DNA from: a virus
Lineage: Duplodnaviria; Caudoviricetes
DNA: 64,000 nt
IMG/VR virus record: IMGVR_UViG_3300013800_000006
Location: 11,926-75,925 of that record
Direction: 5' to 3' (one strand)
A program made the translations under genes and the position numbers. Every line of letters begins with the position of its first letter. Positions within the stretch are counted from its first letter, which is position 1. The notes below the pieces were generated by a model, which was not told where the DNA came from, ran no database searches, and was given only the letters and a program-made list of their open reading frames with translations. This document shows positions 1 through 64,000 of the stretch, in pieces.

Positions 1-220
1 TATTGAACAACCCACTACCTAAAGATTCTTTATTTTTGACAAATAGCTTTCGCCATTGTCCAGAGTTTCCAGCAATACGTTGTGCTTGAGAAACAACTGG
101 AAATACATTAGCACTTACATTATCTACAATCTGAATGGTTCCCATCTCACCACCATTCAGATTTGTATCATTTACCGTAACCGAACGAAGGTTTACAATA
201 TCAGTTCTTTGAACAGGCAT
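1..220 (-). CDS. Putative tail protein, partial (runs off window start)
   Basis: Not in the ORF track. ATG at 220 gives MPVQRTDIVNLRSVTVNDTNLNGGEMGTIQIVDNVSANVFPVVSQAQRIAG, open to position 1, directly after the post-TMP gene. Confidence 0.55.
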   Translation of the reverse strand, partial: MPVQRTDIVNLRSVTVNDTNLNGGEMGTIQIVDNVSANVFPVVSQAQRIAGNSGQWRKLFVKNKESLGSGLFN

Positions 221-225
221 TTTGA

Positions 226-603
226 TTACACCGAGAAAAGTTTAATGGAACCAATGAACCAGGCGCCGTACTCAGCACCATCAATTAAAGGTCGTAAATC
301 TAAAGCTGGAGGATCTTGATGTTTGAACATAACTTGGAAAGATTCTAAACCATGAAAATCAAAATCATACACTTCACCAGGGACATCAGCCATTTCTTTT
401 AATATGGGTACTAAATCGGCTGCAATCCAACCTTGATCTTCATTAGCTTGTAATGTAACAGGTCGGCCAACTAATTTAGATTGAACAAATACTCGCTGAC
501 CACACCCTATAGTCAAAATAACAGATTGAAGAACTTGATTGGATTGATGGCGGTCAGGCCATAACAAGTCATACCCTAATGGTACTCCACCTAATTTAAC
601 CAT
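226..603 (-). CDS. Putative tail/distal tail protein
   Basis: 125 aa, immediately downstream of the tape measure gene; assignment by position. Confidence 0.5.
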   Translation of the reverse strand: MVKLGGVPLGYDLLWPDRHQSNQVLQSVILTIGCGQRVFVQSKLVGRPVTLQANEDQGWIAADLVPILKEMADVPGEVYDFDFHGLESFQVMFKHQDPPALDLRPLIDGAEYGAWFIGSIKLFSV

Positions 604-604
604 G

Positions 605-3600
605 TTACCGCTCCAATTGTTTTGCAGCGGCCACTAAAGTTTTTATTTCATCTCGTGGAGATTTCATATTAACAACCTTATTTCCAATATGTAAACGAAC
701 ATCCACAAGTCCACTGGAGTCCACACTACCCGTATTTAGATTAGGAGTCAAGTATTGATTCATTCCAGCTAACGCCAAATTCGGGAAACCTTCAATAGCT
801 CCACCAAATGCTCTAAATTGCAGTAATCCAGAATTAAGTGAATTTAAAAACTGTAAGCCATATCGTTCTACCATCGATTTACGAACGACATACTCACCCG
901 GAGTTAGCATAGCAGGAACAGTATCTTCATTACCTGAACCGGGAACGATAGAACCTCGTAGTTTGCTCAAAATGGTAGAACCACCAGTAGCAAACCGACG
1001 AATTTGTGCTAATCCGCCTCGTGCAAACGCTTGTAAAACTTCAACTAATCCACCTTTATTATAACCACCTAATTTGTTCATAGATTGATTATGATTCACT
1101 AGATTAGTAATCACATCAATATTGACAGTCTTTTTATCATAACCCACTAACTGTTTAAGATAATCAATCGTTTGAGTTACTGCGGAATCTTCAGTTTTAA
1201 CGGGCACAGTAGTAGGTGTAGTACTCAATAATGATTTAAGTTCTTCAACTTTAGAATAAGCTGTATTTAATGAACTAAAATCAAATTGAACCGGAGTGCC
1301 ATCAAGACTATTAGCAAAATCCGTAATCTTCTGTTTAAACTGATCTAATACACTAGAATCAATATGAACTCCTGCTGTCGCATCTGTTTGAAATTGAGTG
1401 ACTTGATCTTGTAAATCTTTAAGTTTTGTTTCTACATCCGGGTTGATATAAAAACCAAACTCTTGTTTACGTACATCAGCAAGATGGTTTTGAAACTCTG
1501 TGAGTTTATCCGAAACAGTCGTCAGGGTTTGTTCAGCTCCAACTGAAATGACTGGTACATCCGCAGCAGATTTTTTAGTTGTATCATACTGTTTAAAAGC
1601 TTCAGTAAGCGCCATAATTCCATTAGTGGTTTTATTAAAGTTGCCAATATCGACTATATCCGTTAAAGGTCCTTTATTACTAAGATCATCACGAGTCTTA
1701 ACCAATTGATCCAATTGAGCTTGAATTTGAGATCCACCCAAACCTTTACCAAAATTGTCAAACACTTTACCAGACTGTTGACGTACATCATTCAATGTAC
1801 TAATTACATTGGAAATAGATTCTTGATTGACTTTGAGTGTCAATTGGTTGTTATTAGTGGATGCCAACAACCCATCTATATAATTGCTTACCGTGTCCAT
1901 CCGCTGTAATTGATCTGGAGTAAATAAATCAATTTTAGCGGCATTGGCTTTATCTTGTAATGCACTCAAATTCGCCAACTCTTTTTGGACATTTTGCAGT
2001 GCAGCAACATCGGTTTGTAGATTTAATGGAGCAACATCTGTTTTGACTTCAACAGTTGGTAACTCCTTACTAGACTCCGCAATTTGTTGGACAGTTGTAC
2101 CAAAATCAGGTTGTTGCACTGTAGTAGGAATCGTGACCGGTTCAATCGTATTTTGCATGGCCGATTGAATTGCCGGTCCCGCTTGTTGCACTTCTTTTAC
2201 AATTGTATCTGCATTAGTTTGTAATGAAACATCAATTGTTTTAATAGGCTGCTCCGCAACTGATTTAACATCTTTAATATCGGATGTTGTTATTTGTGCG
2301 GCATCACCTGTCCGTTTCAACGCATCGGTTACTTGATCTGACGAGCCAGTAAGTTCTTTAAGAGCAGGAGCCACTTCTTCTAAAACTTTACGGGTCTCAA
2401 CTAATGCTTGAGTAGGTGCTTGACCTTTAGTACCGGATACACCAATTCTCAAATCCCGTAGAGGATCTGCTTTTGCCGCAATTTCAGTCAGTTTAACTCC
2501 AACAGTGTTAAAAGAATTAACCATCCCATCAATTTTAGTCGTATCTAAATTACCTAAAATCTCTCGCATCTTAGTTAATCGATCTATATCAACCTCTAAA
2601 ACGTCCCCCACGCTTTTATCAATAAGTACACCACCTTTAGAATCAATACTTAAAGAATCACGAGCTTTACGAACTTTATCTAATTCATCATAAAATTGTT
2701 TTGGAATAGAAAGATCGGCTTTGGAATAAGTATCCATCAACTCATTAAGTCCTTTTTCATAACCGGAAAGAGCTTGAGTAATTGCTTCAAGCTGCTTTTG
2801 ACCGTCACTTCCATCTTTAGTCACGTCTTTTAATGTAGTACCAACAGTAACACCTTCGGGTAACTGGTTAGTACTAATTGAATTAGTAAGTTTACTTAAT
2901 TCTGTATAAGCAGCTTTTAACTGATTAACAGAATCCAATTGTTTTTGTGCACTCTCAGCATCTTGCTTATTACGTGATGATTGATCTCGTGCTTTTTCAA
3001 GTCCAATTTGCTGATTTTGGATCTTTTCCATATCCGCCAATGCTTGATCTGTATTTAAACCAATTGACAAAGGCTTTTCAAACATCCGATCCAATTCTAA
3101 TTTCTTTTCAGCAATTGCCGAAAGCTTGGCAATTGCGTTGCCATCATCAAATTTAAGATCAATACTTTTGGCATTATCTTTTTGTAACTGGATTAAACTA
3201 GTTGCTAAATCTTTCAAATCTTTTTCAACATTTGAAAGATCATTTGAAAATCCAGCTAACATATCTTCAAGACCTTTAGCAGTCTTTTCTAAAGTTGTTT
3301 GTTGGGCATCACCTGCTAATTTCAGCCGGTCACTAACATTCCCCATGCCTTTTTCAACAGTATTCAAACTATCTGTTACAAACTGTTTAGATTGTTGATC
3401 CCAAGGTTCTAGTGACAAGCCTTCAATTTTAGACATAGCTTGCTCATAAAGAGCTTTTGCTTTATCTAAATTGCCAGCCGTAGACTCTAAAGACGCTTGA
3501 TCCGTAAGTTGCTGAATTTGTAATTTCTGTTTGGCTAACTTTTGAGCATCATTCAATCCAGAATTTTCAAGCTCATCCCGTTTAGCATTAGCACGAGAAA

Positions 3601-6600
3601 TAAAAGATTGCTTATCTTCTTCAATCTTTTTAATTTTATCAGCATTTGATTTATAAAGTTCTTTTACCCTATCCAGTGCTGACTGAACGGATTGGATACC
3701 TTTCAAATCCAAATCACGTCGTTTTGTTGCAAATTCTTGCTCCACTTTAATTCTATCGGCTGATCCAATTTTATATAAAGGTAGGATAGAATTGTAATGA
3801 GCAGCAATTTCAGTTTTCTCTTTATTCAGACCCGAAGTAATAATTTTAGTTTTTTCATTCTCCAATCTAACTTTCGAGTCAAATAGTTTTTGATCAAATG
3901 TAATCGAGTACTGTAAAAAGACTCCAGTCTCCTTCTTTGCATCCGCTACAAAGTACCGAATTGCATCAGACCCATATTTGACCGCACCATTAATAGAAGT
4001 ATTAAATCCTGAGTATTCAGCTTCTAATCGGACTGGAATCGTATAAACATTTTCAGTTACACTAGATGTTGCTCTAGTCAAATCATCAATTTGCCGTTCT
4101 AAGCTATTATGATAATAACTATACATCTGACTAGCAGTATCATTAGCAATTTTCTTTTGCTCACCTTGATATGAAGCAAATGTTGTAAATACATCTTTAT
4201 TGACGGCTTTAACGTTTTTACCCCAACCTATCGCAGCACCCGATAATGTAGAAAATGTAGAATCTCCCAAGGCCGCCGTTGTGCTATAAGTTGCTTTAAT
4301 TTGGGTCAGTGCAAATTCAGTTTGTTGTTGAATTGCTGAAATGCCCACATCCATTTTGGCTTTAGAAGCATTTGCAATTAAATCTCGATACTTGATAAAT
4401 GCATCCGCATTATCCTTATAAATCTGCATGACCTTTTTCAAATCTTCCATACGAGTGGTCAATTCACTGACTTGAGTATCAGATGTTTTTATCATCTGTG
4501 CAACAAGGCGCTGCATTGCAGAGAATTGATTACTCAGAGTTACTTCTGCGGAAACTTTATTTGCTTCCGTTTTAACTTGCTCCATCGTAGATTGTAGCGA
4601 TTCGCGTACTTTAGCCAGTAACGCCGATTTATCAGCGGAATTTAAAGTAAAAATGCCTTGCATGAAGCTAGGCATCCAACCGCGTAACCAATAAGGTGTA
4701 TTAGCTTGATCCAAATCCTTTTCAATCTGCTTCATAACCGAATCAGTATCCACTACACCATGGGCTACTTTTATAGACGCAATGGCATCCGTAATAATAG
4801 AACTAACAGTCTTGCTAAATATAGCTGCTTTTTGTTTTATCGATTCAGTTTTAGCAAAAGAATTTTGGAGTTCACTATCTAACGTTTCAATTAAAGTTGA
4901 AAAATCAAATTTAGTAGGTACTACATTAAAAATAGAACTCTCAACTTTTTGCAAGTTTTCTCTAGCCTGTTGTATAGCATCCTCATCATTGCTGTTCTTA
5001 GCAACATCAAGAGCTGCTTCCGCAGCAACATACATTTGTTTCAATTGAAGCAATTGAGCATAATAAGCTTGAGTGTCCGACAATTCTTTTTGACTACTAG
5101 CTCTACTTGTATAGCTAGTATCTTGAACCACTCGCAAATGTTCCCGAAGCTTATTAATAAACTTTTCTTCAGCCGCAATCGCAGCGTCTTTATTCGCATA
5201 CGTTGCAACTGCATTATTTAATACGGATACTGACTGAGCTAAATCATTAGCCACAGTCTTACTAGACAACATTTCTGTAGAAAATGTTGTCAAAACTTGT
5301 CCAGTTTCCGCAGTAATAACCTTTAATCCAGTAACTTGCCCAGTTAATGTGTCAAATGTCTTTTCAAGATTTAATCCTTTTTTAACTTGATCAGAGGATT
5401 CATTATAACGAGTAACAACCTCATCCAATAACTTTTTAAATTTAGTAGTTTGTTCTTGAACACTCGACAAATTTAAAAGTTTACTTGTATCTAATTTAAC
5501 ATTCTGGTTATTAATCGCTTGCAAACTTACACCAACAGTTGCAATCTTTTTACCCAAATTTTCAAATTCTTTAGTACTATTAACCGCAATAGCTGCTTGA
5601 CGATCTAATTCAGCATTTACTGTGGTCATATTTTGCACTAAATAGAAAGTAACTCCTGCTAAAGTCGTTAATGCCGTAATAAACAAACCTATTGGAGTCG
5701 TAACCAGTGCTAAAGATAAAGCACGAAGTACAGCCACAAATCCAGCCAAACCACTACCCGCTTTAACCGCAGCCGCCCACGTTTCAGCTTGAGAAATAGC
5801 TAAAGCTTGACCTGATAAAGCGGCTGCAATCTGTGCATCTCTAACAACTAATAAAGCAGATGCAGTTTTAGTCAATACAACCCATAATGTTTGTAGAATA
5901 GCTCCAAATTTAGCAGCCGGAACGAGCATCATGGACCATGCTAATGCAACCGTACCAATACCCAGTACCAATACGGCAAAGCCTGCTACCAAATTATCAA
6001 TAATAGGTGTTAATGGTCCTAAAGCTTCACGAATTACTAAGATTTTACTAACAAAAGCAGTGGCGATTTCCACAACAGGTTTAAGGGCCATACTTAAACT
6101 ATGGCCGATTGACTCCCCTAATACCCCTAAGCTGTTACTTAGAATTTGCATCCGTCCCGCAAATGTCTTTTCCATCATTGCAGCTAAACGAGCTGTAGAT
6201 CCTTCCGCACCACTTAAATCAGATTCTAATTCTTTTAATTTATCAGAACCAATTTGCAATAGCGCGGCCATACCAGGACCGGCACGCTGACCAAACAGTT
6301 CTAATACTTCATTAGTTTGAACACCAGCTTCTTCAAACTGTTGTAACAAACTCACAAAACCAACAAACTTACCTTTAGAATCAGTAATTTGTAATCCAGC
6401 ACCACCAATTCGGCGACTGAGTTCTTCCATGACTCGTGATTCTTCTTTAGTGGGATTCAATAACGCCTGGAATGAACCACGTAAGGCTGTACCCGCTAAA
6501 CTACCTCTTAAACCGGCATTGTGAAGTAAAGCAACGGCTGCCGCAGTATCTGTAATATCATTTTGCATTGTACCAGCAATGGAACCTACGTATTTAAACG

Positions 6601-9600
6601 AAGTTCCCATATCTTCCAGCGTTGCCGTTGTGCGAATAGCCGCCATCGACAAAATATCAGATGCTTTTCCAACATCTTCTACAGCTAGTCTCTGACTAGA
6701 CATCAACTGTACAACAGTATTAGTCGCGGAACCTAAATTGGTTTCGGCGGCGGTTGCAAGTTGTAGTACAGTGGGTAAAGCTGTTATCTGTTGTTCAACA
6801 TCATAACCAGCTAATGCAAGTTGTTTAAAGCCATCTGCTGCTTGTTCAGCACCATAACGAGTTGTACTACCAATCGTTTCTGTCGTTTTTCCAAGATTTT
6901 CAATAGAAGCTTCAGTTTCTCCTGTAGCTCCTCTAATAAACGTTAAAGTATCTTCTAATTTACTAAATGCTTCTAATCCTTTTTGAAACGGCTCAATCAT
7001 AGCTTGCCCTAACATCTGCAAGCCCATCGTCATCATTTCCATATTTCTCATGCTGCCGACTAGATCATTTTCTAGTTTACGGACAGCCGAAGCAACTAAA
7101 TCAGTTTTGTTTTGAACTTCTCCCAAACTACCCGCTAGTTTGGAAGCATTCTGATTTAGCATTAAAGTAAATAAGGATCTTAACCCTTTAGATAAAAACG
7201 CGGCTTTATCATCTGCTTCATGCATAGATGAAGCAATATCACCATAACCTTTTAAAACAGTAGAGCTTGGAGAAGATCTATTAATAGTTTCCCGAAGTGT
7301 TGCTGACGCTTCCCGTGTGCGTTCTAATTCAATCCTTAAACTTTCTGCTCGATTACGAGCAGCTTCCAAAGATGCTGTATTAATAGAAAAACCCGCTTGA
7401 GCGGCGGACTCAGCTAAGTGTATAGACTTGGTAATTTCAATATATGACCTAGATAACTCATCTGCTTTAATTCGCAAATCATCCATGAAAGATTGTAATA
7501 CTTCACGAGGCTTAGTTTCAAAATTGGTTCGCATCAAACCAATCTGAGTACCCGCCTTAATCAAATCATCTACTAAGGTTCGTATTGCAAAATCAAATGA
7601 AGTTCCAAAATTAGAGGTAGCACTAGCAGTACCTTGTAATGACTTTTCAGCTTGTTGGATTGCTTCATTTAACCGAATAACAGGTGCTACTGCGGTTTCT
7701 AATTCTTTTACTTTAGTACCAAGAGTTTCAACAGTGGCCGGAATGTTTTTAACATCTTGACCTAGTAAATTAAATGCTTCATCAGCAGCTTTAGCCGCTT
7801 GTTGAAGTTGTGTAAGATCACCACCTGTTCCAACAGTCCTAATTGCAGTTTGCATAGCCGAATCCAAACGATTCCGTGCATTAGCAACTTCCGCAATTAA
7901 AGATTGACGTTCCGCAATTAACCGACTGGTTTCCGTTTTAATTTCTTTTAGAGTATCGGAACTAACACCCGATTGACCCAAACGAGACAAAGATTGTTCA
8001 GAACTTTGAACCGCAGCATTTAACTGTGTAAACTGGTTTTTTAATTCTTGTAATCGACCGGTTTGCTGCAACAAAATATCAAGAGAAGCACCACCTTTTT
8101 GCAATCCAACATTAATAGCCGCAGTCTGTTCCGTAACTTGTTTGCGTACTGCCTCTAATGCTGAAAGATTTACTGGACTAGAACTCATTCTCCGTTCAGC
8201 TTCAATCACCGATTGAATAGCGTCATAAACAGATTGTAAGTTCTTTTTATAATCACTATAAACATTTTGTAGTGAAGAAAAATCAGTTGCCGCAGTCGCA
8301 GCTTGTTTAAAAGCACCTGAGATTTTTATAATCTCAGCTTCATACTGTTTGGCAGCTTCTATCCCACTGGTCGGAATTTGAGCTGACCCAATAGATTCAG
8401 CTAATCGACGGTATTCTGTATCAACCAATTTTGCACTAGATGCAAACCCAATTAAATTATTCTTAGAATCCGATACACTTTGCTTTAATCGATTTAATCC
8501 ATCAATTAAATCTTGTAATGAATTTACTTTAATATCACTGACACTAATTCCTTTTAATTGCTTAGGTAATTCAGCGCCAGTCCGGGCTAAATCCGAAAAC
8601 TTTTTAATAGCAGAATCAATAATTTTACTATTTCTATTTAATACTTCATCAAAAATATCGAACTCTTTTACAATCGTAGCAACAGATGTATTAACCGAAG
8701 ATGTAGATTTAATAAAACGGTCTTGGGCATCAAGTGCTTCTTGAAATCCGGTTTGTACAGATGTTACCCAAGTTTTGTAAATAATAGATTGATTAGATAC
8801 TTCTTTTCCATTACGGATAATAGTATCCGTCAAATCGTTTAGCTTAGTAACAGTCTCCTGCCAACTTTGAACAGCTTGAGTTTGAGATTTACTAACTTTT
8901 CCAGTTGCAGACGCTGCATCTAAATTTGCTTTTTCAACAGAATAGATGGTATTAACATAATCCTGAACGATTTTTATTAAAGATGAAAAATCGCTAAATG
9001 ATTCTTTTACTCCATTAATAGAAACAGTTGCAATATTCCCTTTGACTGTAGTAACAAACTTTGTATAAATTTTAGTAAGATCGTTAACTAATTTAATAGG
9101 ATCTTTAAGCCCATTTAACAAATGGGATAAGCTTGTCGCGATGGGATTAGTTAATTTAGATTCGCCTAACGATAAAATACCAGATCGAACGCGAACCAGT
9201 CCATCAACCACTAATTTTTCAAATGTCTCAGTCGCTTTAGCAGTTTGTACTAACGAAGCATCGATATGATCCGTTCTAATCTTGGCAATTTCAGAGTTTA
9301 GATTTTGAAATTGTCTGGATAATTGTAATACACGAGATTGAGCAGCACTGAGTTCCAAACTCAGTTGAGAACCAAAAACTTGACTGCCATCTTCTCGTTT
9401 TGAAAGGTCATATAACCCTTTCAACTTTAATGTAAGCTGTTCTAGTGATTGTTCTAATAATTTAGCAGTGGTTTCAGTTTTAGAAAAGCCACCAAAAGTT
9501 TCAGGCTGTTTCCCAGCCGTTGCAAATACATTATTTAAACCTTGTACAGCAACAGCCAATCGATTAACTTTTGTTGTTTCCGATACTAACGCTGTATCAA

Positions 9601-10708
9601 TTTCTTTAAGACTGGTCTCAGCACTTCGTAGAACTTGTAGTTCTTGCCCAAGTCTATTAACTGCTGTGATTTGACCCGTGAGTGAATTAGTACCATCTAT
9701 CAAATATTTATCAACAATTTCCAATACTTTTTGCAAAGTATATAAATTGTTTACAGATTCACGAGTTCCAGAATTAAAAAGTTTTCCAAACGACGAACTA
9801 TCAGTGGTCAGTCTTTCAAAAATTGGCGCAAGATGATTTAAACCTTTTAATAATGAATCTAAAGCAGCCGTATCGCTACCAAAAGCTTGCTTTAATGAAG
9901 TTTCCCACTGTGTTGTATCATAGGTTAATAATTTAACAACTCGACCAATTGCCGCAAATGATTCTTCGATAACTCCTAATCGATCTTGTTGTAAATCTTT
10001 TAACTCTAATGGCTGTATTGTGATCTTAGCATATTGACTAGCACTTTTAAAAATATCAGTCACAATACTAGTCAATTGGCGTTGCGCGTTTTCTGCCCTT
10101 AACTCAGTAAACGGAACAACAATTGCATCATTAATTGCATCTTTAAAAGGCTGCTTGCGACGACTGACAGCAGCCTTAGCCGCTTCCAATACCGCACCAA
10201 TTTGGGCATCAATAATCGCCGGATCAAGACCATTAATAATGCTATCTTTAACATTTCGCAATGCAGCAACAAGTGTATCAAATACAGGTACTGATTTACC
10301 TCTAGAAGCAGTTGCTAGTGTTGATCCAACTTCAAGTAACGCTTTATCGATAACTTCTACATTAAGAATAGTAGTTTGAGATGCATCCGATAACGATTTA
10401 GCGTACTGCTGTGTCCAATTGCTAATACCATTTTGCAATTGGACAAAATAGTCTTTAATTTCCGGGGTAGATTTTCCAACTTGTCCAGCTAAATTGGAAA
10501 TACTTTTGGCAGCAAGATTGGCTTGCTCAATCAGTTTATCACCGCCAATTCCGGCTTCTACTGATTTTCGCAAGCCATCTAAAACCTTCTGAATCGAGCT
10601 AGCAACTGCTGCGAATGCAGAACTAGTACTAGAAAGATTAGTAGCTTGAGCACTAAGATTGATTAAGACATCAACGACTGTTTGTTTTACATCAGCCATT
10701 ATCTCCAA
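605..10708 (-). CDS. Tail tape measure protein (TP901-type core), 3367 aa
   Basis: Ala/Leu/Gln-rich helical giant ORF after the tail chaperones. TP901-like core (GSTTRYGAEQAADGFKQLALAGY...LHNAGLRGSLAGTALR), central hydrophobic stretch, and C-terminal FATGG...DTVPAMLTPGEYVV motif. Confidence 0.93.
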   Translation of the reverse strand: MEIMADVKQTVVDVLINLSAQATNLSSTSSAFAAVASSIQKVLDGLRKSVEAGIGGDKLIEQANLAAKSISNLAGQVGKSTPEIKDYFVQLQNGISNWTQQYAKSLSDASQTTILNVEVIDKALLEVGSTLATASRGKSVPVFDTLVAALRNVKDSIINGLDPAIIDAQIGAVLEAAKAAVSRRKQPFKDAINDAIVVPFTELRAENAQRQLTSIVTDIFKSASQYAKITIQPLELKDLQQDRLGVIEESFAAIGRVVKLLTYDTTQWETSLKQAFGSDTAALDSLLKGLNHLAPIFERLTTDSSSFGKLFNSGTRESVNNLYTLQKVLEIVDKYLIDGTNSLTGQITAVNRLGQELQVLRSAETSLKEIDTALVSETTKVNRLAVAVQGLNNVFATAGKQPETFGGFSKTETTAKLLEQSLEQLTLKLKGLYDLSKREDGSQVFGSQLSLELSAAQSRVLQLSRQFQNLNSEIAKIRTDHIDASLVQTAKATETFEKLVVDGLVRVRSGILSLGESKLTNPIATSLSHLLNGLKDPIKLVNDLTKIYTKFVTTVKGNIATVSINGVKESFSDFSSLIKIVQDYVNTIYSVEKANLDAASATGKVSKSQTQAVQSWQETVTKLNDLTDTIIRNGKEVSNQSIIYKTWVTSVQTGFQEALDAQDRFIKSTSSVNTSVATIVKEFDIFDEVLNRNSKIIDSAIKKFSDLARTGAELPKQLKGISVSDIKVNSLQDLIDGLNRLKQSVSDSKNNLIGFASSAKLVDTEYRRLAESIGSAQIPTSGIEAAKQYEAEIIKISGAFKQAATAATDFSSLQNVYSDYKKNLQSVYDAIQSVIEAERRMSSSPVNLSALEAVRKQVTEQTAAINVGLQKGGASLDILLQQTGRLQELKNQFTQLNAAVQSSEQSLSRLGQSGVSSDTLKEIKTETSRLIAERQSLIAEVANARNRLDSAMQTAIRTVGTGGDLTQLQQAAKAADEAFNLLGQDVKNIPATVETLGTKVKELETAVAPVIRLNEAIQQAEKSLQGTASATSNFGTSFDFAIRTLVDDLIKAGTQIGLMRTNFETKPREVLQSFMDDLRIKADELSRSYIEITKSIHLAESAAQAGFSINTASLEAARNRAESLRIELERTREASATLRETINRSSPSSTVLKGYGDIASSMHEADDKAAFLSKGLRSLFTLMLNQNASKLAGSLGEVQNKTDLVASAVRKLENDLVGSMRNMEMMTMGLQMLGQAMIEPFQKGLEAFSKLEDTLTFIRGATGETEASIENLGKTTETIGSTTRYGAEQAADGFKQLALAGYDVEQQITALPTVLQLATAAETNLGSATNTVVQLMSSQRLAVEDVGKASDILSMAAIRTTATLEDMGTSFKYVGSIAGTMQNDITDTAAAVALLHNAGLRGSLAGTALRGSFQALLNPTKEESRVMEELSRRIGGAGLQITDSKGKFVGFVSLLQQFEEAGVQTNEVLELFGQRAGPGMAALLQIGSDKLKELESDLSGAEGSTARLAAMMEKTFAGRMQILSNSLGVLGESIGHSLSMALKPVVEIATAFVSKILVIREALGPLTPIIDNLVAGFAVLVLGIGTVALAWSMMLVPAAKFGAILQTLWVVLTKTASALLVVRDAQIAAALSGQALAISQAETWAAAVKAGSGLAGFVAVLRALSLALVTTPIGLFITALTTLAGVTFYLVQNMTTVNAELDRQAAIAVNSTKEFENLGKKIATVGVSLQAINNQNVKLDTSKLLNLSSVQEQTTKFKKLLDEVVTRYNESSDQVKKGLNLEKTFDTLTGQVTGLKVITAETGQVLTTFSTEMLSSKTVANDLAQSVSVLNNAVATYANKDAAIAAEEKFINKLREHLRVVQDTSYTSRASSQKELSDTQAYYAQLLQLKQMYVAAEAALDVAKNSNDEDAIQQARENLQKVESSIFNVVPTKFDFSTLIETLDSELQNSFAKTESIKQKAAIFSKTVSSIITDAIASIKVAHGVVDTDSVMKQIEKDLDQANTPYWLRGWMPSFMQGIFTLNSADKSALLAKVRESLQSTMEQVKTEANKVSAEVTLSNQFSAMQRLVAQMIKTSDTQVSELTTRMEDLKKVMQIYKDNADAFIKYRDLIANASKAKMDVGISAIQQQTEFALTQIKATYSTTAALGDSTFSTLSGAAIGWGKNVKAVNKDVFTTFASYQGEQKKIANDTASQMYSYYHNSLERQIDDLTRATSSVTENVYTIPVRLEAEYSGFNTSINGAVKYGSDAIRYFVADAKKETGVFLQYSITFDQKLFDSKVRLENEKTKIITSGLNKEKTEIAAHYNSILPLYKIGSADRIKVEQEFATKRRDLDLKGIQSVQSALDRVKELYKSNADKIKKIEEDKQSFISRANAKRDELENSGLNDAQKLAKQKLQIQQLTDQASLESTAGNLDKAKALYEQAMSKIEGLSLEPWDQQSKQFVTDSLNTVEKGMGNVSDRLKLAGDAQQTTLEKTAKGLEDMLAGFSNDLSNVEKDLKDLATSLIQLQKDNAKSIDLKFDDGNAIAKLSAIAEKKLELDRMFEKPLSIGLNTDQALADMEKIQNQQIGLEKARDQSSRNKQDAESAQKQLDSVNQLKAAYTELSKLTNSISTNQLPEGVTVGTTLKDVTKDGSDGQKQLEAITQALSGYEKGLNELMDTYSKADLSIPKQFYDELDKVRKARDSLSIDSKGGVLIDKSVGDVLEVDIDRLTKMREILGNLDTTKIDGMVNSFNTVGVKLTEIAAKADPLRDLRIGVSGTKGQAPTQALVETRKVLEEVAPALKELTGSSDQVTDALKRTGDAAQITTSDIKDVKSVAEQPIKTIDVSLQTNADTIVKEVQQAGPAIQSAMQNTIEPVTIPTTVQQPDFGTTVQQIAESSKELPTVEVKTDVAPLNLQTDVAALQNVQKELANLSALQDKANAAKIDLFTPDQLQRMDTVSNYIDGLLASTNNNQLTLKVNQESISNVISTLNDVRQQSGKVFDNFGKGLGGSQIQAQLDQLVKTRDDLSNKGPLTDIVDIGNFNKTTNGIMALTEAFKQYDTTKKSAADVPVISVGAEQTLTTVSDKLTEFQNHLADVRKQEFGFYINPDVETKLKDLQDQVTQFQTDATAGVHIDSSVLDQFKQKITDFANSLDGTPVQFDFSSLNTAYSKVEELKSLLSTTPTTVPVKTEDSAVTQTIDYLKQLVGYDKKTVNIDVITNLVNHNQSMNKLGGYNKGGLVEVLQAFARGGLAQIRRFATGGSTILSKLRGSIVPGSGNEDTVPAMLTPGEYVVRKSMVERYGLQFLNSLNSGLLQFRAFGGAIEGFPNLALAGMNQYLTPNLNTGSVDSSGLVDVRLHIGNKVVNMKSPRDEIKTLVAAAKQLER

Positions 10709-11408
10709 CCCCGTAAGTCTTTAGCCAATCGTAACCACTCTTTACCAACTTCTTTACCCGATGCTTTAGGTTTCGGTTGAGTCTCTTTAAGCAATCGATC
10801 AACCGTTTTCTTATCAGCATGAGTCCCAACCCATACTGTATATAAATTATCGGCTCTAGCCAACTGCTTTCTTTTTGAGCCTTCCCTAACAAACACACCA
10901 ATTTGGTTGAGGGTGTAGTTTTGAACATCCGACCAAGTATGCCCGCATTCGATTAAGAATGCAAGGGTACTCGCTATAGTCGCTGGTTCGTCCCTGCCAG
11001 AGCTACTATTTTCTCCCCCAACCTGTTGAAGTTTTTTACTAAACCCTCTTGACTTGCTAAATTTAAGTCAAGACAAGCAATAAATAAATCAACAGCAACA
11101 TTTAATGGCAACCGTTGTACATCAAATTCATCTAAACCAGACATTTCCGATAAAATACCAGGAGCTTGAGCCATAATAACCGAAACTAAAGTAATAATGG
11201 CAGGCACATTATCTCTTGATAAATCTTTTAAAGTTAAACCTTCCTCAACAAGCAAACTACTAATCCCACTCAATTGTTTCAACACTCTCGCAACCGTTGA
11301 AACAGTTAAAGGCATAAGCCTTAATGTTGTTGTACCAATTTTAAAATTGGTTTCTGGAAACAACGCCAGCCAATCTTCACTATTTAGGGTTACTTTGTTA
11401 CCGGCCAT
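10699..11408 (-). CDS. Tail assembly chaperone G-T fusion made by -1 frameshift
   Basis: The -1 frame from A_AAA_AAC at 11037-11031 is open to the stop at 10699, reads LIECGHTWSDVQNYTLNQIGVFVREG...LRGWR, and includes the track ORF 10699..10896. Confidence 0.8.
10974..11408 (-). CDS. Tail assembly chaperone (G-like)
   Basis: 144 aa, between the major tail protein and the tape measure gene. Confidence 0.8.
   Translation of the reverse strand: MAGNKVTLNSEDWLALFPETNFKIGTTTLRLMPLTVSTVARVLKQLSGISSLLVEEGLTLKDLSRDNVPAIITLVSVIMAQAPGILSEMSGLDEFDVQRLPLNVAVDLFIACLDLNLASQEGLVKNFNRLGEKIVALAGTNQRL
11031..11037 (-). promoter_or_regulatory. -1 ribosomal slippery heptamer A AAA AAC
   Basis: In-frame X_XXY_YYZ heptamer (GTA AAA AAC) near the 3' end of the chaperone gene. 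Confidence 0.8.
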
Positions 11409-11420
11409 ACATCACCTCAT

Positions 11421-11446
11421 TAGAAAGAGGGCCGGTTTCCCGGCCC
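11421..11446 (-). terminator. Rho-independent terminator after the major tail gene
   Basis: GGGCCGG-GAAA-CCGGCCC followed by TCTTTC on the minus strand. Confidence 0.65.
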
Positions 11447-11466
11447 AAACTAATACAATAATACAA

Positions 11467-12447
11467 TCAAGCATCAAACACTTTCAAATCCAGATACGGG
11501 CTATCTGGATGAGCTGTAGCATCGCGAAGAATATCCGCTTGGAACTTCATATTGGCCCAGTCATCGCTAATCAGGCCCGTATCACCATTGGGAGCGACCT
11601 GACATTTCCACGCTTCCAATTCATAGTTTCCACCTTCCGGGTTGTCCGATACAAATCGCAGTTTACCAGACACGCTCAAAGCAGTCAAACCTTTAATACG
11701 TGTGTAAGTAGTTGCTGCACAACCAAAAGTGACAGTCAAGCTGCCCGTAATGGTGGACGCGTCCGTAATATAAAAACGGCCCGTCCGTGCATCTACGATG
11801 TAATCTGTAGTTGCTGTGTAGGTCGTAGATCCTGACTTCGCAATTACCAAACCCGAAACAGCAGTGGGCAAGTTGGTTAAAGGAGCCGATGCCGTACTTG
11901 TCCCACCGGTAATAGTTTCTGCAGCGGTGAAAGTTCCCGATAGAACAGAAACTAACAAGTAACCAGTCCCAACCGCCAAAACTTTAGCAGTTGCGGTACT
12001 CGTGCCACCTGTAATCGTTTCATTAGCTTGGAATGGACCACCGGTTACTGTTCCAATAGTAACACGCTTCGTTTGAATAGATAGTTTACCCAACTCATAA
12101 TACCGACCTACTTCTGGAGAAGCGATTGTCACTGACACTTCATCAGCAGCAGCCTGAGCCACATCTTCAGATGTACCATAGACCAGCATTTTCCAGTTTT
12201 CAGACTCAAATTCTTCCAAAGTGAAACTTAACTGAGGAGCAATTTGCGATACCGCTGACTTATCTTTAGACTTCAAACCAGACATTGAACTAAAATGATC
12301 CAAGCGGGTCACGTTAGCTGTAAGCGAAACTTCAGTCGCATTTCCAAGATGACGCTCACCTTTATAAGAACTAGTTAGTTCATCAAAAGGCGCCCAGTAC
12401 AAGCTACCACGACCCAAGACATAGTTTTCAACATTTGGAGTAGACAT
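11467..12447 (-). CDS. Major tail (tube) protein
   Basis: 326 aa. N-terminal NYVLGRGSLYW...RHLGNATEVSL motif typical of siphovirus tube proteins; position before the chaperones. Confidence 0.8.
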   Translation of the reverse strand: MSTPNVENYVLGRGSLYWAPFDELTSSYKGERHLGNATEVSLTANVTRLDHFSSMSGLKSKDKSAVSQIAPQLSFTLEEFESENWKMLVYGTSEDVAQAAADEVSVTIASPEVGRYYELGKLSIQTKRVTIGTVTGGPFQANETITGGTSTATAKVLAVGTGYLLVSVLSGTFTAAETITGGTSTASAPLTNLPTAVSGLVIAKSGSTTYTATTDYIVDARTGRFYITDASTITGSLTVTFGCAATTYTRIKGLTALSVSGKLRFVSDNPEGGNYELEAWKCQVAPNGDTGLISDDWANMKFQADILRDATAHPDSPYLDLKVFDA

Positions 12448-12459
12448 AAGTGTACCTCA

Positions 12460-12957
12460 TTAACGGTTATAACCAAAAAATCGTTCGGTGTATTGAATTT
12501 CGTATTGCACAGCACAATCAACAGTATTAGGTATAACTTCCACTGTTTCATCAAACTTCATAGAGTATGCAATTAATAAATCTTGTCCCTCTAATCCATC
12601 AACTCCTTTATTTTGCACGAAACGTTCGTCCAACTCAAGTGCTTTCTGTATACGCAGCTTTTTACTTCTACCTTCTGTATACATATTAACACGATCCACT
12701 AACTTTGACACATACTCAATTTGAATAGGTTGAGTAACAAGATAAATACCTTTATTACGAGTTGGAGATGATTGTCGGACGGTCATTAATTCAAAAATAT
12801 GTAAACATGGGAGATTTTGATTCCAAATACCCCAAACACCACCAGATCCTTCATAAATTGGAATGTTTGTAAATTCTGCCCATAAACGACGTTTAAACTC
12901 TTTAATAATTAAATCAATTTTCAATTCAGGATCTAACATTTGCAACCTCACTAACAA
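12460..12957 (-). CDS. Putative tail terminator/completion protein
   Basis: 165 aa, directly upstream of the major tail gene. Confidence 0.5.
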   Translation of the reverse strand: MLVRLQMLDPELKIDLIIKEFKRRLWAEFTNIPIYEGSGGVWGIWNQNLPCLHIFELMTVRQSSPTRNKGIYLVTQPIQIEYVSKLVDRVNMYTEGRSKKLRIQKALELDERFVQNKGVDGLEGQDLLIAYSMKFDETVEVIPNTVDCAVQYEIQYTERFFGYNR

Positions 12958-13726
12958 AAGACTTAACCATTTTTTTAGCCTCTTGTTGTGCTGCTTCTGT
13001 TAATAAAGGAATAGCTTGCTGAGTGATAAAGGTTTCAGTTCCATCACGTAACCAATATGACGGTTTTACTGACACTTGATGAATCAACGCATATAACCCT
13101 ACTTGCTTAAATTTTACAGTCTGACCTGGACCAGAAACTTTGAACTTACCTACAATGAGTTTACCTGAAAAACTTTGTAAGCTTCCGGTTTGAGCATCAT
13201 ACTCACCTGGACTGCCCAACTGATAATCATTAGCAATACCACGTCTATTTAAAGGTATTGTAGTTGTTTTAACACCAGAAGATTGAAGTAATATAAGAAC
13301 TTCCCGTGGTAACTTCCCTTTTATATTCAATGATAAATTACGAAGTGAATATAAAGGTATTGCTAAATATTGATTGCCTGCTTTTGGACTAATAATTCCA
13401 CCTACATCATAAATTCTAGCAAATTTTGAAGCTTCTCCAGCAACTTTAACTTGAAACGCACTAATACCACGACCACCACCACCAGTTGTAACATATAAAC
13501 TATTTCTAATTTTTTTATGGCCTAATGGCCGCATCACTGCACCTTTTTCATTACAACTTAATTTAAGAGTAGTTAAAAATTTTCCCATCAAAGTGGGCTT
13601 ATACTGTTGATTAAGTGCTCTAAACCTAAATGTTGCATCTTGTTCAGTATTAGCTAACATCTTGGATAATTTAACAAGACCATTAACTCCAACTGCACGC
13701 AATTTAAGATCAACAATACGAGCCAT
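12926..13726 (-). CDS. Putative neck/tail completion protein
   Basis: Basic 266 aa protein with ARIYDVGGIISPK...YLAIP motif, in the head-tail joining block. Confidence 0.5.
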   Translation of the reverse strand: MARIVDLKLRAVGVNGLVKLSKMLANTEQDATFRFRALNQQYKPTLMGKFLTTLKLSCNEKGAVMRPLGHKKIRNSLYVTTGGGGRGISAFQVKVAGEASKFARIYDVGGIISPKAGNQYLAIPLYSLRNLSLNIKGKLPREVLILLQSSGVKTTTIPLNRRGIANDYQLGSPGEYDAQTGSLQSFSGKLIVGKFKVSGPGQTVKFKQVGLYALIHQVSVKPSYWLRDGTETFITQQAIPLLTEAAQQEAKKMVKSFVSEVANVRS

Positions 13727-14400
13727 TATACACTCTCAGCCGCACCAAAATATATATACGGAGATAAAATGGTTTGCACTGATTCTAACAAATCTCCAGC
13801 ATCAGGTGAAGAAGCAACAGTCATTTGACCCGATGCTCCACGACTTGTCGATTCATTTCCTTGTAAAGATGATAAACCTAAACCAGGTAAACGGTTATAA
13901 ATCGCGATAGTTTGCATAACCAATGCAGAATGAATAGCAGCGTCATCAGTACTAAAGATATAACCACCTACATAGTCCAATTCAAAATGAATACGTGAGG
14001 CATCACCAATACTCAGATTAGCCACATCGGGATTAATTTTAATGAGTTTATTTCGTACAATCCAAAAATCAGTATTCTCTACTAATGGTGCACTTTCTGT
14101 AATATCTGTCAATGAATCAGAATATGGATTATCAATTAAAACAATAGAATTGACTGTATCAATAGGTGTAGTTTTTACTCTAACACGAGTATCCTGTTCA
14201 TAATAACGCTCTACATAATTATCTTGCACAAGTTCCCTATTCAGATAAGTCACCACCATTCCATACGCAACACGAGAACATGATATAACTCTCGGATCGG
14301 TTGTTACAAGCGAATCAGACCCATAAGCTCGTAATTGCAAAGTAGCACAAGCTTCTTTAACAACCGGAGTTAAATAAAGACTGATCGCTTGCACATCCAT
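13726..14400 (-). CDS. Head-tail connector/adaptor protein
   Basis: 224 aa. YLTPVVKEACATL...VVTYLNR and YVGGY motifs; position after the capsid gene. Confidence 0.6.
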   Translation of the reverse strand: MDVQAISLYLTPVVKEACATLQLRAYGSDSLVTTDPRVISCSRVAYGMVVTYLNRELVQDNYVERYYEQDTRVRVKTTPIDTVNSIVLIDNPYSDSLTDITESAPLVENTDFWIVRNKLIKINPDVANLSIGDASRIHFELDYVGGYIFSTDDAAIHSALVMQTIAIYNRLPGLGLSSLQGNESTSRGASGQMTVASSPDAGDLLESVQTILSPYIYFGAAESV

Positions 14401-14402
14401 AA

Positions 14403-14717
14403 TTAAGCCTTACGAGTAACTTTACGTGACACAAAGGGCTGGTCAGCCACAACTTCAGGGGGCTGGTCAGCAACCAGTGGATCTTCAACACTGGATGTGG
14501 ATGAAAGCTCTACAGAAACTTCTAGTGCTTCCTCTTTTAACCCAGTGAGTGTGCGGACTACATAACCACCACTGGTAGGTACGGCGTCTACTTGTTGCAA
14601 GTCGAGTCCAAACCGCTGCACCCATCTTTGACACTCCGTAATGACGAAACTGCCAGTCACAAGATGCAAGTTATTCTCTGAATCAAACAACTGGCGTCGG
14701 CATCTGTATATAGCCAT
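14403..14717 (-). CDS. Hypothetical head-associated protein
   Basis: 104 aa between the capsid and connector genes, with an RBS. Confidence 0.45.
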   Translation of the reverse strand: MAIYRCRRQLFDSENNLHLVTGSFVITECQRWVQRFGLDLQQVDAVPTSGGYVVRTLTGLKEEALEVSVELSSTSSVEDPLVADQPPEVVADQPFVSRKVTRKA

Positions 14718-14735
14718 AAAACACCTTTACAGTAA

Positions 14736-14763
14736 TTGGATGCGGTTATCCAACCGCATCCAA
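14736..14763. terminator. Hairpin after the capsid gene
   Basis: TTGGATGCGGTT-ATCC-AACCGCATCCAA, 12-bp perfect stem; U-tract weak. Confidence 0.45.
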
Positions 14764-14780
14764 GCCGCAACTACAAAGAA

Positions 14781-15926
14781 TCAACTGGCCGAGGTTTTAA
14801 TCACAACACCAGTTTCAGGTAAAGCATACGCCATACCTTCACGTTGTAACACACGCAAGAAAATTTTATCTTGCGTAAAACCAACATGCTCAGAGCGAGC
14901 AATAGTCATCTGCTGACGGTCGCCAATATAAAAATGCTGCAAATTGCCAAAAAACATGAATGGCTTGCCAGCACCAGAGGCCGTAATAGATGGCATTAAC
15001 TCGCACAAAGTATATGGGAAACCCCAAATCATACCGGGCTGACCATCAGAGGTAGGCTGTGCCCAAATATAATTACCAGTACTGTCTTTCAACTTGCGGA
15101 GCACATTCAGCACTGTACGATGCAGATAAAACTTAGCACCACTCGACAGCGCAGCCGGTAATAAAGATGTTACATCCGCTAAATTATCGGCAGTCACATC
15201 AGAAAATGCAGTCTTAGTAGACGGTAAAGTGAACGCTGTCACATCCGAATTATGCAACACGCCATTGAACGGGTCTCCGGCAGTTACATCGCCAGTAAAC
15301 ACAACCCGATCTTCTTCTTTAGCAATGGCCTGTCCAAACAACATGCTTAATAAATTAGCAATAGGAATGGACGAATCCGCCAACAGCTCACTGGTCATTG
15401 GCACCAACGCCGCCAGCTTCTTGATGGTCATACGGAACTCACCAAAACTCGGCTGAGTTTGGGGAATAGTTTGACCTTCACCAATCCAGTAAGTCTGAAC
15501 GCCGCCCGTCAACTTAGGCATAACCAATTCAGTGGACTGCATCGGGATAATTGTACAATCTTGACGAGCCAGACCATACTTTTCAATAATCGAAATCAGT
15601 GTGTTTCGATATTCAGGTCGAACAAAGTAACCACCTTCGGAATCACGCCCTTCAGTCATATCTTTGACAATGGCATCATCACGAACAAAAATCCCGCGAA
15701 CCATGCTGACGAAATCTTTAGCCAGCTTTTCATTCGTGAAGCCAAAATGACCAGAAAAGTCAGTGGTTGAACCGGCCTGTGCAGCCAGTTCAACACAACG
15801 AGTTTCTAGATCCATAACGCGAGCTTCAAGAGCTTTTACCACAGCATCTTGAGCATTAAACATGCTAAGAGCTTTACCAACAGATGTGGTGAACTCACTC
15901 AATTGTTTTTGCACATCAACGGACAT
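14781..15926 (-). CDS. Major capsid protein, HK97 fold
   Basis: EGGYFVRPEY, GEGQTIPQT, KKLAALVPMTSELLADS and GQPGMIWGFP motifs. Start placed at ATG 15926 (MSVDVQ) behind AAAGGTG. Confidence 0.93.
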   Translation of the reverse strand: MSVDVQKQLSEFTTSVGKALSMFNAQDAVVKALEARVMDLETRCVELAAQAGSTTDFSGHFGFTNEKLAKDFVSMVRGIFVRDDAIVKDMTEGRDSEGGYFVRPEYRNTLISIIEKYGLARQDCTIIPMQSTELVMPKLTGGVQTYWIGEGQTIPQTQPSFGEFRMTIKKLAALVPMTSELLADSSIPIANLLSMLFGQAIAKEEDRVVFTGDVTAGDPFNGVLHNSDVTAFTLPSTKTAFSDVTADNLADVTSLLPAALSSGAKFYLHRTVLNVLRKLKDSTGNYIWAQPTSDGQPGMIWGFPYTLCELMPSITASGAGKPFMFFGNLQHFYIGDRQQMTIARSEHVGFTQDKIFLRVLQREGMAYALPETGVVIKTSAS

Positions 15927-15960
15927 AGTATCACCTTTAATTAGAACTAATGAATTGTTG

Positions 15961-17388
15961 TCAAACTTCAAGATTTGTTTTAAACAAATCTTGAAGTTGT
16001 CCTAAAGTTGCACTCAAATCAAATTCGGGCGTCTTGGAGTCTGGAGTTGGTGGATCAACAGAATCCGAGCTTTTAGCCGGAGATTGCAAAGCCAACACAA
16101 TCGCTGATAATTCTTCCAGCATCCGCACCACAACAGTCATCCTAATCTTAAAGCTGGTATTCAGTTCTTTTAGCTCCAAACTGAAACTATCCATAGCTTC
16201 TTTTACCAATGCTTTAATATCAGACTCAACTGCTGAATCAGACTTTATTTCAGGAGCTGGATCTTGAATAGACTCAACTTCTGGATCTTTACCATCACCA
16301 ATCAAAGCCAATTGATCAGCCGTATAAGCATCATCACCGTCTTTAAACTCCGGTGGTGTCCATCCTAAATCTTTATAGTGCTTGGCTAAGTGATCATAAA
16401 CAGATTTCTTGTCAGCACATGTACTTGCAAGCACATCTTTCATAGCTGAACGAAGCCCAGATTCGGACAGCATTAAAAATGTGTCTTTATAAACATGATG
16501 CTGAAATTTATACGCAGTAAAACTATCTGCATGTTTCAGGTCAATCCAGCCAAACGCACGAGAAAACTCAGCCCAGTTCATCTGCTCACTATCACCACTA
16601 CCATCTGCACTACATGCTATGGCAATAGAGGTAAGAGCATCGATACCTACCAGTTCAGTATCTTTAGCCTCACAAGGCTCATACTCAACGACACTACTTA
16701 AAATCAAGGGGTTGTCCGTTTGTTTCAAAAAGCTATCTAGTTGAGCTGTCAAATCGGCAAGCTGCTTACCCACTTTAGACTCAACCAACTGAGATACAGC
16801 TTTGGATTGGAAACCACTAAAAGTTAAACTCTTACGTACCAACTCATCAGCACTGCGCTGAAGCAAAGCATCAGGATTAGAAGGTACAGGAACTGGACTG
16901 ATTTCTAACAGTTCCCATTGCGGGATAATACCCCACGGTTTAGGATCGTATTGAGTCAAATCAACAGTACGAGTCGTACCATCAGGTAATTCAACTGCAA
17001 TTGATGTAATCCCGTCATCTAAATTCCAAGTCGGTATATAAGCTTTAGGCAAAAAACCAACCGAAAATGCATTCATGAATCCAGTCTGATACATACGTTC
17101 TATAGCAACACTGGGTTCATCATCATAAAACTCAAAATCAAACGTAATCATCTCCTCTGTGACCTGAATGGAAACGACACGCCCAACCGGCACTTGTTTC
17201 ATCTGGTGGATATTAAGCATGACCGGATTCTTCATAAAGGAGTCAATAATAACACCTTTAGGAATCAAAATTTCCCGATCACGATCCATCGTCGCAGTAG
17301 AAGCAACAGCACTGTACAAATTCCGACCACCAACACCTTTTCGATATACCGGTGCTTGCTTAAAAGCAAAAGTTACGTTATGAGACAT
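15961..17388 (-). CDS. Prohead protease (HK97 family) with C-terminal extension
   Basis: ASTATMDRDREIL, NPVMLNIH, AFSVGF and LLEISPVPVPSNPDA motifs; between portal and capsid genes. Confidence 0.88.
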   Translation of the reverse strand: MSHNVTFAFKQAPVYRKGVGGRNLYSAVASTATMDRDREILIPKGVIIDSFMKNPVMLNIHQMKQVPVGRVVSIQVTEEMITFDFEFYDDEPSVAIERMYQTGFMNAFSVGFLPKAYIPTWNLDDGITSIAVELPDGTTRTVDLTQYDPKPWGIIPQWELLEISPVPVPSNPDALLQRSADELVRKSLTFSGFQSKAVSQLVESKVGKQLADLTAQLDSFLKQTDNPLILSSVVEYEPCEAKDTELVGIDALTSIAIACSADGSGDSEQMNWAEFSRAFGWIDLKHADSFTAYKFQHHVYKDTFLMLSESGLRSAMKDVLASTCADKKSVYDHLAKHYKDLGWTPPEFKDGDDAYTADQLALIGDGKDPEVESIQDPAPEIKSDSAVESDIKALVKEAMDSFSLELKELNTSFKIRMTVVVRMLEELSAIVLALQSPAKSSDSVDPPTPDSKTPEFDLSATLGQLQDLFKTNLEV

Positions 17389-17415
17389 GATAACCTCCGA
17401 CTAATTCAATAAAAT

Positions 17416-18972
17416 TTAATTTCTTTCAGGAGTATTGTAAATACCAAGGACCAAAATTTTTGCAATATCGTTAGCTCGATCCGTTAATATTTTGGAATCG
17501 GCATTGCTAAATGGCTGGACCAAAGGCATTAGTTTCTCCATAAACCCATAACCACATTGAGCTAAAGCCAACCCACGAATATAGTCGGCAACAATCAAAT
17601 CCCATAATTCTAAATGGTAACTTGTATCATACAGATCACGTTCTTGTACATATAAAAGTAACTTACTAACAATCAATCTTTCAATCAATTCTTTTTTTGG
17701 TTTGTCTTGATTGCTTTGTTGATTATTAGTTTGATTATTATTTTGATTGGTATTACTAATATCTTGAAGTTGTTGCTGATAAGCCAATTGTTGATTCTGA
17801 CGTTCTATTTTAAGCTTATCAAATGTCTTATCAGGAACTAATACGGGGAAGTCCAAAATACGAGCAATCTGTGTTGGATGATAACCCATATCCAAATATG
17901 TTTTTGCCGGGGTGGCAAGAGCTATAGGATCAGGTTTAAGACCAGCAACTTTAGCTGTATCCCATTTAGCATAAACACCAGGAAAATCAACATCTAAGAT
18001 GTTGATTTGAATCAAATCTAATAATGCGGATAATCGAGGTAAAAGAGTTTGTTCCCAAAAAGTTTGCGTTTGTTCTCGTGCGTTGGCGTAAGAGGCATAT
18101 TCAAACAAACCCACCATCGAAGGTGGCACACCAAATACAGCTAAAATTTCTTCTCTAGTTAGTTTCTTCCCTTGAACAAAATCAATATCTTTAGTCCCAA
18201 CCGTTAATGGTGTAACCGTAACACCTCCTTGTAAAATTAATGCACCATGACCACCATCAATACCACTATAATAGTTAATAACTTCTTTACGGATTTCATC
18301 TTTTTGATCTTGAGTCAGCTTTCCTTTAGCTTGCAGTAACAACGGAGTTTTCATTCCAGTTTTGAAAAAACTAGAGTTCCATCCATTAATTTGAAAATCA
18401 GACTCTAAACTCGCCCGTGCTGGACGTAATGGAGATAATCCATCTAATGAAGCTCCCGATGTTAAATCGGGTTTATATTCTTGGATAAGTAAAACATCTT
18501 GTAAACGATAAGTCTTATTAATAGAAGTTTCCACCCAACCCACAACATCACGCTGGGTAGCTAAATCTTTAAATACGGGAGTCAGCTCGTCCTTTCCACG
18601 TAAATCAATATTAACTGGAAGTTTACCTTTCCTTTCAATAATCCAAAACAACTTACCATCAATACTTAGATGCAAAAAAGTACGATAAAGCAATTCCCGC
18701 AACGAAGGTATTAACGGGTATTTAGGAGGATTAAACAGTTTAAGAACTGGATGATTTTTATCCGTAATAAGTTGTTTGGGTTCAAATGTAGGTAATTCGT
18801 TTGGTTTCCCTTCAAAAAACAATAATGGCGCGCTGGATGCGGTTAAAGCAATTCGATTAATTGCCGCATAGACCCAATTATTACCACTATAAGCACCTAA
18901 AGATGCAACATATCCACTTAATGTGTTAGACCCGCCCGATGCAAGCCAATCCGTAAATGAAAAAACCTTCAT
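17416..18972 (-). CDS. Portal protein (HK97 family)
   Basis: WVYAAINRIA, GLSPL, ALILQGG, REEILAVFGVPPSMVG and YANAREQ motifs. Confidence 0.92.
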   Translation of the reverse strand: MKVFSFTDWLASGGSNTLSGYVASLGAYSGNNWVYAAINRIALTASSAPLLFFEGKPNELPTFEPKQLITDKNHPVLKLFNPPKYPLIPSLRELLYRTFLHLSIDGKLFWIIERKGKLPVNIDLRGKDELTPVFKDLATQRDVVGWVETSINKTYRLQDVLLIQEYKPDLTSGASLDGLSPLRPARASLESDFQINGWNSSFFKTGMKTPLLLQAKGKLTQDQKDEIRKEVINYYSGIDGGHGALILQGGVTVTPLTVGTKDIDFVQGKKLTREEILAVFGVPPSMVGLFEYASYANAREQTQTFWEQTLLPRLSALLDLIQINILDVDFPGVYAKWDTAKVAGLKPDPIALATPAKTYLDMGYHPTQIARILDFPVLVPDKTFDKLKIERQNQQLAYQQQLQDISNTNQNNNQTNNQQSNQDKPKKELIERLIVSKLLLYVQERDLYDTSYHLELWDLIVADYIRGLALAQCGYGFMEKLMPLVQPFSNADSKILTDRANDIAKILVLGIYNTPERN

Positions 18973-19052
18973 TAGTTATGTACCTTTTTCATACTAGGCT
19001 CAGTTTAACAGGATCAACATGATAGCGCAATACTCCACCATAATAAAACATG

Positions 19053-21053
19053 TCATCTGAACGATTTATGATCTAAAGGAACTCGTATCCCTAATAAAAC
19101 TTCCCATTCTTCTTGAGTTAAATTTACCGTAAATCCAGCTTCTTGTCTAGCAATAGTAGGCAAAGTATTAATAGCTTCAACTGATACTAAGCCGCCCGGA
19201 GTGCAATACGCTAAAACACACGAATCAAAGTAGTCCGGTGAACGGCCTAAAATTAATTTTAAATCTTCTTTTGACCAAATCTGTATTTTTCCAGAAGATT
19301 GAGATATTTTATACCGCATAATATTAATATCTTGCTTTAGATACTCCATAATATCCAAATCATTGACGACTACATCGGCCAATCCAACAGCTCCAGTTTC
19401 CATTAATCGTCTAAAATTCCAACATTGCTCTGCCCGTAAATTCAAATATCGGTCTGGATCAACAACAGCTTTTTCAGCATTATTAACGGCAATAACCGGT
19501 AAATCAATTTCTTCCAATTCCACACACCGGTCATACACACCTGCACCAATACCAATCACGTCAATTTTTATTGCAGTAACCGGCATACCATAAAATTCTT
19601 CAACTTCCCGCACAAATTCCACCAAAGCACCTACCACTTCCATCGTATCATGACCAGTCAACCGATGGATTCGCAATGCTTTTGTTCCAGAACGCGCAAA
19701 AAATACGGTACTGTCCAACCCAGAACGTGCTACGTCTACACCAATCTCAATTGTACCATCAACTTCACCCGCATTTTCAAAAGCAGGTTGAACAAATTGA
19801 TATGGAACAACCGTCATTTGTGAAGATTCAACAAACTCGGCATCAATAAAAATCTTATATAATGGATCATCTTTACCCCAAGCTTCTGTTCGTCTTTTTA
19901 CCCAATCAAACGATACTAAACCAGGATAAATATCACGACCTTCTACTACATTAGGACTTTCCGATGCACGAATCTTAATAATATTCCATTTACCAAACCT
20001 TGTTTTACGACCTGGGATGCAAATATTAGCCATTTCACTATCTGAAATAGCCGTATTTGAAATAACCAACCATTTACAATTCGCTGAAGTCATTAAACCT
20101 TCAGCCGATTCCCATAAAGCCGTTGGAATACCCGCAGCCTGATCAAAAATAACCATCTGATTAGGTGAGTGATAACCCGTAAACTTATCAGTATTATCCT
20201 CATCCGTACTAAAACCCACTGCAAAGTGGTCTGTGCTGAGTGTTAAAGATAGCTGTAATGGTTTACCACCTAACGGAACTTTAGCTTTTTTATGAGCAGT
20301 TCTTAACTCAGCCCATAATAAGTCACGCACCTGACGCGAAGTAGGTGCTGTAGAGATTACTTTAGCAGGTCTAAAACAATACAAAAACCATAATGCAATA
20401 CGAGCAGCCAAGAAAGTATTGTGCTCTACAAAAGTTGTAAGATATGTACTATAACCAGGTACACAAACCCCTACTGTCGGCTGACTACCCCTGTATCGAA
20501 GATACTCAACACGCTGCCAGCTATAACCCGGTGGAAGATACTCATTTTGTACAAATAATCCTCCAACTGAAGTTTTAGCTGCAACCCACATTCCACTTCT
20601 TAAATTTTCAACACTTACCCAATCAGCTAATTTTCTAGTTATATCTAATTTAGAACTAGAAACCCACAATGGGTGATTACCAGTTCTAATAATACTTAAT
20701 CCAGCATCAGTCATTACTTCATAAACAGGTTTAAGTCCATTATCTTCAGCAAATGCATTTGAAACATGCACGGTATTTGTAACCGAGTCCCATGCTAACA
20801 CTTCAAATGATTTTCCAATTAATGATTCAATTAGTACAACATTTCCATTAGCGAGTACCATTTGCTCGCCATAAGCCATACATTTCCCAACGCCATACGA
20901 GGCGGGGCACGCTGTCCGCTCATTCTCCACAATTGAATAACAAATATCTTCCTGTTTTGACCAAAGGCGGTCCCCCAAAACTTCGGAAATCCACCAAACA
21001 GGGTCTCTTTGACCACGTAAAATAAGCGATTGTTGCCAAGATTTACTATTCAT
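19053..21053 (-). CDS. terL: Terminase large subunit with mini-intein
   Basis: Walker A ASYGVGK/T, Walker B-like VIFDQA, nuclease GVDVARSGLDSTV and SPDYFDS. Start placed at ATG 21053, overlapping the upstream stop. Confidence 0.9.
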   Translation of the reverse strand: MNSKSWQQSLILRGQRDPVWWISEVLGDRLWSKQEDICYSIVENERTACPASYGVGKCMAYGEQMVLANGNVVLIESLIGKSFEVLAWDSVTNTVHVSNAFAEDNGLKPVYEVMTDAGLSIIRTGNHPLWVSSSKLDITRKLADWVSVENLRSGMWVAAKTSVGGLFVQNEYLPPGYSWQRVEYLRYRGSQPTVGVCVPGYSTYLTTFVEHNTFLAARIALWFLYCFRPAKVISTAPTSRQVRDLLWAELRTAHKKAKVPLGGKPLQLSLTLSTDHFAVGFSTDEDNTDKFTGYHSPNQMVIFDQAAGIPTALWESAEGLMTSANCKWLVISNTAISDSEMANICIPGRKTRFGKWNIIKIRASESPNVVEGRDIYPGLVSFDWVKRRTEAWGKDDPLYKIFIDAEFVESSQMTVVPYQFVQPAFENAGEVDGTIEIGVDVARSGLDSTVFFARSGTKALRIHRLTGHDTMEVVGALVEFVREVEEFYGMPVTAIKIDVIGIGAGVYDRCVELEEIDLPVIAVNNAEKAVVDPDRYLNLRAEQCWNFRRLMETGAVGLADVVVNDLDIMEYLKQDINIMRYKISQSSGKIQIWSKEDLKLILGRSPDYFDSCVLAYCTPGGLVSVEAINTLPTIARQEAGFTVNLTQEEWEVLLGIRVPLDHKSFR
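20418..20882 (-). mobile_element. Mini-intein (155 aa) in the TerL P-loop
   Basis: GVGK|CMAYGEQ...TGNHPLW...TTFVEHN|TFLAAR. Cys1, block B TxxH, terminal His-Asn, +1 Thr; no endonuclease domain. Confidence 0.9.
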
Positions 21054-21528
21054 GACGATCATCCAAAATAGAATCATCGATTTCGGACTGACCTAACAAA
21101 TCACTCCATGTTTTCGGTGTATTATCCGATGATTCATCTTCAATTTGCGAATTAGCTGTCGTTGTTGCTGCCACAAGATGTTGATATGCTTGAGCTAAAG
21201 CCCGCATATCGGCTGGCGATTTTACTTCAAATGGTAAACCCAAAGACTTATTACTCATATTATCTACTAATCGAGCAATCTGATTAGTCAATTGATCTCT
21301 AATCTTAGAGGTTTTACGCTTATAAAGGCGTAAACGCAAACGTTCTTCATCAGCATCTCGTGCATCAGCTAATTGTTCCCAACCATTCGCCGCTGCTAAT
21401 GCATTTAATTCCATAAAGTCAATACCCGTAGTCTGTGACAACTTGTTAAGACTACGGGTAACACCTAAAGAATAATATTTTTCAAAAAGCTCTTTGACTT
21501 TGGCCGGTCCTAAATGAAAGCTCATCAC
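21046..21528 (-). CDS. Putative terminase small subunit
   Basis: 160 aa with an HTH-like N-terminus, directly upstream of and overlapping terL. Confidence 0.6.
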   Translation of the reverse strand: MMSFHLGPAKVKELFEKYYSLGVTRSLNKLSQTTGIDFMELNALAAANGWEQLADARDADEERLRLRLYKRKTSKIRDQLTNQIARLVDNMSNKSLGLPFEVKSPADMRALAQAYQHLVAATTTANSQIEDESSDNTPKTWSDLLGQSEIDDSILDDRHE

Positions 21529-21534
21529 AGTAAC

Positions 21535-21867
21535 TCAATAGTTGGTAGAATAAAGACTAGAACGCCTACTCATAGATGGCCCAACCAAACTCCTTACATT
21601 AGGAATAGTTACTAAGCCTCTAGATAACGCTTTGTACAAAGAAGTCAAAGCTTTTACATCTAATTTATGTAAATTTTGGTCAAATAATTGTTGTAATTGA
21701 TTACAAACATCAACACCAAGTTGATCTACACATGACAAATACCTAACCAATGTGCCCGATTTAATAAGATTAATAACAACGCATTCATCAGGATTAGCTA
21801 ACAACTTATGAATGTTAGCCACAACAGCTTTACTCAATTTCATAATTAAAATCGTCTCCATCATCAT
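21535..21867 (-). CDS. Hypothetical protein
   Basis: 110 aa, co-oriented and tightly packed. Confidence 0.5.
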   Translation of the reverse strand: MMMETILIMKLSKAVVANIHKLLANPDECVVINLIKSGTLVRYLSCVDQLGVDVCNQLQQLFDQNLHKLDVKALTSLYKALSRGLVTIPNVRSLVGPSMSRRSSLYSTNY

Positions 21868-22261
21868 GTTCTAATAAACGACCGGCTACTTGCAAATCTT
21901 CTTGATTGCTATGTACAGATTGTCCAGCCGCATCTAACAATCCATCATGTGTAGAAACTAAAGCACGGACATGCCTTAGCATCGTTCCAAACCCCATAAC
22001 ATTACGAATGGCTGTCTGCTGATTGCGAGTTAAGATTTCCAACAAAGTAACTTGTTGGTTAGTATCCATATTTTGAATCACATCAGGATTCAAAAGATGA
22101 TCTTCCAGAATACGCATTGCACCATTAATGCGCTGGAGTCTATCTACTTCTTCATCAGCTTGGCGGAATACAGCTCGGAAGGTGCGATCATAGCTTTGTA
22201 CAGCTAAAGTCGCAAAATTAGGCGTTAATGCTTGACGTTTCACCGGTATACCCCATCTCAT
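21830..22261 (-). CDS. Hypothetical protein
   Basis: 143 aa, co-oriented, with an acidic C-terminus. Confidence 0.55.
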   Translation of the reverse strand: MRWGIPVKRQALTPNFATLAVQSYDRTFRAVFRQADEEVDRLQRINGAMRILEDHLLNPDVIQNMDTNQQVTLLEILTRNQQTAIRNVMGFGTMLRHVRALVSTHDGLLDAAGQSVHSNQEDLQVAGRLLEHDDGDDFNYEIE

Positions 22262-22312
22262 CTTTAGACATGGAGTATACCGGATATGGATTTAAAAAAT
22301 CAATACTTCATC

Positions 22313-25300
22313 CTAACGAATAGGGCACATACCACCGGCACACTCAGCCGATTCAACATCAAAATCATCTAAAACTTTTTCCATATCAATAGGTTGAAGT
22401 GTGTTTGCATACGCTTCAAATACTTCTTGAGTTACAACTTCTTGCGGTAAATAAGGATACCCCAAATCTTCCGCAGTTTTAGTAGGGTCATTTCGTAACA
22501 TAAATGTTGCCGAAACATAACAATCCCAGTTTTTGTGTATCCAATCTACAATTGAACCAATCTCTCCAGGGCTGTATGACACAGTGCTTGAAACATTATG
22601 ATCTATATAATGTTCCATGACCATTTTGTATCGTTCCAATTGTGCAACTGCCGATTCCAAATTAAGAAACCGACTACCAACTTCTGAAAATTCCACATTC
22701 GCAAACTGAACAGGGAATGTAACCAAGATACCGGTAGCATCATACGGATTAATGAAAGTCCGATAACCAGCATCTTGCAACAGTTTAACCACCGGGTCAT
22801 GAATAGAATAATTAATATTATTCAAAATATAACGACCCAGTGGCTTATGTATACCTTCTGTACAATCCGCCAACTTAGACAAAGTACCAGAAGGTTTTGT
22901 AGTTGTTACCGCAGCCGGGTGTTCCATATCCAATCCATCGGCCATACTATTGGCACCATTCCTAGCACATTGATGTAAAACATCAAATGCAGCAGGCTCA
23001 TTGGCAAACTCCCATTGTACAATCCCTGTCAAACCTACTCCACATAAATGTAAATACTCATTCAATTCATGCCATGTTCTTTGTAAAAGACCATCATCCA
23101 AATTGACACAAGACTGACGATAATTTGCACGCGCAATAAGGTATACTGCCCGTTTTAATCCTTCCATATTTCCATTAAATCTCGGTAACACAACCTCACA
23201 CAAATTGCACTGATAAGTCAGCATATTATTAAATACTGCTTTATGCTGAATAGGCTCTTCAAAACAATAAGAAGTATATTCACCTTCCAATGGATAAATA
23301 CGTTTAATGTTTTGATATTTTCCTTTACCAATAGGTGCATGACCCAACTTGGTATTCAATCGTTGGCAAGGTAATTCCGATACATCAGTAATAGAAACGT
23401 ACCAAGATGCTTTAGTACGCTTAAAATTAGATGATTGTCCAACATCCGCCATCAAACATACCGAAGATCGTATGCCATTTTTAGATAACAGTAATTGCAG
23501 CTTACGGATAAAAACTTCATCCGATTGGTAAATACGAATCCCACCAGATTCCGTATTAGAACCGTCACTATCAGCTAAACCGGCTATAAATGCCAGGCAA
23601 GAAGTACGGTCCCATAAAAACACTTCATCAATTGTGGGTAATTTTGTATCTTTTAGCACTACTTTTCGTTGGGGAACATCAGGGTTTTGTCTGTATTGAC
23701 CTTGATATTGAACTCCCCGTAAAGACAGTCCAACTTTTCGTCCATACAATAAGATCACCACATCATCCTTTTCTTCATAACCGTCACCATAACCAAACCC
23801 TAACTCATAAGCCAATTCGACATAAACTCCAGAGTCATTCACCATTTTAAAAGGTTCTGAATGAACCGCATACTTACCAGGATGCTCCATAACAGTCTTA
23901 GCCATTACTTCATGATAATGGTCACTAAATCGTGTTGTAACAGATAATCGATGGTAAGGAGTGCAATCTAAATAACTACCATCAGATAATTCTATTCTCA
24001 ACATTTGCTGATGGTAGCCTGTAATTTGTGGAACAACAACGGCCCACTGCTGCCCATTCCAAACTTCTACTTCCTCACCAACAACATCCGAAATCTTAAC
24101 CAATGCTTCACGAGTAATAAGCCATGTATCACCATGTACACAGAAACCTTTATCACCCAACAAGATTTCACCACAATTTCCAGACACAACCGAACCTAAT
24201 AAAAATGATTGCGTAGTCGGTACACCAGCACAAAACACTGGTTCTATACGATCAGTCAGTTCAACCCGAACAACTCGTAACACTTCCATTTTGTTATACG
24301 GTTGTCTTTTCAATAACTGTGGTTCAAGATACTGCAACAATTTATTGGGGTTGGATATAGTAAATCGATACACATCTTTAGTAGGATATGCTTTATACCC
24401 ACCCTTACCATCCGGCATTTCCTTTTCTCCTGCTGGATGGGTCAAACTGATTTTCCCACGAACACCAATAAGCCTGCATAACTGAGCAAACTCATTCAAA
24501 AATGTCCGATGAATAGATGTAAACTGAATGAGATAACCACGTTCAGCATCTCCACTAAAATGACCATCAGATTCAAGATAGCCACGAATAAATGCTAAAA
24601 TGGTTGGCAAAGTACCACCTAATACGTAATCAGGCACTTTGGACTTATCGGGAACAGCATGACCTAAAATTCTACCAACTACCAGATTTTCTGACCGTTG
24701 GGAAAACTTTAAACCAACTCTTGTAAGTTCTTCAATACATTCCCGTTTCTTAGTATTCAAATTAATTCCAATTTTGGAATTCTCTTTTGAATTATACCAA
24801 GTACCATCTGCAATCAACCATGCATCCAGATAAGCATTATCTGGATCATGAACACTACCAAAACACCCTTCAATGAAAGATGGAGCTAATTGATCATCAA
24901 GTTGCAATTCACCAACTGTAATAAACGATCCATCAATCTTTACAAATCGATGGTACTTAGTTGCATACTCAACCATACCATTACTAAACTCCACTTCATA
25001 TAATGCCTCAGCATCTCCAGTTTTTTCAAACTTGGCTAAAACAACATCACCAGAACCATCTATCACGTCTGCCCATGTACCACTCAATGAGCCGATTCGT
25101 ACAAGACCTTTATCTGGAATACACACCAATGAATCTTTCGCTAAACATGGGTTCATACCATAGAAGTATGGCGCTCTACGCAATGCAGCATCACCGTTCA
25201 CAATTCCGGGTTCACTGCCCCCACCATCTAACATCAAATCGAACACTTCAAATAATTGACTTTTTGAAGGTTTATCATAAAACACCAAAGAATTATTAGA

Positions 25301-25942
25301 TTGACCTCGTTGTGGGTTTAATTGTTGATGATCACGTTTAGCTAATGCAAATTCCCGCCAGTACTTATTAGAATTAGGCATTAGTGCCAATTCAGCAGAT
25401 CGACGAGATGATAAAATAGTCCCCATCCAATTGACAATATCTAAAATGTCCAATTCAGATAACAAACGACCTGCTGCTCTGTTCATGATAGTGCAAATCC
25501 CTTGCAAAGCAATATATAATTGATGATCTCCGCTACTAATCCAACCATAACCTCGTAATCGCTCACCGGCTGGACGTATTTGAGATAAATCAATAATTAG
25601 CTTTTCAGCAGGATGCTTACCCGAAATAAGCTTACCCACTGCTTTCGCCCAAGCTTCAGCACTATCGCCTACTTGCAAAATCCAAGTTTTACTCGCTGAC
25701 AACCATGTTTCCGTATTACGTTCTGCACCACCTTTCTGTGTTCTAGTAGAACGTATAATTTCTATATGAGGGATATGTCGCATAAAGCCATTCAATATCC
25801 CTATAATAGGTCGAAATCCAACTCCACAGTTATGAACAACGACTTTAGATTCACCAACAGTATAAGTATGAGTCTTTTCTACAGACAAATCATATAAAGA
25901 CTCAGAACTTTGTGGTAAACGCTCAACACTTTTTACTTTCAC
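22313..25942 (-). CDS. nrdJ: Class II (B12-dependent, monomeric type) ribonucleotide reductase, C-terminal part, with IntC and two inteins
   Basis: After intein removal reads CGVGFRP...NP/CGEILLGDKGF/CNLCEV...TTTKPSGT...CAGGMCPIR (catalytic NPCxE and C-terminal Cys pair). Confidence 0.9.
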   Translation of the reverse strand: MKVKSVERLPQSSESLYDLSVEKTHTYTVGESKVVVHNCGVGFRPIIGILNGFMRHIPHIEIIRSTRTQKGGAERNTETWLSASKTWILQVGDSAEAWAKAVGKLISGKHPAEKLIIDLSQIRPAGERLRGYGWISSGDHQLYIALQGICTIMNRAAGRLLSELDILDIVNWMGTILSSRRSAELALMPNSNKYWREFALAKRDHQQLNPQRGQSNNSLVFYDKPSKSQLFEVFDLMLDGGGSEPGIVNGDAALRRAPYFYGMNPCLAKDSLVCIPDKGLVRIGSLSGTWADVIDGSGDVVLAKFEKTGDAEALYEVEFSNGMVEYATKYHRFVKIDGSFITVGELQLDDQLAPSFIEGCFGSVHDPDNAYLDAWLIADGTWYNSKENSKIGINLNTKKRECIEELTRVGLKFSQRSENLVVGRILGHAVPDKSKVPDYVLGGTLPTILAFIRGYLESDGHFSGDAERGYLIQFTSIHRTFLNEFAQLCRLIGVRGKISLTHPAGEKEMPDGKGGYKAYPTKDVYRFTISNPNKLLQYLEPQLLKRQPYNKMEVLRVVRVELTDRIEPVFCAGVPTTQSFLLGSVVSGNCGEILLGDKGFCVHGDTWLITREALVKISDVVGEEVEVWNGQQWAVVVPQITGYHQQMLRIELSDGSYLDCTPYHRLSVTTRFSDHYHEVMAKTVMEHPGKYAVHSEPFKMVNDSGVYVELAYELGFGYGDGYEEKDDVVILLYGRKVGLSLRGVQYQGQYRQNPDVPQRKVVLKDTKLPTIDEVFLWDRTSCLAFIAGLADSDGSNTESGGIRIYQSDEVFIRKLQLLLSKNGIRSSVCLMADVGQSSNFKRTKASWYVSITDVSELPCQRLNTKLGHAPIGKGKYQNIKRIYPLEGEYTSYCFEEPIQHKAVFNNMLTYQCNLCEVVLPRFNGNMEGLKRAVYLIARANYRQSCVNLDDGLLQRTWHELNEYLHLCGVGLTGIVQWEFANEPAAFDVLHQCARNGANSMADGLDMEHPAAVTTTKPSGTLSKLADCTEGIHKPLGRYILNNINYSIHDPVVKLLQDAGYRTFINPYDATGILVTFPVQFANVEFSEVGSRFLNLESAVAQLERYKMVMEHYIDHNVSSTVSYSPGEIGSIVDWIHKNWDCYVSATFMLRNDPTKTAEDLGYPYLPQEVVTQEVFEAYANTLQPIDMEKVLDDFDVESAECAGGMCPIR
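23210..24142 (-). mobile_element. Intein 3 of NrdJ (311 aa, LAGLIDADG endonuclease, C-terminal Gln)
   Basis: KGF|CVHGDTWL...CTPYH...ELGFGYGDG...IAGLADSDG...NNMLTYQ|CNLC. Confidence 0.88.
24176..25147 (-). mobile_element. Intein 2 of NrdJ (324 aa, LAGLIDADG endonuclease, ends Gly-Asn)
   Basis: MNP|CLAKDSLV...ATKYH...AWLIADG...IRGYLESDG...VVSGN|CGEI. Confidence 0.88.
25829..25942 (-). mobile_element. Split intein C-half (38 aa) of NrdJ
   Basis: MKVKSVERL...LYDLSVEKTHTYTV...VVVHN|CGVGF at the N-terminus of the ORF. Confidence 0.9.
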
Positions 25943-26371
25943 GATAAATCCTCACAGCTAGTTCTCTAAAAGAATCTTGGGTAATATCACATTCCCAAAC
26001 TCGATAACCTAATGAGACTAAACGTTTTAATCGTCCATCATCTTCTCGCCACTTGGATTTGGCTAACCACCTTGTTACTGGATATTTATATGATTCTTCA
26101 TAAAATTTTGGATTCATGTGCCAAAAATCACCAAAAATCTCAATAACAACATTTAACTCTTTAATAAAACCATCTACTATAAAACTATGTAACATAGTTT
26201 TTTTACGTTTTTCTTTTGTTTCAGAACGTAAAGCAGATAACCTACATGCTTGTTTATGGACATCAGTTTTGGCTTCCGCATGGCATCTTTATGAGCTTGC
26301 GATTGAAAAGTAAGAAAAAATCGCAAGCTCATCAATAGCTTATGTTCCGCAGTGCGAACATAACTACCCAT
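25923..26371 (-). pseudogene. Free-standing Vsr/DUF559-like endonuclease between the NrdJ halves, frameshifted
   Basis: Track ORFs 26177..26371 and 25923..26195 join by a -1 shift near AAGCCAAAAC. This gives ...RSETKEKRKKTML (NUMOD-like) followed by FIVDGF...VIEIFGDFWH...D.RL.RLVSLGYRVWECD. Confidence 0.7.
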
Positions 26372-26999
26372 CCACTAATTCCTTATCATCCAAAAATTGT
26401 GCTTCACACCAACCTTCAGTGGTTAAAAACAAATGATCTTCAGTACAAATAATTGTTTCCCCGTTTTCCAGAGTAATTTTAACTAAAGATTTTGGTGGAT
26501 TAACTATAACAGCTTGTACCTCCGAATGAATAAAACTTTTAGTGAGTTCATCAAAAGATACAACTAAATCACCTGCTTCTAGTAACTCAATAGGCTTAAA
26601 AGAACCATCTGCCATCCCAACTAACGTGCCTTTTACAAAACATCCTTGTAGCAAGAGCCAGAGTGCATCCACAGCATCAAATACTGTTTTAACCGATGTA
26701 AAGCTGCAATTAAAATTGCAGCTTTCTCGTGTTCGGGCTACTTCAGTACCCCCCAACCACAAAGAACGACCTGAAGGAAATGCAGCTCGATTTAAAATTA
26801 ATTCTCGTAACTCAGCTAGTTCGGCTAGTTCTTCATTACTCAAATTCATCCCTTTAGCCCGTTCCCATAACCAAGCTTGGTGCCTGAGCACCCGTGCAAC
26901 TGTTTGAGGCCATGTTTCAAACTCAGTCGCCATTTCATTTAAAGGACGACTGTAACTACGCCGATAAACCAATTGTGAGCGTGTAGACCATTCATTCAT
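26364..26999 (-). CDS. nrdJ: Class II ribonucleotide reductase N-terminal part plus split intein N-half
   Basis: YRRSYSR...TWPQTVARV...FPSGRSLW...FNCSF...WLLLQG followed by intein sequence and a stop codon. Confidence 0.9.
   Translation of the reverse strand: MNEWSTRSQLVYRRSYSRPLNEMATEFETWPQTVARVLRHQAWLWERAKGMNLSNEELAELAELRELILNRAAFPSGRSLWLGGTEVARTRESCNFNCSFTSVKTVFDAVDALWLLLQGCFVKGTLVGMADGSFKPIELLEAGDLVVSFDELTKSFIHSEVQAVIVNPPKSLVKITLENGETIICTEDHLFLTTEGWCEAQFLDDKELVDG
26367..26642 (-). mobile_element. Split intein N-half (92 aa) of NrdJ
   Basis: LLQG|CFVKGTLVGMADG...ICTEDHLFLT...LDDKELVDG stop. Blocks A and B present, no F/G. Confidence 0.9.
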
Positions 27000-27024
27000 T
27001 TTTTCTTCTCCAATTTATAAATTA

Positions 27025-27513
27025 TCAATTAAAACCGTTGGAACCCCAACCCCCAATACGATCTACATCACGAGTCAATTCATCCACAACAGACCAGACA
27101 ACTCGTAACACTGGAACCAATACGGCTTGGCATACAAAATCACCTCTACGAAATGTTAAAGGTACTTCAGATGTATTCCACCCACTTACACCTACCTCTT
27201 GTTGATAATCACTATCAATAAGTCCTACCAAATTGCCCAATACAAAGCCTTTTTTATGCCCCAAACCGCTTTTTGGAATTAAAAGCCAGGCTAGATTTGA
27301 ATCATTAATGTCAATACACAAACCCGTGGGAATTAATACTCGACTTTGTGGCTCAATTATGATAGAATCAGGAATACACGCCCGGAGGTCCATACCGGCT
27401 GATTCTTCAGTCGCATATTTGGGCAAACCATATTGCTTAAAAAATTCTTCATCCAATAACTTTACATTAACTTCTTTTGAACGTGGCATACTTCTTAATC
27501 TCCAAAAAAGCAA
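27025..27513 (-). CDS. dut: dUTPase
   Basis: SAGMDL, PKSGLG, GLIDSDYQ and RIGGWGS trimeric dUTPase motifs. Confidence 0.93.
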   Translation of the reverse strand: MLFWRLRSMPRSKEVNVKLLDEEFFKQYGLPKYATEESAGMDLRACIPDSIIIEPQSRVLIPTGLCIDINDSNLAWLLIPKSGLGHKKGFVLGNLVGLIDSDYQQEVGVSGWNTSEVPLTFRRGDFVCQAVLVPVLRVVWSVVDELTRDVDRIGGWGSNGFN

Positions 27514-27519
27514 AAAAAA

Positions 27520-29376
27520 TTAGTGAGTGAGTAATTTAACTGATTTTGGCTCTCTCACTACCGTATATTGACCCGAAAATTGAGATGTGTCTAAGTTTCG
27601 ATGGTCAATTAAAAAAATCAAGCGGCCTGTAGTTAAAGCCCTATCTCTTAATGAAGATACTAAATCAGACACCCCACGTTGACTCAAAAATTGAGAAGGT
27701 TCATCAAATATTTCCATACCAGGAGACATGCCAAAACATGTCAAAATTAAATCTGCCATACCCAAAGCACCCGCTAATCGTAATCTTTGAGTTTCTCCAC
27801 CGCTCCAAGCTTCCCATGGCACTGGAGATGTTACTGTGGGTGCATGAATCATAACCGTAAAACTTTTTTTAGTTTTTCCAGTCTTAGTAGTAGCTTCACT
27901 TGCAAATTCTATCTTCCAACCATGCAATCCAAACTGGTATAGATAGTTATTCACTTCTAATTCCAATTGAGCCAGCACATCATTAATCAACATCAATTTT
28001 ACTTCTTTAAAACCGGCAATCCAAAACCGTGTATGTTCTACTTGACTTTGCAATTCCACTATTTTTCCTTGGAATTGGATAATTTTCTTACTTAATTCCT
28101 TTTTATCTAACTCTAACTTCGCTTTTTGGTCAATAAATGGATTCGGTTTCGTTTGCCACTGAGTCAAATCACGATTAAATCGACTAATTTGGTCTTTATT
28201 AGACAACAAACTATGTTTGATCACCGAAATATCACGAGTAACTACTGAAAGTTCACTTTTTATACCTTCAACTACATTTTGAGTCTCTATAACATCATTT
28301 GCTCTTATATCCGCTTCCGCTTTAACATGCTGATATTGTAATTTTAATCCATCTAATGCCTTTGAAATATCACCTAAGCGTGTCGTATGTCGTTGTTGTT
28401 CCGTTTTTAAGTGCAGTCCATCAATAACCTGCTTACAAACGGTACAAATATCACCTAATTTACTCAAACGAGTCAGCTCTTGTTGAATGGAAGCTGCTTC
28501 AGATGATAAAGATGTTGATTGACTACTCAACTTCACCATTTCAGCCGCAATTTCCGCTTGTAAATTCTTAAACTCACTAAAAATGGCAGAAGCTTCAGTT
28601 AAAGATGCTTGTAATTCAGCCTCTTTAGTGACTAGTTTTCGTCCTTTAAGCTGAAATTCGGCTTTTTTGTTGTCTAAATCCCTAAGATTTAGCTTAATTA
28701 AGTCAATTTCATCTTGTCTGGATTGTTCCCACTCATCAATTTTAAGCTCTGTTTGCTCAATCACACCCATAATAGCCGAAACTCGACCTTTAATTTCAGC
28801 CGACTGCTGCAATTTTTTATTAATTTCTTGTTCAATAGCCTCTACTTTACGTTTAGCAGCACCACTCGCTTGATCCCACACTTCCAATGGGAGAACACTT
28901 TCCATTATCTCAGCTTTTTCTGATGGTTTTAAATCAAAAAACATCGAAGTAAATTGTGCAAAGACGACAGAAAAGCAAAAAGCATCATAATCTAAGCCCA
29001 ACTGTTGATTAATCTCAGTTTGGACAGTCACTTGGAATGGCTTTTGATCAATCGAAAGTTGTAAAGAGTTAGGATTTTGAGTTCGGCGGATGCAATAGGT
29101 TTTATCTTTAACCCGAAATGTAAATTCGACTTTACAAGATTTAGCAGACCAATTAACAATGTCACTAGCTTTCAACCCGCGTGGGGTTTTTCCATACAAA
29201 CACCATACCGGAGCATCACAAAACAATGTAGATTTACCACACGCATTCCCTTCTAATTCTGGATGAGCATCATTCCGACCTGCAACAAAATACAACCCTT
29301 GTTCTTTTGGAAACTCAAATTCAAAGTAAGGAAACGTTTTAAAGTTTTCTACTCGTAACGAAATAGGCTGTAACAT
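27520..29376 (-). CDS. SbcC/Rad50-like (gp46-like) recombination ATPase
   Basis: Walker A GNACGKS, long coiled coil with CTVC hook, WSGGE signature, IFDEP Walker B. Confidence 0.88.
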   Translation of the reverse strand: MLQPISLRVENFKTFPYFEFEFPKEQGLYFVAGRNDAHPELEGNACGKSTLFCDAPVWCLYGKTPRGLKASDIVNWSAKSCKVEFTFRVKDKTYCIRRTQNPNSLQLSIDQKPFQVTVQTEINQQLGLDYDAFCFSVVFAQFTSMFFDLKPSEKAEIMESVLPLEVWDQASGAAKRKVEAIEQEINKKLQQSAEIKGRVSAIMGVIEQTELKIDEWEQSRQDEIDLIKLNLRDLDNKKAEFQLKGRKLVTKEAELQASLTEASAIFSEFKNLQAEIAAEMVKLSSQSTSLSSEAASIQQELTRLSKLGDICTVCKQVIDGLHLKTEQQRHTTRLGDISKALDGLKLQYQHVKAEADIRANDVIETQNVVEGIKSELSVVTRDISVIKHSLLSNKDQISRFNRDLTQWQTKPNPFIDQKAKLELDKKELSKKIIQFQGKIVELQSQVEHTRFWIAGFKEVKLMLINDVLAQLELEVNNYLYQFGLHGWKIEFASEATTKTGKTKKSFTVMIHAPTVTSPVPWEAWSGGETQRLRLAGALGMADLILTCFGMSPGMEIFDEPSQFLSQRGVSDLVSSLRDRALTTGRLIFLIDHRNLDTSQFSGQYTVVREPKSVKLLTH

Positions 29377-29691
29377 TTACCATTTCCCTTCTGGGCAGTT
29401 AGAAGCACGTAGCTTGAGTTTACTGGCTAAAGGACAACCGCATTGACTGCATTTACGGAATTTAATACTCAAAGGATACATTGACCCTTCAACATTAAAT
29501 TCACAAGCATCACAAATTTCTCGCCGCTGCTTGACCAACTCATCATGAGGCATAGCGAGTCTAGCCAAACGCAAAGGTGGTTCTGGTTTTACAACAGGTG
29601 ACGGAGGTGACTCAGCAACTTGAATTGGTAATTGAGCTTGTGCTGCTTGAAACCTGGATAAAATTTTAAAATTCACGGCAGTACTCCACAC
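29377..29691 (-). CDS. Small Cys-rich hypothetical protein
   Basis: CDAC...CSQCGC...CPEGKW. Confidence 0.55.
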   Translation of the reverse strand: MWSTAVNFKILSRFQAAQAQLPIQVAESPPSPVVKPEPPLRLARLAMPHDELVKQRREICDACEFNVEGSMYPLSIKFRKCSQCGCPLASKLKLRASNCPEGKW

Positions 29692-30695
29692 AATTGAGTC
29701 AACATAGAATTACATAGTCCTTTAACATCATCCCCACTTAAATCACCAGGGTCCGATACATGAGATGGACAGTTCCAATCGACAACTGAATCCAGCCCAG
29801 TCCAATCCATTTGAGATACAAAAGAACACTGATCTACAAATTCATCACGATCAAACATGACAACAATTCGATCAAATAAATTCGTGAGTTCACCTAAACA
29901 ACCTAATTGATTATGAGTTGCTTTCTTATTAAATAAACATGTAGCTCTTATACCTAACGAAGCTCCATAAAAATCCATTTTCATAGCATCAAATGGACCT
30001 TCATTCACAACAAGTAATCGACCTCCTTTAAATAACTGGGGTTCATTAAACAAACACTCTTTAATACTCATTAACGCTCCACGAGTATGATCTAAACTCA
30101 AATAGCGTAAATGGGTATCTTTATGAATACTCCTACCCGTCCAATTCACTAATCGATTGGCAACATAGTTAGGAATCACAATACGATCTTTAAATTGACC
30201 ACTAATCGCATAATGAAGATTATAACGATAAGCTAATCGACTCACACTTCGCTGACTATAACCACGTTCCATTAAGTATTGAACGAATCGAAAACTCCTG
30301 CGTAATTCAACATCTAATGGAATAATATCATCAGGAAATTCCAGTAATGGTGTAGTAGGAGCTGTGTCATTGGCTTGAAATGAAACAGCATCAAATGCCG
30401 TTTCTTCTATCCAAATGGGCTTCTGACCCAACAGTTGACACGCTTCATAATAATTACACTGCGCTAACACCATAATCAATTTATGGAGTGTCTTACCCGA
30501 ATGATGTCGTTTATTACGCCAACAACTAAATCGCATGTTATCTTCATCAATACCTAAATGGTAGCTAGGATCTGGAGAACTCGTTTTTGCACAAAAAGGA
30601 CAGTTAATATTAATCTCACCCCGTTTTACATTCACACCTTTTGTAATATAAGGAATATGATGAGAATGTAAAAAAGATAAAACATTAAATTTCAT
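29673..30695 (-). CDS. DNA primase (Zn finger plus TOPRIM)
   Basis: NCPFC...HLG...SCW zinc finger; VNEGPFDA, MFDRD and DPGD TOPRIM motifs. Start placed at ATG 30695. Confidence 0.8.
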   Translation of the reverse strand: MKFNVLSFLHSHHIPYITKGVNVKRGEININCPFCAKTSSPDPSYHLGIDEDNMRFSCWRNKRHHSGKTLHKLIMVLAQCNYYEACQLLGQKPIWIEETAFDAVSFQANDTAPTTPLLEFPDDIIPLDVELRRSFRFVQYLMERGYSQRSVSRLAYRYNLHYAISGQFKDRIVIPNYVANRLVNWTGRSIHKDTHLRYLSLDHTRGALMSIKECLFNEPQLFKGGRLLVVNEGPFDAMKMDFYGASLGIRATCLFNKKATHNQLGCLGELTNLFDRIVVMFDRDEFVDQCSFVSQMDWTGLDSVVDWNCPSHVSDPGDLSGDDVKGLCNSMLTQLCGVLP

Positions 30696-31197
30696 CTTCG
30701 TCACTATCCTCTTCATTATTTTTAAAGCCATTCCGCAATGCAACAATGACTTCAATAAACAATCCTGATGGAATATACCCTGGGAATGCTTGATCCACCA
30801 ATCCCGGCACCGACTTCGCTTGCCGAATGAAAGAACCTAAGGATATGGGGATTTGACGCAACTGGAGAAATTGGATTAATAACTGACCAAACAAATTAAA
30901 CAGTAATGAGATGTCATTCCGTTGTAATACTGGACTGAAACCACGACACCAATCGAGCAAATAATCCAAAGCACGGATAATATCTCGTTGTGTTTCAGGT
31001 TGCAAAGCCCCTAAATGGGGAGGGACTTTCACATGGAGAGATAAACAATAAATAAAACTTTTGTAAGCGAGTTCAAGATCAACTGGAAACCGTTTAAGTG
31101 ACTGTCGATCCATCAATGCCAATGTAAGTCGGTGTAATTCCAAAAGTTGTTCAGGACTGAGTAACCCAACATGATATTTAATGTTCTCAAAATCCAT
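30685..31197 (-). CDS. Hypothetical protein
   Basis: 170 aa in the replication operon. Confidence 0.55.
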   Translation of the reverse strand: MDFENIKYHVGLLSPEQLLELHRLTLALMDRQSLKRFPVDLELAYKSFIYCLSLHVKVPPHLGALQPETQRDIIRALDYLLDWCRGFSPVLQRNDISLLFNLFGQLLIQFLQLRQIPISLGSFIRQAKSVPGLVDQAFPGYIPSGLFIEVIVALRNGFKNNEEDSDEDEI

Positions 31198-31231
31198 TGT
31201 ATCGTCCTAATGATGTGCTAACTACTTATAC

Positions 31232-31711
31232 CTACTTTTTGAGCACATAAAAGTCCACGGGTTCCATGTTTTTGGTAACAGGGTATAAATATTGGATAGG
31301 ATTACAATGATATTTGATTTTAATGGAGATTAAACAAGCACCCGGAAACGCTTGATCCGGCACAATAAACTGTAAATCTGATTGAGTTTGATGGCCTAAA
31401 AGCCGATTAAAACCACCTAAAAACACATGAACCGTATGCTTCCCGCATTCACCAGTCAACTTCCCTACAGCTTCCATAGGACAAGTTCGATATTGATAAT
31501 AGCGAACTTGAATACTCGCCGTCTCTCCTGGTGCATACCCTGTTTGCGTCATCGCAACATCCGCAAACTCGAATGGTGAATCTCGATCTAATAACCACAA
31601 TGTGACCCGCACCAATCCATAAATGGCGAGTATCCCATAAATAGAGTAAAAAAACAAAAGGGTTGGGTACTGCACTTTCTTCCAAAGTGTTTTGAGCATA
31701 GATGATTTCAC
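31232..31711 (-). CDS. Membrane-anchored hypothetical protein
   Basis: N-terminal hydrophobic helix followed by a beta-rich domain with four Cys. Confidence 0.55.
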   Translation of the reverse strand: MKSSMLKTLWKKVQYPTLLFFYSIYGILAIYGLVRVTLWLLDRDSPFEFADVAMTQTGYAPGETASIQVRYYQYRTCPMEAVGKLTGECGKHTVHVFLGGFNRLLGHQTQSDLQFIVPDQAFPGACLISIKIKYHCNPIQYLYPVTKNMEPVDFYVLKK

Positions 31712-32130
31712 TTAAAGAAAGCACTCAGCAATTCAGTGGCTCCAATGATCGTGCCAATGGCCGTAAACAACCCAGCAACGGCCACCAACAATCGTTTTAA
31801 GAAACTACTGGCTGCAAAAAAGTTCTTAATTGATTCCAGAGTAGGCTGAAACTGTTTATGATCTTTACTCAGAGCTTGTACAGTCTGATTCAAATCATAC
31901 ATCGCCATCGTCATCTCATGATTCATCTTCCCTAAATCCATAGCCACCCCACGAAGTTCGGATGACATCTCCTTCATCTCACCTTCAGTCTTATGTTCTA
32001 ATTCTTGCATCCGCTGCTCTAACAGAAACAACCGATCTGCAAAAATTCCATCAATTTGACGAACGGAGTGAGTCAAATCTACTCTGGGTTCTACCTTCCG
32101 TAAACTCCGAGGCTCTTCTGATTCAGCCAT
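31708..32130 (-). CDS. Coiled-coil protein with C-terminal transmembrane helix
   Basis: Heptad-like central region followed by LLVAVAGLFTAIGTIIG. Confidence 0.6.
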   Translation of the reverse strand: MAESEEPRSLRKVEPRVDLTHSVRQIDGIFADRLFLLEQRMQELEHKTEGEMKEMSSELRGVAMDLGKMNHEMTMAMYDLNQTVQALSKDHKQFQPTLESIKNFFAASSFLKRLLVAVAGLFTAIGTIIGATELLSAFFK

Positions 32131-32230
32131 TTTCGCCTCACGCTATACAAGGAATCATTAAAACTCATGATTCCTGGTATAGGAATCATGAGTTTACTCC
32201 TGATATTTTGCCATAAAATCAATCCTAATG

Positions 32231-32644
32231 TCAACGATAATCCAAATAATCTGGGTTGACCACGCTTTTCCCAACAGCCTTCCCCCACGCCAACAATTGA
32301 CCTTCATCGTATCGCACCGGGGGGTTGCGACCTCCACCCAATACCTGTTTAGGTAATCCTAACTTCCTCACCCAGTGATAGACGGTCATCGTGGTAATAT
32401 CAAACATTCGACACACTTGCCGAATCGTTAAAAGTGTCCCGTTATGACAGTCTCGCCATTGACTATCATCTACCTCCATAAACTCAACCCGGTTATGAAC
32501 CGTTTTCTTCACCTTAGTAGCGAGCACTGCCGCAAGGGGAGGTGCCTTTTCAAAATCCTGATCCTCTAATATCCTCTGCTCCACCCGGATCGGAGCGGCT
32601 GGCTTCTGATTCAAAATCTGTCTCAAATCACGTCTAATCATCAT
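32231..32644 (-). CDS. Excisionase/MerR-like HTH DNA-binding protein
   Basis: LLTIRQVCRMFDITTMTVYHWVRK...VRYD. Start placed at the ATGA overlap with the queE stop. Confidence 0.7.
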   Translation of the reverse strand: MMIRRDLRQILNQKPAAPIRVEQRILEDQDFEKAPPLAAVLATKVKKTVHNRVEFMEVDDSQWRDCHNGTLLTIRQVCRMFDITTMTVYHWVRKLGLPKQVLGGGRNPPVRYDEGQLLAWGKAVGKSVVNPDYLDYR

Positions 32645-33267
32645 GGCACCTGAATATATTTGTGTACTTGAATATTGAGTCGGTATCCAAACGTCTGACA
32701 ACTATGAATAGCCGCTTTTAAGTTTTCTGCGTAATGATCATCCCAGCAAGGTCCTACCCAAATGTTAGAGTTACGTGGCTTCGCCACACCTACGGGCAAC
32801 CCATCGGTATCGACCTTATCTGCTTCTAATACATATTTCCAACAAAAAGCCTTCTCCGAAATAATGGGTTGGACTTTCCCCGTTTTAGGTGAACATACAA
32901 TCATACACCGTTCTAAGAATGGAATAATTTGAGGATGACACACGGCACCACTGGTTTCTATCTGAATCTTCCAATTAAATCCAAGAGTGTTGATCAACTG
33001 ACCCACTTGTCCTTGACGTAACGGTTCCCCTCCCGTAATGACCAATAACCGATGACTCAACGCTTGTAAGTGTTCCACCAATTCGTCACAGTCAACCCGG
33101 TCCCCCGATGCGTACTCCGTATCACAAAATCCACAACGCAGTACACAACCGCTCAATCGAAGAAATACAGCCGGGTATCCGGTTAGTGGACCTTCTCCCT
33201 GAATGGTCTCAAATAAAGAATTGACAATCAGACCGTCTTCCATCCCCACAATCGGTTGATTATTCAT
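32641..33267 (-). CDS. queE: 7-carboxy-7-deazaguanine synthase QueE (radical SAM)
   Basis: TIQGEG...VFLRLSGCVLRCGFCDT (CxxxCxxC), ITGGEP, IETSG, SPK and QVHKY motifs. Confidence 0.9.
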   Translation of the reverse strand: MNNQPIVGMEDGLIVNSLFETIQGEGPLTGYPAVFLRLSGCVLRCGFCDTEYASGDRVDCDELVEHLQALSHRLLVITGGEPLRQGQVGQLINTLGFNWKIQIETSGAVCHPQIIPFLERCMIVCSPKTGKVQPIISEKAFCWKYVLEADKVDTDGLPVGVAKPRNSNIWVGPCWDDHYAENLKAAIHSCQTFGYRLNIQVHKYIQVP

Positions 33268-33767
33268 ATTGAGACCTCTGCAGAACTACTCTCAGTTTCT
33301 TCCCAGCGTACAGCCACACAAAATAGCCCACTCGGCAACCAGCCGTTCAGCCAAGTCATTAGGCAGATGCTCAAGTTTTCAGAGGTCGGTTCATTGTCCA
33401 TCAATACGAGTCCATCTATCACTTCAGCGAATGCTCCGTCTTGTTCAGTTTCAAATAGTTCAAATGGTCCCACCAGTTTTGATGTGTATGGGGCTTGTTT
33501 GAGGAGTAAAGGCACTAATGGATCATGCCGGTCTAAGATCATTTTATGATCTAGTAATTCCAAGCAGGTTTTAAAGCGTTTGAGATGATTAAAATCTAAT
33601 ACCATTCCATTGACAAGTGACCCGGAACAGCCTACAGAAATGGCAATACGCCCACTGTGTCCGTGTAAATGCCGACACTGGCACGGGGGCACTTGCTGAT
33701 TCCACAAGCGATGCCCGTATACTAGATTAAATACTTTGGTGATAGATAACATCAATGAAAACTCCAT
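33264..33767 (-). CDS. queD: 6-carboxytetrahydropterin synthase QueD
   Basis: GHRL...CRHLHGHS, MVLDF, DHKMI, PTSEN and WEET motifs. Confidence 0.9.
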   Translation of the reverse strand: MEFSLMLSITKVFNLVYGHRLWNQQVPPCQCRHLHGHSGRIAISVGCSGSLVNGMVLDFNHLKRFKTCLELLDHKMILDRHDPLVPLLLKQAPYTSKLVGPFELFETEQDGAFAEVIDGLVLMDNEPTSENLSICLMTWLNGWLPSGLFCVAVRWEETESSSAEVSI

Positions 33768-33931
33768 GGGTGGAAGTCGTTAGTTTATAATATGTAAAAT
33801 GGGGTGTCAAGCAAGGCGTTAGTAGAAATATTATAAAAATCTTGGAAATGGAAATGGTGAAATAAAAGAGGCCATGACGCCTGCGGCGTCATTCTACCAC
33901 TCGGTTTAACGGTTGAAGCGAGTACCCCGTG

Positions 33932-34139
33932 TTTGATTTTATGAGAAGTATAGTGATTATAAAGTTAAAGTTATGGAAGGCGTAGTAGGTGGAAATGAAA
34001 ATGAAAATGGCACCATTTATTTTAAATCAAACTCAAAATCGAAATCAAACTCAAAATGGAATCCGGCTCTAGTATTAAGTATTTGATTTTATGGGAATTA
34101 TAGTGATTATAAAGTTATGGTTATGGAAGGCGTGGTGAG
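33932..34139 (+). repeat. Imperfect ~57-bp direct repeat (33932-33988 and 34082-34139)
   Basis: TTTGATTTTATG.GAA.TATAGTGATTATAAAGTTA..GTTATGGAAGGCGT.GT occurs twice. A short tandem AATCAAACTCAAAAT repeat lies between the copies. Confidence 0.8.
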
Positions 34140-34559
34140 TTGAGATTGGGAGGAGGGTTTGCAGTATTACTAACCGTTAGTGTCAGCGATGTTTGAAAAA
34201 CGTCACCCAGCCGTACCCATACAGTGCATTATTCGATGATCATCGAAGCATGTGATTGATTTTTAAAGTAAATTAATCAAACAACATGTGACAATCTTTG
34301 TCACTGTAACAATAACGATACATAAAATATTATTCATTAGTACAATCAATCACTTATGTCATTACATAAATATCCGTGTTATGTAATTACACTATTTAAT
34401 ACGATATGAATTAATGAATTAAAAAACTTTTTAAATTAATTACTCAATAACAACAAACACTTAGCTTAATATTGTGGTTGCTTAGGTTAAGCAATGGTAA
34501 GCTTGGCACTAACACTGCATTATCATACGCAACGCAACACAAGTTAAACTGAAAAGGGG

Positions 34560-34694
34560 ATGGCATTGAAAGCTGCAATCGTGTTCTGTATTTTAGTTAT
34601 TACAAGCGTATATGCGATGGATTGTTTTAAAGATATGATGGTTGGCATTGTTGACCACCATCATCAACAAATTGAACTGGCAAGCAACCAGTAA
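34560..34694 (+). CDS. Small 44-aa membrane/secreted peptide
   Basis: Below the ORF-track cutoff. MALKAAIVFCILVITSVYAMDCFKD..., RBS AAAGGGG, stop abuts the next gene. Confidence 0.45.
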   Translation: MALKAAIVFCILVITSVYAMDCFKDMMVGIVDHHHQQIELASNQ

Positions 34695-34696
34695 AG

Positions 34697-35020
34697 GTGA
34701 CGACAATGAAACTTAACATAGTGAGTATCTCAAGGCAGTATAATCAGGCGATAACCTTACCGGCTAAAGAGGTTCGTTATGTCCGAGGGTTGCTTCCGTT
34801 AGGGAAAATAGTAGCTTCCCGGCAGGGCTATATCGGTAATACCATGAATGGCTGGAGTGCGTTTGAGGTTATTGTTAAAGATAAAAACGGGTTGTGGGTT
34901 TGTTACCCACAACCAACACAAATAGGTGATTATGCATCATATCGCCTGTTGAGTGACTCACCAGAATTTGTCAAGAAAACAGCAAGTAATTTGCTTACAA
35001 TAAGTAAGCAAATTAGATAG
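34697..35020 (+). CDS. Hypothetical protein (cassette 1)
   Basis: 107 aa, ends immediately before repeat copy 1. Confidence 0.6.
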   Translation: MTTMKLNIVSISRQYNQAITLPAKEVRYVRGLLPLGKIVASRQGYIGNTMNGWSAFEVIVKDKNGLWVCYPQPTQIGDYASYRLLSDSPEFVKKTASNLLTISKQIR

Positions 35021-35026
35021 TAGACA

Positions 35027-35104
35027 AGCCATGGGTGGCTTACCCTATTAGTGCTTATTCTAAGCACTAATAGGAGCGTACTAGAGTCCGCTTAGTAGAC
35101 TCTA
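35027..35104 (+). repeat. Three-hairpin intergenic element, copy 1
   Basis: AGCC-ATGGGT-GGCT; CCTATTAGTGCTTA-TTC-TAAGCACTAATAGG; TAGAGTC-CGCTTAGTA-GACTCTA. Confidence 0.9.
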
Positions 35105-35117
35105 AACAAACTGGGAG

Positions 35118-35543
35118 TTGAAGAACATGAGCATGAAACTATACGCATTGTGTCAAAATTCTTACACATTCGGACAGACTGGTGTTGGTTGCCATGTGGC
35201 GACCAGCGACGAGGAAATCGTGGCATCGGCGACGCTGTGGGATAACAATAGGATATGGGAGGTTTACGAGGAAAAAGAGAAGTTCATGCGTGTGCTTCAA
35301 CCCACCCTGCACGTACTGGCTGGTACTCAATGGGTTGCCATGCCCATTGAGCCTACCGTCCATGGGTTCGACGGGATGGTAAAAATCCTACGGGATAGGA
35401 CGCCATCGCAGGCATACATTCAAGCCGGTGAAGGCGTGCGGTTTGTGTTCAGTGATACCGTACCAGTGTTGGCAAAGGGTCATACTGACTATGACCCGGC
35501 AAACCTTAACCACCAGCGCGCCCTATTAGGAGGTAAGGCTTGA
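35118..35543 (+). CDS. Hypothetical protein (cassette 2)
   Basis: 141 aa flanked by repeat copies 1 and 2, with an SD GGGAG. Confidence 0.65.
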   Translation: MKNMSMKLYALCQNSYTFGQTGVGCHVATSDEEIVASATLWDNNRIWEVYEEKEKFMRVLQPTLHVLAGTQWVAMPIEPTVHGFDGMVKILRDRTPSQAYIQAGEGVRFVFSDTVPVLAKGHTDYDPANLNHQRALLGGKA

Positions 35544-35548
35544 TCTAC

Positions 35549-35627
35549 AGCCATGGATGGCTTACCCTATTAGTGCTTATTCTAAGCACTAATAGGAGCG
35601 TATCGAGTACCCGCTTAGTAGGTACTC
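35549..35627 (+). repeat. Three-hairpin intergenic element, copy 2
   Basis: AGCC-ATGGAT-GGCT; same 14-bp stem as copy 1; GAGTACC-CGCTTAGTA-GGTACTC. Confidence 0.9.
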
Positions 35628-35640
35628 TCAATAAAGTGGA

Positions 35641-36414
35641 GTGAATACGATGAATGCTAATCAAAAAGCCGCTGTTACTATGATGCTTTCCATCATGGCG
35701 GAAGGGACTTGCCAAGAGTTTGGCAAATATAGTAAGGATAGTGTCGAGTACTTCACCGCCAAGCTAGAACAAGTGCAATCAGGCAGGATAGGACATGGTG
35801 GAAACCCCCACGGGTATTTCATCATCGGGTTGTCCCCTAGTAGCAAGCGTGGACAGGAAAATGCCGCCCGTCAATTCCGCTTTGCCTTGAGCAAGGGAAT
35901 GACTAACAAAGCGCACCTTGCTTGCCGTGGCTTGGGTGACACCGGCACCGAGTCAGCAATCAATGCTGGTGCGTTCTTCAGCTATCCAAAACAGAATAGC
36001 CGTCTTGGCGACACGGCCATGCGCCGAGTCGCGCATGGCATCGCATCCGATGCCCGGAAGGGAGAAGATGTAGGACGGAAAACCAGTGCACTATTTCTCG
36101 CGCTAACAGACGCGGACGCTGCGGAAGCGGCACTAGCTTTTATCCGTAAGGGTGCGGAAAAAATCCGCACGGCGCTAAATATTGAGCATGACACGTGGTT
36201 GGATCAACTCATAGAGTCCATCCCCCAAATGGGGGAACAGGAAACACAAGACGAAAACTTGAATCACTGGATCAATGGTATCTTAGCAGAGCTGCCAGAC
36301 ATCAAACCCGATGATGAACGGATGCTCGTCGAATCCGTTAAGCGGGTATCTGCTAAAAAGAACCCCAAACCCGTCAAAAGTAAGCTAACCTTGGAGAAAA
36401 CTAAGGCAGCATAA
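35641..36414 (+). CDS. Hypothetical protein (cassette 3)
   Basis: 257 aa flanked by copies 2 and 3. Confidence 0.65.
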   Translation: MNTMNANQKAAVTMMLSIMAEGTCQEFGKYSKDSVEYFTAKLEQVQSGRIGHGGNPHGYFIIGLSPSSKRGQENAARQFRFALSKGMTNKAHLACRGLGDTGTESAINAGAFFSYPKQNSRLGDTAMRRVAHGIASDARKGEDVGRKTSALFLALTDADAAEAALAFIRKGAEKIRTALNIEHDTWLDQLIESIPQMGEQETQDENLNHWINGILAELPDIKPDDERMLVESVKRVSAKKNPKPVKSKLTLEKTKAA

Positions 36415-36421
36415 TAGAACA

Positions 36422-36499
36422 AGCCATGGATGGCTTACCTATTAATGCTTAACATAAGCACTAATAGGAGCGTATCGAGTACCCGCTTAGTAGGTACTC
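36422..36499 (+). repeat. Three-hairpin intergenic element, copy 3
   Basis: AGCC-ATGGAT-GGCT; CCTATTAATGCTTA-ACA-TAAGCACTAATAGG; GAGTACC-CGCTTAGTA-GGTACTC. Confidence 0.9.
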
Positions 36500-36521
36500 T
36501 CATGGTTAGGAGTTTAAGATT

Positions 36522-36800
36522 ATGTTTTACTATTTTTATGTAGAACAAGAAGACAAACGTATTGCCTTTTGCGTATCTGAGACGGAACTTGATGTTGGTT
36601 ATATAGTACCACTGGACAAAGAAATAATAATTGCCCAAGGGAATCTACCTGATTCTAATGAATACCTCATTAAGTCAAAATGCTTTAAAAAAACATTAGA
36701 GCTAGCATGTCAGCTAGCGGGTTACTCACTAGAGCCTTATAATATAACCCCATTAGAGTATGTGAGCACAGAAGAATTTGTCTATTGGTTTAACTCTTAA
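36522..36800 (+). CDS. Hypothetical protein (cassette 4)
   Basis: 92 aa, SD AGGAG. Confidence 0.6.
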   Translation: MFYYFYVEQEDKRIAFCVSETELDVGYIVPLDKEIIIAQGNLPDSNEYLIKSKCFKKTLELACQLAGYSLEPYNITPLEYVSTEEFVYWFNS

Positions 36801-36807
36801 TAGAATT

Positions 36808-36884
36808 AGCCATGGACGGCTTACCCTATAATTGCTTAGATTAAGCAATTATAGGAGCGTACTAGAGTCCGCTTAGTAGACTCT
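36808..36884 (+). repeat. Three-hairpin intergenic element, copy 4
   Basis: AGCC-ATGGAC-GGCT; CCTATAATTGCTTA-GAT-TAAGCAATTATAGG; AGAGTC-CGCTTAGTA-GACTCT. Confidence 0.9.
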
Positions 36885-36908
36885 TACCAAAAACGGGAGT
36901 TTAAAAAC

Positions 36909-37103
36909 ATGTTACAAATTGATCCAACTCGCCATTATCCTACATTTTTAGTGATCGTAAAGGATTATTTTGACCACATTCAAGTCAAAGAGTCTAATAA
37001 GTATTTTACAAACGAGAAGCAGGCTAGAAACTATGCACAAAATAATACGCGGTTCCTGCGTGCTGGTACATACTCAAAGGGACAAGTGCATGTATTAGGT
37101 TAA
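36909..37103 (+). CDS. Hypothetical protein (cassette 5)
   Basis: 64 aa, SD GGGAG. Confidence 0.6.
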   Translation: MLQIDPTRHYPTFLVIVKDYFDHIQVKESNKYFTNEKQARNYAQNNTRFLRAGTYSKGQVHVLG

Positions 37104-37110
37104 TCTACCA

Positions 37111-37188
37111 AGCCAAGGATGGCGTACCTATAATCGCTTAATCTAAGCGCTTATAGGAGCGTATCGAGTACCCGCTTAGTAGGTACTC
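37111..37188 (+). repeat. Three-hairpin intergenic element, copy 5
   Basis: GCC-AAGGAT-GGC; CCTATAATCGCTTA-ATC-TAAGCGCTTATAGG; GAGTACC-CGCTTAGTA-GGTACTC. Confidence 0.9.
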
Positions 37189-37209
37189 TCATGGTTAGGA
37201 AATAATACT

Positions 37210-37548
37210 ATGAACAATCAATATTATTTGTGTGGTAAAGTCTATTTTGAAGCCATCAAACCGATGTTTAAACAGATGTTGATTTATATCCCAAGTCATT
37301 GGGACGATTTTTGTAACACCTTTTATATCTCTATCCCTGATGATGAACCAACACAAAACTATTTAGAAGGATGGCAAGGATTAAGAGAGGAAATCCTTAC
37401 TAAATTGTTTAGATTGAATATCCTCGTGTACCAGAATGAAATCTATGAAATCTTCCGTAGATTAGGCGAACAATCATTACTTTTAATGTTAATCCATCAA
37501 CACCATGCTTATTGTAAGCAGGTAGGTGACACCATTTTAGAATTATAA
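37210..37548 (+). CDS. Hypothetical protein (cassette 6)
   Basis: 112 aa following copy 5. Confidence 0.6.
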   Translation: MNNQYYLCGKVYFEAIKPMFKQMLIYIPSHWDDFCNTFYISIPDDEPTQNYLEGWQGLREEILTKLFRLNILVYQNEIYEIFRRLGEQSLLLMLIHQHHAYCKQVGDTILEL

Positions 37549-37582
37549 AACTGTATCATTTATGATACTATGATACATAGTA

Positions 37583-37698
37583 GTGACATCGCTTTAAACG
37601 CCCCAAATCGGCGATTTTAGCCACCCATCCCATAACCCACTACCCAACCATGGGTAGTGGGTTTAAATGTCACCACGGCCCGTTTTGGTGGCTTAAAA
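37583..37698 (+). repeat. Second intergenic repeat family, copy A
   Basis: GTGACATCGCTTTAAACGCCCCAAATCGGCGATTTTAGCC...CACCACGGCCCGTTTTGGTGGCTTAAAA, with an internal 13-bp stem AACCCACTACCCA/TGGGTAGTGGGTT. Confidence 0.8.
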
Positions 37699-37798
37699 CG
37701 CAACCGGGATGGGCAACGCACACTCAAAATGTGGCGGCATCCCTCTGCCCCGCGTACAGACCGGAATTTGGGTAAAAACCCGATTCAAATCTCAGTCT

Positions 37799-38107
37799 TT
37801 AATCTCCCAACTTTTTATAATTCAACATCTCATCAGAGTTCCGCCACTTCGCCATAAACTCATCAAAATTCTGGAGCATTTTTGCCAACCAGCCATACAG
37901 AGTCAGATGGAATTGCATTAAATCCACTTGATGCGCTTCCCACACCGGCATCAAATTCGTAACCAACTGACTCACCATCTCCACTTCAGTCCCTTCCAGA
38001 CTAAACACGTATGCATCTTCTTTATAGTCAGTTGGCTGGATCGTCGTAAAACGAATAGAACAGACTCGCCACACATTCACATACACTTTCATAATCTCAC
38101 CTTTCAA
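37799..38107 (-). CDS. Hypothetical protein
   Basis: 102 aa in a minus-strand block. Confidence 0.55.
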   Translation of the reverse strand: MKGEIMKVYVNVWRVCSIRFTTIQPTDYKEDAYVFSLEGTEVEMVSQLVTNLMPVWEAHQVDLMQFHLTLYGWLAKMLQNFDEFMAKWRNSDEMLNYKKLGD

Positions 38108-38543
38108 GAGTATGATTGGAAGCCACCATAAAATAATGGTAATCTCCCGATATTAATCGATTCCAACCACCCAATACCTCCCCAGTTGCAGAGTCCAATA
38201 CTCGTAAGAACTCTAACTCACCCGGAACCAGTCGTATCTCAGTCTTATAACCCCACACTTGATCGAGTTGAGTTCTAAAAGTATGAGAATTAATCCGTAC
38301 ACAACGCCAATACCAAGGGAGATTTACACCCCAAACTCTCTGATCTTCTTCATCAAGAAAGATCGTCGTAACACTAGTCACCACTTCTGGACCCAGGCCG
38401 CATTGTTGAAAAAATAAATTAAGTTCTTCAAACAACAAAGCTGTAGTGGATGAAGTCATAAACTTAGTTCTAATAGCCTCAAACTGAGCAGAATCAACCA
38501 TCTGCTTAATTCGGTCCAATAATCTGACATCCGTTAAATACAT
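38097..38543 (-). CDS. Hypothetical protein
   Basis: Start placed at ATG 38543 behind GAGGT. Confidence 0.55.
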   Translation of the reverse strand: MYLTDVRLLDRIKQMVDSAQFEAIRTKFMTSSTTALLFEELNLFFQQCGLGPEVVTSVTTIFLDEEDQRVWGVNLPWYWRCVRINSHTFRTQLDQVWGYKTEIRLVPGELEFLRVLDSATGEVLGGWNRLISGDYHYFMVASNHTLER

Positions 38544-38636
38544 AACCTCACCTTTCAATAAAAAGCCGGGAAGATTCCCGGCGATCACCCATATTTAACA
38601 TATCAAATCCAAAAGGGTTTACAACTTAATCTTCAC

Positions 38637-38966
38637 TCACAATTGACTGATCTTTCGGATGTAATGGTGAACTTTCTCCACCGAACAAAAGCCACAAACG
38701 GTATCCTCTCCATCTTCCTCATCCCATAAATGAGCCAACATTTGATCTTGACTGTCCATAATGGCAATTTCAAACAAGCCTAGCTCTGCACCATACGTAA
38801 ATGGACCTCGAATGATGCTTAATTGGTAGCCATTCTTAAACACAACTCGTGCTCTAGCACAATAAGAATCACTACAATCTTCCACACGTTCAATCTGATC
38901 TTTGATTTCCGATTCCAAATTAAACTGTGGAACCGACAAGGACGGAGACATCATACGCATTTCCAT
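38637..38966 (-). CDS. Hypothetical phage protein
   Basis: FKNGYQLSIIRGPFTYG...LFEIAI motif, which I recall from other small phage ORFs. Confidence 0.6.
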   Translation of the reverse strand: MEMRMMSPSLSVPQFNLESEIKDQIERVEDCSDSYCARARVVFKNGYQLSIIRGPFTYGAELGLFEIAIMDSQDQMLAHLWDEEDGEDTVCGFCSVEKVHHYIRKISQL

Positions 38967-38991
38967 AACACCTCACTGAACAGGGTTGAGT

Positions 38992-39435
38992 TTACTGGTC
39001 ATTGACTTCATCTAACCAAGATAATTCATTCGGATCAGATACCTCATCCACAACCCCACGAGCAATAAAAACATGCTGAAATTCTGATGATGCTGCATTG
39101 AGATACCGTAAAGATATTGAAACATCAGGATGCTTTTCAGATAACATCCGAAACAGTGGAATCGGTGGAAACTCTACGGACTGAAATGAAATACTGTGCT
39201 CAATGGGTCTCATCCAAACGTCATAAGACTTATTAAACTCAGTCAAATCCCACAACGTCCCCCAATTCTCAAGTCTCCACTCTGCCCAATCATCCGATGG
39301 TAGATCGGGTGGAAGTGGACAGCTTTTAACTGCTGAGATGAGATACCGTTGACTTCGACATACAGCCCCCTTGAACGCTTGAATCGCCTCTACAGGCCCT
39401 AACACAACCAAATCATTGTAACACCAACTTGACAT
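38992..39435 (-). CDS. YubB/DUF1281-like ferredoxin-fold protein
   Basis: MSSWCYN..., WRLENWGTLWD and PPIPLFRMLSEKHPD motifs. Confidence 0.6.
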   Translation of the reverse strand: MSSWCYNDLVVLGPVEAIQAFKGAVCRSQRYLISAVKSCPLPPDLPSDDWAEWRLENWGTLWDLTEFNKSYDVWMRPIEHSISFQSVEFPPIPLFRMLSEKHPDVSISLRYLNAASSEFQHVFIARGVVDEVSDPNELSWLDEVNDQ

Positions 39436-39613
39436 GATCCATCCTCATCATCGCGTTGACATGAATACAGTATAGCAAACTCATCAGAGTTTGCAACATA
39501 ACCTTTTGATTTTAAAGATGTATTTGTAAAATCTACTATATTGCACTATACTGATTTCATTAACCCATACGTGCATTGATGTGTAGTCCTTAGAAACACT
39601 CAACCACAAGGAA

Positions 39614-40039
39614 ATGCCCATGCAGACTTTATTCCACTTCAATCCTGAGATCCACCTTTTCACACTGGATACTGAAACTGGGGTTCTGACTATCCCGCCC
39701 CATGAAATCACCGACCCATTTCTCGCATTACTACTATTTGCTGATCCAAAATTCCGTTCCCCTTACCAATTCTGGTATGAAAGTCAGGGATTAGTCGGAC
39801 AAGAAGGCTCACAAATTAATCTGGCAATCATCAAACCTTTTAAAACCAGAAGTAAACAGTATAATTTAGGTGAGGTGATCTCCGCAACGCTGGGCGAATT
39901 ACTCCGACTCCCGTGCGGAAATATGCACTTTACTGGATTTTATCTACCCACCCTGTACTTCGTGGACACTCCTACCGAAGCCGTGACTCATTTTACGTTA
40001 GCCGAATACAATACAAATGAGTTTCAACAAATCTGTTGA
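39614..40039 (+). CDS. Hypothetical protein
   Basis: 141 aa, SD AAGGA. Confidence 0.5.
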   Translation: MPMQTLFHFNPEIHLFTLDTETGVLTIPPHEITDPFLALLLFADPKFRSPYQFWYESQGLVGQEGSQINLAIIKPFKTRSKQYNLGEVISATLGELLRLPCGNMHFTGFYLPTLYFVDTPTEAVTHFTLAEYNTNEFQQIC

Positions 40040-40071
40040 CAAGCTCCAATAAAGGGATTATAATCCATATA

Positions 40072-40100
40072 CCCGCTGGCGGGGGTTTCTCGCCAGCGGG
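40072..40100. terminator. Hairpin between convergent genes
   Basis: CCCGCTGGCG...CGCCAGCGGG, 10-bp GC-rich stem. Confidence 0.55.
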
Positions 40101-40107
40101 ATTCCGT

Positions 40108-40371
40108 TCAAGTCACTGGGTAACTCAGCATGGACGGAAATTCACAATGCCAAACCCAACCCTCTTTTTGATGTTCCAAAGCATGAATCTGAATAAAACC
40201 CCCTCCCTCCGATAACAAGTCATTCACTCGAACAATCATACGGGTAATGGATTGGACTTCACCATCCAACATTCTTAAAAACTGCTCACAGGTCCCTGTT
40301 GGATACCACTGATTAATTTCATTTAACAATTGCTCTTGAGTCAACACCAAAAGATTTTTGACATCCCACAT
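40108..40371 (-). CDS. Hypothetical protein
   Basis: 87 aa, SD GGAG. Confidence 0.5.
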   Translation of the reverse strand: MWDVKNLLVLTQEQLLNEINQWYPTGTCEQFLRMLDGEVQSITRMIVRVNDLLSEGGGFIQIHALEHQKEGWVWHCEFPSMLSYPVT

Positions 40372-40391
40372 AAATACTCCAAAGATATGTT

Positions 40392-40420
40392 TGTCAACAT
40401 GACCGGACCATTATATACTA
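40392..40420 (+). promoter_or_regulatory. Sigma70-type promoter
   Basis: TTGTCA-17 nt-TATACT upstream of 40451. Confidence 0.6.
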
Positions 40421-40450
40421 TATAAACATGCTCAACAACGGAAACCCATT

Positions 40451-40900
40451 ATGCAAATTGCCTGTCATTTCTTTTCAGCAACACTAAACCTGTACATGGA
40501 TATAACCGGAACCACGACCCAAATCCGAATCAATCCAACTTGTCATTATCGACTGGGAAATAGAATTTTACTACTACCTACATGTAACTCTTTAAGTCCT
40601 TGGCAATTACAATACAAACCAGAGGATCTCATTATTACATTAACCAATGGAAATACTTTCTTTGGATCTTTAAACTATCAATATCAATTCGACTTTTGGT
40701 TGGATTGTATCCAACGACAACAAAAAATTGATGTTTTTGTGGCAACCCATACCAATACAGAATGGGAAATCATCAGTATTAAAATACCCTCTGAAGAATT
40801 AATACCGGATTCTAATATTAATATCAATAATTTGCCAGTAATAGGAAAAAGTTCTTCATACGAAATAACCCAATACACTCCATTTTCTAGGAAAATCTAA
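40451..40900 (+). CDS. Hypothetical protein
   Basis: 149 aa following a promoter. Confidence 0.5.
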   Translation: MQIACHFFSATLNLYMDITGTTTQIRINPTCHYRLGNRILLLPTCNSLSPWQLQYKPEDLIITLTNGNTFFGSLNYQYQFDFWLDCIQRQQKIDVFVATHTNTEWEIISIKIPSEELIPDSNININNLPVIGKSSSYEITQYTPFSRKI

Positions 40901-41214
40901 TGATACTATCCAATCAACGACGCCGAGGAACAAGCTATTTACCCGCTTCTTGGGTCAGTTTACATCAAGATTGGATCAAACGAGTCATCAAAGCACTAGA
41001 TGGTGTCATTGTTAAAGCCGAGCTGAATGAAGTGTCTTTAGAATACACTGCAATTTCACCTCATTTTTCGGAACAACCGGACCTTTTTGAACCCACTTCA
41101 CGCCACTCCTTTTGTATTATGCTCCGGTATACTACGTTTTATTTGGCCCCAACCCAATCAAATTTGTATTCAAGCATAAAATTCCAAAACCCAACAGCTC
41201 CAAAAACTTACTGA
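40900..41214 (+). CDS. Hypothetical protein
   Basis: 104 aa; RRxG...LEYTAISPHF motif shared with 58535..58894. Confidence 0.5.
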   Translation: MILSNQRRRGTSYLPASWVSLHQDWIKRVIKALDGVIVKAELNEVSLEYTAISPHFSEQPDLFEPTSRHSFCIMLRYTTFYLAPTQSNLYSSIKFQNPTAPKTY

Positions 41215-41225
41215 GGATTCTCCAC

Positions 41226-41660
41226 ATGACGACCCAATCTACAGAATCATCTAATTTAGACACCATCATCAACATCAGCCCAAAATGTGCCGATACCATT
41301 AAAACGGCATGGCAAAACGAGATAGATGTCGATGGTCCTGACACCCATTATGAACGAGGTCATAGAATCTGGCAAACTCAAGACTGTTATGCCAAACTGT
41401 ATTTCGGTACGAATCATTGGTATCTACGATATGTCGGACCTATCAATCGCATCGATAGCATCCCCCATATCGAATTAATCGCCGAAGCAAATCCACAAAT
41501 GGATGGACTCACACTAGAAGCATTAACCCCATCGTTATTTCATGAATGTTTAATTAAAGTCACTGTACCCGGCAGTACAGTGGGCTATGAGCAATTTTTC
41601 AAAGCTAATCTAATTAAGATTCATTTGAACTATGAATCTAATGTAGATGAGTTGCTATAA
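41226..41660 (+). CDS. Hypothetical protein
   Basis: Start placed at ATG 41226 behind GAGGA. Confidence 0.55.
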   Translation: MTTQSTESSNLDTIINISPKCADTIKTAWQNEIDVDGPDTHYERGHRIWQTQDCYAKLYFGTNHWYLRYVGPINRIDSIPHIELIAEANPQMDGLTLEALTPSLFHECLIKVTVPGSTVGYEQFFKANLIKIHLNYESNVDELL

Positions 41661-42175
41661 TGACCCTAACCGAATCCAAAGGCATTGCAATGTATCCTAC
41701 AATTCTTTCTCAACTCATCTCGTATCAACACTCCGATATTCAATGGATTTCAATCAAATTCCATATATCTAAAAACTGCCATAATACATTGCTTGCGCGT
41801 TTGACAAACAAAGAACCTTTATTAAAAGATCTACCAACAACTTACATTCATTTAGAACGAACACATGATGATTGCTTTCTGCTTCTACACACCACTCAAT
41901 TAACCACACAATCTATACCAGAAGTCACAATCTGTTTTGATGACCAAGGAATCTACTTTTCAATCTCACATCCACTTGAAGGTCATGAATACTTCCAAGT
42001 GTATTTACAGACTATTTATATTCATTATGAAGATCGAGTGGCTGAAGAACCAAAACCTCCCCCCTCCAAAGACTGTAACAACTCAAACAACTCTGTGTAC
42101 GCATTAGTACACAATCTCATCAATCGACTTAAAGCCACTCCATTCGCCAAACTCTGTCAAAAACTCTTTAATTGA
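41660..42175 (+). CDS. Hypothetical protein
   Basis: 171 aa, stop/start overlap with the previous gene. Confidence 0.55.
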   Translation: MTLTESKGIAMYPTILSQLISYQHSDIQWISIKFHISKNCHNTLLARLTNKEPLLKDLPTTYIHLERTHDDCFLLLHTTQLTTQSIPEVTICFDDQGIYFSISHPLEGHEYFQVYLQTIYIHYEDRVAEEPKPPPSKDCNNSNNSVYALVHNLINRLKATPFAKLCQKLFN

Positions 42176-42198
42176 CCCAAAATCCCCCGGTGATTTTC

Positions 42199-42245
42199 AC
42201 TCCGGCAGATCGATTTCACTCAATATCTGCCGGAGTTTTCGTTTT
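42199..42245 (+). terminator. Putative terminator
   Basis: ACTCCGGCAGAT/ATCTGCCGGAGT 12-bp stem followed by TTTCGTTTTT. Confidence 0.55.
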
Positions 42246-42340
42246 TAACAATGTGACACTTTTACCCCATTTGAAAGATGTTATCGCAATATCTACTCAA
42301 TTTGATATACTAATCACATCATCAAACGGGAGCACAACTC

Positions 42341-42757
42341 ATGGCACGCAAGCGCAAACCCAAAACCCAAGTCAAAGTCTTTTCATATCACCCCATCGGC
42401 ACTCTTTACAGCACGCCATCGGTTTGGGTCAGTGCAGTCACGGATGGAGATGATGTGATGACCATTGAGAGTCCATCTCTCGATTCCGCTTGCTATCCCA
42501 CAGCCCCATGGCGGCATCGGTATACGCAAGAGCAGTTCTTCAACTTTGCCTTTCACAAATCGTGGGCGGTTCGATTAACCCGACCCGAATTGGAACTAGC
42601 TCTTATGGGTCAACTGTATAATCGTTCAGAGTTTGAATGGCCGGAAACATATACTCTCCGCTTCAACTACAAACGGAACCATGCATCAACCCAAAATCTG
42701 AACGATTTGCGTCGGGTTCCGACATACGATTCCATCGGCCACCACATTATCATATAA
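42341..42757 (+). CDS. Hypothetical protein
   Basis: 138 aa, SD GGGAG. Confidence 0.6.
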   Translation: MARKRKPKTQVKVFSYHPIGTLYSTPSVWVSAVTDGDDVMTIESPSLDSACYPTAPWRHRYTQEQFFNFAFHKSWAVRLTRPELELALMGQLYNRSEFEWPETYTLRFNYKRNHASTQNLNDLRRVPTYDSIGHHIII

Positions 42758-42768
42758 GGTATTGTACC

Positions 42769-43038
42769 ATGTACATTGAACACACAGAAACCCAATTCAA
42801 CATCTATGATCTGCCATTTAATCAAACGTGGCCGGTCCTCCATGACTCGCAACTGGGTCAACAAATTATCAAACTACTCAATCAAGAGTGTACAGCCAAA
42901 GAGTTGGAAACCACAATCTTACATCATTACTGTAAAAATTTAACCCCGGAACAGATCATAAAAGGTACTCAACGCATTCGCATCCAAGCTTTTGCTGAAG
43001 GCTTAGCCGCCCGTCAAAATTTTGACGCATCACATTAA
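42769..43038 (+). CDS. Hypothetical protein
   Basis: Start placed at ATG 42769 behind AAGGT. Confidence 0.5.
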   Translation: MYIEHTETQFNIYDLPFNQTWPVLHDSQLGQQIIKLLNQECTAKELETTILHHYCKNLTPEQIIKGTQRIRIQAFAEGLAARQNFDASH

Positions 43039-43085
43039 TCCCATATACTACGTATATGGGATGATCACTACTGGAGATTCAGCAC

Positions 43086-43523
43086 ATGTCCCTCACTTTC
43101 AAGAGTGTTAAAATCAATTTTAAGCTCACCGAAGAAACTCTCAACTTTTGTGCAACGATGTACTGGAACCATGTTCGAGTCGGCACTGTCAAGAACTTTG
43201 GAAAAGGTGCCCATGTTTATGACTGGAAACAATCTCCACAAGCCACTGAAGCTCAAGACTGGTTAATCCACCATCCCGATACATTTCGATTAAAATCTTG
43301 TGATGTGGTAGACTATGATCATGTCATTACCAATCTGGTATTGCAGCATCAACGGAATAAACAACTCAAAACCTGGTGTAAAACTCAAACGGTTTTCCGT
43401 TGTACCGACACACCAAATCACTCTTGGATTAAACTCAACATCCAATATACGAAAGAAATGGATGGTCTTTTAGCTAAAAAGTACCCAAATCTGGTTGAAA
43501 TTGCGAATCATCGCTTTGCTTAA
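43086..43523 (+). CDS. Hypothetical protein
   Basis: 145 aa, SD GGAG. Confidence 0.6.
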   Translation: MSLTFKSVKINFKLTEETLNFCATMYWNHVRVGTVKNFGKGAHVYDWKQSPQATEAQDWLIHHPDTFRLKSCDVVDYDHVITNLVLQHQRNKQLKTWCKTQTVFRCTDTPNHSWIKLNIQYTKEMDGLLAKKYPNLVEIANHRFA

Positions 43524-43560
43524 CGATTGCTTATTGATTCCACCACCCAAGAGGTCTGCT

Positions 43561-43752
43561 ATGCTCACTGATGTACAGCAAGATGAAGTACGAGATGTCA
43601 TGCTTCTCAATCTCAATTCTGTCACCAATGCCACTCAACTTGCAGAGTTGGCAGCGAGTCTACTCGACTTGGAAGACGAATTGGATGATCCTGATTCGGA
43701 ACTTTGGGAATTGGCAGCGGACTACTTTGAAGATTCCCAAAACTCCATTTAA
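43561..43752 (+). CDS. Small acidic protein
   Basis: 63 aa from ATG 43561 (GAGG upstream); DLEDELDDPDSELWELA. Confidence 0.55.
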   Translation: MLTDVQQDEVRDVMLLNLNSVTNATQLAELAASLLDLEDELDDPDSELWELAADYFEDSQNSI

Positions 43753-43769
43753 CCCATCCGTCTCATAAC

Positions 43770-43865
43770 CCCCCAAATCGTCGATTTTAGCCACCCGACC
43801 CACTACCCGCTACCCATGCCGCCCCTTGCCCCATCCATGGCCCAAAACAAGCGTTTTGGGCCATT
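43770..43865 (+). repeat. Second intergenic repeat family, partial copy B
   Basis: CCCCAAATCGTCGATTTTAGCCACCC...ACCCACTACCCGCTACCC, then hairpin ATGGCCCAAAAC-AAGC-GTTTTGGGCCAT. Confidence 0.7.
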
Positions 43866-44439
43866 GTGAGACGGCTTATGGACCCCCATTCACCCACCCA
43901 CCCCTCAAAAAGTCATTTCACCCATGAACTCACCAGAATCAATCCAATCTTTAATCATCTCTCATCCCACCAAAAAGATTTTAATTCCCTTCTCCTTATC
44001 TCTCAAATCTTTTCAACTCTTATGGAAGAACTGGTCCACCCAAGAACCCGATTTCCGAATCATTATCTCACCATCCATGTCTGCAATCTCCGTCCTCGAT
44101 TCTTCTTGGCTCCTCTCATCTCACCAATCCTCACACCTTCTCTACTTCGCCGGACCTTCTTCTCAAATTCTTCTTCCCTCAAAATCTCACCAACTCTTTC
44201 TCTCCCCTACTCTCCATCTTCTCACCCCCTACCTTTCCCTTCCCCTCTCATTATATACTTTATAAACTGTAAAAGCCCTCTCTAAAATCACCAGTCCCCT
44301 TACCGTTATTAGGGTAAAATCTATAAAAATTGGGGGCTATTGGGAGCTATTTAAAGAGTTTATTGTATAATGATGCAGTACATTATATAATATATAAACT
44401 GAATAACACGACAACACGAGAGCATACACAACAATCTTA

Positions 44440-44838
44440 ATGTTGACAATCCACTGCCTTGACCAACGGGAAGCACAGTCCATGACATCGATCTACATCC
44501 ATAATGTTGACAATCCCACCAGGCTCGTCGAATGGAAACAAGATTCCATGGGTGGCGTATACAGTCTCACCACCATCCATACTCCAGAAGCGGACATCCA
44601 CATGTTCTCCACTTCCAAACCCGTCACTCCGGGTACTGAGATAACGGATCTTAAATCTTTTTGGCATGGACATACCATGGAAAGCGGTCACTTTTGGGTA
44701 CTGGTCACTGAAGGGGTACGGCGATTTTACAACTCTATTGACGGGGTGAAGAATGGATTTAAAACATTCGGTGGAGACATTTACGAATTTGACTTTGAAT
44801 CTTCATTTTTGGTGAATATGGAGAACTACGATGGCTAA
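44440..44838 (+). CDS. Hypothetical protein
   Basis: 132 aa after a TTGTAT-17-TATAAT promoter near 44365-44393; the true start may be later. Confidence 0.5.
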   Translation: MLTIHCLDQREAQSMTSIYIHNVDNPTRLVEWKQDSMGGVYSLTTIHTPEADIHMFSTSKPVTPGTEITDLKSFWHGHTMESGHFWVLVTEGVRRFYNSIDGVKNGFKTFGGDIYEFDFESSFLVNMENYDG

Positions 44839-45187
44839 ACGGGTAACATGGGTAGATTCGGTTAAAATCAATCCACTAGTCGATTCCGTATTTAAAAATC
44901 TTCATGGATTTCGTTTGGTGGATGAAGCGTGGATTGCTCAGAACACGGGTACGTATAGTCCGGTACTCATGGATCATCGAACGATTGATGGTCGGAATTG
45001 GACATTATTCTTTTTGCAGGATGGGACTGGTTGGGGGTTATGTCAATCTTATTGGGAGAAGCGGATCCTTTGGTGTGCATTCGGTTGTGATCATGATATG
45101 GTCTTTGTAAAGAACTTAGGCCGGTGCTATAACCAATATCGTTGTTCGAGGTGTGGATATGAAGAATCAATTGACAGTTCCGATTGA
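44831..45187 (+). CDS. Hypothetical protein with C-terminal Zn ribbon
   Basis: GCDH...YRCSRCG. Confidence 0.55.
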   Translation: MAKRVTWVDSVKINPLVDSVFKNLHGFRLVDEAWIAQNTGTYSPVLMDHRTIDGRNWTLFFLQDGTGWGLCQSYWEKRILWCAFGCDHDMVFVKNLGRCYNQYRCSRCGYEESIDSSD

Positions 45188-45617
45188 AAGAGTGGGAACG
45201 GGTTGTTTTAGATTGGTACAAGATATTGCTCATGGGGTTCTTTCGGTATTAAATCTTTGGGAGTTTTCATACTCTTGGAAAATTCCCATCAGTCCCGATA
45301 TGAACGATGATACTCTGGTTAAATGTTTCATCTCAGGATCTCAATTGAGTAGCATTCGATTAGATGGAGGTCGAATTACACTACCGTTGCGTGGTAAAGA
45401 TTTGAGAATTGCTTTGGCGGCATTTCCCTTTCTGGAGAGTTTTCGCTTGAGTCGATTGAAAACTCTTAATGCGCTGCCATTGGATTCAATCTTCGATCGA
45501 GATGTTTTAGATCAGAAGGTCCAATTGGTAGGGAATGGTTTTTCACCCCATTTCCGAACAATTGCTCTCAATCATCGAATGGGTTTTGAGATGAAGATGG
45601 GGATTCTGACTGTTTAA
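45153..45617 (+). CDS. Hypothetical protein
   Basis: 154 aa, overlapping operon. Confidence 0.5.
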   Translation: MDMKNQLTVPIERVGTGCFRLVQDIAHGVLSVLNLWEFSYSWKIPISPDMNDDTLVKCFISGSQLSSIRLDGGRITLPLRGKDLRIALAAFPFLESFRLSRLKTLNALPLDSIFDRDVLDQKVQLVGNGFSPHFRTIALNHRMGFEMKMGILTV

Positions 45618-45626
45618 GATGGGACT

Positions 45627-45893
45627 TTGATGTTGGAATTAGGTCCGTATCATTTGATCGTTCATGAATCAATTGAGATCGGTAGATGGATCAATAGGGA
45701 ATGGGATGTGCTGGTACCCTACTCGGATAATTCTCCACGCGTCTTAGTTTCGGCTGTATGTCATCTCACTTGGCTGGCGATGAAACGTGCTCTATTTTCA
45801 TTTGAGATTGAGCCGGATTGGTGGACATTAGAGTTTGATGAGTTTCAGATGAAATACGGAAAATTCTGTGGTGAGAAGTGGGAAGTACAATGA
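45627..45893 (+). CDS. Hypothetical protein
   Basis: 88 aa. Confidence 0.5.
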   Translation: MMLELGPYHLIVHESIEIGRWINREWDVLVPYSDNSPRVLVSAVCHLTWLAMKRALFSFEIEPDWWTLEFDEFQMKYGKFCGEKWEVQ

Positions 45894-46693
45894 ACGAACT
45901 ACAACGATTCTGTCAATGGTATGATGAAGCTCTATTGATGGCTTTGTTAGGGCATCGATTGACGGTCGATGCGGAAATTAAAATATCAGCCGATACAAAA
46001 GTCTTAAAAAAGATTTTTGTGAATCCGGCTAAACACCAGAGTTATCCAGATGAATTACAAACTCTGATGTCTTCGACCTGTATTTGGGATGGTCAAGAAG
46101 TGAGAATTTCATACTCAAAAAGTGAAGGGTGGACAGGAAGGCATCAACTTGAACACTTATTCATCATGCCATTTCTCAACAGCCACTTTCTCGCCGTTCA
46201 CTGGGCGTTGGCGCGCTGGATGGAGGCGAAAATCAGTCAAGATTTTGGTAGTGGTTTAGATCAAAACATCATATTTAAACCCAATTGGCCTCAGCAAGAT
46301 ACACCCGATGTCCGCTGGAACTGTATGCTCAATTACTTAATCTTTAACGTAGGGAAAGATTTATCGGAAATAGAGCTGGTTTCTGCTGACGACTTTGAGT
46401 ATCTCAATTGTCAACCTTTACCCAACATGAGGTATTTTTGTTACATCAACGAACACATAATCCAATTCAATTATTCTTCGGGTCATTTAGGTCGGTATGA
46501 TACCGATCAACAATGGCATTCTGTTCAAGAGTTTGAACTCACCGATCAACACTCCATCTTAATGTTGCTCGCTCAATTGAAAGAAGTGGCAATGTCGAAT
46601 TTGTTATGGGATTACATTTCCAAACCAGGAGACGATTGGTTGAGTAGCTCCACCTTCTTTGATGAATATCGAGTATGGTCCGGGACCAACTGA
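45878..46693 (+). CDS. Paralogue family X, member 1
   Basis: PNMRYFCYINEHIIQFNYSSGHLGRY...QQW. Confidence 0.65.
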   Translation: MGSTMNELQRFCQWYDEALLMALLGHRLTVDAEIKISADTKVLKKIFVNPAKHQSYPDELQTLMSSTCIWDGQEVRISYSKSEGWTGRHQLEHLFIMPFLNSHFLAVHWALARWMEAKISQDFGSGLDQNIIFKPNWPQQDTPDVRWNCMLNYLIFNVGKDLSEIELVSADDFEYLNCQPLPNMRYFCYINEHIIQFNYSSGHLGRYDTDQQWHSVQEFELTDQHSILMLLAQLKEVAMSNLLWDYISKPGDDWLSSSTFFDEYRVWSGTN

Positions 46694-47555
46694 TCTATCC
46701 TTTCAACTCCACCCACCATATAGGCTGAAACTCATGAACGTAGAGTCTTACATTCAATGGTTTGATATTGAAGCTGCCAAAATCTTAAACTGCTGGGAAG
46801 TAAAAGAGGCGAACGGTCTCGTTGGCTTTCGACTCAATACTGACCGGTATCGTGCACTGCTAGATTCCATTAGCGATACCCGATTTCGAGAACCTATCAC
46901 CAATATGAAAGCGACATGTGACTGGGACGGAAAACAAGTCTGTACTCAATATCCAAACGCTAAACCTTATTATGAAGATGACCCCGCATATTTATTCTTC
47001 CTCCCTTATACCAGTGTAGCCATGGCGGCATTCCATTTGACTTTAGACAAAATTATACAAGCAGTCAAAGCTCCAGAGCAATTGGCACTGTATGAAAAAC
47101 AAGAAACTCATGTCATGCTGCAAAAAGAATACATTCCTGACGACAGTAAAGCGGTGCGGGTGCTTTGTGCGTTCAACTGGCTACGAACGACTCACAGTCA
47201 GCAACTGAATCAAGTCAATCACACCATCGTTCCTGATAGTGAAAAAGACTTTGTTCTACCTAATGTTCAATATATCTACACCATCGGTCATCATATCCTT
47301 CAAGTGGCACCAAATACTCTCCATTTAGGATACCTCAGGGACAGCGATTGGAGTGAAGAACAACAACTGCCTCATCAAAACCAAACCCATTTAATCATAG
47401 GGTTGTTAGAACTAAAACGTTCAGCAGTTTGTTCGTTATTAGGTGAAATTTTGCATGAATTGCCCGAAAACTGGCTCACCTGTCCTCAATTCTTAGATCA
47501 GATGGGTAAATGGTATGGACATGAATGGTCTATTATGACCATTAACAACCCGTAA
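46659..47555 (+). CDS. Paralogue family X, member 2
   Basis: PNVQYIYTIGHHILQVAPNTLHLGYL...SDW. Confidence 0.65.
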   Translation: MMNIEYGPGPTDLSFQLHPPYRLKLMNVESYIQWFDIEAAKILNCWEVKEANGLVGFRLNTDRYRALLDSISDTRFREPITNMKATCDWDGKQVCTQYPNAKPYYEDDPAYLFFLPYTSVAMAAFHLTLDKIIQAVKAPEQLALYEKQETHVMLQKEYIPDDSKAVRVLCAFNWLRTTHSQQLNQVNHTIVPDSEKDFVLPNVQYIYTIGHHILQVAPNTLHLGYLRDSDWSEEQQLPHQNQTHLIIGLLELKRSAVCSLLGEILHELPENWLTCPQFLDQMGKWYGHEWSIMTINNP

Positions 47556-47594
47556 AAGAGTTACTTTACAACGATTATAATCATTATATAATCG

Positions 47595-48521
47595 TTGTAT
47601 TCCACCGGAAAAACAAAAAGGTCTTATATGAAACAGTTTGAAAAAGCCAGTGCAAATGTCCTAAAAACTCTCCGCCACATCATGCTTAATTCTATTGCAC
47701 TCACTTCCGTCACCGCTGATGATGAGACTCCTGTTGTCATTCAAATCCACTGGGATGAGATCATTAAAATGATCAATGATCGTATTCCTGATTGTTCACC
47801 ATTCTTTACAAGCTTTATCAAAACCAAAACATATCATAACCAATGGTTATTAGATGGGACGTGTTCACTAGTAACATCAGAATGGCTAAAAGATCAACAA
47901 TCGACCACTGAAATGCCCAGTTTTCAGACCGGAGTGAAAACTGCATTATCCCAAGTATTGAAGGAATTAAGTCTTAATGCCATTACAGCATGTTATGCCC
48001 TCATTACTCAACAACCGATTGAAGATCTAATAAATATGCAATTCGATAAGATCAAACTTAAACGGGGGACTAAATGGAAAGGTGCTGATGATTATGAATT
48101 ACGAATTGTGGGTTTGTTAAATCTACTGAGTGGAGTATCCAATGACTTTTTACTTGAATCTTTAGTCAAGATTAATCCTAACAAAAACACCTCATTCCAA
48201 CTACAACCCGGTTGCACCAAACTGTATAGCTATCATTACTGGTTTCTTCAACTAGGTGAATATAATCACCATGTTGGGCGATACCGTAAAATGCCCGATA
48301 ACTCAGCACAATGGGAAGAGTTTGGAGCACTCACCACGATGGGTAATTCTAATCCATTACCATTGCTAACTCTTTTACTGACTAAAGAACTCGTTAGTTT
48401 ACATGATACATATTTAGATCAGTTAGATGAAGGTCTCTCCACATGGTACAACGAGCCTTTAGCTGAATTGAAAAAACAATTTAGTTCTGAGTTTTTAACA
48501 ACCCGTTGGATTATTAAATAG
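47595..48521 (+). CDS. Paralogue family X, member 3
   Basis: PGCTKLYSYHYWFLQLGEYNHHVGRY...AQW; the true start is probably ATG 47628. Confidence 0.6.
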   Translation: MYSTGKTKRSYMKQFEKASANVLKTLRHIMLNSIALTSVTADDETPVVIQIHWDEIIKMINDRIPDCSPFFTSFIKTKTYHNQWLLDGTCSLVTSEWLKDQQSTTEMPSFQTGVKTALSQVLKELSLNAITACYALITQQPIEDLINMQFDKIKLKRGTKWKGADDYELRIVGLLNLLSGVSNDFLLESLVKINPNKNTSFQLQPGCTKLYSYHYWFLQLGEYNHHVGRYRKMPDNSAQWEEFGALTTMGNSNPLPLLTLLLTKELVSLHDTYLDQLDEGLSTWYNEPLAELKKQFSSEFLTTRWIIK

Positions 48522-48527
48522 TTTAAG

Positions 48528-48992
48528 GTGAATACTATGAGCAAAAGCTTTCCGTTATTCAGATTTACCACCCAATTTCAAGGCTTAGAAAGTTTAAGTC
48601 TTTGGAAACATAAAAATGGAGGTGTATATTCCATATTAGTATTCACCGATATTGAATCTCCACAAACTGCAAATATCTTATACATGCGGATTAAAGATAC
48701 TTCCATTTGGCTACGACCATATCTTCGATGGCATACGTCATTTACATTATTACCCGATTCTAGTCTACAAGAAACCGTTTTGTACATGGAAAATTCAGCC
48801 GAAGGTATAAAACTGGGATCAACTTGGTTAGATTACAATCAAACCCAAAACATCGTGGTTGGCTTTGCTAATCTTTTAACTGAAAACCCCACGGAATATC
48901 CTATCACCATTCTTTATCATCAACGCTTCGCCAATGAACTCAGAAGCTGTAACTGGGGAACTTGGAAAGCTTCTATGCTCAAACTAAAGTGA
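48528..48992 (+). CDS. Hypothetical protein with an internal duplication-like pattern
   Basis: WKHKNGGVYSIL...ILYMRIKDTSIWLRP and WLDYNQTQNIVV...ILYHQ. Confidence 0.5.
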   Translation: MNTMSKSFPLFRFTTQFQGLESLSLWKHKNGGVYSILVFTDIESPQTANILYMRIKDTSIWLRPYLRWHTSFTLLPDSSLQETVLYMENSAEGIKLGSTWLDYNQTQNIVVGFANLLTENPTEYPITILYHQRFANELRSCNWGTWKASMLKLK

Positions 48993-49000
48993 GATAGTCA

Positions 49001-49861
49001 ATGAATAATCAAGAAATGATCTTAAAAGGTGTCGCACGGTTACATGCACATCAAGTCTCTACAGTCATGTCCAAAGTCGTTTTTTCTCAACTAGACTCCA
49101 AAACGGTCAAGTGCAATTACCACAAACATGCGTTAGCTAACTATCTAAAACAGTATATCCCATTAAATAAACAAATTCCCAACATGCCCATTTTAGATCA
49201 AATGGTTGTACAATGGAAAGATGGGGATATATTTGTACATAAAGACAAAAAACCCATCAAATTTGACACAGATGTTGTTACATCTGAACTGGCTTTTGCA
49301 ATTACTCTCATACCACACATTCTATCCATCGCAATTCTTACTATCCCATCTATTGTATTTTCTTTAATAAAACCAGATGGTGATTTTGAACTACTCCAAA
49401 CACTACACACGTATGCACTTATTTCCACTTTGAACCTAACAAAGTCCTTCGACAATGAAGATTGTTTTGCTCATCGCTGCCAAACCATATTCAACTATGT
49501 ATGCAAAGAAATATTAGAACAACTTTCTACATTACACACTTGGAATAACATTGACACACTCACTTGGGCTTTACCTAATACACAACTCATATTCTATAGT
49601 GGTCATACTATCGCCCAACTGAGTGAATCAGATTGTCATGTAGGAACCGTCTCCCATCATGAAGAAGCAATCTGGCATGAAGCTTATCATTTTCCAATTG
49701 CGAATACAATTGACCTAATCAAAACACTACTTAAAGTCCGTATGGTCAGTTTGTCAGACCTTACCACTACAGCACTCTTAAACATACCAAAAGATTGGAC
49801 TACCATGAAATTTACTGACTTTAAAGAATACTACCGCCCATATTGGGGCCGCAGCCAATAA
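49001..49861 (+). CDS. Paralogue family X, member 4
   Basis: PNTQLIFYSGHTIAQLSESDCHVGTV...AIW. Confidence 0.65.
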   Translation: MNNQEMILKGVARLHAHQVSTVMSKVVFSQLDSKTVKCNYHKHALANYLKQYIPLNKQIPNMPILDQMVVQWKDGDIFVHKDKKPIKFDTDVVTSELAFAITLIPHILSIAILTIPSIVFSLIKPDGDFELLQTLHTYALISTLNLTKSFDNEDCFAHRCQTIFNYVCKEILEQLSTLHTWNNIDTLTWALPNTQLIFYSGHTIAQLSESDCHVGTVSHHEEAIWHEAYHFPIANTIDLIKTLLKVRMVSLSDLTTTALLNIPKDWTTMKFTDFKEYYRPYWGRSQ

Positions 49862-49952
49862 AATTTAAAAGAGCTTATTGACAACGATTATACAGTATAC
49901 ATATACTATAATCGTTGTAAAATCACAATTCAAACTGGAGAACACATACGCC

Positions 49953-50690
49953 ATGAGCGCGAATCTTGAAATGCAGGTGGCTATTCAAACCAAATTTACT
50001 CAAATGGGTAAAGCCGGTTTTCGCTTTACTCCACAAGGGATGCACTATCTCGCATGTCGGCTTAATGGGCATCAGTATAGAATCCCTATTGTCATTGGAC
50101 TGGATCTCATGCTAGCCGACAAACTGCTATCCATTGCAAGCCCAGAGTTAATCAATAAAACTCTAAAATTATTAGGGATGACAACTCTTGAACCGGAAGC
50201 AGTCTTGATTTTAGCAACAGGGCGTAAGCCAATCTTTTCCCCCAGCAAACGTGGTTGGCAAGAAGAACAAGCTAGCTTACTCAAACCCAAAGCGCCACAA
50301 CCCGAAGTGTTGGCAACATTGTCCGACGCTGTACGGAATCGCCTCATGGAAGCATACAAAATCAAGCTAGAGCAAAGTAAATTATGTGCGGAGTGGTTAG
50401 GATTGTTAAATCAACAATTCGATCCTCATAACCCGCCAACATCTTTGCGATCACTCATTCCTAAACCTACCATTGAAAAAGTAGTTAAACTCAACCCGCC
50501 CAAAACAATCAAAACAGTTACCACTGAAACACCACCAGCGGAAACTGTAACAGCCGAGGTGGTTACACCAACGGAAACTGTAACAGCCGAGGTGGTTACA
50601 CCAAAACATTCCCCCCAAAAAAGTAAAACTAAAAAGCGGGAAGAAGTAAAACCCGAAATTGGTACAACAGAAGCAACGACACTTAACTAA
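49953..50690 (+). CDS. Hypothetical protein with Thr/Pro/Glu-rich tail
   Basis: Start placed at ATG 49953 behind GGAG; TTGACA-18-TATACT promoter upstream. Confidence 0.6.
   Translation: MSANLEMQVAIQTKFTQMGKAGFRFTPQGMHYLACRLNGHQYRIPIVIGLDLMLADKLLSIASPELINKTLKLLGMTTLEPEAVLILATGRKPIFSPSKRGWQEEQASLLKPKAPQPEVLATLSDAVRNRLMEAYKIKLEQSKLCAEWLGLLNQQFDPHNPPTSLRSLIPKPTIEKVVKLNPPKTIKTVTTETPPAETVTAEVVTPTETVTAEVVTPKHSPQKSKTKKREEVKPEIGTTEATTLN
50539..50603 (+). repeat. 33-bp-period tandem duplication (ETVTAEVVTP x2)
   Basis: CGGAAACTGTAACAGCCGAGGTGGTTACACCA occurs twice. Confidence 0.9.
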
Positions 50691-50695
50691 GACTA

Positions 50696-50727
50696 CATAC
50701 CACTAGTGTTATAACACTAGTGGTATG
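50696..50727. repeat. Perfect 32-bp palindrome
   Basis: CATACCACTAGTGTTA|TAACACTAGTGGTATG. Confidence 0.9.
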
Positions 50728-51111
50728 CTGGAGATTAGTATGCGACATCGTTTTGAAAATTTCATTTGTCATCTCATCACATCAACCATACCAAGACCTT
50801 TAAATTATACCGAAATTTATAATAACCCACGGGGAAAAACGGGTACTAGAACCATAAAAATTTCTGACTTGGAACTCACACCAGAAGAATTACAAATACT
50901 CGATAATGCCTTCCGAGTGATATTTGCTTCTGATTTTCTCAAAATCAGGTGCATGACATTTAAAACACTCTGCACTAAAATAGAACCACCCCAATTTATA
51001 GATGGAATTAAAACAGTAGTAACTCTAAAAAATAATGCCATTTACAACCGCCATTATATCCAATGGAACCGATGCCAAAAGGCTAAACACGAAAAACTTT
51101 GCTCAACTTAG
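50725..51111 (+). CDS. Hypothetical protein
   Basis: 128 aa; the true start may be ATG 50741 behind GGAG. Confidence 0.5.
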   Translation: MLEISMRHRFENFICHLITSTIPRPLNYTEIYNNPRGKTGTRTIKISDLELTPEELQILDNAFRVIFASDFLKIRCMTFKTLCTKIEPPQFIDGIKTVVTLKNNAIYNRHYIQWNRCQKAKHEKLCST

Positions 51112-51562
51112 AACCATAATTCGTTCGCTTATTCTTATTCTGTAAACTTGCTGTAGCCCATCGGCAATTATCTTTACAATAAGGACCATCACGGTTGATA
51201 CGATCCAAAGTACAACCTGTTGGTCTTTCTCCTACATCTTCTATAAAGTTCTCAAAACTCTGTAACCATCGATCACAAACCACAATACCACGTCCACCAT
51301 AATTATTCCAATCTTTGTGCTTAGTATTAGTACATCGCTGCACCATTCCTTGATAAGTTTGAAATAATGGATGTTGATAGTGTTCTGGCTGGTATTTACG
51401 CACAGCAGGTTTACATTTAGGACAGATTGGATTCTTTTTCAATCGTGACATCACAAGAAAAGCAATCCTTTGGCAAGTGGTACATTGAACTTTCCAGTAA
51501 GTATGCCCATTATCATCTTGATGAGCACGTTCTAACACTTGATATGAACCATAAATTTCCAT
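51083..51562 (-). CDS. HNH homing endonuclease
   Basis: YQGMVQRC...NYGGRGIVVCDRW...TLDRINRDGPYCKDNCRWAT...QNKNKR; opposite to the surrounding strand. Confidence 0.85.
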   Translation of the reverse strand: MEIYGSYQVLERAHQDDNGHTYWKVQCTTCQRIAFLVMSRLKKNPICPKCKPAVRKYQPEHYQHPLFQTYQGMVQRCTNTKHKDWNNYGGRGIVVCDRWLQSFENFIEDVGERPTGCTLDRINRDGPYCKDNCRWATASLQNKNKRTNYGSKLSKVFRV

Positions 51563-51670
51563 TTGTACACCAGATTAATTAAAACAATACTATAACTCAT
51601 ACAAGATCAAATTGCAATACCTCAACAATTTGATATACTATATACATAGTCAACCAATGGAGTACACGCA

Positions 51671-52255
51671 ATGAATAAGCACGAAATCTACACTCGTGGT
51701 TTCAATCACGGTCAGTCTTTAGTCGATGCAAACATTAATTCATTCGACTCAGACAATATGGAATCATGGGAAGATTTCAGAGAAGTTATCATGCAACTAA
51801 TCTGGGAAGCCGATGATTGTTCTCGTCAATACAGCCCATTCGAGTTTTTAGCCAAAGAACTCAATGACTCCGATGATCCAGATGGAGACTGGGAACTGTA
51901 TGAATCGGGCATCAGTAACGGAGCACTCCAACAGAGTATGTTATTTTTTGGGCAACGTTGTCCTGATCTTGAACAGCCAAACCCAAACATGTGGTTAAAC
52001 ACAGATGGCGTTTATTCGGATGCCGACATTATGGACTACTTACATGAACAGTTTGGTGAAGATGCTGCAAACGCATTTGGTGATTGTTTAGACCATTTCC
52101 GTAACATGGGTACTGAACAAGAAATAATGGATACGGCCAACAACACTCTTTCCACCATCGGAACGCAAATTCGTGTTGTGGAAATTGCCGACACAACAGA
52201 TGATGGGTATGTTTGGAAATTGAATCGGACGTTAAATGAACTTGGCAATTTTTAA
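51671..52255 (+). CDS. Acidic hypothetical protein
   Basis: 194 aa rich in Asp/Glu, with promoter and SD GGAG upstream. Confidence 0.6.
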   Translation: MNKHEIYTRGFNHGQSLVDANINSFDSDNMESWEDFREVIMQLIWEADDCSRQYSPFEFLAKELNDSDDPDGDWELYESGISNGALQQSMLFFGQRCPDLEQPNPNMWLNTDGVYSDADIMDYLHEQFGEDAANAFGDCLDHFRNMGTEQEIMDTANNTLSTIGTQIRVVEIADTTDDGYVWKLNRTLNELGNF

Positions 52256-52281
52256 TCACACTGAAACTGGAGATAACGCAC

Positions 52282-52668
52282 ATGACTCGCAAGCTTAGAC
52301 TTAGCAAAAAGCACGGACTCAACCCCACCATGCTTACGTGCTTCTTTTGTGGGGAACCCAAAAATGAAATAGCACTACTAGGATCTTCATATAAAGGAGA
52401 AGCACCCAGACACATGATCTGTAATTATGAACCTTGTGATCAATGTCACGCCAAAATGAACCAAGGTGTTACGCTAGTTGAAGTAAAAGAACATAATGGT
52501 AACGGTAGACCAGACCGCCCACCCATCCAAAATAACCTCATCCCAACGGGTTCATGGTGGGTTATTACAAAAGAAGACACGGACAAAATTTTCAATCAAT
52601 CTGTTTCCAGTAAAGCGTTTATTTCGATTGAATGTGCTAATCAATTAGGTTTGCACAGTAAAGCGTAA
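52282..52668 (+). CDS. Zn-binding hypothetical protein
   Basis: CFFCG...CDQC. Confidence 0.6.
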   Translation: MTRKLRLSKKHGLNPTMLTCFFCGEPKNEIALLGSSYKGEAPRHMICNYEPCDQCHAKMNQGVTLVEVKEHNGNGRPDRPPIQNNLIPTGSWWVITKEDTDKIFNQSVSSKAFISIECANQLGLHSKA

Positions 52669-52721
52669 ACCCATCGGGATGGTTAAATATCATAACCATC
52701 CCACAACTTGAGGATCATCAC

Positions 52722-53132
52722 ATGAAACATATCATCAGTTTAGCATTACTTCTCCCGCTGACCGCACATGCGACTTGCTATATGGTATTCAATAAGAGTG
52801 GAAATTTAGTTTATCAAGCCACCACAGCACCATTTGACCTCAGTAGTCCACCGGATAGTCCAGATTATATCGCTGCGAAAGCGAAAGGTTATCGAGTTCA
52901 AATCGCGCCGGATTGCATCATAAACCGTCAGGCAACCAATATTGAGATTGCTAACGATTTAGCTAAACAAAACAATGCTGCTATTGCAGCAGAATTACGG
53001 CGACAAGTTCATGAGGACTATGAAAACCAACGACGAGCAAACTTCATCAAAGATGCTGATGAAGAACTCTTACGACGCGGTGAAATTGCCGTAAAACAAC
53101 TCCGACAGTTAAACGACTTAGATAACCAATAG
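52722..53132 (+). CDS. Secreted/periplasmic protein with signal peptide
   Basis: MKHIISLALLLPLTAHA|TCYMVF..., followed by a coiled-coil tail. Confidence 0.6.
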   Translation: MKHIISLALLLPLTAHATCYMVFNKSGNLVYQATTAPFDLSSPPDSPDYIAAKAKGYRVQIAPDCIINRQATNIEIANDLAKQNNAAIAAELRRQVHEDYENQRRANFIKDADEELLRRGEIAVKQLRQLNDLDNQ

Positions 53133-53144
53133 GATAAAACGACA

Positions 53145-53444
53145 ATGAGTTACACTCTCAATTATGAATCCGTTATTAATGGCAAACGTTGCCATCGCTG
53201 GAACACCAAAATTGAGAAAAAAGATATTAAAGGTCTTTTTAATCGACTGAGGCAACGGTTTGGCCGCTGTACGGGTAAGGTGTATTGTGACGCTAAAGAT
53301 GATAAAACATACCATGTGGGTTGGGGGTTCTTACGAACCGTCAAAAACAATGATGGTGCCTTAAACTCCTGTGAAACTTGGGTATCCATTTATGCCAACG
53401 AAGATCAAAAATACATCAACCCCAAAACAGGAGAACCATATTGA
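53145..53444 (+). CDS. Hypothetical protein
   Basis: 99 aa. Confidence 0.55.
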   Translation: MSYTLNYESVINGKRCHRWNTKIEKKDIKGLFNRLRQRFGRCTGKVYCDAKDDKTYHVGWGFLRTVKNNDGALNSCETWVSIYANEDQKYINPKTGEPY

Positions 53445-53496
53445 GATCACATTGCTGCATGGTCCGTTTTAGTATATAATATATAAATACTATAGT

Positions 53497-53790
53497 TTGG
53501 AGCGGACCATGCACACTTACTACACTATACGACCAACAAAAGACCACTTTACTGTCACTTTATTTGATGGTCATGGAGACCCAACCAATCACTATCAAGT
53601 TTGGTCTGGATCAAAACCATACTGCACTTGCCCTGGTTATTCAAAAACACCAAGTATTAAACATAAACATATTCAATTAGTCAATACATGGCTAGAAGCC
53701 GGTGGCCCAGGCTTTGCGGCATTGGAACTGATCAACGATATACCGACCATCATCCACACCCCATACGAGATCAAACTGCATGAGCATTAA
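53497..53790 (+). CDS. SWIM-like Zn-finger protein
   Basis: YCTCPGY...KHKHIQLV. Confidence 0.55.
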   Translation: MERTMHTYYTIRPTKDHFTVTLFDGHGDPTNHYQVWSGSKPYCTCPGYSKTPSIKHKHIQLVNTWLEAGGPGFAALELINDIPTIIHTPYEIKLHEH

Positions 53791-54244
53791 AACCTGGAAA
53801 ACTGAATTTTATCCTATTGCTGCCGTACAACTCGCCAACTCACTAGATTCTGTTTGCATAGAACATTCCATCCAAAAATGGAAAGGACTATTACCCAAAA
53901 ATCTTCAAAAACACGGATTAAAGAAAGACCACTTTACCATCAGCGATACTAGATCTGAATTTAATTTTGATGCTTATAGTTGTGCTTTATGTCAAAAATA
54001 TGATGATATTGAAGAAAACAAATTATGTTACAGTAAACTTCTAAAGAAGCAATGCCCATTATATCAATTTTTAGGTCGTCCTTGTGATGAATCTACTATT
54101 AACGAAAACGAAATTGTAACTGAATCATTGTTTAGAACCAGTGCTACCGATCCACAGGCAATGATAAAAGCTTTAAAAGCAACCCTCAATGCTAACTTAA
54201 CCACTAAGCGTTCCAAACGACTGGAGATCAAAAGTGAGTCTTAG
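53780..54244 (+). CDS. Cys-rich paralogue family Y, member 1
   Basis: MSIKTWKTEFYP...HSIQKWKG...CALCQKY...CP...CD...DPQAMIKAL. Confidence 0.7.
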   Translation: MSIKTWKTEFYPIAAVQLANSLDSVCIEHSIQKWKGLLPKNLQKHGLKKDHFTISDTRSEFNFDAYSCALCQKYDDIEENKLCYSKLLKKQCPLYQFLGRPCDESTINENEIVTESLFRTSATDPQAMIKALKATLNANLTTKRSKRLEIKSES

Positions 54245-54663
54245 TTCTTGGATTAAGAAGTTTTATCCAATCAAAGCGAGCCAGCTTAAAAACGCTAGCG
54301 ACCTTAAATGTGTCAAACATGCACTTCGTAAATGGAAAGGTGCCAAATCCAAAAATTTAAAACAACATGAAGTTTCTTATAAAGGTTTATTATAGACGAC
54401 ACTGAATGGTCTTTTAGTTTTGATAGTGACAGTTGTTCGTTATGTCAAAAATACCACCAATTTGGACCAAGAAATAAATATTGTTATAACAAAAAACTAC
54501 AAAAGTTCTGTCCAATCAGTGAAGTTTTAGGAAGAACTTGTGATGCTGATTCACCACAAGTCGGAGATTCAATTTTTTATCAAAGTCAACACAATCCAAA
54601 AAAATGATTAAACTACTGACTAAGGTGCGAAATAAACTCCGTAAAGAAAAACATAACTCTTAA
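54234..54663 (+). pseudogene. Family Y member 2, with two single-base frameshifts
   Basis: MSLSSWIKKFYP...KWKG, shift at GGTTT, ...CSLCQKY...CP...CD..., shift in an A7 run, MIKLL. Confidence 0.75.
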
Positions 54664-54688
54664 TCCACACAACACAATAGGTAATGCT

Positions 54689-55120
54689 ATGAGCATAGTA
54701 ACTTGGCTAGATGAATTTTACCCTAAAACGGTATATGACTTGAGTGACAATCTTACCGATTTAGAATGTATTGATCACAGTATTTTAAAATGGTCAGGCG
54801 CTTTACCCGAAAACTTAGAAAAACATAATGTTATTTATGCAAGCTATGCAATAAGAAGTGACGAAATTAACTTCACATTCGATGGGCACACCTGCGCCCT
54901 ATGCCAAATATACCGTACTGAAGATTATGGATGTTATAACCCAGAGCTTAATAAAACTTGCCCTATCGTTCGGGTTTTACAGCGATGTTGTGATCAATCC
55001 AACCGAGTTGATTCAAAACGAGAACTTAGTATTTATGATCAAAGTCGAGATACACCTGAACCTATGATCAATTTATTACAACAAACCCGTGAGTATGTCC
55101 TTAAGGAAGGAAAAGTATGA
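54689..55120 (+). CDS. Family Y member 3
   Basis: MSIVTWLDEFYP...KWSG...CALCQIY...DTPEPMINLL. Confidence 0.7.
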   Translation: MSIVTWLDEFYPKTVYDLSDNLTDLECIDHSILKWSGALPENLEKHNVIYASYAIRSDEINFTFDGHTCALCQIYRTEDYGCYNPELNKTCPIVRVLQRCCDQSNRVDSKRELSIYDQSRDTPEPMINLLQQTREYVLKEGKV

Positions 55121-55527
55121 GTTACAAAACTTGGGTTGAAGAATTTTATACACCGCGTTCTTTCGATGTAGGTGTTGACAAATCAGATGCTGAATGTATT
55201 GCTCACTGTATAACCAAATGGGAAGGAGCATTACCCGATAATACTCTAAAACACCATGTTAGCTATTTAAGTCATTTAATTTACACACCCAATGAACCAA
55301 TAAAAAATCGTGTAAATTCTTTAATTTTTAATGGAGCTTCTTGTGCGTTATGTCACAAATATTCGGATGCATGTCGTCATCCTGAAACAGAACTATTATG
55401 TCCCCTTGCACAAAGTTTGGGATGTAGTTGTGACAATGATGATACAACGCCTTATGTAAAAAGCCAAGATGATCCACAACCCATGATTAATGCTCTTAAA
55501 AAAGCATACAATTTCACTAACGACTGA
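55117..55527 (+). CDS. Family Y member 4
   Basis: MSYKTWVEEFY...KWEG...CALCHKY...DDPQPMINAL. Confidence 0.7.
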   Translation: MSYKTWVEEFYTPRSFDVGVDKSDAECIAHCITKWEGALPDNTLKHHVSYLSHLIYTPNEPIKNRVNSLIFNGASCALCHKYSDACRHPETELLCPLAQSLGCSCDNDDTTPYVKSQDDPQPMINALKKAYNFTND

Positions 55528-55537
55528 GGAATACCAC

Positions 55538-55987
55538 ATGAGCCTTGAATCTTGGTTAGATGAGTTCTATCCTATACACAATCAACAAAACGTGTTACCC
55601 GCTTCTCAAATATCCGATGAACTTTTGCTAAAAGAAGCACTTTTAAAATGGACCGGCGCTTTGCCAGAAAATACAGCCAAACATGGTGTCTGTTATTATC
55701 AACACGACATAGTAGCTCCATCAGAACATAATAAACCCACTTCATTTCTTCCTTTTGATTATAGCACTTGTCGATTATGCAAAAAATATACAAATAACAG
55801 CCCGGATATAGAAATTTCACCAGAATTATGTGGAATGTCACCAGATGGTGCAACTGTTACACTGTGTCCTTTTTTTAGGATATTTGGAAAACGTTGTGAT
55901 CGACCACCTAATAGTTTTTATGTAAAGAGCGAAAATAACCCACAACCGATGATCAAAGCACTCAAATATCTTTTGACCAAAGTATAA
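55538..55987 (+). CDS. Family Y member 5
   Basis: MSLESWLDEFYP...KWTG...CRLCKKY...NNPQPMIKAL; start placed at ATG 55538 behind GAGGA. Confidence 0.7.
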   Translation: MSLESWLDEFYPIHNQQNVLPASQISDELLLKEALLKWTGALPENTAKHGVCYYQHDIVAPSEHNKPTSFLPFDYSTCRLCKKYTNNSPDIEISPELCGMSPDGATVTLCPFFRIFGKRCDRPPNSFYVKSENNPQPMIKALKYLLTKV

Positions 55988-56002
55988 CTGGATAAGATCA
56001 AC

Positions 56003-56040
56003 TTGCAATGATTATAGTATTTACATATACTATAATCATT
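56003..56040 (+). promoter_or_regulatory. Sigma70-type promoter inside a 14-bp inverted repeat
   Basis: TTGCAA-17-TATACT; arms AATGATTATAGTAT (56007-20) and ATACTATAATCATT (56027-40). Confidence 0.65.
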
Positions 56041-56069
56041 AAGTGAAACCAAACGGGAGTACCAACACC

Positions 56070-56325
56070 ATGATCAATGTCGTCAATCCTGTAACAAATA
56101 CCACTGTTGTAGCCATAAAAGACTTGAGAGTTTACTTCAGTTATGAAACCATTGTTGCAGTGCAATATGTGCTCAAAACCCACTTAGTTCAAAAAAAGAA
56201 CTAACGTTAAATACAGTAAAACGACAAGTAAGCACCTTAGCCAATTAGGTGTAGCAACATGGGACCAAATCAGTCATGAAGGTTTAGAACAAATGATTGA
56301 AACTTACCTCAAAACCGCCATTTAA
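56070..56325 (+). pseudogene. Hypothetical phage protein, frameshifted at an A7 run
   Basis: MINVVNP...VYFSYETIVA, shift at 56191-56197, then YSKTTSKHLSQLG...KTAI stop; SD GGGAG. Confidence 0.6.
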
Positions 56326-56343
56326 CCCAACCGGAGCACATAC

Positions 56344-56592
56344 ATGACCAGTGAGTCTCGATCACTACGCACTATCGCCATGGAAATTAACAAAGAATGG
56401 AATCCCGTCAATTATGCCGCCAAACCATATCTACTCGCCATGTCAGCATTGGACAAGATAACCGATCAATATGGGATGGACTCTGCTTATAGCATTGTGC
56501 AGTATTTTCTCGGCAACTCAAGCACTTGGCGCGGGGAAGCGGCCAGACGAATCAAAGCTGAACTCAAACAAATGCTAAAAGGAGCTAAATAA
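56344..56592 (+). CDS. Hypothetical phage protein
   Basis: RSLRTIA...YAAKPYL.AM...YGMDS...VQYFLGN...WRGE.A..IK.EL. Confidence 0.7.
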   Translation: MTSESRSLRTIAMEINKEWNPVNYAAKPYLLAMSALDKITDQYGMDSAYSIVQYFLGNSSTWRGEAARRIKAELKQMLKGAK

Positions 56593-57014
56593 TGGACAAT
56601 GCAAGCTTACTACGCGAACATGGAATTAACATCTTAACTGGTGAAGCGGATAAGTATGGCCTTCGTGTGCTTTGTGACATTAATTCGGACGGATTAGATG
56701 TACTTGCCGAATACTTCGGCTTCGTTCCAAAATGTCCAAAAAATTGGAACTCAGAAGTGAATGGACAGCCCGCTATTGGCTCTTTCATGCTGCCACGCGA
56801 CGCCATTCCAAATCTAGTTAAGTTTATCTGGTTTCATTACCGGAATGCATTTGCGCTGATTGAGATGTGGAACGGTTATGTAGCGATGACCAGTGACCAA
56901 GCTGATGAATATTCCAGACTCAACATTGACGTAGTTCGCAACTGCAATTACCGACCTAATAATAGGATCGGTAGTAGTCGCAACACTCACGCTATGAGTA
57001 ACAGATTAACTTAA
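56592..57014 (+). CDS. Hypothetical phage protein
   Basis: 140 aa, GINILTGEA...RVLCD. Confidence 0.65.
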   Translation: MDNASLLREHGINILTGEADKYGLRVLCDINSDGLDVLAEYFGFVPKCPKNWNSEVNGQPAIGSFMLPRDAIPNLVKFIWFHYRNAFALIEMWNGYVAMTSDQADEYSRLNIDVVRNCNYRPNNRIGSSRNTHAMSNRLT

Positions 57015-57052
57015 TTTCGGTCGGGTTTTACTCCCTTTGTCCTGACCAAACT

Positions 57053-57078
57053 AAAAGCGGCAGTAATGCCGCTTTTTT
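57053..57078. terminator. Bidirectional Rho-independent terminator
   Basis: AAAAGCGGCA-GTAA-TGCCGCTTTTTT at the convergence of the plus and minus blocks. Confidence 0.8.
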
Positions 57079-57141
57079 AATCTTGGTGACGCTCAGGATT
57101 AGGCGTAGTCATCATATTTTGCGGGAAAGTTAGATTCAAAA

Positions 57142-57351
57142 TTAGCGATTTTTAGCTTTTGGTCCTGGGGATAACGATTCAAACCTAAGTTGAGAATTAA
57201 TTGATTGTTGGGCTAAATATTGATCGGCTAACCACTGTAATGAACATCTTGCACGTACTAAAACACCAAACAACGGGTCATCTTTATGTGAAGATGTTAA
57301 GTTACCCAACTCGGTTAAACACTCTTGAACCACGTTTAAATTAGACATCAC
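57142..57351 (-). CDS. Hypothetical protein
   Basis: 69 aa, SD GAGG. Confidence 0.5.
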   Translation of the reverse strand: MMSNLNVVQECLTELGNLTSSHKDDPLFGVLVRARCSLQWLADQYLAQQSINSQLRFESLSPGPKAKNR

Positions 57352-57442
57352 AAACCTCGCTAATTAGGACTGACACACACCCAATCTTTCCTTAATTTAT
57401 ACCTTAGCTTGAATGGCAAAACTTCCAAAGGTAGCATGTATG

Positions 57443-57703
57443 TCAGTTCTGATTAGTCTCCAATAAAGCGCGTAACTGTTTACTATAATCTTGTAATTTA
57501 CGCTGATTCAAAACCAGTTTTCGATAAGTTGAATCTTTAACATAAGTCTTTGGTAATTCTTCAGATTTAACTGATTCCAATTTAGGTTCCGGTGGTATAA
57601 ATTCTTTTGGCACAACAACATATCGATACTCTACTACTAATCCCGATGGTGCAGTAGAACATCCCACTAAACCCACCAAAAAGAGTACCAATAAAATTCT
57701 CAT
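57443..57703 (-). CDS. Lipoprotein, o-spanin-like
   Basis: Lipobox LVGLVG|C with Ser-Thr at +2/+3 and a Pro-rich segment. Confidence 0.6.
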   Translation of the reverse strand: MRILLVLFLVGLVGCSTAPSGLVVEYRYVVVPKEFIPPEPKLESVKSEELPKTYVKDSTYRKLVLNQRKLQDYSKQLRALLETNQN

Positions 57704-57966
57704 TACTCTAAATCCTTTCGATTTTCCACATCAATCGGTTGATTCACTTTTAAATTATTTTTACTCTCCACAGCCGTTTCTTTTAACTTCCGTAATTGTT
57801 CTTCAGCAGCCGCTTTGCTACGCAAATCATTATCCTTTAACCTATCTAATTCACGAGCCAATTTCTCTTTTCGGTACTGTAACCATACATTATAACCAGA
57901 ATTAAATAAAGATGCTATTGCACTCAATATAGAACTTAAAGCGCTCGTAATAGTAGACCAATTCAC
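57703..57966 (-). CDS. i-spanin-like protein
   Basis: N-terminal amphipathic/TM helix plus a charged coiled coil, directly before the lipoprotein. Confidence 0.5.
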   Translation of the reverse strand: MNWSTITSALSSILSAIASLFNSGYNVWLQYRKEKLARELDRLKDNDLRSKAAAEEQLRKLKETAVESKNNLKVNQPIDVENRKDLE

Positions 57967-58244
57967 TTAGACGCCTCATTAGCTTTAGTTTTAAGATACG
58001 GCCATTCATGACCTAACCAAATACCCGTTAAACCCGTAATTAACCCCGCTAAAATACCTTCAGCAGAGGCAAATTCCGTAACTGTCATTAACAAAGGCTT
58101 ATTCATAAAAAATGGGACACTAAACACTAACAACAATGCCAACATGCACAACCAAACCAATACAACAGACACCCCCACAAAAAACAAAGTGCGACTTTCT
58201 TGACCACGCGAGTTTTTCGGTTGAAACGCTTTTAACCAATTCAT
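57963..58244 (-). CDS. Holin-like membrane protein
   Basis: 93 aa, two hydrophobic helices, basic termini. Confidence 0.5.
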   Translation of the reverse strand: MNWLKAFQPKNSRGQESRTLFFVGVSVVLVWLCMLALLLVFSVPFFMNKPLLMTVTEFASAEGILAGLITGLTGIWLGHEWPYLKTKANEASK

Positions 58245-58372
58245 TATTAAATCTCCACATCATGTTATAGCGAATATACTTACCATATTTTATCTTAAAT
58301 TGCAAATCAGCCTAAATTATCATACTGACAACCGCCACCACCCACCCATCCAAACTAACCACTAAATCCTCA

Positions 58373-58487
58373 TTTTAAGCCACCAAAACGGGCCGTGGTG
58401 GCCCGCAAATTAAAATCGAGTAGCGGGGTAGCGGGTAAGCTAAAAACGGCCAAAATCGACGATTTGGGCCGTTTAAAGTGATGTCAC
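58373..58487 (-). repeat. Second intergenic repeat family, copy C (inverted relative to A)
   Basis: Reverse complement reads GTGACATCACTTTAAACGGCCCAAATCGTCGATTTTGGCC...CACCACGGCCCGTTTTGGTGGCTTAAAA. Confidence 0.8.
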
Positions 58488-58534
58488 ATTAATTATACAA
58501 CTCAAGTGCCAACTCTAATTAGAGTTTATAACTC

Positions 58535-58894
58535 TTAACTAACAGGTTTAGACGAAACATTACCATTTTCATCAAAGATCCATTGATATCTCGGTATTAA
58601 ACATCCTTCTGGAACAACCGAAAAACCCGGTGAAATTGCTTTATACTCAAACGCAGCTAAATCCCACAAATACTCACATCTCAAAATAATACACTGACTC
58701 ATCACCTTCATAACTGCTTTGGGCTGCTGTCTAACTAAAATATCGGTGATTAAAAATACCCCAAAACGCCTTGAGATATCTATCTCGTCGGGTTGCTTAT
58801 TCTTCTCAACCACATTAGCAAAATGCCGCACAGGAGTAGACTTACTCGGTTTCCAAGTCAAATTGAATAATTCTTCATCAGTCATCATAATCAC
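58535..58894 (-). CDS. Hypothetical protein
   Basis: RRFG...FEYKAISPGF...IPRY. Confidence 0.6.
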   Translation of the reverse strand: MIMMTDEELFNLTWKPSKSTPVRHFANVVEKNKQPDEIDISRRFGVFLITDILVRQQPKAVMKVMSQCIILRCEYLWDLAAFEYKAISPGFSVVPEGCLIPRYQWIFDENGNVSSKPVS

Positions 58895-58896
58895 CT

Positions 58897-59535
58897 TTAA
58901 AAATTGTAACCATGAGCTGTCACTTTATGTACCTCATGCGCTTCTCGCTTTAAAGAAGCGCCATCCTTCTGTTTCAAAATAATGGTCAACAACGACTTCG
59001 TATGCAGAGTAGTATATTCATTTCGGGAGTATAATTTTAATAATTGTAATGCACCTACAAACACACTTCGATAGAACCAAAATAACGAAAATTGATTGCT
59101 ACATTGTCGTAGTTCTGATCTGAATAATACTGAAATTTTTTTATACACTTGTACTAAAAGATCATGTAACGTGACATCGGATTCATCATCTATAAAAATC
59201 AATTTCAGGGCTGATACGGGTAAAAATTTTCTATCTTTTATAAAACGATCTTTCGTATGACATCCATCTTCTAACACCACTGACATTAAAGAAACATACA
59301 TAATCTGTGTTCGAGTCCCCGTTGCTAAACATTCCATCAACTCAGGTGTATTATTAGCACTACCATCCTCATAATCCACATTTTCATCTGGAAGCCACCT
59401 TTCTAACCGCTGTACTGCTCCTACTTCTGTCAAACTCAAATTATAAAGCACCACGGGTTTTTGCTCCTCAAATGCACACCAAGTTGGCTGGTTCATGATT
59501 CTATCTCGTTGGAAATAAACAAAATAATGGCACAA
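58897..59535 (-). CDS. Hypothetical protein
   Basis: 212 aa; the start may be later. Confidence 0.5.
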   Translation of the reverse strand: MCHYFVYFQRDRIMNQPTWCAFEEQKPVVLYNLSLTEVGAVQRLERWLPDENVDYEDGSANNTPELMECLATGTRTQIMYVSLMSVVLEDGCHTKDRFIKDRKFLPVSALKLIFIDDESDVTLHDLLVQVYKKISVLFRSELRQCSNQFSLFWFYRSVFVGALQLLKLYSRNEYTTLHTKSLLTIILKQKDGASLKREAHEVHKVTAHGYNF

Positions 59536-59590
59536 TCACCCACAATAGTCAAAAGGTGATTGTGCCATTCAGCACGACTAAGTATACCTG

Positions 59591-60451
59591 TTAATTCAGC
59601 ATTTCCAACATCGCTGCAATAGCCAATTCTGCGGCAATAGTCTTACCACTACTCGTTGCTGTACCCAACATCAAATTACAATCCGTCAAGTGTGCATGAC
59701 TTCGCACCACACCAGATTGCATTCGATTAAAATACGGAAACCGATAACCCAACTGAGGGTATGTTTCCGTACTCACCAAATCATCTTCATCTGCTATTTC
59801 ATAAACATTACCGGTCATTGCCACTTTAACCGGATGTTCTTCAGTCACATGCTCCAGTGATACCGTTAAAGGAGCACGAACTTTAAATGGATTTGGTAAT
59901 TCTTCAGTTTTGTCCAATTCAAATGGGTTATCCACTAAAGGATAACGATCATGCCGCAACACATTCACAGCTTGAAGATTTAAAGCAATCCGTGGCTTAC
60001 ATGCGGGAAACAATGAACATCCAAAAAAAGAACCACCATCCGATTTACGAGATCGTTCAACCAAATGTGATCCACACTTATCACAGAATCGTTTGGTCAT
60101 TTTCATTTCACGAGCAATAGCAACTAACTCTTTTGATCGCTCCGTACACCGATCAAAAGGTGTAGTATTACCTTCAACTCGTAACACCTTCCGTGCTGAA
60201 CCTACTGGGCTTCCCGAATGAGTATCGAACAACACAAACCGGATTGCATCTTCACCACAACCACGCGACAAATTATCTTCATCGACAGTCGTATAAACAT
60301 GCAATTCCAAACCATAAATCCCCGTCACTTTCTTAATAACGGCTTCCCGACCACGATTCGGTTTGGTCACAACATACTTATCTTTACCAAACGAGCCATC
60401 TGCCCACTGAATAAATTGATCCAAATGTAACGTAACAAATTCTTTGCTCAT
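59591..60451 (-). CDS. Zn-ribbon protein carrying the Q motif and Walker A of a Ski2-like helicase at its C-terminus
   Basis: CDKCGSHLV...FFGCSLFPAC (topoisomerase-type C4 ribbon), then FPYFNRMQS...TDCNLMLGTATSSGKTIAAELAI and stop. Own promoter TTGAAA-17-TAAAAT. Confidence 0.8.
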   Translation of the reverse strand: MSKEFVTLHLDQFIQWADGSFGKDKYVVTKPNRGREAVIKKVTGIYGLELHVYTTVDEDNLSRGCGEDAIRFVLFDTHSGSPVGSARKVLRVEGNTTPFDRCTERSKELVAIAREMKMTKRFCDKCGSHLVERSRKSDGGSFFGCSLFPACKPRIALNLQAVNVLRHDRYPLVDNPFELDKTEELPNPFKVRAPLTVSLEHVTEEHPVKVAMTGNVYEIADEDDLVSTETYPQLGYRFPYFNRMQSGVVRSHAHLTDCNLMLGTATSSGKTIAAELAIAAMLEMLN

Positions 60452-60511
60452 GTGCTTTTCCCCGCTGGTGACAGTATGATTTTATCACAAAATCATATTA
60501 CTTTCAACCAT

Positions 60512-60919
60512 TTATTTAAGATCATCCGAAAACAAAGCTTCCATTTGTTTAATCTTCCAATCCAACATCGCTTCCAACTTTGTCATATCTAAATCCAAAG
60601 AACTTCCATCCGAATTATTAATCGTTTTTTCATATTTAAGATCACTTGGACTAAATAGCTGACTAACTTCAAATGGTTCTAATCTAGTAAATGGTAGCAC
60701 TGAATCCAAATACTCAAATTGGTAATCTATTATCGTATCTTTAATCCAATATTTCTCACACCATTGTTGAATAGCGGATAAGCTATACTGATTAAGATGA
60801 ATTAACTCTTGACAATCTTCATGATTTAACACAATAATTCGACCTTTCAAAGAAGAAACATTATTGGTCACAATTAACAAACGATTGATATAATGCACAA
60901 CTTTCATATAACCTCCCAC
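60512..60919 (-). CDS. Hypothetical protein
   Basis: 135 aa between the helicase pieces. Confidence 0.5.
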   Translation of the reverse strand: MGGYMKVVHYINRLLIVTNNVSSLKGRIIVLNHEDCQELIHLNQYSLSAIQQWCEKYWIKDTIIDYQFEYLDSVLPFTRLEPFEVSQLFSPSDLKYEKTINNSDGSSLDLDMTKLEAMLDWKIKQMEALFSDDLK

Positions 60920-62043
60920 TACGCCACAACGTTATCCGATTCAACAAAATCACGAGCGGAGTCAAGAACGCCATTACCCACAGTGTTACCTAACACTTTA
61001 CGCACGATACCAGGACTACCCAACACAGCACTAATGGACGTAATACCTACATCATAAAGCTTCTTAGCCCGTACTGCACCAACCCCAGGTATTTGACATA
61101 GCATTGCCAGTTCCATTGGAACACCATATTTCAGCCGCAACGCAAGAATTTGCACCATATTCAAATTAGCAACCCGCTTAATTCCCGCAATCCAAGATAG
61201 TGCTCCCACAACCCGATCAATATCTTGCTGAATGGCTCGTGCCGCTGGCGATGGTTTTTCACCTTTCAATACGTCAACCAAATCAGCAAATAAAGAACTT
61301 CCAACGGCTGAATACGGCCAAACTTTAATCAATTGCTGCTTTGCAGTAATCACTCGCATTTCATCTTTACGGGGGATATATGGAAGGCGTACCGTTGGGG
61401 CGGCCAACAAATACGCAATAGCATAATCATTATGCCAAAGATTATGCTGATCGATCACGGACAAACCAATCGCCCAGTGAAACACATCTTTTGGATGATA
61501 ATATAATGTTGCCGCTACAATCCCCAACGGAGTACAAGATAGCTTACCATTATCATCCATCTTAATAGCACCCCACATTGCCAATTTATTCATAACACCT
61601 TCAACCATAGCTGGTGTTAAAGGGCGCTGAATCACGGACAACGTGCGATTGTACCAATCATGCATAGATTCAACATCGGTAATAACTTTGTTACGAATCT
61701 CAGCACACAAATGGAATGACAACGTATCTTCATCCAGTAATGTAGATTCAACATTACGTGGATTATTAATTCGCACTTCCCAATCTTTTGGCGAATCGCA
61801 AATAAAATAAACATGACCTTCTGGTGCTTTACCAAACCGACCCGCACGACCTGCTGCTTGAATAATGTCTAACTCATCAATGGGGTCAAGACCACGAGTA
61901 TTCCCCACAATAATGACATTTTGCGCTGAGGTGTTACAGTTATGCACTAAACAACCATTCACCACAAAATTATGATTCTTATCAACTGTAATATCAAAAA
62001 ACTTACCCGTCACTTTTCGCTTGACAATAGATTTAATTTTCAT
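60919..62043 (-). CDS. Ski2/Hel308-like helicase C-terminal part with split intein C-half
   Basis: IntC, then CNTSAQNVII, motif VI IIQAAGRAGRFG, winged-helix region and HhH LCQIPGVGAVRAKKL. Confidence 0.88.
   Translation of the reverse strand: MKIKSIVKRKVTGKFFDITVDKNHNFVVNGCLVHNCNTSAQNVIIVGNTRGLDPIDELDIIQAAGRAGRFGKAPEGHVYFICDSPKDWEVRINNPRNVESTLLDEDTLSFHLCAEIRNKVITDVESMHDWYNRTLSVIQRPLTPAMVEGVMNKLAMWGAIKMDDNGKLSCTPLGIVAATLYYHPKDVFHWAIGLSVIDQHNLWHNDYAIAYLLAAPTVRLPYIPRKDEMRVITAKQQLIKVWPYSAVGSSLFADLVDVLKGEKPSPAARAIQQDIDRVVGALSWIAGIKRVANLNMVQILALRLKYGVPMELAMLCQIPGVGAVRAKKLYDVGITSISAVLGSPGIVRKVLGNTVGNGVLDSARDFVESDNVVA
61939..62043 (-). mobile_element. Split intein C-half (35 aa) of the helicase
   Basis: MKIKSIVKRKVTGKFFDITVDKNHNFVVNGCLVHN|C. 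Confidence 0.9.
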
Positions 62044-62101
62044 AAACCACCCCAGTTGATTTAAACAATACTATTATACACTATATACATTATAAAATCC
62101 A

Positions 62102-62857
62102 TTAAGCCTCAATATTCAATATAGTCAAAATCCCTAATAATTCTTCTTGAACTTTAATGAATTTCCTAGCAGAGCGTGAATTAAATCTAATACGAAATAA
62201 TCTCCAGCTTAAATTATTTAAGCCTTTATTTTTCCTAATATCACGTTCCATAACACTTTCTTTATCATGAATCTCACTATCTAATTCAATACCAATTTTT
62301 TTATCTGGTAATGCAAAATCAATATAAAAGAATCGCTTTCTCGATTCATTAGACACAACTGGAAAATTAACCATGAACCCATAAGGCTTTAATATATTAA
62401 ACACAAAAGTTTCCATTGAGGATAGTTGTTTATATCTACCTAATTTTATAAACGGGTTTAATCTATTGCTAAAATTATCTAAATCATTCATCTGCTTTAA
62501 TTTACTACCTTCAGCATATCTTTTTTTCATAGTATCTGAAATCTTTTTAATAACAATATCAGATTGTTTAGGTCTTTTTTTAAAAGATTCACACATACGA
62601 GCTTTATTATCAGGATCACTCCAAAATTTCTTTGCACGTTGTCTGTACTTAGTCAATACACCTTCTTTTTGGACATAAGCTTTCATAGTAGACCGTGCCA
62701 CATCCTTCTTAGCTTTACAAACAAGAGGAGTATTAGGAAATTGCAATCGATATTGAGCCATAGTCAAATTATGGCTCTTAACATGACCGGTGCCGATTTG
62801 TTTATACTCTTTACCACAAATCTGACAAACCACAAAACTATCAGTATCTTTATACAT
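62102..62857 (-). CDS. Free-standing DUF559/Vsr-like endonuclease between the helicase halves
   Basis: N-terminal CQIC..H...H, basic helical repeats, and FYIDFA...IGIELD..IH....ERD..K...L...W..FRI. Start placed at ATG 62857 behind GGGAG. Confidence 0.8.
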   Translation of the reverse strand: MYKDTDSFVVCQICGKEYKQIGTGHVKSHNLTMAQYRLQFPNTPLVCKAKKDVARSTMKAYVQKEGVLTKYRQRAKKFWSDPDNKARMCESFKKRPKQSDIVIKKISDTMKKRYAEGSKLKQMNDLDNFSNRLNPFIKLGRYKQLSSMETFVFNILKPYGFMVNFPVVSNESRKRFFYIDFALPDKKIGIELDSEIHDKESVMERDIRKNKGLNNLSWRLFRIRFNSRSARKFIKVQEELLGILTILNIEA

Positions 62858-62909
62858 AACAAACTCCCATAATAGCATCATGCTATTATGGGAGTACAAC
62901 ATCCCAAAA

Positions 62910-63965
62910 TCAAGAAAAATATTTAATATCGTCTCCAACCATCAAATGATCTGCACGCTTGTTAATTAACTCATCATCCTCAATCACATAAATAGGATGT
63001 GATGGCCCAGCAATTAATTCAGTACCATCTTCCAACTCAATTACATACTCATATTCTTCATTACACAACTCTACATGTAGAACCTCATTAAACTCATAAC
63101 AATATAATGTTTCATTAAATGATAAAATCTTCATTCCAGGTTTTAATGAACCATATCGATAAACACCAAAAACAGTATGCACCAATGAATCTTCATGTAG
63201 ACTACCCCACGCCAAGGCGGGTGTTGAAATCAATGCATTTAATTCAGGTGTTTCAAACCGCTGGAGAATATCACGTCGGTCCCCATACTCTAAATCGGCA
63301 TTATAAAACGAATTATTAATATTTTCGTCTTGTAGCAATTTAGATAACATTCGTCCAGTATTCTTATCCCACACAAACACCAAATACTTTTCATCGGGTT
63401 TAGATTGCATAATTTGCAAAGCATTAACCATCTTACTCATTTGATTTTCTTGATACGATCCAAAAATCTCATGTTGAAGATAATGCCATACCAAAGTTGT
63501 CGGACGCCATGAGGAATTCAAAACGTGCGTAGGTTTACCGTTCAAATGCGTCAGCCATGTAGAAAACTGATCTGCATTTGGAGCAGTGGCCGATAATAAC
63601 CAAACCTTTGCAGCCGGATTGATACTCGTGAACCGCATAATTGCGGATTCCACACAATCCCCACGACCTTGTGACGCAATAATATGACACTCATCTACAA
63701 TAACCAAACCCACCCGATAAATCCAGGCGTAATGCTCACTCCCATGATTTCTAGTTAATGAATCCAACAATTCCGATGTGCACAACACAATATGAGCATT
63801 CTCACACTCCCGCATTTTTTGTTGGCGGATTTTTTGTGAGGTAAGTGTATCACCCGTCAACATCACAATATTTTTATCACGAAATACACCTTTTGACCAT
63901 TCATCAAACTTTTCAGAACTCAATGCTTTTAATGGTGCCGTGTATACACAGATCGGATTTTCCAC
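62910..63965 (-). CDS. Ski2/Hel308-like helicase middle part (motifs Ia-V) with split intein N-half
   Basis: YTAPLKALSSEK, IVDECH, LSAT, STPALAWG; no Walker A. GTG start with SD GGGAG and an in-frame stop at 63989-63987. Confidence 0.88.
   Translation of the reverse strand: MENPICVYTAPLKALSSEKFDEWSKGVFRDKNIVMLTGDTLTSQKIRQQKMRECENAHIVLCTSELLDSLTRNHGSEHYAWIYRVGLVIVDECHIIASQGRGDCVESAIMRFTSINPAAKVWLLSATAPNADQFSTWLTHLNGKPTHVLNSSWRPTTLVWHYLQHEIFGSYQENQMSKMVNALQIMQSKPDEKYLVFVWDKNTGRMLSKLLQDENINNSFYNADLEYGDRRDILQRFETPELNALISTPALAWGSLHEDSLVHTVFGVYRYGSLKPGMKILSFNETLYCYEFNEVLHVELCNEEYEYVIELEDGTELIAGPSHPIYVIEDDELINKRADHLMVGDDIKYFS
62913..63203 (-). mobile_element. Split intein N-half (97 aa, Ser1) of the helicase
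   Basis: LAWG|SLHEDSLVHT...IELEDGTELIAGPSHPIY...ADHLMVGDDI stop. Confidence 0.85.
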
Positions 63966-64000
63966 GTTATGACTCCCGCGTTGTAATTATATACATTATA

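Follow-up and report, generated by a model that had tools for sequence, protein, structure and literature searches.

A Structured, Covarying Spacer between the Genes of an Orphan-Gene Operon in an Uncultured Wastewater Phage

Structured Repeats between Phage Genes

The early genes of phage T7 are separated by RNase III processing signals, R0.3-R1.3, and analogous sites lie in the gaps of the Bacillus phages SP82 and SPO1. At the T7 sites an imperfect double helix runs for about two turns and opens into an internal loop where cleavage falls.

Other phages use other kinds of repeat. The promoter-early stem-loop, or PeSL, of T4-type phages combines a consensus sigma-70 promoter and an AT-rich upstream tract with a G/C-rich terminator stem-loop (PMC2839356, PMC4122927). 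In Cluster K mycobacteriophages the start-associated sequence (SAS, or ESAS with its extended inverted repeat), GGGATAGGAGCCC, is found 3-8 bp away from the start codon and acts as Shine-Dalgarno (SD) sequence (PMC3203893). Cluster A stoperators are asymmetric, repressor-related sites that are spread genome-wide (PMC9283540, PMC6550527). Among translational regulators, CsrA binds AUGGA in apical loops, a preference defined by CLIP (PMC5207318).

The spacer described here is of a kind already known from T7 RNase III sites, T4 PeSLs and mycobacteriophage SAS/ESAS; the family itself is undescribed. It comes from an uncultured wastewater phage with a siphovirus-like genome. The window, meaning the whole stretch of DNA that was analysed, is 64,000 nucleotides of a 75,925-bp contig. 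This contig represents about half of the phage genome, and gene absences hold for the contig only.

Fast-changing blocks of orphan genes are found in large uncultured phages, and the element provides a concrete, testable unit of their expression logic. As a standard connector between one gene's stop and the next one's start, with a defined fold, it lets unrelated small genes join one operon.

An Operon with Five Spacers

The operon, which is probably early, consists of seven ORFs without a Pfam or PHROG match:

34504-34519, + strand: sigma-54-type -24/-12 match TGGCAC-TAACA-CTGCA, candidate operon promoter
34560-37548, + strand: operon of seven co-oriented ORFs
34560-34694, + strand: ORF0 (44 aa)
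34697-35020, + strand: ORF1
35127-35543, + strand: ORF2 (138 aa)
35650-36414, + strand: ORF3 (254 aa)
36522-36800, + strand: ORF4 (92 aa)
36909-37103, + strand: ORF5 (64 aa)
37210-37548, + strand: ORF6 (112 aa)

ORF3 encodes a conserved protein, for which searches of Pfam, PHROG and the Atlas returned nothing. Its AlphaFold model is all-helical (pLDDT 69) and has no PDB match at E <= 0.001.

Five element copies are found between these genes. Each is listed with its flanks and its covariance-model score:

35018-35129, + strand: copy 1 (element 35027-35103), 97.6 bits; stops TAG-TAG 35018-35023; hairpin 1 35027-35040; hairpin 2 35044-35074, with core GCTTA-TTC-TAAGC at 35053-35065 (+); linker AGCGTACT 35075-35082 (+); hairpin 3 AGAGTC 35083-35088, loop CGCTTAGTA 35089-35097, GACTCT 35098-35103; SD GGGAG 35113-35117; ATG 35127
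35541-35652, + strand: copy 2 (element 35549-35627), 106.4 bits; stop TGA 35541-35543; hairpin 1 35549-35562; hairpin 2 35566-35596; linker AGCGTATC 35597-35604 (+); hairpin 3 GAGTACC 35605-35611, loop 35612-35620, GGTACTC 35621-35627; ATG 35650
36412-36524, + strand: copy 3 (element 36422-36499), 100.2 bits; stops TAA-TAG 36412-36417; hairpin 1 36422-36435; hairpin 2 36438-36468, one A.C mismatch; linker 36469-36476; hairpin 3 36477-36483, loop 36484-36492, 36493-36499; ATG 36522
36798-36911, + strand: copy 4 (element 36808-36884), 93.3 bits; stops TAA-TAG 36798-36803; hairpin 1 36808-36821; hairpin 2 36825-36855; linker 36856-36863; hairpin 3 AGAGTC 36864-36869, loop 36870-36878, GACTCT 36879-36884; ATG 36909
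37101-37212, + strand: copy 5 (element 37111-37188), 95.3 bits; stop TAA 37101-37103; hairpin 1 37111-37124; hairpin 2 37127-37157, one U.C mismatch; linker 37158-37165; hairpin 3 37166-37172, loop 37173-37181, 37182-37188; ATG 37210

All five copies named in the original prediction were recovered, each filling the gap from stop codon to SD, and the whole contig holds no others. Two motifs, AGGAGCGTA and CGCTTAGTAG, occur exactly five times each, without mismatch and confined to the elements. Every copy starts 3-8 nt past a stop codon; in three cases this is a pair of tandem in-frame stops (TAG-TAG, TAA-TAG and TAA-TAG). At the other end, 8-20 nt separate the element from a GGAG/AGGA SD, and the ATG follows 8-9 nt after the SD. 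The element is about 80 bases long.

On the + strand, no sigma-70-like promoter occurs in any of the five copies and no intrinsic terminator lies within them; none of the three hairpins is followed by a T-run. No sigma-54 promoter was found inside the elements either. The four promoter-like matches on the + strand of 34300-37600 are all outside the copies and do not recur. Because the copies lack a recurring promoter or terminator on this strand, one long transcript fits the arrangement. The sigma-54-type match ahead of ORF0 is unique in the window (0.22 expected by chance), and its TTGGCA and CTGCATTA do not vary across six relatives, among them a clade that lacks the element. Genes for CsrA, a tyrosine recombinase (Phage_integrase) and a sigma-54 activator are absent from the contig, that is, from about half of the genome.

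In all four sequencing runs that cover this region the contigs are interrupted at the repeats, whether the library is DNA or RNA, and the RNA contigs have low depth. Since the DNA contigs break there too, the RNA-library contigs are uninformative on transcript ends or processing.

Two known systems were considered and rejected. Hairpin promoters like those of phage N4 do not apply: the 3367-aa ORF that might have been an N4 virion RNA polymerase is a tape-measure protein, in a genome of siphovirus-like type. A preQ1 riboswitch, prompted by adjacent QueD/QueE genes and the small pseudoknot, found no support in Rfam.

Database Searches

The original prediction did not recognise the element as a described motif, and proposed a covariance model and an Rfam search as a check. 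Rfam gave no match at gathering thresholds, and permissive searches with single copies added nothing; covariation was found across relatives. The best permissive Rfam matches were generic hairpins of 12-16 bits, against cut-offs of 44-100.

No DNA match to the element was present in the phage collection, and pattern and protein scans of IMG/VR yielded one related contig only. The pattern used on metagenomes was too loose, and the covariance model served as its filter: 120 metagenome and 8 genome-collection matches were single chance matches, which the model rejected. The model can be used for finding the family in activated-sludge viromes.

Fold and Covariation

The fold consists of hairpin 1, a 14-bp hairpin 2, and an H-type pseudoknot with hairpin 3. 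Hairpin 1, placed directly past the stop codon or codons, has a short GC stem below an apical A-N-G-G-A-N loop. Hairpin 2 has a 3-nt loop, and its stem pairs fully in copies 1, 2 and 4, with a single mismatch at stem position 8 in each of copies 3 and 5. Its top, GCUUA-NNN-UAAGC, and its base, CCUA/UAGG, are invariant, and in all it carries at least five different stem sequences. Hairpin 3 has the stem AGAGTC/GACTCT in copies 1 and 4, and GAGTACC/GGTACTC in copies 2, 3 and 5. The element's stems are A/U-rich.

Two covarying versions of hairpin 2 and two stem versions of hairpin 3 around CGCTTAGTA had been predicted, both correctly. The "invariant loop" of the same prediction is more than a simple loop: of its nine bases, four are paired with the linker. 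In this pairing the invariant AGCG of the linker meets CGCU of the hairpin-3 loop. The resulting helix S1 (4 bp) is 100% paired, S2 (7 bp) has two-sided changes in 5 pairs, and the loops measure 3-4, 0 and 5 nt. In the L138/L140 lineage AGCG:CGCU becomes CGCC:GGCG, so that two of the four pseudoknot pairs change on both sides. Helix order (A-B-A'-B'), loop lengths and covariation are those of an H-type pseudoknot, with the S1 covariation representing a single split between lineages; in L138/L140 this pairing can alternatively make a nested helix.

Covariation was measured on 22 distinct copies from the window and its relatives. Paired cells make up 95.9%, and 8 of 26 pairs show two-sided changes; none of 500 shuffles reached the observed values, and slid controls were 26-44% paired. 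For the 3' domain the corresponding figures are 96.8% and 7 of 11 pairs, again matched by 0/500 shuffles. The weakest helix is hairpin 1 (88% paired), with one two-sided pair change in the window's clade. RNA fold z-scores lie between -3.6 and -4.9 relative to shuffles.

Upstream of the ORF3 homologue in a more distant clade, the three-hairpin architecture is kept with different stem sequences. Together with the compensatory changes, which fall in hairpins 2 and 3 and in the pseudoknot, this supports the earlier suggestion that selection acts on a folded single strand. As to which strand, two G.U pairs in hairpin 2 of the distant clade would turn into A.C mismatches on the other strand; the wobble pairs of the window's clade (5 G.U vs 10 A.C) do not favour the + strand.

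Accessibility of the SD ranges from 0.01 to 0.9 between copies, and for this reason a uniform SD-masking switch is not evident. In the minimum-energy fold of copy 4 the SD pairs with the 3' arm of hairpin 3 instead; uniform sequestration by this arm was rejected, since only a few relatives share it with copy 4. A leader peptide initiated at the hairpin-1 AUG was also rejected, because its frames disagree between copies.

A Proposed Cistron-Boundary Module

Our tentative first choice is a cistron-boundary module: the element would lie on a polycistronic mRNA and act in processing, stability or translation, while its repeated DNA also drives cassette shuffling. Each copy, co-transcribed with the genes, would uncouple the fate of adjacent cistrons. 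The long hairpin would be bound or cut by a sequence-specific factor, which may be host RNase III or a phage or host reader of the GCUUA/UAAGC helix. The upstream message would then be capped at its 3' end by hairpin 1 and the downstream message at its 5' end by the pseudoknot, and three GGA motifs could give a CsrA-type regulator a handle on translation.

The placement of the copies, on the gene strand, strictly from stop to SD and within a single operon, supports this reading. Counting against it, the core of hairpin 2 is also found upstream of the sigma-54-like block and in a translated ORF, two sites at which a role as RNA is doubtful.

The RNase III sites of T7, SP82 and SPO1 resemble the element in several ways. 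Repeated structured RNAs occupy the gaps, one to a junction, between genes that are early and co-transcribed in those phages and probably so here; the upstream message ends in a hairpin, as predicted for the element too; and each family is restricted to one phage group. The element differs from the T7 sites in having three domains, including a pseudoknot and an ANGGA hairpin, and in that its hairpin core also lies outside intercistronic positions. Its perfect 14-bp stem with a 3-nt loop counts against the module reading, since the T7 type is irregular and two turns long, and its invariant top and base are a further difference; hairpin 2 reaches about 21 bp only if stacked on a neighbouring helix.

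A Possible DNA Operator Array

The same palindrome could instead be read as DNA. A dimeric regulator would recognise GCTTA-N3-TAAGC at the promoter region and before each gene and silence the operon, as stoperators do in mycobacteriophages, and the hairpins would be partly a by-product of transcribing a palindromic operator. We regard such an operator array as unlikely, yet worth serious attention.

In 76 kb there are seven exact GCTTA-N3-TAAGC sites, all confined to 34480-37519, against a chance expectation of none and none in the reversed control. The length of the spacer is fixed and its sequence free. Two of the sites are outside the elements, and one of these has half-sites nearby:

34464-34468: half-site GCTTA
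34480-34492, no strand assigned: GCTTA-GGT-TAAGC with 7-bp arms TTGCTTA/TAAGCAA, conserved in relatives, 12 bp upstream of the sigma-54-like block
34498-34502: half-site TAAGC
37507-37519, no strand assigned: GCTTA-TTG-TAAGC at the 3' end of ORF6 (codons A-Y-C-K-Q), 29 nt before the stop, kept in L134, L154 and L155 with a synonymous spacer change

Because the core recurs outside the elements, part of the conservation of hairpin 2 may reflect a protein-binding site, perhaps on DNA. If the 13-bp palindrome is truly used twice, at the top of an RNA hairpin and beside the sigma-54-like block, it would be an unusual case of one sequence read as both DNA and RNA. In the more distant L142/L157 clade, GTTTA-N4-TAAAC stands at the equivalent places, with both half-sites changed together: upstream of the sigma-54-like block, where a TTGACA-17-TACCAT promoter has its start site, and ahead of SDs. 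This replacement points to a protein partner, possibly one that acts on DNA. The equivalent site is a 14-bp palindrome without an extended stem, too weak for a stable RNA hairpin.

Stoperators provide a precedent, with one site per short intergenic gap (PMC9283540, PMC6550527). Like them, the core occurs both at a promoter-like block and in the intergenic gaps, here all five. Unlike them, it is palindromic and confined to one operon, and no repressor was identified on the contig. The SAS/ESAS system also offers a likeness (PMC3203893): a conserved motif precedes many genes in a single orientation, and an inverted repeat with a free spacer lies just upstream of an AGGAG block, which in the element is ATAGGAGCGTA, with ATAGGAGC shared. 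The difference is that the element's block lies about 45 nt upstream of a separate SD. The mycobacteriophages that carry SAS and stoperators, and their hosts, are unrelated to those of the element.

An operator would not explain why the palindrome extends to 11-14 perfectly pairing bp in at least five stem sequences, nor would it account for hairpin 1, hairpin 3 and the pseudoknot. No candidate binder was found; the neighbouring HTH_17 protein was rejected because its helix-turn-helix is near-invariant across clades whose palindromes differ. Finally, in the orthologous element of the distant clade UAAGC/GCUUA pairs at the foot of another hairpin, a position that agrees better with a helix than with a fixed DNA site.

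Hairpin 1 and CsrA

The third possibility is that the elements mainly recruit host CsrA (or RsmA) through the ANGGA loop, the linker AGGAG and the SD. CsrA might control every cassette, or the transcript, if abundant, might titrate it through some 15 GGA sites in the manner of CsrB/RsmZ. If the ANGGA hairpins bind CsrA, a phage takeover operon would be tied to a global translational regulator of the host.

Hairpin 1 folds as a 4-6-bp stem and presents C-A-N-G-G-A-N-G in 21 of 22 copies, the exception being copy 1 of the window with GGG. An AUGGA(U/C) loop follows the ORF3 stop in three clades, where the stems covary (AGCC/GGCU, GGCC/GGCC and GGGC/GCCC). An ANGGA in the apical loop of a short hairpin is what defines CsrA/RsmA sites and fits the AUGGA preference (PMC5207318). 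Each intercistronic region offers three GGA motifs about 40-50 nt apart, in the hairpin-1 loop, the linker and the SD, separated by hairpin 2 and the pseudoknot. Known CsrA/RsmA hairpins, such as the glgC leader and the CsrB/RsmZ repeats, likewise combine an apical ANGGA with nearby GGAs, one of them in the SD (PMC5207318).

This resemblance concerns hairpin 1 alone. The two other conserved domains of the element have no CsrA counterpart, and the invariant core of hairpin 2 and the pseudoknot are left unexplained. The motif specifies just six bases, several intercistronic hairpins of L138/L140 occur without hairpin 1, and the half-genome contig carries no CsrA gene. A role mainly as a CsrA platform is doubtful.

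A more speculative idea, which we consider improbable, is that the element represents a catalytic RNA class, or one gated by a ligand or protein, that punctuates the phage polycistronic message while the same palindrome doubles as a promoter DNA operator. It could be a small self-cleaving ribozyme formed by hairpin 2, the pseudoknot and about 25 invariant nucleotides that are unpaired or at helix ends. Alternatively, a dedicated phage endoribonuclease could read the GCUUA/UAAGC helix as its signal.

Cassette Turnover

The term "cassette" in the original prediction is borne out by related contigs. Seven of them show five arrangements, which differ only by whole units of element plus ORF; judged from this comparison, the elements are where ORFs are acquired, lost or given a new head. 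For instance, one and the same element variant precedes ORF5 in the window and, in L133, ORF3. In this way the element visibly mediates gene exchange among wastewater phages.

Chimeric copies with mismatched arms are present, and crossovers inside the element took place at no fewer than two different positions. By its sequence, hairpin 2 of copy 3 is a recombinant of two stem variants. The stop-to-start unit is about 105 bp long and its repeats are about 85% identical, which makes it a substrate for homologous exchange.

The PeSLs of T4-type phages provide a parallel. There, too, short conserved repeats surround ORFans in a plastic region, bound the indels and replacements between close relatives, and become chimeric where crossovers occur, including inside the stem-loop's loop. 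The element differs in carrying neither a recurring promoter nor a terminator, in belonging to a siphovirus-like genome, and in its RNA-type covariation and pseudoknot.

A dedicated recombination site, also suggested originally, agrees poorly with these data. Integron attC sites have R''/L''...L'/R' boxes with a GTTRRRY core, extrahelical bases and the IntI integrase. In the alignment no attC boxes (RYYYAAC/GTTRRRY) bound the copies, hairpin 2 is unbulged, and the contig has no tyrosine integrase. With no integrase on the contig, no attC boxes and crossovers scattered over two or more places, the exchange has the look of ordinary homologous recombination between repeats.

Quasi-palindrome correction is an established route of mutation, and a selfish repeat of MITE-like or attC-like type, active in recombination only and without regulation, might keep its palindromes perfect by template switching. 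Such a repeat would suit the gain and loss of cassettes at elements, the chimeric copies, and the reciprocal A.C and G.T mismatches that share one hairpin-2 position, as expected from crossovers between variants. It is nevertheless very improbable, as the copies keep to one operon, one strand and the precise stop-to-SD gap, show neither target-site duplications nor terminal inverted repeats of the whole unit, come without a tyrosine recombinase on the contig or attC R/L boxes, and retain their architecture in a clade with different sequences, and as template switching could not have produced the compensatory changes of the pseudoknot, nor those of hairpin 3, whose 9-nt loop is invariant.

In one relative, L134, the exchange reached past the spacer: an ORF3-type leader with the first three codons (MNA) is fused before the ORF6 homologue.

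The element and its placement

The operon at 34560-37548 (+ strand) contains seven small ORFs, ORF0 to ORF6, none of which gave a match in Pfam or PHROG searches. Between them lie five copies of the element, a folded spacer of about 80 bases that consists of hairpin 1, hairpin 2, a linker and hairpin 3.

Element copies in the window
35027-35103, + strand, element copy 1
35549-35627, + strand, element copy 2
36422-36499, + strand, element copy 3
36808-36884, + strand, element copy 4
37111-37188, + strand, element copy 5

The original prediction placed these copies between a stop codon and the next Shine-Dalgarno sequence, and both coordinates and placement are confirmed. The distance from the stop codon to the start of a copy is 3-8 nt; from its end to a GGAG/AGGA Shine-Dalgarno sequence it is 8-20 nt, and the ATG follows after another 8-9 nt. 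All are oriented as the genes are, and no internal promoters or terminators were found in them. With zero mismatches, AGGAGCGTA and CGCTTAGTAG are found at five sites only in the 64 kb, all of them element copies; the whole contig holds no sixth.

Tandem in-frame stops precede three of the five copies (TAG-TAG at 35018-35023, TAA-TAG at 36412-36417 and TAA-TAG at 36798-36803). Since a TA(A/G)-TA(A/G)-A-N-N-A context is common to most copies in relatives, the repeated unit appears to take in the upstream gene's stop codon.

Distribution

Contigs were compared for 18 relatives of the ORF3 protein, which share 52-88% identity with it. A covariance model, the check proposed at the outset, was built from 22 distinct element copies. 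In the window's clade (ORF3 identity at least 66%) it finds 1-6 copies per contig at 76-109 bits, several of these contigs being fragments. A distant clade (L138, L140 and L141) carries weaker but clearly homologous versions at 27-37 bits, and the L142/L157 clade (ORF3 identity 53-55%) lacks the three-hairpin element. The model had zero matches in 128 unrelated loci that over-loose pattern scans had drawn in. Thus the element is, as far as sampled, specific to this phage lineage. Rfam searches, both at gathering thresholds and permissively with single copies, gave no match, in keeping with the first impression that this was not a described motif.

Fold and covariation

Pairing holds in 95.9% of cells across the 22 copies, and 8 of the 26 pairs show two-sided change, counts that overstate independent events because the copies are related by recombination. 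No shuffle equals the observed pairing or two-sided values, and slid alignments pair 26-44%. Compensatory change beyond all shuffles bears out the proposal that selection acts on a folded strand.

Hairpin 1. A GC stem of 3-5 bp carries the loop A-N-G-G-A-N, and all but one of the 22 copies read C-A-N-G-G-A-N-G here. Three clades keep the loop downstream of the ORF3 stop, each on a different stem (AGCC/GGCU, GGCC/GGCC and GGGC/GCCC).

Hairpin 2. The constant frame CCUA....GCUUA-NNN-UAAGC....UAGG encloses five variable central pairs (UUAGU, UAAUU, AAUAU, UUAAU and others) and a variable loop. The earlier description of stem and loop was accurate overall, except that copies 3 and 5 each have one mismatch in the 14-bp stem.

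Hairpin 3. The 5' arm reads AGAGUC, AGAAUC, GAGUACC or GAGUAUC, and GAGUGCU in the distant clade; the 3' arm matches each time. The loop, originally called invariant, is so in the window, but its first four bases (CGCU) complement the linker AGCG and become GGCG in L138 and L140. There, linker and loop read CGCC/GGCG, with two-sided change in 2 of 4 pairs and all cells pairing, a covariation from a single lineage split.

Judged by its sequence, the linker-loop pairing is a predicted H-type pseudoknot of sterically ordinary geometry: its two helices measure 4 and 7 bp and its loops 3-4, 0 and 5 nt. No nucleotide separates it from the final hairpin-2 pair, and for the distant clade this pairing also admits a nested alternative.

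Strand. Distant-clade hairpin 2 has two G.U pairs on the + strand; read from the opposite strand, they would become A.C mismatches. The window's clade has 5 G.U and 10 A.C cells, several of the latter being explained as recombinants, so wobble evidence for strand is weak. RNA-library contigs break at the repeats just as DNA contigs do and therefore give no information on transcripts.

Cassette exchange

The array ORFs of relatives were clustered into families.

Order of ORF families (F) and elements (E)
Window: F2-F9-E-F5-E-F1-E-F10-E-F3-E-F4
L133: F2-E-F5-E-F1-E-F3-E-F7-E-F4
L134: F2-F9-E-F1-E-F3-E-F4
L153: F2-E-F5-E-F1-E-F10-E-F3-E-F4
L154: F2-E-F5-E-F1-E-F3-E-F4
L155: F2-E-F1-E-F3-E-F4

In every case the arrangements differ by whole units of element plus ORF. 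Window copy 4, before ORF5, is nearly identical to the L133 copy before ORF3. Chimeric arms occur in hairpin 3 (copies L153a and L153b) and in hairpin 2 (w3, L153e, L154c and G1d), the latter with both reciprocal mismatch types, and in L134 an ORF3-type leader and first three codons are fused ahead of the ORF6 homologue (MNA-MNNQYY...). There are thus several crossover sites within the stop-to-start unit, the pattern expected if repeats 85% identical undergo homologous exchange. The idea of a cassette recombination site survives as whole-unit gene exchange at elements, but nothing suggests a dedicated recombinase: the contig (51% complete) has no tyrosine recombinase and the copies no attC boxes.

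Possible functions

Ranked first, though tentatively, is an RNA-level module at cistron boundaries. Hairpin 2 would serve as a processing or binding site, hairpin 1 and the pseudoknot could protect ends, and the cistrons may be under CsrA-type control.

The main rival, a DNA operator or stoperator array, is possible but less probable, and may coexist with an RNA role. GCTTA-N3-TAAGC has seven sites in 76 kb, all within 34480-37519. Five are hairpin-2 tops; those at 34480 and 37507 lie outside elements, which favours an operator. The latter is within ORF6 and conserved in relatives; the former belongs to a conserved block that also contains extra half-sites, and TGGCAC-N5-CTGCA follows 12 bp downstream.

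Gaps of the L142/L157 clade have the palindrome GTTTA-N4-TAAAC, together with a pyrimidine tract and an ANGGAN hairpin. This palindrome recurs in the clade in two promoter settings: ahead of the sigma-54-like block and where a good sigma-70 promoter has its start site. Between clades both half-sites therefore changed together (GCTTA/TAAGC versus GTTTA/TAAAC), again in an operator's favour, a change that, like the pseudoknot's, rests on one or two lineage contrasts. With a palindrome in L142/L157 too weak for a stable RNA hairpin, this points to a protein as the partner, and a role at DNA level becomes plausible. However, the palindrome is extended to 11-14 perfectly pairing bp in at least five sequences, so an operator alone would leave selection on the folded strand unexplained; distant-clade G.U pairs and the two other structured domains also favour such selection. 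Nor does the adjacent HTH protein co-vary with the palindrome.

That the function is primarily CsrA-directed is unlikely, even though the hairpin-1 ANGGA loop fits the preference of CsrA for AUGGA in apical loops, as derived from CLIP (PMC5207318). A new ribozyme or dedicated nuclease signal is more doubtful still, and a purely selfish or recombinational repeat is the least credible of all.

Known systems. The element may be likened in function to the T7/SP82 intercistronic processing hairpins, but T7 sites have an irregular two-turn helix that it lacks. Its evolution is like that of T4-type PeSLs (PMC2839356, PMC4122927), but it has neither of their defining features, promoter and terminator. 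Mycobacteriophage SAS/ESAS (PMC3203893) likewise have an inverted repeat and then a block containing ATAGGAGC; position and host differ. New in this element family are the pseudoknot, the ANGGA hairpin and the dual-context palindrome.

Promoter-like blocks

TGGCAC-TAACA-CTGCA at 34504-34519 (context 34460-34530) heads the operon and has the exact spacing and GG/GC dinucleotides of a sigma-54 -24/-12 promoter, the sole such match in the window. Six relatives, among them members of the clade without the element, all keep its TTGGCA and CTGCATTA parts unchanged. A sigma-54-driven phage operon would be unusual, and the contig, about half the genome, has no sigma-54 activator gene.

More blocks conserved in all clades lie about 200 nt upstream of the operon (34285-34400): a possible sigma-70 promoter, TTGTCA-N17-CATAAA, overlapped by the palindrome GTGACA-N5-TGTCAC; a 9-bp hairpin that covaries (ATTACATAA/TTATGTAAT versus ATTACGTAA/TTACGTAAT); and TCAAnCACTTA, repeated twice. 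Some gaps of the element-less clade (L142 4627-4690; L157 317-383 and 636-665) hold near-consensus sigma-70 promoters, TTGACA-16-TAAAAT and TTGACA-17-TACCAT, the second with a hairpin between its two boxes. Thus one clade has promoters at junctions where another has the structured spacer.

L138 (5334-5346), like L140, L141 and L144, has an extra TGCTTA-N3-TAAGCA within its ORF3 homologue, in codons for F-A-Y-P-K-Q; window ORF3 encodes F-S-Y-P-K-Q in other codons, without the site.

The phage and the surroundings of the operon

The source contig (IMG/VR) is 75,925 bp long, with a CheckV completeness of 51%; the longest related contigs reach about 148 kb. Window products include a portal, a terminase, an Ig-domain major tail protein, an intein-laden ribonucleotide reductase, an SbcC-like protein, a primase and a tape-measure protein of 3367 aa (605-10708, - strand), which implies an exceptionally long tail. 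The phage is large and siphovirus-like, not N4-like, and no close sequenced phage was found. Near-identical DNA is present in wastewater runs, possibly those of the source sample itself; many sludge and activated-sludge runs share a smaller fraction of the contig's words, and of these DNA runs one, X3, was compared with the element region directly.

The operon is flanked by a divergent QueD/QueE/HTH block on one side and a convergent - strand block on the other. The former (32641-33767, - strand), also found in relatives L134-L142, encodes QueD (PTPS), a radical-SAM QueE-like protein and then a 136-aa HTH_17 protein; the QueD/QueE-like pair suggests 7-deazaguanine modification of phage DNA. 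The non-coding gap between the divergent operons is about 800 bp (including 33768-34230) and contains a 68-nt direct repeat (33929-33996 and 34079-34146; 85% identical, 150 nt apart). In L142, this gap (3500-4060) holds many GAAATTGAAATTGAATGAGACGT-like iterons. Such a region may be a replication origin or enhancer. In the convergent gap 3' of the operon, an 11-bp hairpin at 37617-37650, CCCACTACCCA-ACCA-TGGGTAGTGGG and then TTT, may be a bidirectional terminator.

Follow-up and report, generated by a model that had tools for sequence, protein, structure and literature searches.

A wastewater phage encodes what is probably a single Hel308/Ski2-type helicase of about 879 amino acids in three genes, A, B, and C. 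Two endonuclease-made breaks, trans-splicing of B and C, docking of A, and a later permutation of the gene order would account for the arrangement, and the locus is best read as a "gene in pieces" created by homing endonucleases, combined with a "fractured gene". The window is the whole 64,000-nt stretch that was analysed, positions 11,926-75,925 of IMG/VR record IMGVR_UViG_3300013800_000006 (Duplodnaviria; Caudoviricetes). The contig ends where the window ends, 35 nt upstream of B. It is incomplete, and a tail-fibre-like ORF is cut at its opposite end. On the minus strand the order is B (63965-62910), a Vsr-like endonuclease (62857-62102), C (62043-60919), a small ORF, and A (60451-59591). 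The three ORFs A, B, and C were found by an ORF check at the coordinates given in the initial annotation. The features of the locus are listed below.

63204-63965, minus strand: piece B N-extein, residues 1-254 (ORF; Pfam DEAD and Helicase_C)
62910-63203, minus strand: intein N-half of 97 aa with Ser1 (SLHEDS..), followed by the B stop codon (Pfam Intein_splicing, 295-347)
62863-62895, minus strand: perfect hairpin of 15 bp immediately 5' of the endonuclease gene (scan; RNAfold -25 kcal/mol)
62102-62857, minus strand: free-standing homing endonuclease of 251 aa, ATG at 62857 (Pfam, PHROG 559, Logan gene call)
61939-62043, minus strand: intein C-half of 35 aa ending ..LVHN (Pfam Intein_splicing 2-35, profile positions 122-155 of 155)
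60919-61938, minus strand: piece C C-extein, 339 aa from Cys+1 (ORF; HHH_5 and DNA_pol_lambd_f matches)
60512-60907, minus strand: small ORF of 131 aa between C and A (ORF)
60479-60507, minus strand: promoter-like match TTGAAA-17-TAAAAT with an upstream TG (consensus only)
59591-60451, minus strand: piece A, 286 aa (ORF; Zn_ribbon_Top1)
58897-59496, minus strand: ORF of 199 aa downstream of A (synteny with an L005 ORF, 44.6% identity)

The fused 866-aa homologue P0010 was compared with the whole 75.9-kb contig by tblastn. Its residues 3-277 correspond to A, 274-533 to B, and 523-864 to C. Each piece is single-copy in the contig, and no second Walker A piece was found there. The exteins sum to 879 aa, and fused relatives have 857-910 aa. 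The ORFs and this tiling confirm the claim of the initial annotation that the helicase is encoded in three pieces in permuted order. As in Hel308 and other Ski2-like helicases (PDB 9b15, 2p6r; ASCC3, SLH1, Brr2), all SF2 motifs are present in order, with FNRMQS and TSSGKT in A, TAPLKAL, DECH, and SAT in B, and QAAGRAGR in C. Besides motif Ia, the B N-extein has motif II (the Walker B box DECH), motif III (SAT), and the remainder of RecA1, and it then enters RecA2 as far as motif V (..ALAWG). Motif V is completed in piece C, which goes on with motif VI (QAAGRAGR), a winged helix, a ratchet, and an HhH domain with weak Pfam matches. The likeness to Hel308 in RecA2, winged helix, ratchet, and HhH extends over about 380 residues; residues 203-583 of the homologue P0152 match Hel308 9b15_A (283-676) and 2p6r with E values of 5e-36 and 2e-33. 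A, B, and C together are thereby predicted from sequence to form one Hel308/Ski2-type DNA helicase. Unlike Hel308 and the Ski2-like helicases, the phage protein carries an additional alpha/beta domain at its N-terminus and a zinc ribbon of Top1 type, and it is encoded in three genes. The phage-borne helicase family is without a characterised member. The 131-aa ORF between C and A has no family match in Pfam or PHROG, and its position is not conserved; relatives have a 58-aa ORF or four different small ORFs.

Piece A consists of the N-terminal alpha/beta domain (residues 1-118; 60451-60098), the zinc ribbon (Pfam Zn_ribbon_Top1, residues 122-153; 60088-59993), a disordered linker (residues about 182-210), and a terminal segment (residues 238-286; 59740-59594) that comprises the Q motif and Walker A, together with strand beta1 and helix alpha1, and runs up to the stop codon. 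The Q motif (FNRMQS) and Walker A (TSSGKT) are both near the C-terminal end, and A terminates 15 residues past GKT. The AF2 model of A has a pLDDT of 83. There are 455 homologues of A, including both fused and split forms. F241, N242, Q245, D257, N259, T266, S267, G269, and K270 are unchanged in 28 relatives.

Piece B starts with GTG at 63965, with GGGAG 8 nt upstream and an in-frame TAA 21 nt upstream. The protein opens with motif Ia (..VYTAPLKAL). Its Pfam DEAD match spans profile positions 45-165 of 167, so the portion with Walker A is absent from B. Residues D91, E92, S125, A126, and T127 of B are unchanged in 21 relatives. In fused relatives, the junction reads GKT, about 13 residues, and then G-K-V-x-Y-x-S-P-L-K. 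In the window, A has GKT plus 15 residues, and B begins 4 residues before the V-Y-T-A-P-L-K strand. The surplus at the A|B junction is at most 3-4 residues, so no intein half fits. The junction comparison and the tiling bear out the earlier claims that A ends where B begins and that the boundary is free of intein residues. A and B abut on the unsplit homologue, and each has its own start and stop without intein or intron, as in a gene in pieces.

The B|C boundary is of another kind. The intein N-half begins after ..ALAWG (B residue 254) with Ser as its first residue, and C opens with the 35-aa C-half, which ends in ..VHN and is followed by Cys+1. The Pfam Intein_splicing matches to both halves are below the gathering score. 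Two intein-less sequences fix the boundary: the homologue P0152, with ALAWG|CNTSAQ, and an allele from an independent sludge sample, in which 61938 is joined to 63204 and exactly 1265 nt are skipped. At the sequence level, the intein boundaries are proven by this homologue and this allele. Intein-less and intein-bearing alleles co-exist in the sludge sample. The split intein proposed in the initial annotation was verified by these data and by the Pfam matches. The endonuclease gene between the halves encodes a ROS/MucR-type zinc finger and a Vsr-like (MTES_1575/DUF559) nuclease by Pfam. The 3' arm of the 15-bp hairpin includes the GGGAG ribosome site of the endonuclease.

Fractured genes are a described class (Dassa, London, Stoddard, Pietrokovski 2009, PMC2677866) in which a free-standing endonuclease gene, Vsr-like or GIY-YIG, separates the two halves of a split intein; the Vsr-like endonuclease family is described in the same paper. 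Comparable leader hairpins are known for the endonucleases of fractured genes and for mobE/I-TevI (PMC2677866, PMC2988022). The B|C boundary agrees with this class: the exteins abut in the intein-less homologue, and the endonuclease gene with its leader hairpin lies between the halves. The IntN of 97 aa, the Vsr-like endonuclease with a 5'-leader hairpin, the IntC of 35 aa ending in HN, Cys+1, and a phage DNA-metabolism gene as host are all shared with the fractured genes (PMC2677866). Unlike those genes, the host here is a Hel308-like helicase with the insertion site in motif V, which is absent from the eight host types of that study; the first intein residue is Ser; and a further, intein-free break is present in the same protein.

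The A|B break is conserved and recurrent. The A of the window belongs to a clade of six protein clusters, all split, with 37-97% identity and an SH-aLRT of 99; relatives at 37-52% identity within it keep the break with the catalytic motifs unchanged. The Q motif, Walker A, DExH, and SAT are unchanged in both split and fused forms. The family tree requires at least three (3-4) independent splits at the same loop. In other lineages of the family, an HNH/NUMOD3 endonuclease gene occupies the A|B gap. The P0062 locus has the order A, DUF7487 endonuclease, helicase body; an endonuclease gene directly follows A in L011, L012, and L013; and an HNH gene adjoins B in L006. In the window, the A/B boundary is without an endonuclease, and A is not colinear but downstream of C. 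The initial annotation had pointed to related phages for the gene order, and B and C do precede A in the P0003 locus and in L005 as well, so the order is common to a subclade. The genes downstream of A in these two loci are homologous to those of the window. The conserved surroundings of the permuted order are visible in the 199-aa ORF 3' of A, whose L005 counterpart is also 3' of A.

Genes in pieces arise via free-standing homing endonucleases in T4-like phages, as for Aeh1 nrdA by mobE, T4 gene 39/60 by mobA, and gene 43A/43B of Aeromonas phages 25 and 44RR (PMC2988022). Reassembly of the two polypeptides to an active enzyme has been demonstrated for NrdA and gp43 (PMC2988022). The helicase resembles the Aeh1 nrdA type in that a conserved enzyme is cut at a functionally critical conserved site, each ORF has its own start and stop, an HNH endonuclease gene lies in the gap (here in relatives), and no intein or intron is present at the cut. 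Unlike that type, the host is an SF2 Hel308-type helicase, and the cut falls within the core of RecA1, after the P-loop helix and before the strand that follows. The subclade of the window also lacks the endonuclease gene, its pieces are non-adjacent and in reversed order, at least three independent splits fell in this one loop, and reassembly is here a prediction.

A complex of B 1-168 with A 205-286 was modelled together with 3 controls. The ipSAE was 0.86, compared with 0.00 for the best control, a score that may reflect likeness to solved intact helicases and can stem from the memory that the model has of intact SF2 helicases. Of 80 solved complexes, 58 attain the ipSAE mark, as do 2 of 110 mismatched pairs. 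At least 86% of the contacts are common between runs, and the partner pLDDT is at least 84. The modelled RecA1 sheet is rebuilt from both pieces; in it, strand 259-262 of A is flanked by strands 120-124 and 144-148 of B, and the P-loop region of A contacts B 86-91. According to the model, the pieces still resemble two parts of one RecA fold, which is a likeness of fold and not a demonstration of binding. The cut separates beta1/alpha1 from the rest of RecA and leaves the central strand in trans, so co-folding is demanded. For such a cut, no experimentally characterised helicase precedent was found in the literature.

The conserved break, its independent recurrence with homing endonucleases, and the complex model indicate that the Walker A piece is most likely bound non-covalently to B-C. 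Homing endonucleases would have cut the ancestral helicase gene at two sites. Site 1 would be the loop between the post-Walker A helix and the motif Ia strand; here the break in the clade of the window may have begun with an endonuclease gene, as in other lineages, which was later lost. A rearrangement in the subclade would then have placed A downstream of the rest. Site 2 would be motif V, with the Ser1 split intein and the Vsr-like endonuclease gene between its halves. B and C would be translated separately and ligated by protein trans-splicing, and A would be translated from its own start. The last roughly 50-75 residues of A (Q motif, beta1, P-loop, alpha1) are predicted to fold into the incomplete RecA1 of B, giving a composite ATP site to which A contributes Lys270 and B the DECH box. 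Fragment complementation alone would hold the complex together.

A misjoin could in principle have produced the B-C-A order, as the contig is metagenomic and ends near B. The probability of such an assembly artefact is close to negligible. B-HEN-C-orf-A is present at 100% identity over 6-13 kb in two Logan assemblies, which may derive from the source samples; a contig of an independent study runs from the 3' end of C across the small ORF into the 5' part of A; and the B-C-A order is common to two diverged relatives. Misassembly, which the initial annotation had named as a danger to its reading, is unlikely on this evidence. It is quite improbable that the real partner of B is another Walker A piece in the unassembled part of the genome and that A is the left-over of a tandem duplication. 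The contig end so close to B would allow it, duplication-deletion is a textbook route to permuted gene order, and a 74-aa 'mini-A' (P0043) found elsewhere is a precedent for small P-loop pieces with genes of their own. Against this, every catalytic residue is kept in A, and no helicase N-terminus, which the initial annotation had thought might lie beyond position 64,000, was found upstream of B in L002 (665 nt), in L005 (1.8 kb), or in the P0003 locus. L002 is another assembly used to look past the contig end; its 665 nt upstream of B hold an intrinsic terminator, promoters (TATAAT boxes), and unrelated small ORF(s), and the contig may be chimeric since its first 285 nt are GC-rich TnpB-like sequence. 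In L005, which has the same order and synteny, none of the six small ORFs in the 1.8 kb upstream has GK[ST], and the five small upstream ORFs of the P0003 locus are without DEAD matches.

Covalent joining of A and B by an unseen route, such as RNA trans-splicing, programmed DNA rearrangement, or unrecognised protein ligation, is very improbable. Nothing direct speaks for it apart from the general oddity of a central beta-strand in trans. In the window and in all relatives examined, A ends in a stop codon of its own, and B is preceded by an in-frame stop and a Shine-Dalgarno site and begins at its own start codon. Neither a group I/II intron nor any other Rfam family matched in 57000-64000, the junction has no spare residues for an intein, and the X3 and X6 contigs from independent studies contain intein-deletion joints only and none linking A to B. 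The pieces may also no longer cooperate, A being an independent DNA-binding protein with a vestigial P-loop tail and B-C an ATPase-dead scaffold or a decaying gene. The N-terminal domain with the zinc ribbon is widespread as stand-alone proteins of about 150 aa, which indicates that it can function without the helicase, and A and B are neither adjacent nor colinear in the window. This loss of cooperation is nevertheless unlikely. The Q/Walker A residues of A and the DExH/SAT residues of B are unchanged across split members down to 26-37% identity, which is not expected of vestiges; wherever the surroundings of a split A are known, the locus also encodes a helicase body that lacks Walker A; and B/C retain an intein with an intact splice junction.

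The promoter-like match lies 28 nt before the ATG of A and overlaps an 8-bp inverted repeat (ATGATTTT..AAAATCAT); the total number of such matches in the scan is not above that in shuffles. In L005, A comes within about 190 nt after a fused B-C gene in a tight co-directional array. This arrangement suggests co-expression of A with B-C rather than the switch that the initial annotation had considered. If the reading as one helicase with two endonuclease-made breaks is true, the known gene-in-pieces and fractured-gene kinds would be combined in one permuted phage helicase.

The helicase is encoded by three separate ORFs, A, B and C, lying with an endonuclease gene and a small ORF on one strand.

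Genes of the helicase locus, in transcription order
63965-62910, minus strand: B, 351 aa
62857-62102, minus strand: endonuclease gene, 251 aa
62043-60919, minus strand: C, 374 aa
60907-60512, minus strand: small ORF between C and A, 131 aa
60451-59591, minus strand: A, 286 aa

The DEAD profile of Pfam was matched by B at positions 45-165 of 167 only, which indicates that the Walker A part is absent from B. The B reading frame begins 4 residues ahead of the motif Ia strand, at a GTG codon that has GGGAG upstream; an in-frame TAA precedes this codon by 21 nt. The missing part is carried by A, whose C-terminal end consists of the Q motif, TSSGKT and 15 further residues. Further Pfam matches are to intein splicing, where B ends and where C starts, and to a Top1-type zinc ribbon within A. 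When P0010, a fused relative of 866 aa, was tiled on the contig, its residues 3-277 fell on A, 274-533 on B and 523-864 on C, and no second copy of any helicase part was found on the contig. The exteins total 879 aa, compared with 857-910 aa in fused relatives. The intein-less B-C body matched Hel308 (9b15_A, E 5e-36; 2p6r, E 2e-33) across RecA2, WH, ratchet and HhH, followed by ASCC3, SLH1 and Brr2. The small ORF between C and A and the ORFs downstream of A had no match in PHROGs or Pfam.

In the AF2 model of A (pLDDT 83), residues 1-118 form an alpha/beta N-terminal domain predicted with confidence; the zinc ribbon, a disordered linker (182-210) and the P-loop segment follow. For the N-terminal domain, Foldseek against the PDB returned nothing at E <= 0.001, and the best Z in VIA-align wide was 6.2 (rmsd 4.0, 102 aligned), against unrelated alpha+beta sandwiches, among them YbjN-like, type III chaperone-like and UEV/RWD-like folds. 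No fold was given to this domain because such scores lie within the range of chance arrangements.

The order B-endonuclease-C-orf-A was reproduced in two Logan assemblies at 100% identity over 6-13 kb. A 1061-nt contig from an independent study carries the 3' end of C, the small ORF and the 5' part of A in one piece. The sequencing runs X13 and X17 gave only 35-nt fragments at <90% identity and were thus uninformative. The ORF layout, the P0010 tiling and these three assemblies bear out the initial annotation, which had described a helicase in three pieces in permuted order. That annotation had also proposed a search past position 64000 for another Walker A fragment. On the genome contig 35 nt precede B; the sequence upstream of B in L002, a Logan contig, is 665 nt long, and no further Walker A fragment was found in it. 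It contains an intrinsic terminator and TATAAT boxes adjoining B and, further out, a small unrelated ORF. About 35 nt upstream of B, in low-complexity DNA rich in TATAAT, the genome contig breaks off, and so does a second Logan contig. L002:1-285 is the GC-rich 3' end of a TnpB/IS605-OrfB-like gene with a zinc-ribbon motif, joined to AT-rich phage-like DNA about 380 nt upstream of B. Either an IS element has inserted in a variant of the phage, or the contig is chimeric.

The genome is a single contig of 75,925 nt, of which the window is the right-hand 64 kb. A terminal repeat and circular closure were looked for at the contig ends and not found, and the contig start truncates a tail-fibre-like ORF. 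An HK97-type capsid and a portal identify a tailed phage, and metagenomes of wastewater and activated sludge, produced in several studies, contain near-identical DNA. The genome is rich in selfish elements, with unusually numerous inteins and endonucleases. The nrdJ gene (B12-dependent ribonucleotide reductase; 22313-26999, minus strand) is likewise fractured: a 211-aa ORF closes with a Hint/intein N-half, and a 1209-aa ORF opens with an intein C-half and contains, in addition, a LAGLIDADG intein. One ORF (605-10708, minus strand) encodes 3367 aa, a very large product given a phage size of about 76 kb or more. A 28-nt stretch at 58373-58400 recurs exactly, in inverted form, at 37671-37698 (CACCACGGCCCGTTTTGGTGGCTTAAAA and its reverse complement); the two sites are intergenic and far apart. 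The stretch includes a GC-rich hairpin (CACCACGGCCCG..) and could serve as a bidirectional terminator or represent a repeat element. A holin/spanin-type lysis cassette is suggested by three overlapping small ORFs (57443-58244, minus strand; 93, 87 and 86 aa), one with a membrane helix and another with a lipoprotein signal (..LVGCS); the cassette is syntenic with 5608-6544 of the relative locus L005.

The two breaks in the helicase differ in what lies at them. At B|C, in motif V, the intein-less B-C protein of L005 (P0152) reads uninterrupted through the site (..ALAWG-CNTSAQNV..), which fixes the intein limits at Ser255 of B through Asn35 of C, with an IntN of 97 aa and an IntC of 35 aa followed by Cys+1. 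In a contig from run X3, position 61938 is joined to 63204, and exactly the 1265 nt of IntN, endonuclease and IntC are missing; its depth was 15, and that of the contig with the intein was 8. X3 and X6 both contain another joint over the same region, which is less exact. These joints indicate that intein-less and intein-bearing alleles co-circulate. The endonuclease combines a ROS/MucR-type zinc finger with a Vsr-like nuclease domain, and its ribosome site is covered by a perfect 15-bp hairpin (-25 kcal/mol). The B-endonuclease-C arrangement agrees throughout with what Dassa et al. 2009 (PMC2677866) describe as a 'fractured gene', the Vsr-like family and leader hairpins included.

At A|B, GKT and G-K-V-x-Y-x-S-P-L-K are about 13 residues apart in fused relatives. 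The A and B of the window have at most 3-4 residues extra at this junction, which indicates that no intein half is present. An intein at A|B is therefore ruled out, as there is no spare sequence for one, and a search of 57000-64000 against Rfam for an intron or trans-splicing RNA gave no match at E up to 1. Thus, both intein claims of the initial annotation held: the split intein of B and C through P0152 and the exact 1265-nt deletion, and the lack of intein residues at A|B through the comparison with fused relatives.

Relatives were sought in several collections. In GenBank phages, tblastn found nothing with A and only unsplit helicases of <=34% identity with B, among them that of Microcystis phage Mvi-JY20, which has no N-terminal domain. 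IMG/VR scans with A and with B gave no relatives. An exhaustive profile-free search found 455 homologues of A, many of them fused helicases of 805-1296 aa. Ten representatives (P0002-P0006, P0009, P0043, P0054, P0062 and P0104) are A-like pieces ending 13-18 residues past GKT.

Gene orders at loci with a separate A, with identity to A of the window
P0003 locus, 52%: fused B-C (595 aa), four small ORFs, A
L005, 47%: fused B-C (L005:1795-3579, 594 aa, from motif Ia), 58-aa ORF, A (L005:3766-4659); ORFs past A homologous to those of the window
L010, 43%: A, three small ORFs, B, eight small ORFs, C
L006, 37%: A, 5 kb of other genes, HNH gene adjoining B, C; same split intein
P0062 locus, 27%: A, 397-aa DUF7487 endonuclease-like gene, helicase body
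L011, L012 and L013, 24-38%: A, then directly endonuclease-type ORFs (CxCGCG, NUMOD3 motifs), where the contigs end

The proposed survey of related phages thus recovered the body-before-A order in the P0003 locus and L005. P0043 (L014:99-323) is a 74-aa 'mini-A' of Q motif, Walker A and next helix only. It has the same end loop and no N-terminal domain or zinc ribbon, and its contig is too short to reach the helicase body. A third break site occurs in the same helicase family in L015:7968-10969 (Pseudoalteromonas umbrosa) and L016, and in P0008, P0011 and P0014. In these forms A|B is fused, and the gene runs just past motif VI (GRAGR) and closes with a tail beginning [AS]-[LY]-P-P-x-Y, about 95 aa long; the second ORF has a head of about 33 aa and resumes at the strand normally next after motif VI. 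The two extensions do not resemble intein halves and could serve in docking.

Phylogenetic analysis of the A region (32 rows) was performed with a quick IQ-TREE run. The clade of the window has six rows, all split (SH-aLRT 99). Within it, the subclade of the window has four rows (SH-aLRT 95); gene order is known for three of its lineages, all with B and C before A, and the fourth row is P0002. The two sister rows are colinear. Elsewhere in the tree, each of three further split forms has fused forms as its sister. Four changes of split/fused state are required, three of them forced by well-supported branches. This indicates that the break in the window lineage is old and that the same Walker A/motif Ia loop was broken repeatedly, at least 3 times. 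The number of breaks suggests that the DNA around these codons is an endonuclease hot spot and the loop a permissive split site.

Conservation and complex prediction bear on whether the pieces still form one enzyme. Invariance among 28 A-region sequences is confined to the columns F241, N242, Q245, D257, N259, T266, S267, G269 and K270, which make up the Q motif, strand beta1 and the P-loop. D91, E92, S125, A126 and T127 are among the invariant residues of 21 B-region sequences. The complex of B 1-168 and A 205-286 was predicted with scores of 0.86, 0.87 and 0.86, compared with 0.00 for the best of three controls; 58 of 80 solved complexes attained this mark, as did 2 of 110 mismatched pairs. 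Contact agreement between runs is at least 86%, with partner pLDDT >=84. In the model, A strand 259-262 is flanked by strands 120-124 and 144-148 of B, A helix 277-281 packs on B 6, 59 and 87-89, and the P-loop region touches B 86-91. The canonical RecA1 fold is thus rebuilt in trans in the predicted complex, a statement of likeness and not of binding. The score may reflect model memory, since intact SF2 helicases have been solved. The earlier proposal of a non-covalently bound A is judged probable, in view of the break conserved in the clade, its recurrence in the family, the invariant catalytic motifs and the predicted docking.

The analysis shows that homing endonucleases struck this helicase family at several sites. 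The damage in motif V would have been healed by the split intein. The post-Walker-A loop has no healing element, and its two products would have to complement each other, as the products of broken genes do in Aeh1 NrdA and split gp43 (PMC2988022). In the subclade of the window, the endonuclease gene at A|B was probably lost later, and A was presumably transferred to a place after the helicase body; tandem duplication with deletion would be the simplest route. The initial annotation had raised separate control of A as a possible switch. In its full form, A would be more than a scar that the phage tolerates: it would be a separately dosed or timed licensing subunit, B-C would stay inert until A is made from its own promoter or available, and the repeated break would reflect selection and not only endonuclease site preference. 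This is judged distinctly improbable. The promoter-like match before A is the sole observation in its favor, and it is only a lead because total counts in the promoter/terminator scan were not above shuffles. Co-expression of A and B-C seems likelier than a switch, since the genes of L005 are so tightly packed. If the licensing reading were true, it would provide a post-translational on-switch for a potentially toxic helicase.

A literature search found no description of this split helicase, which is not proof of novelty. Each mechanism is already known; the new features would be the combination of both in one helicase, the cut inside the RecA core, the recurrence of the break and the permuted order. 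The permissive loop would be useful for engineering split, conditionally assembled helicases. The system would be a natural SF2 helicase with an ATP site built from two polypeptides, cut within the RecA core and long kept in evolution. Once the gene was split, its order would be free to change, and one protein would display two phage answers to homing-endonuclease damage, intein trans-splicing and plain fragment complementation.
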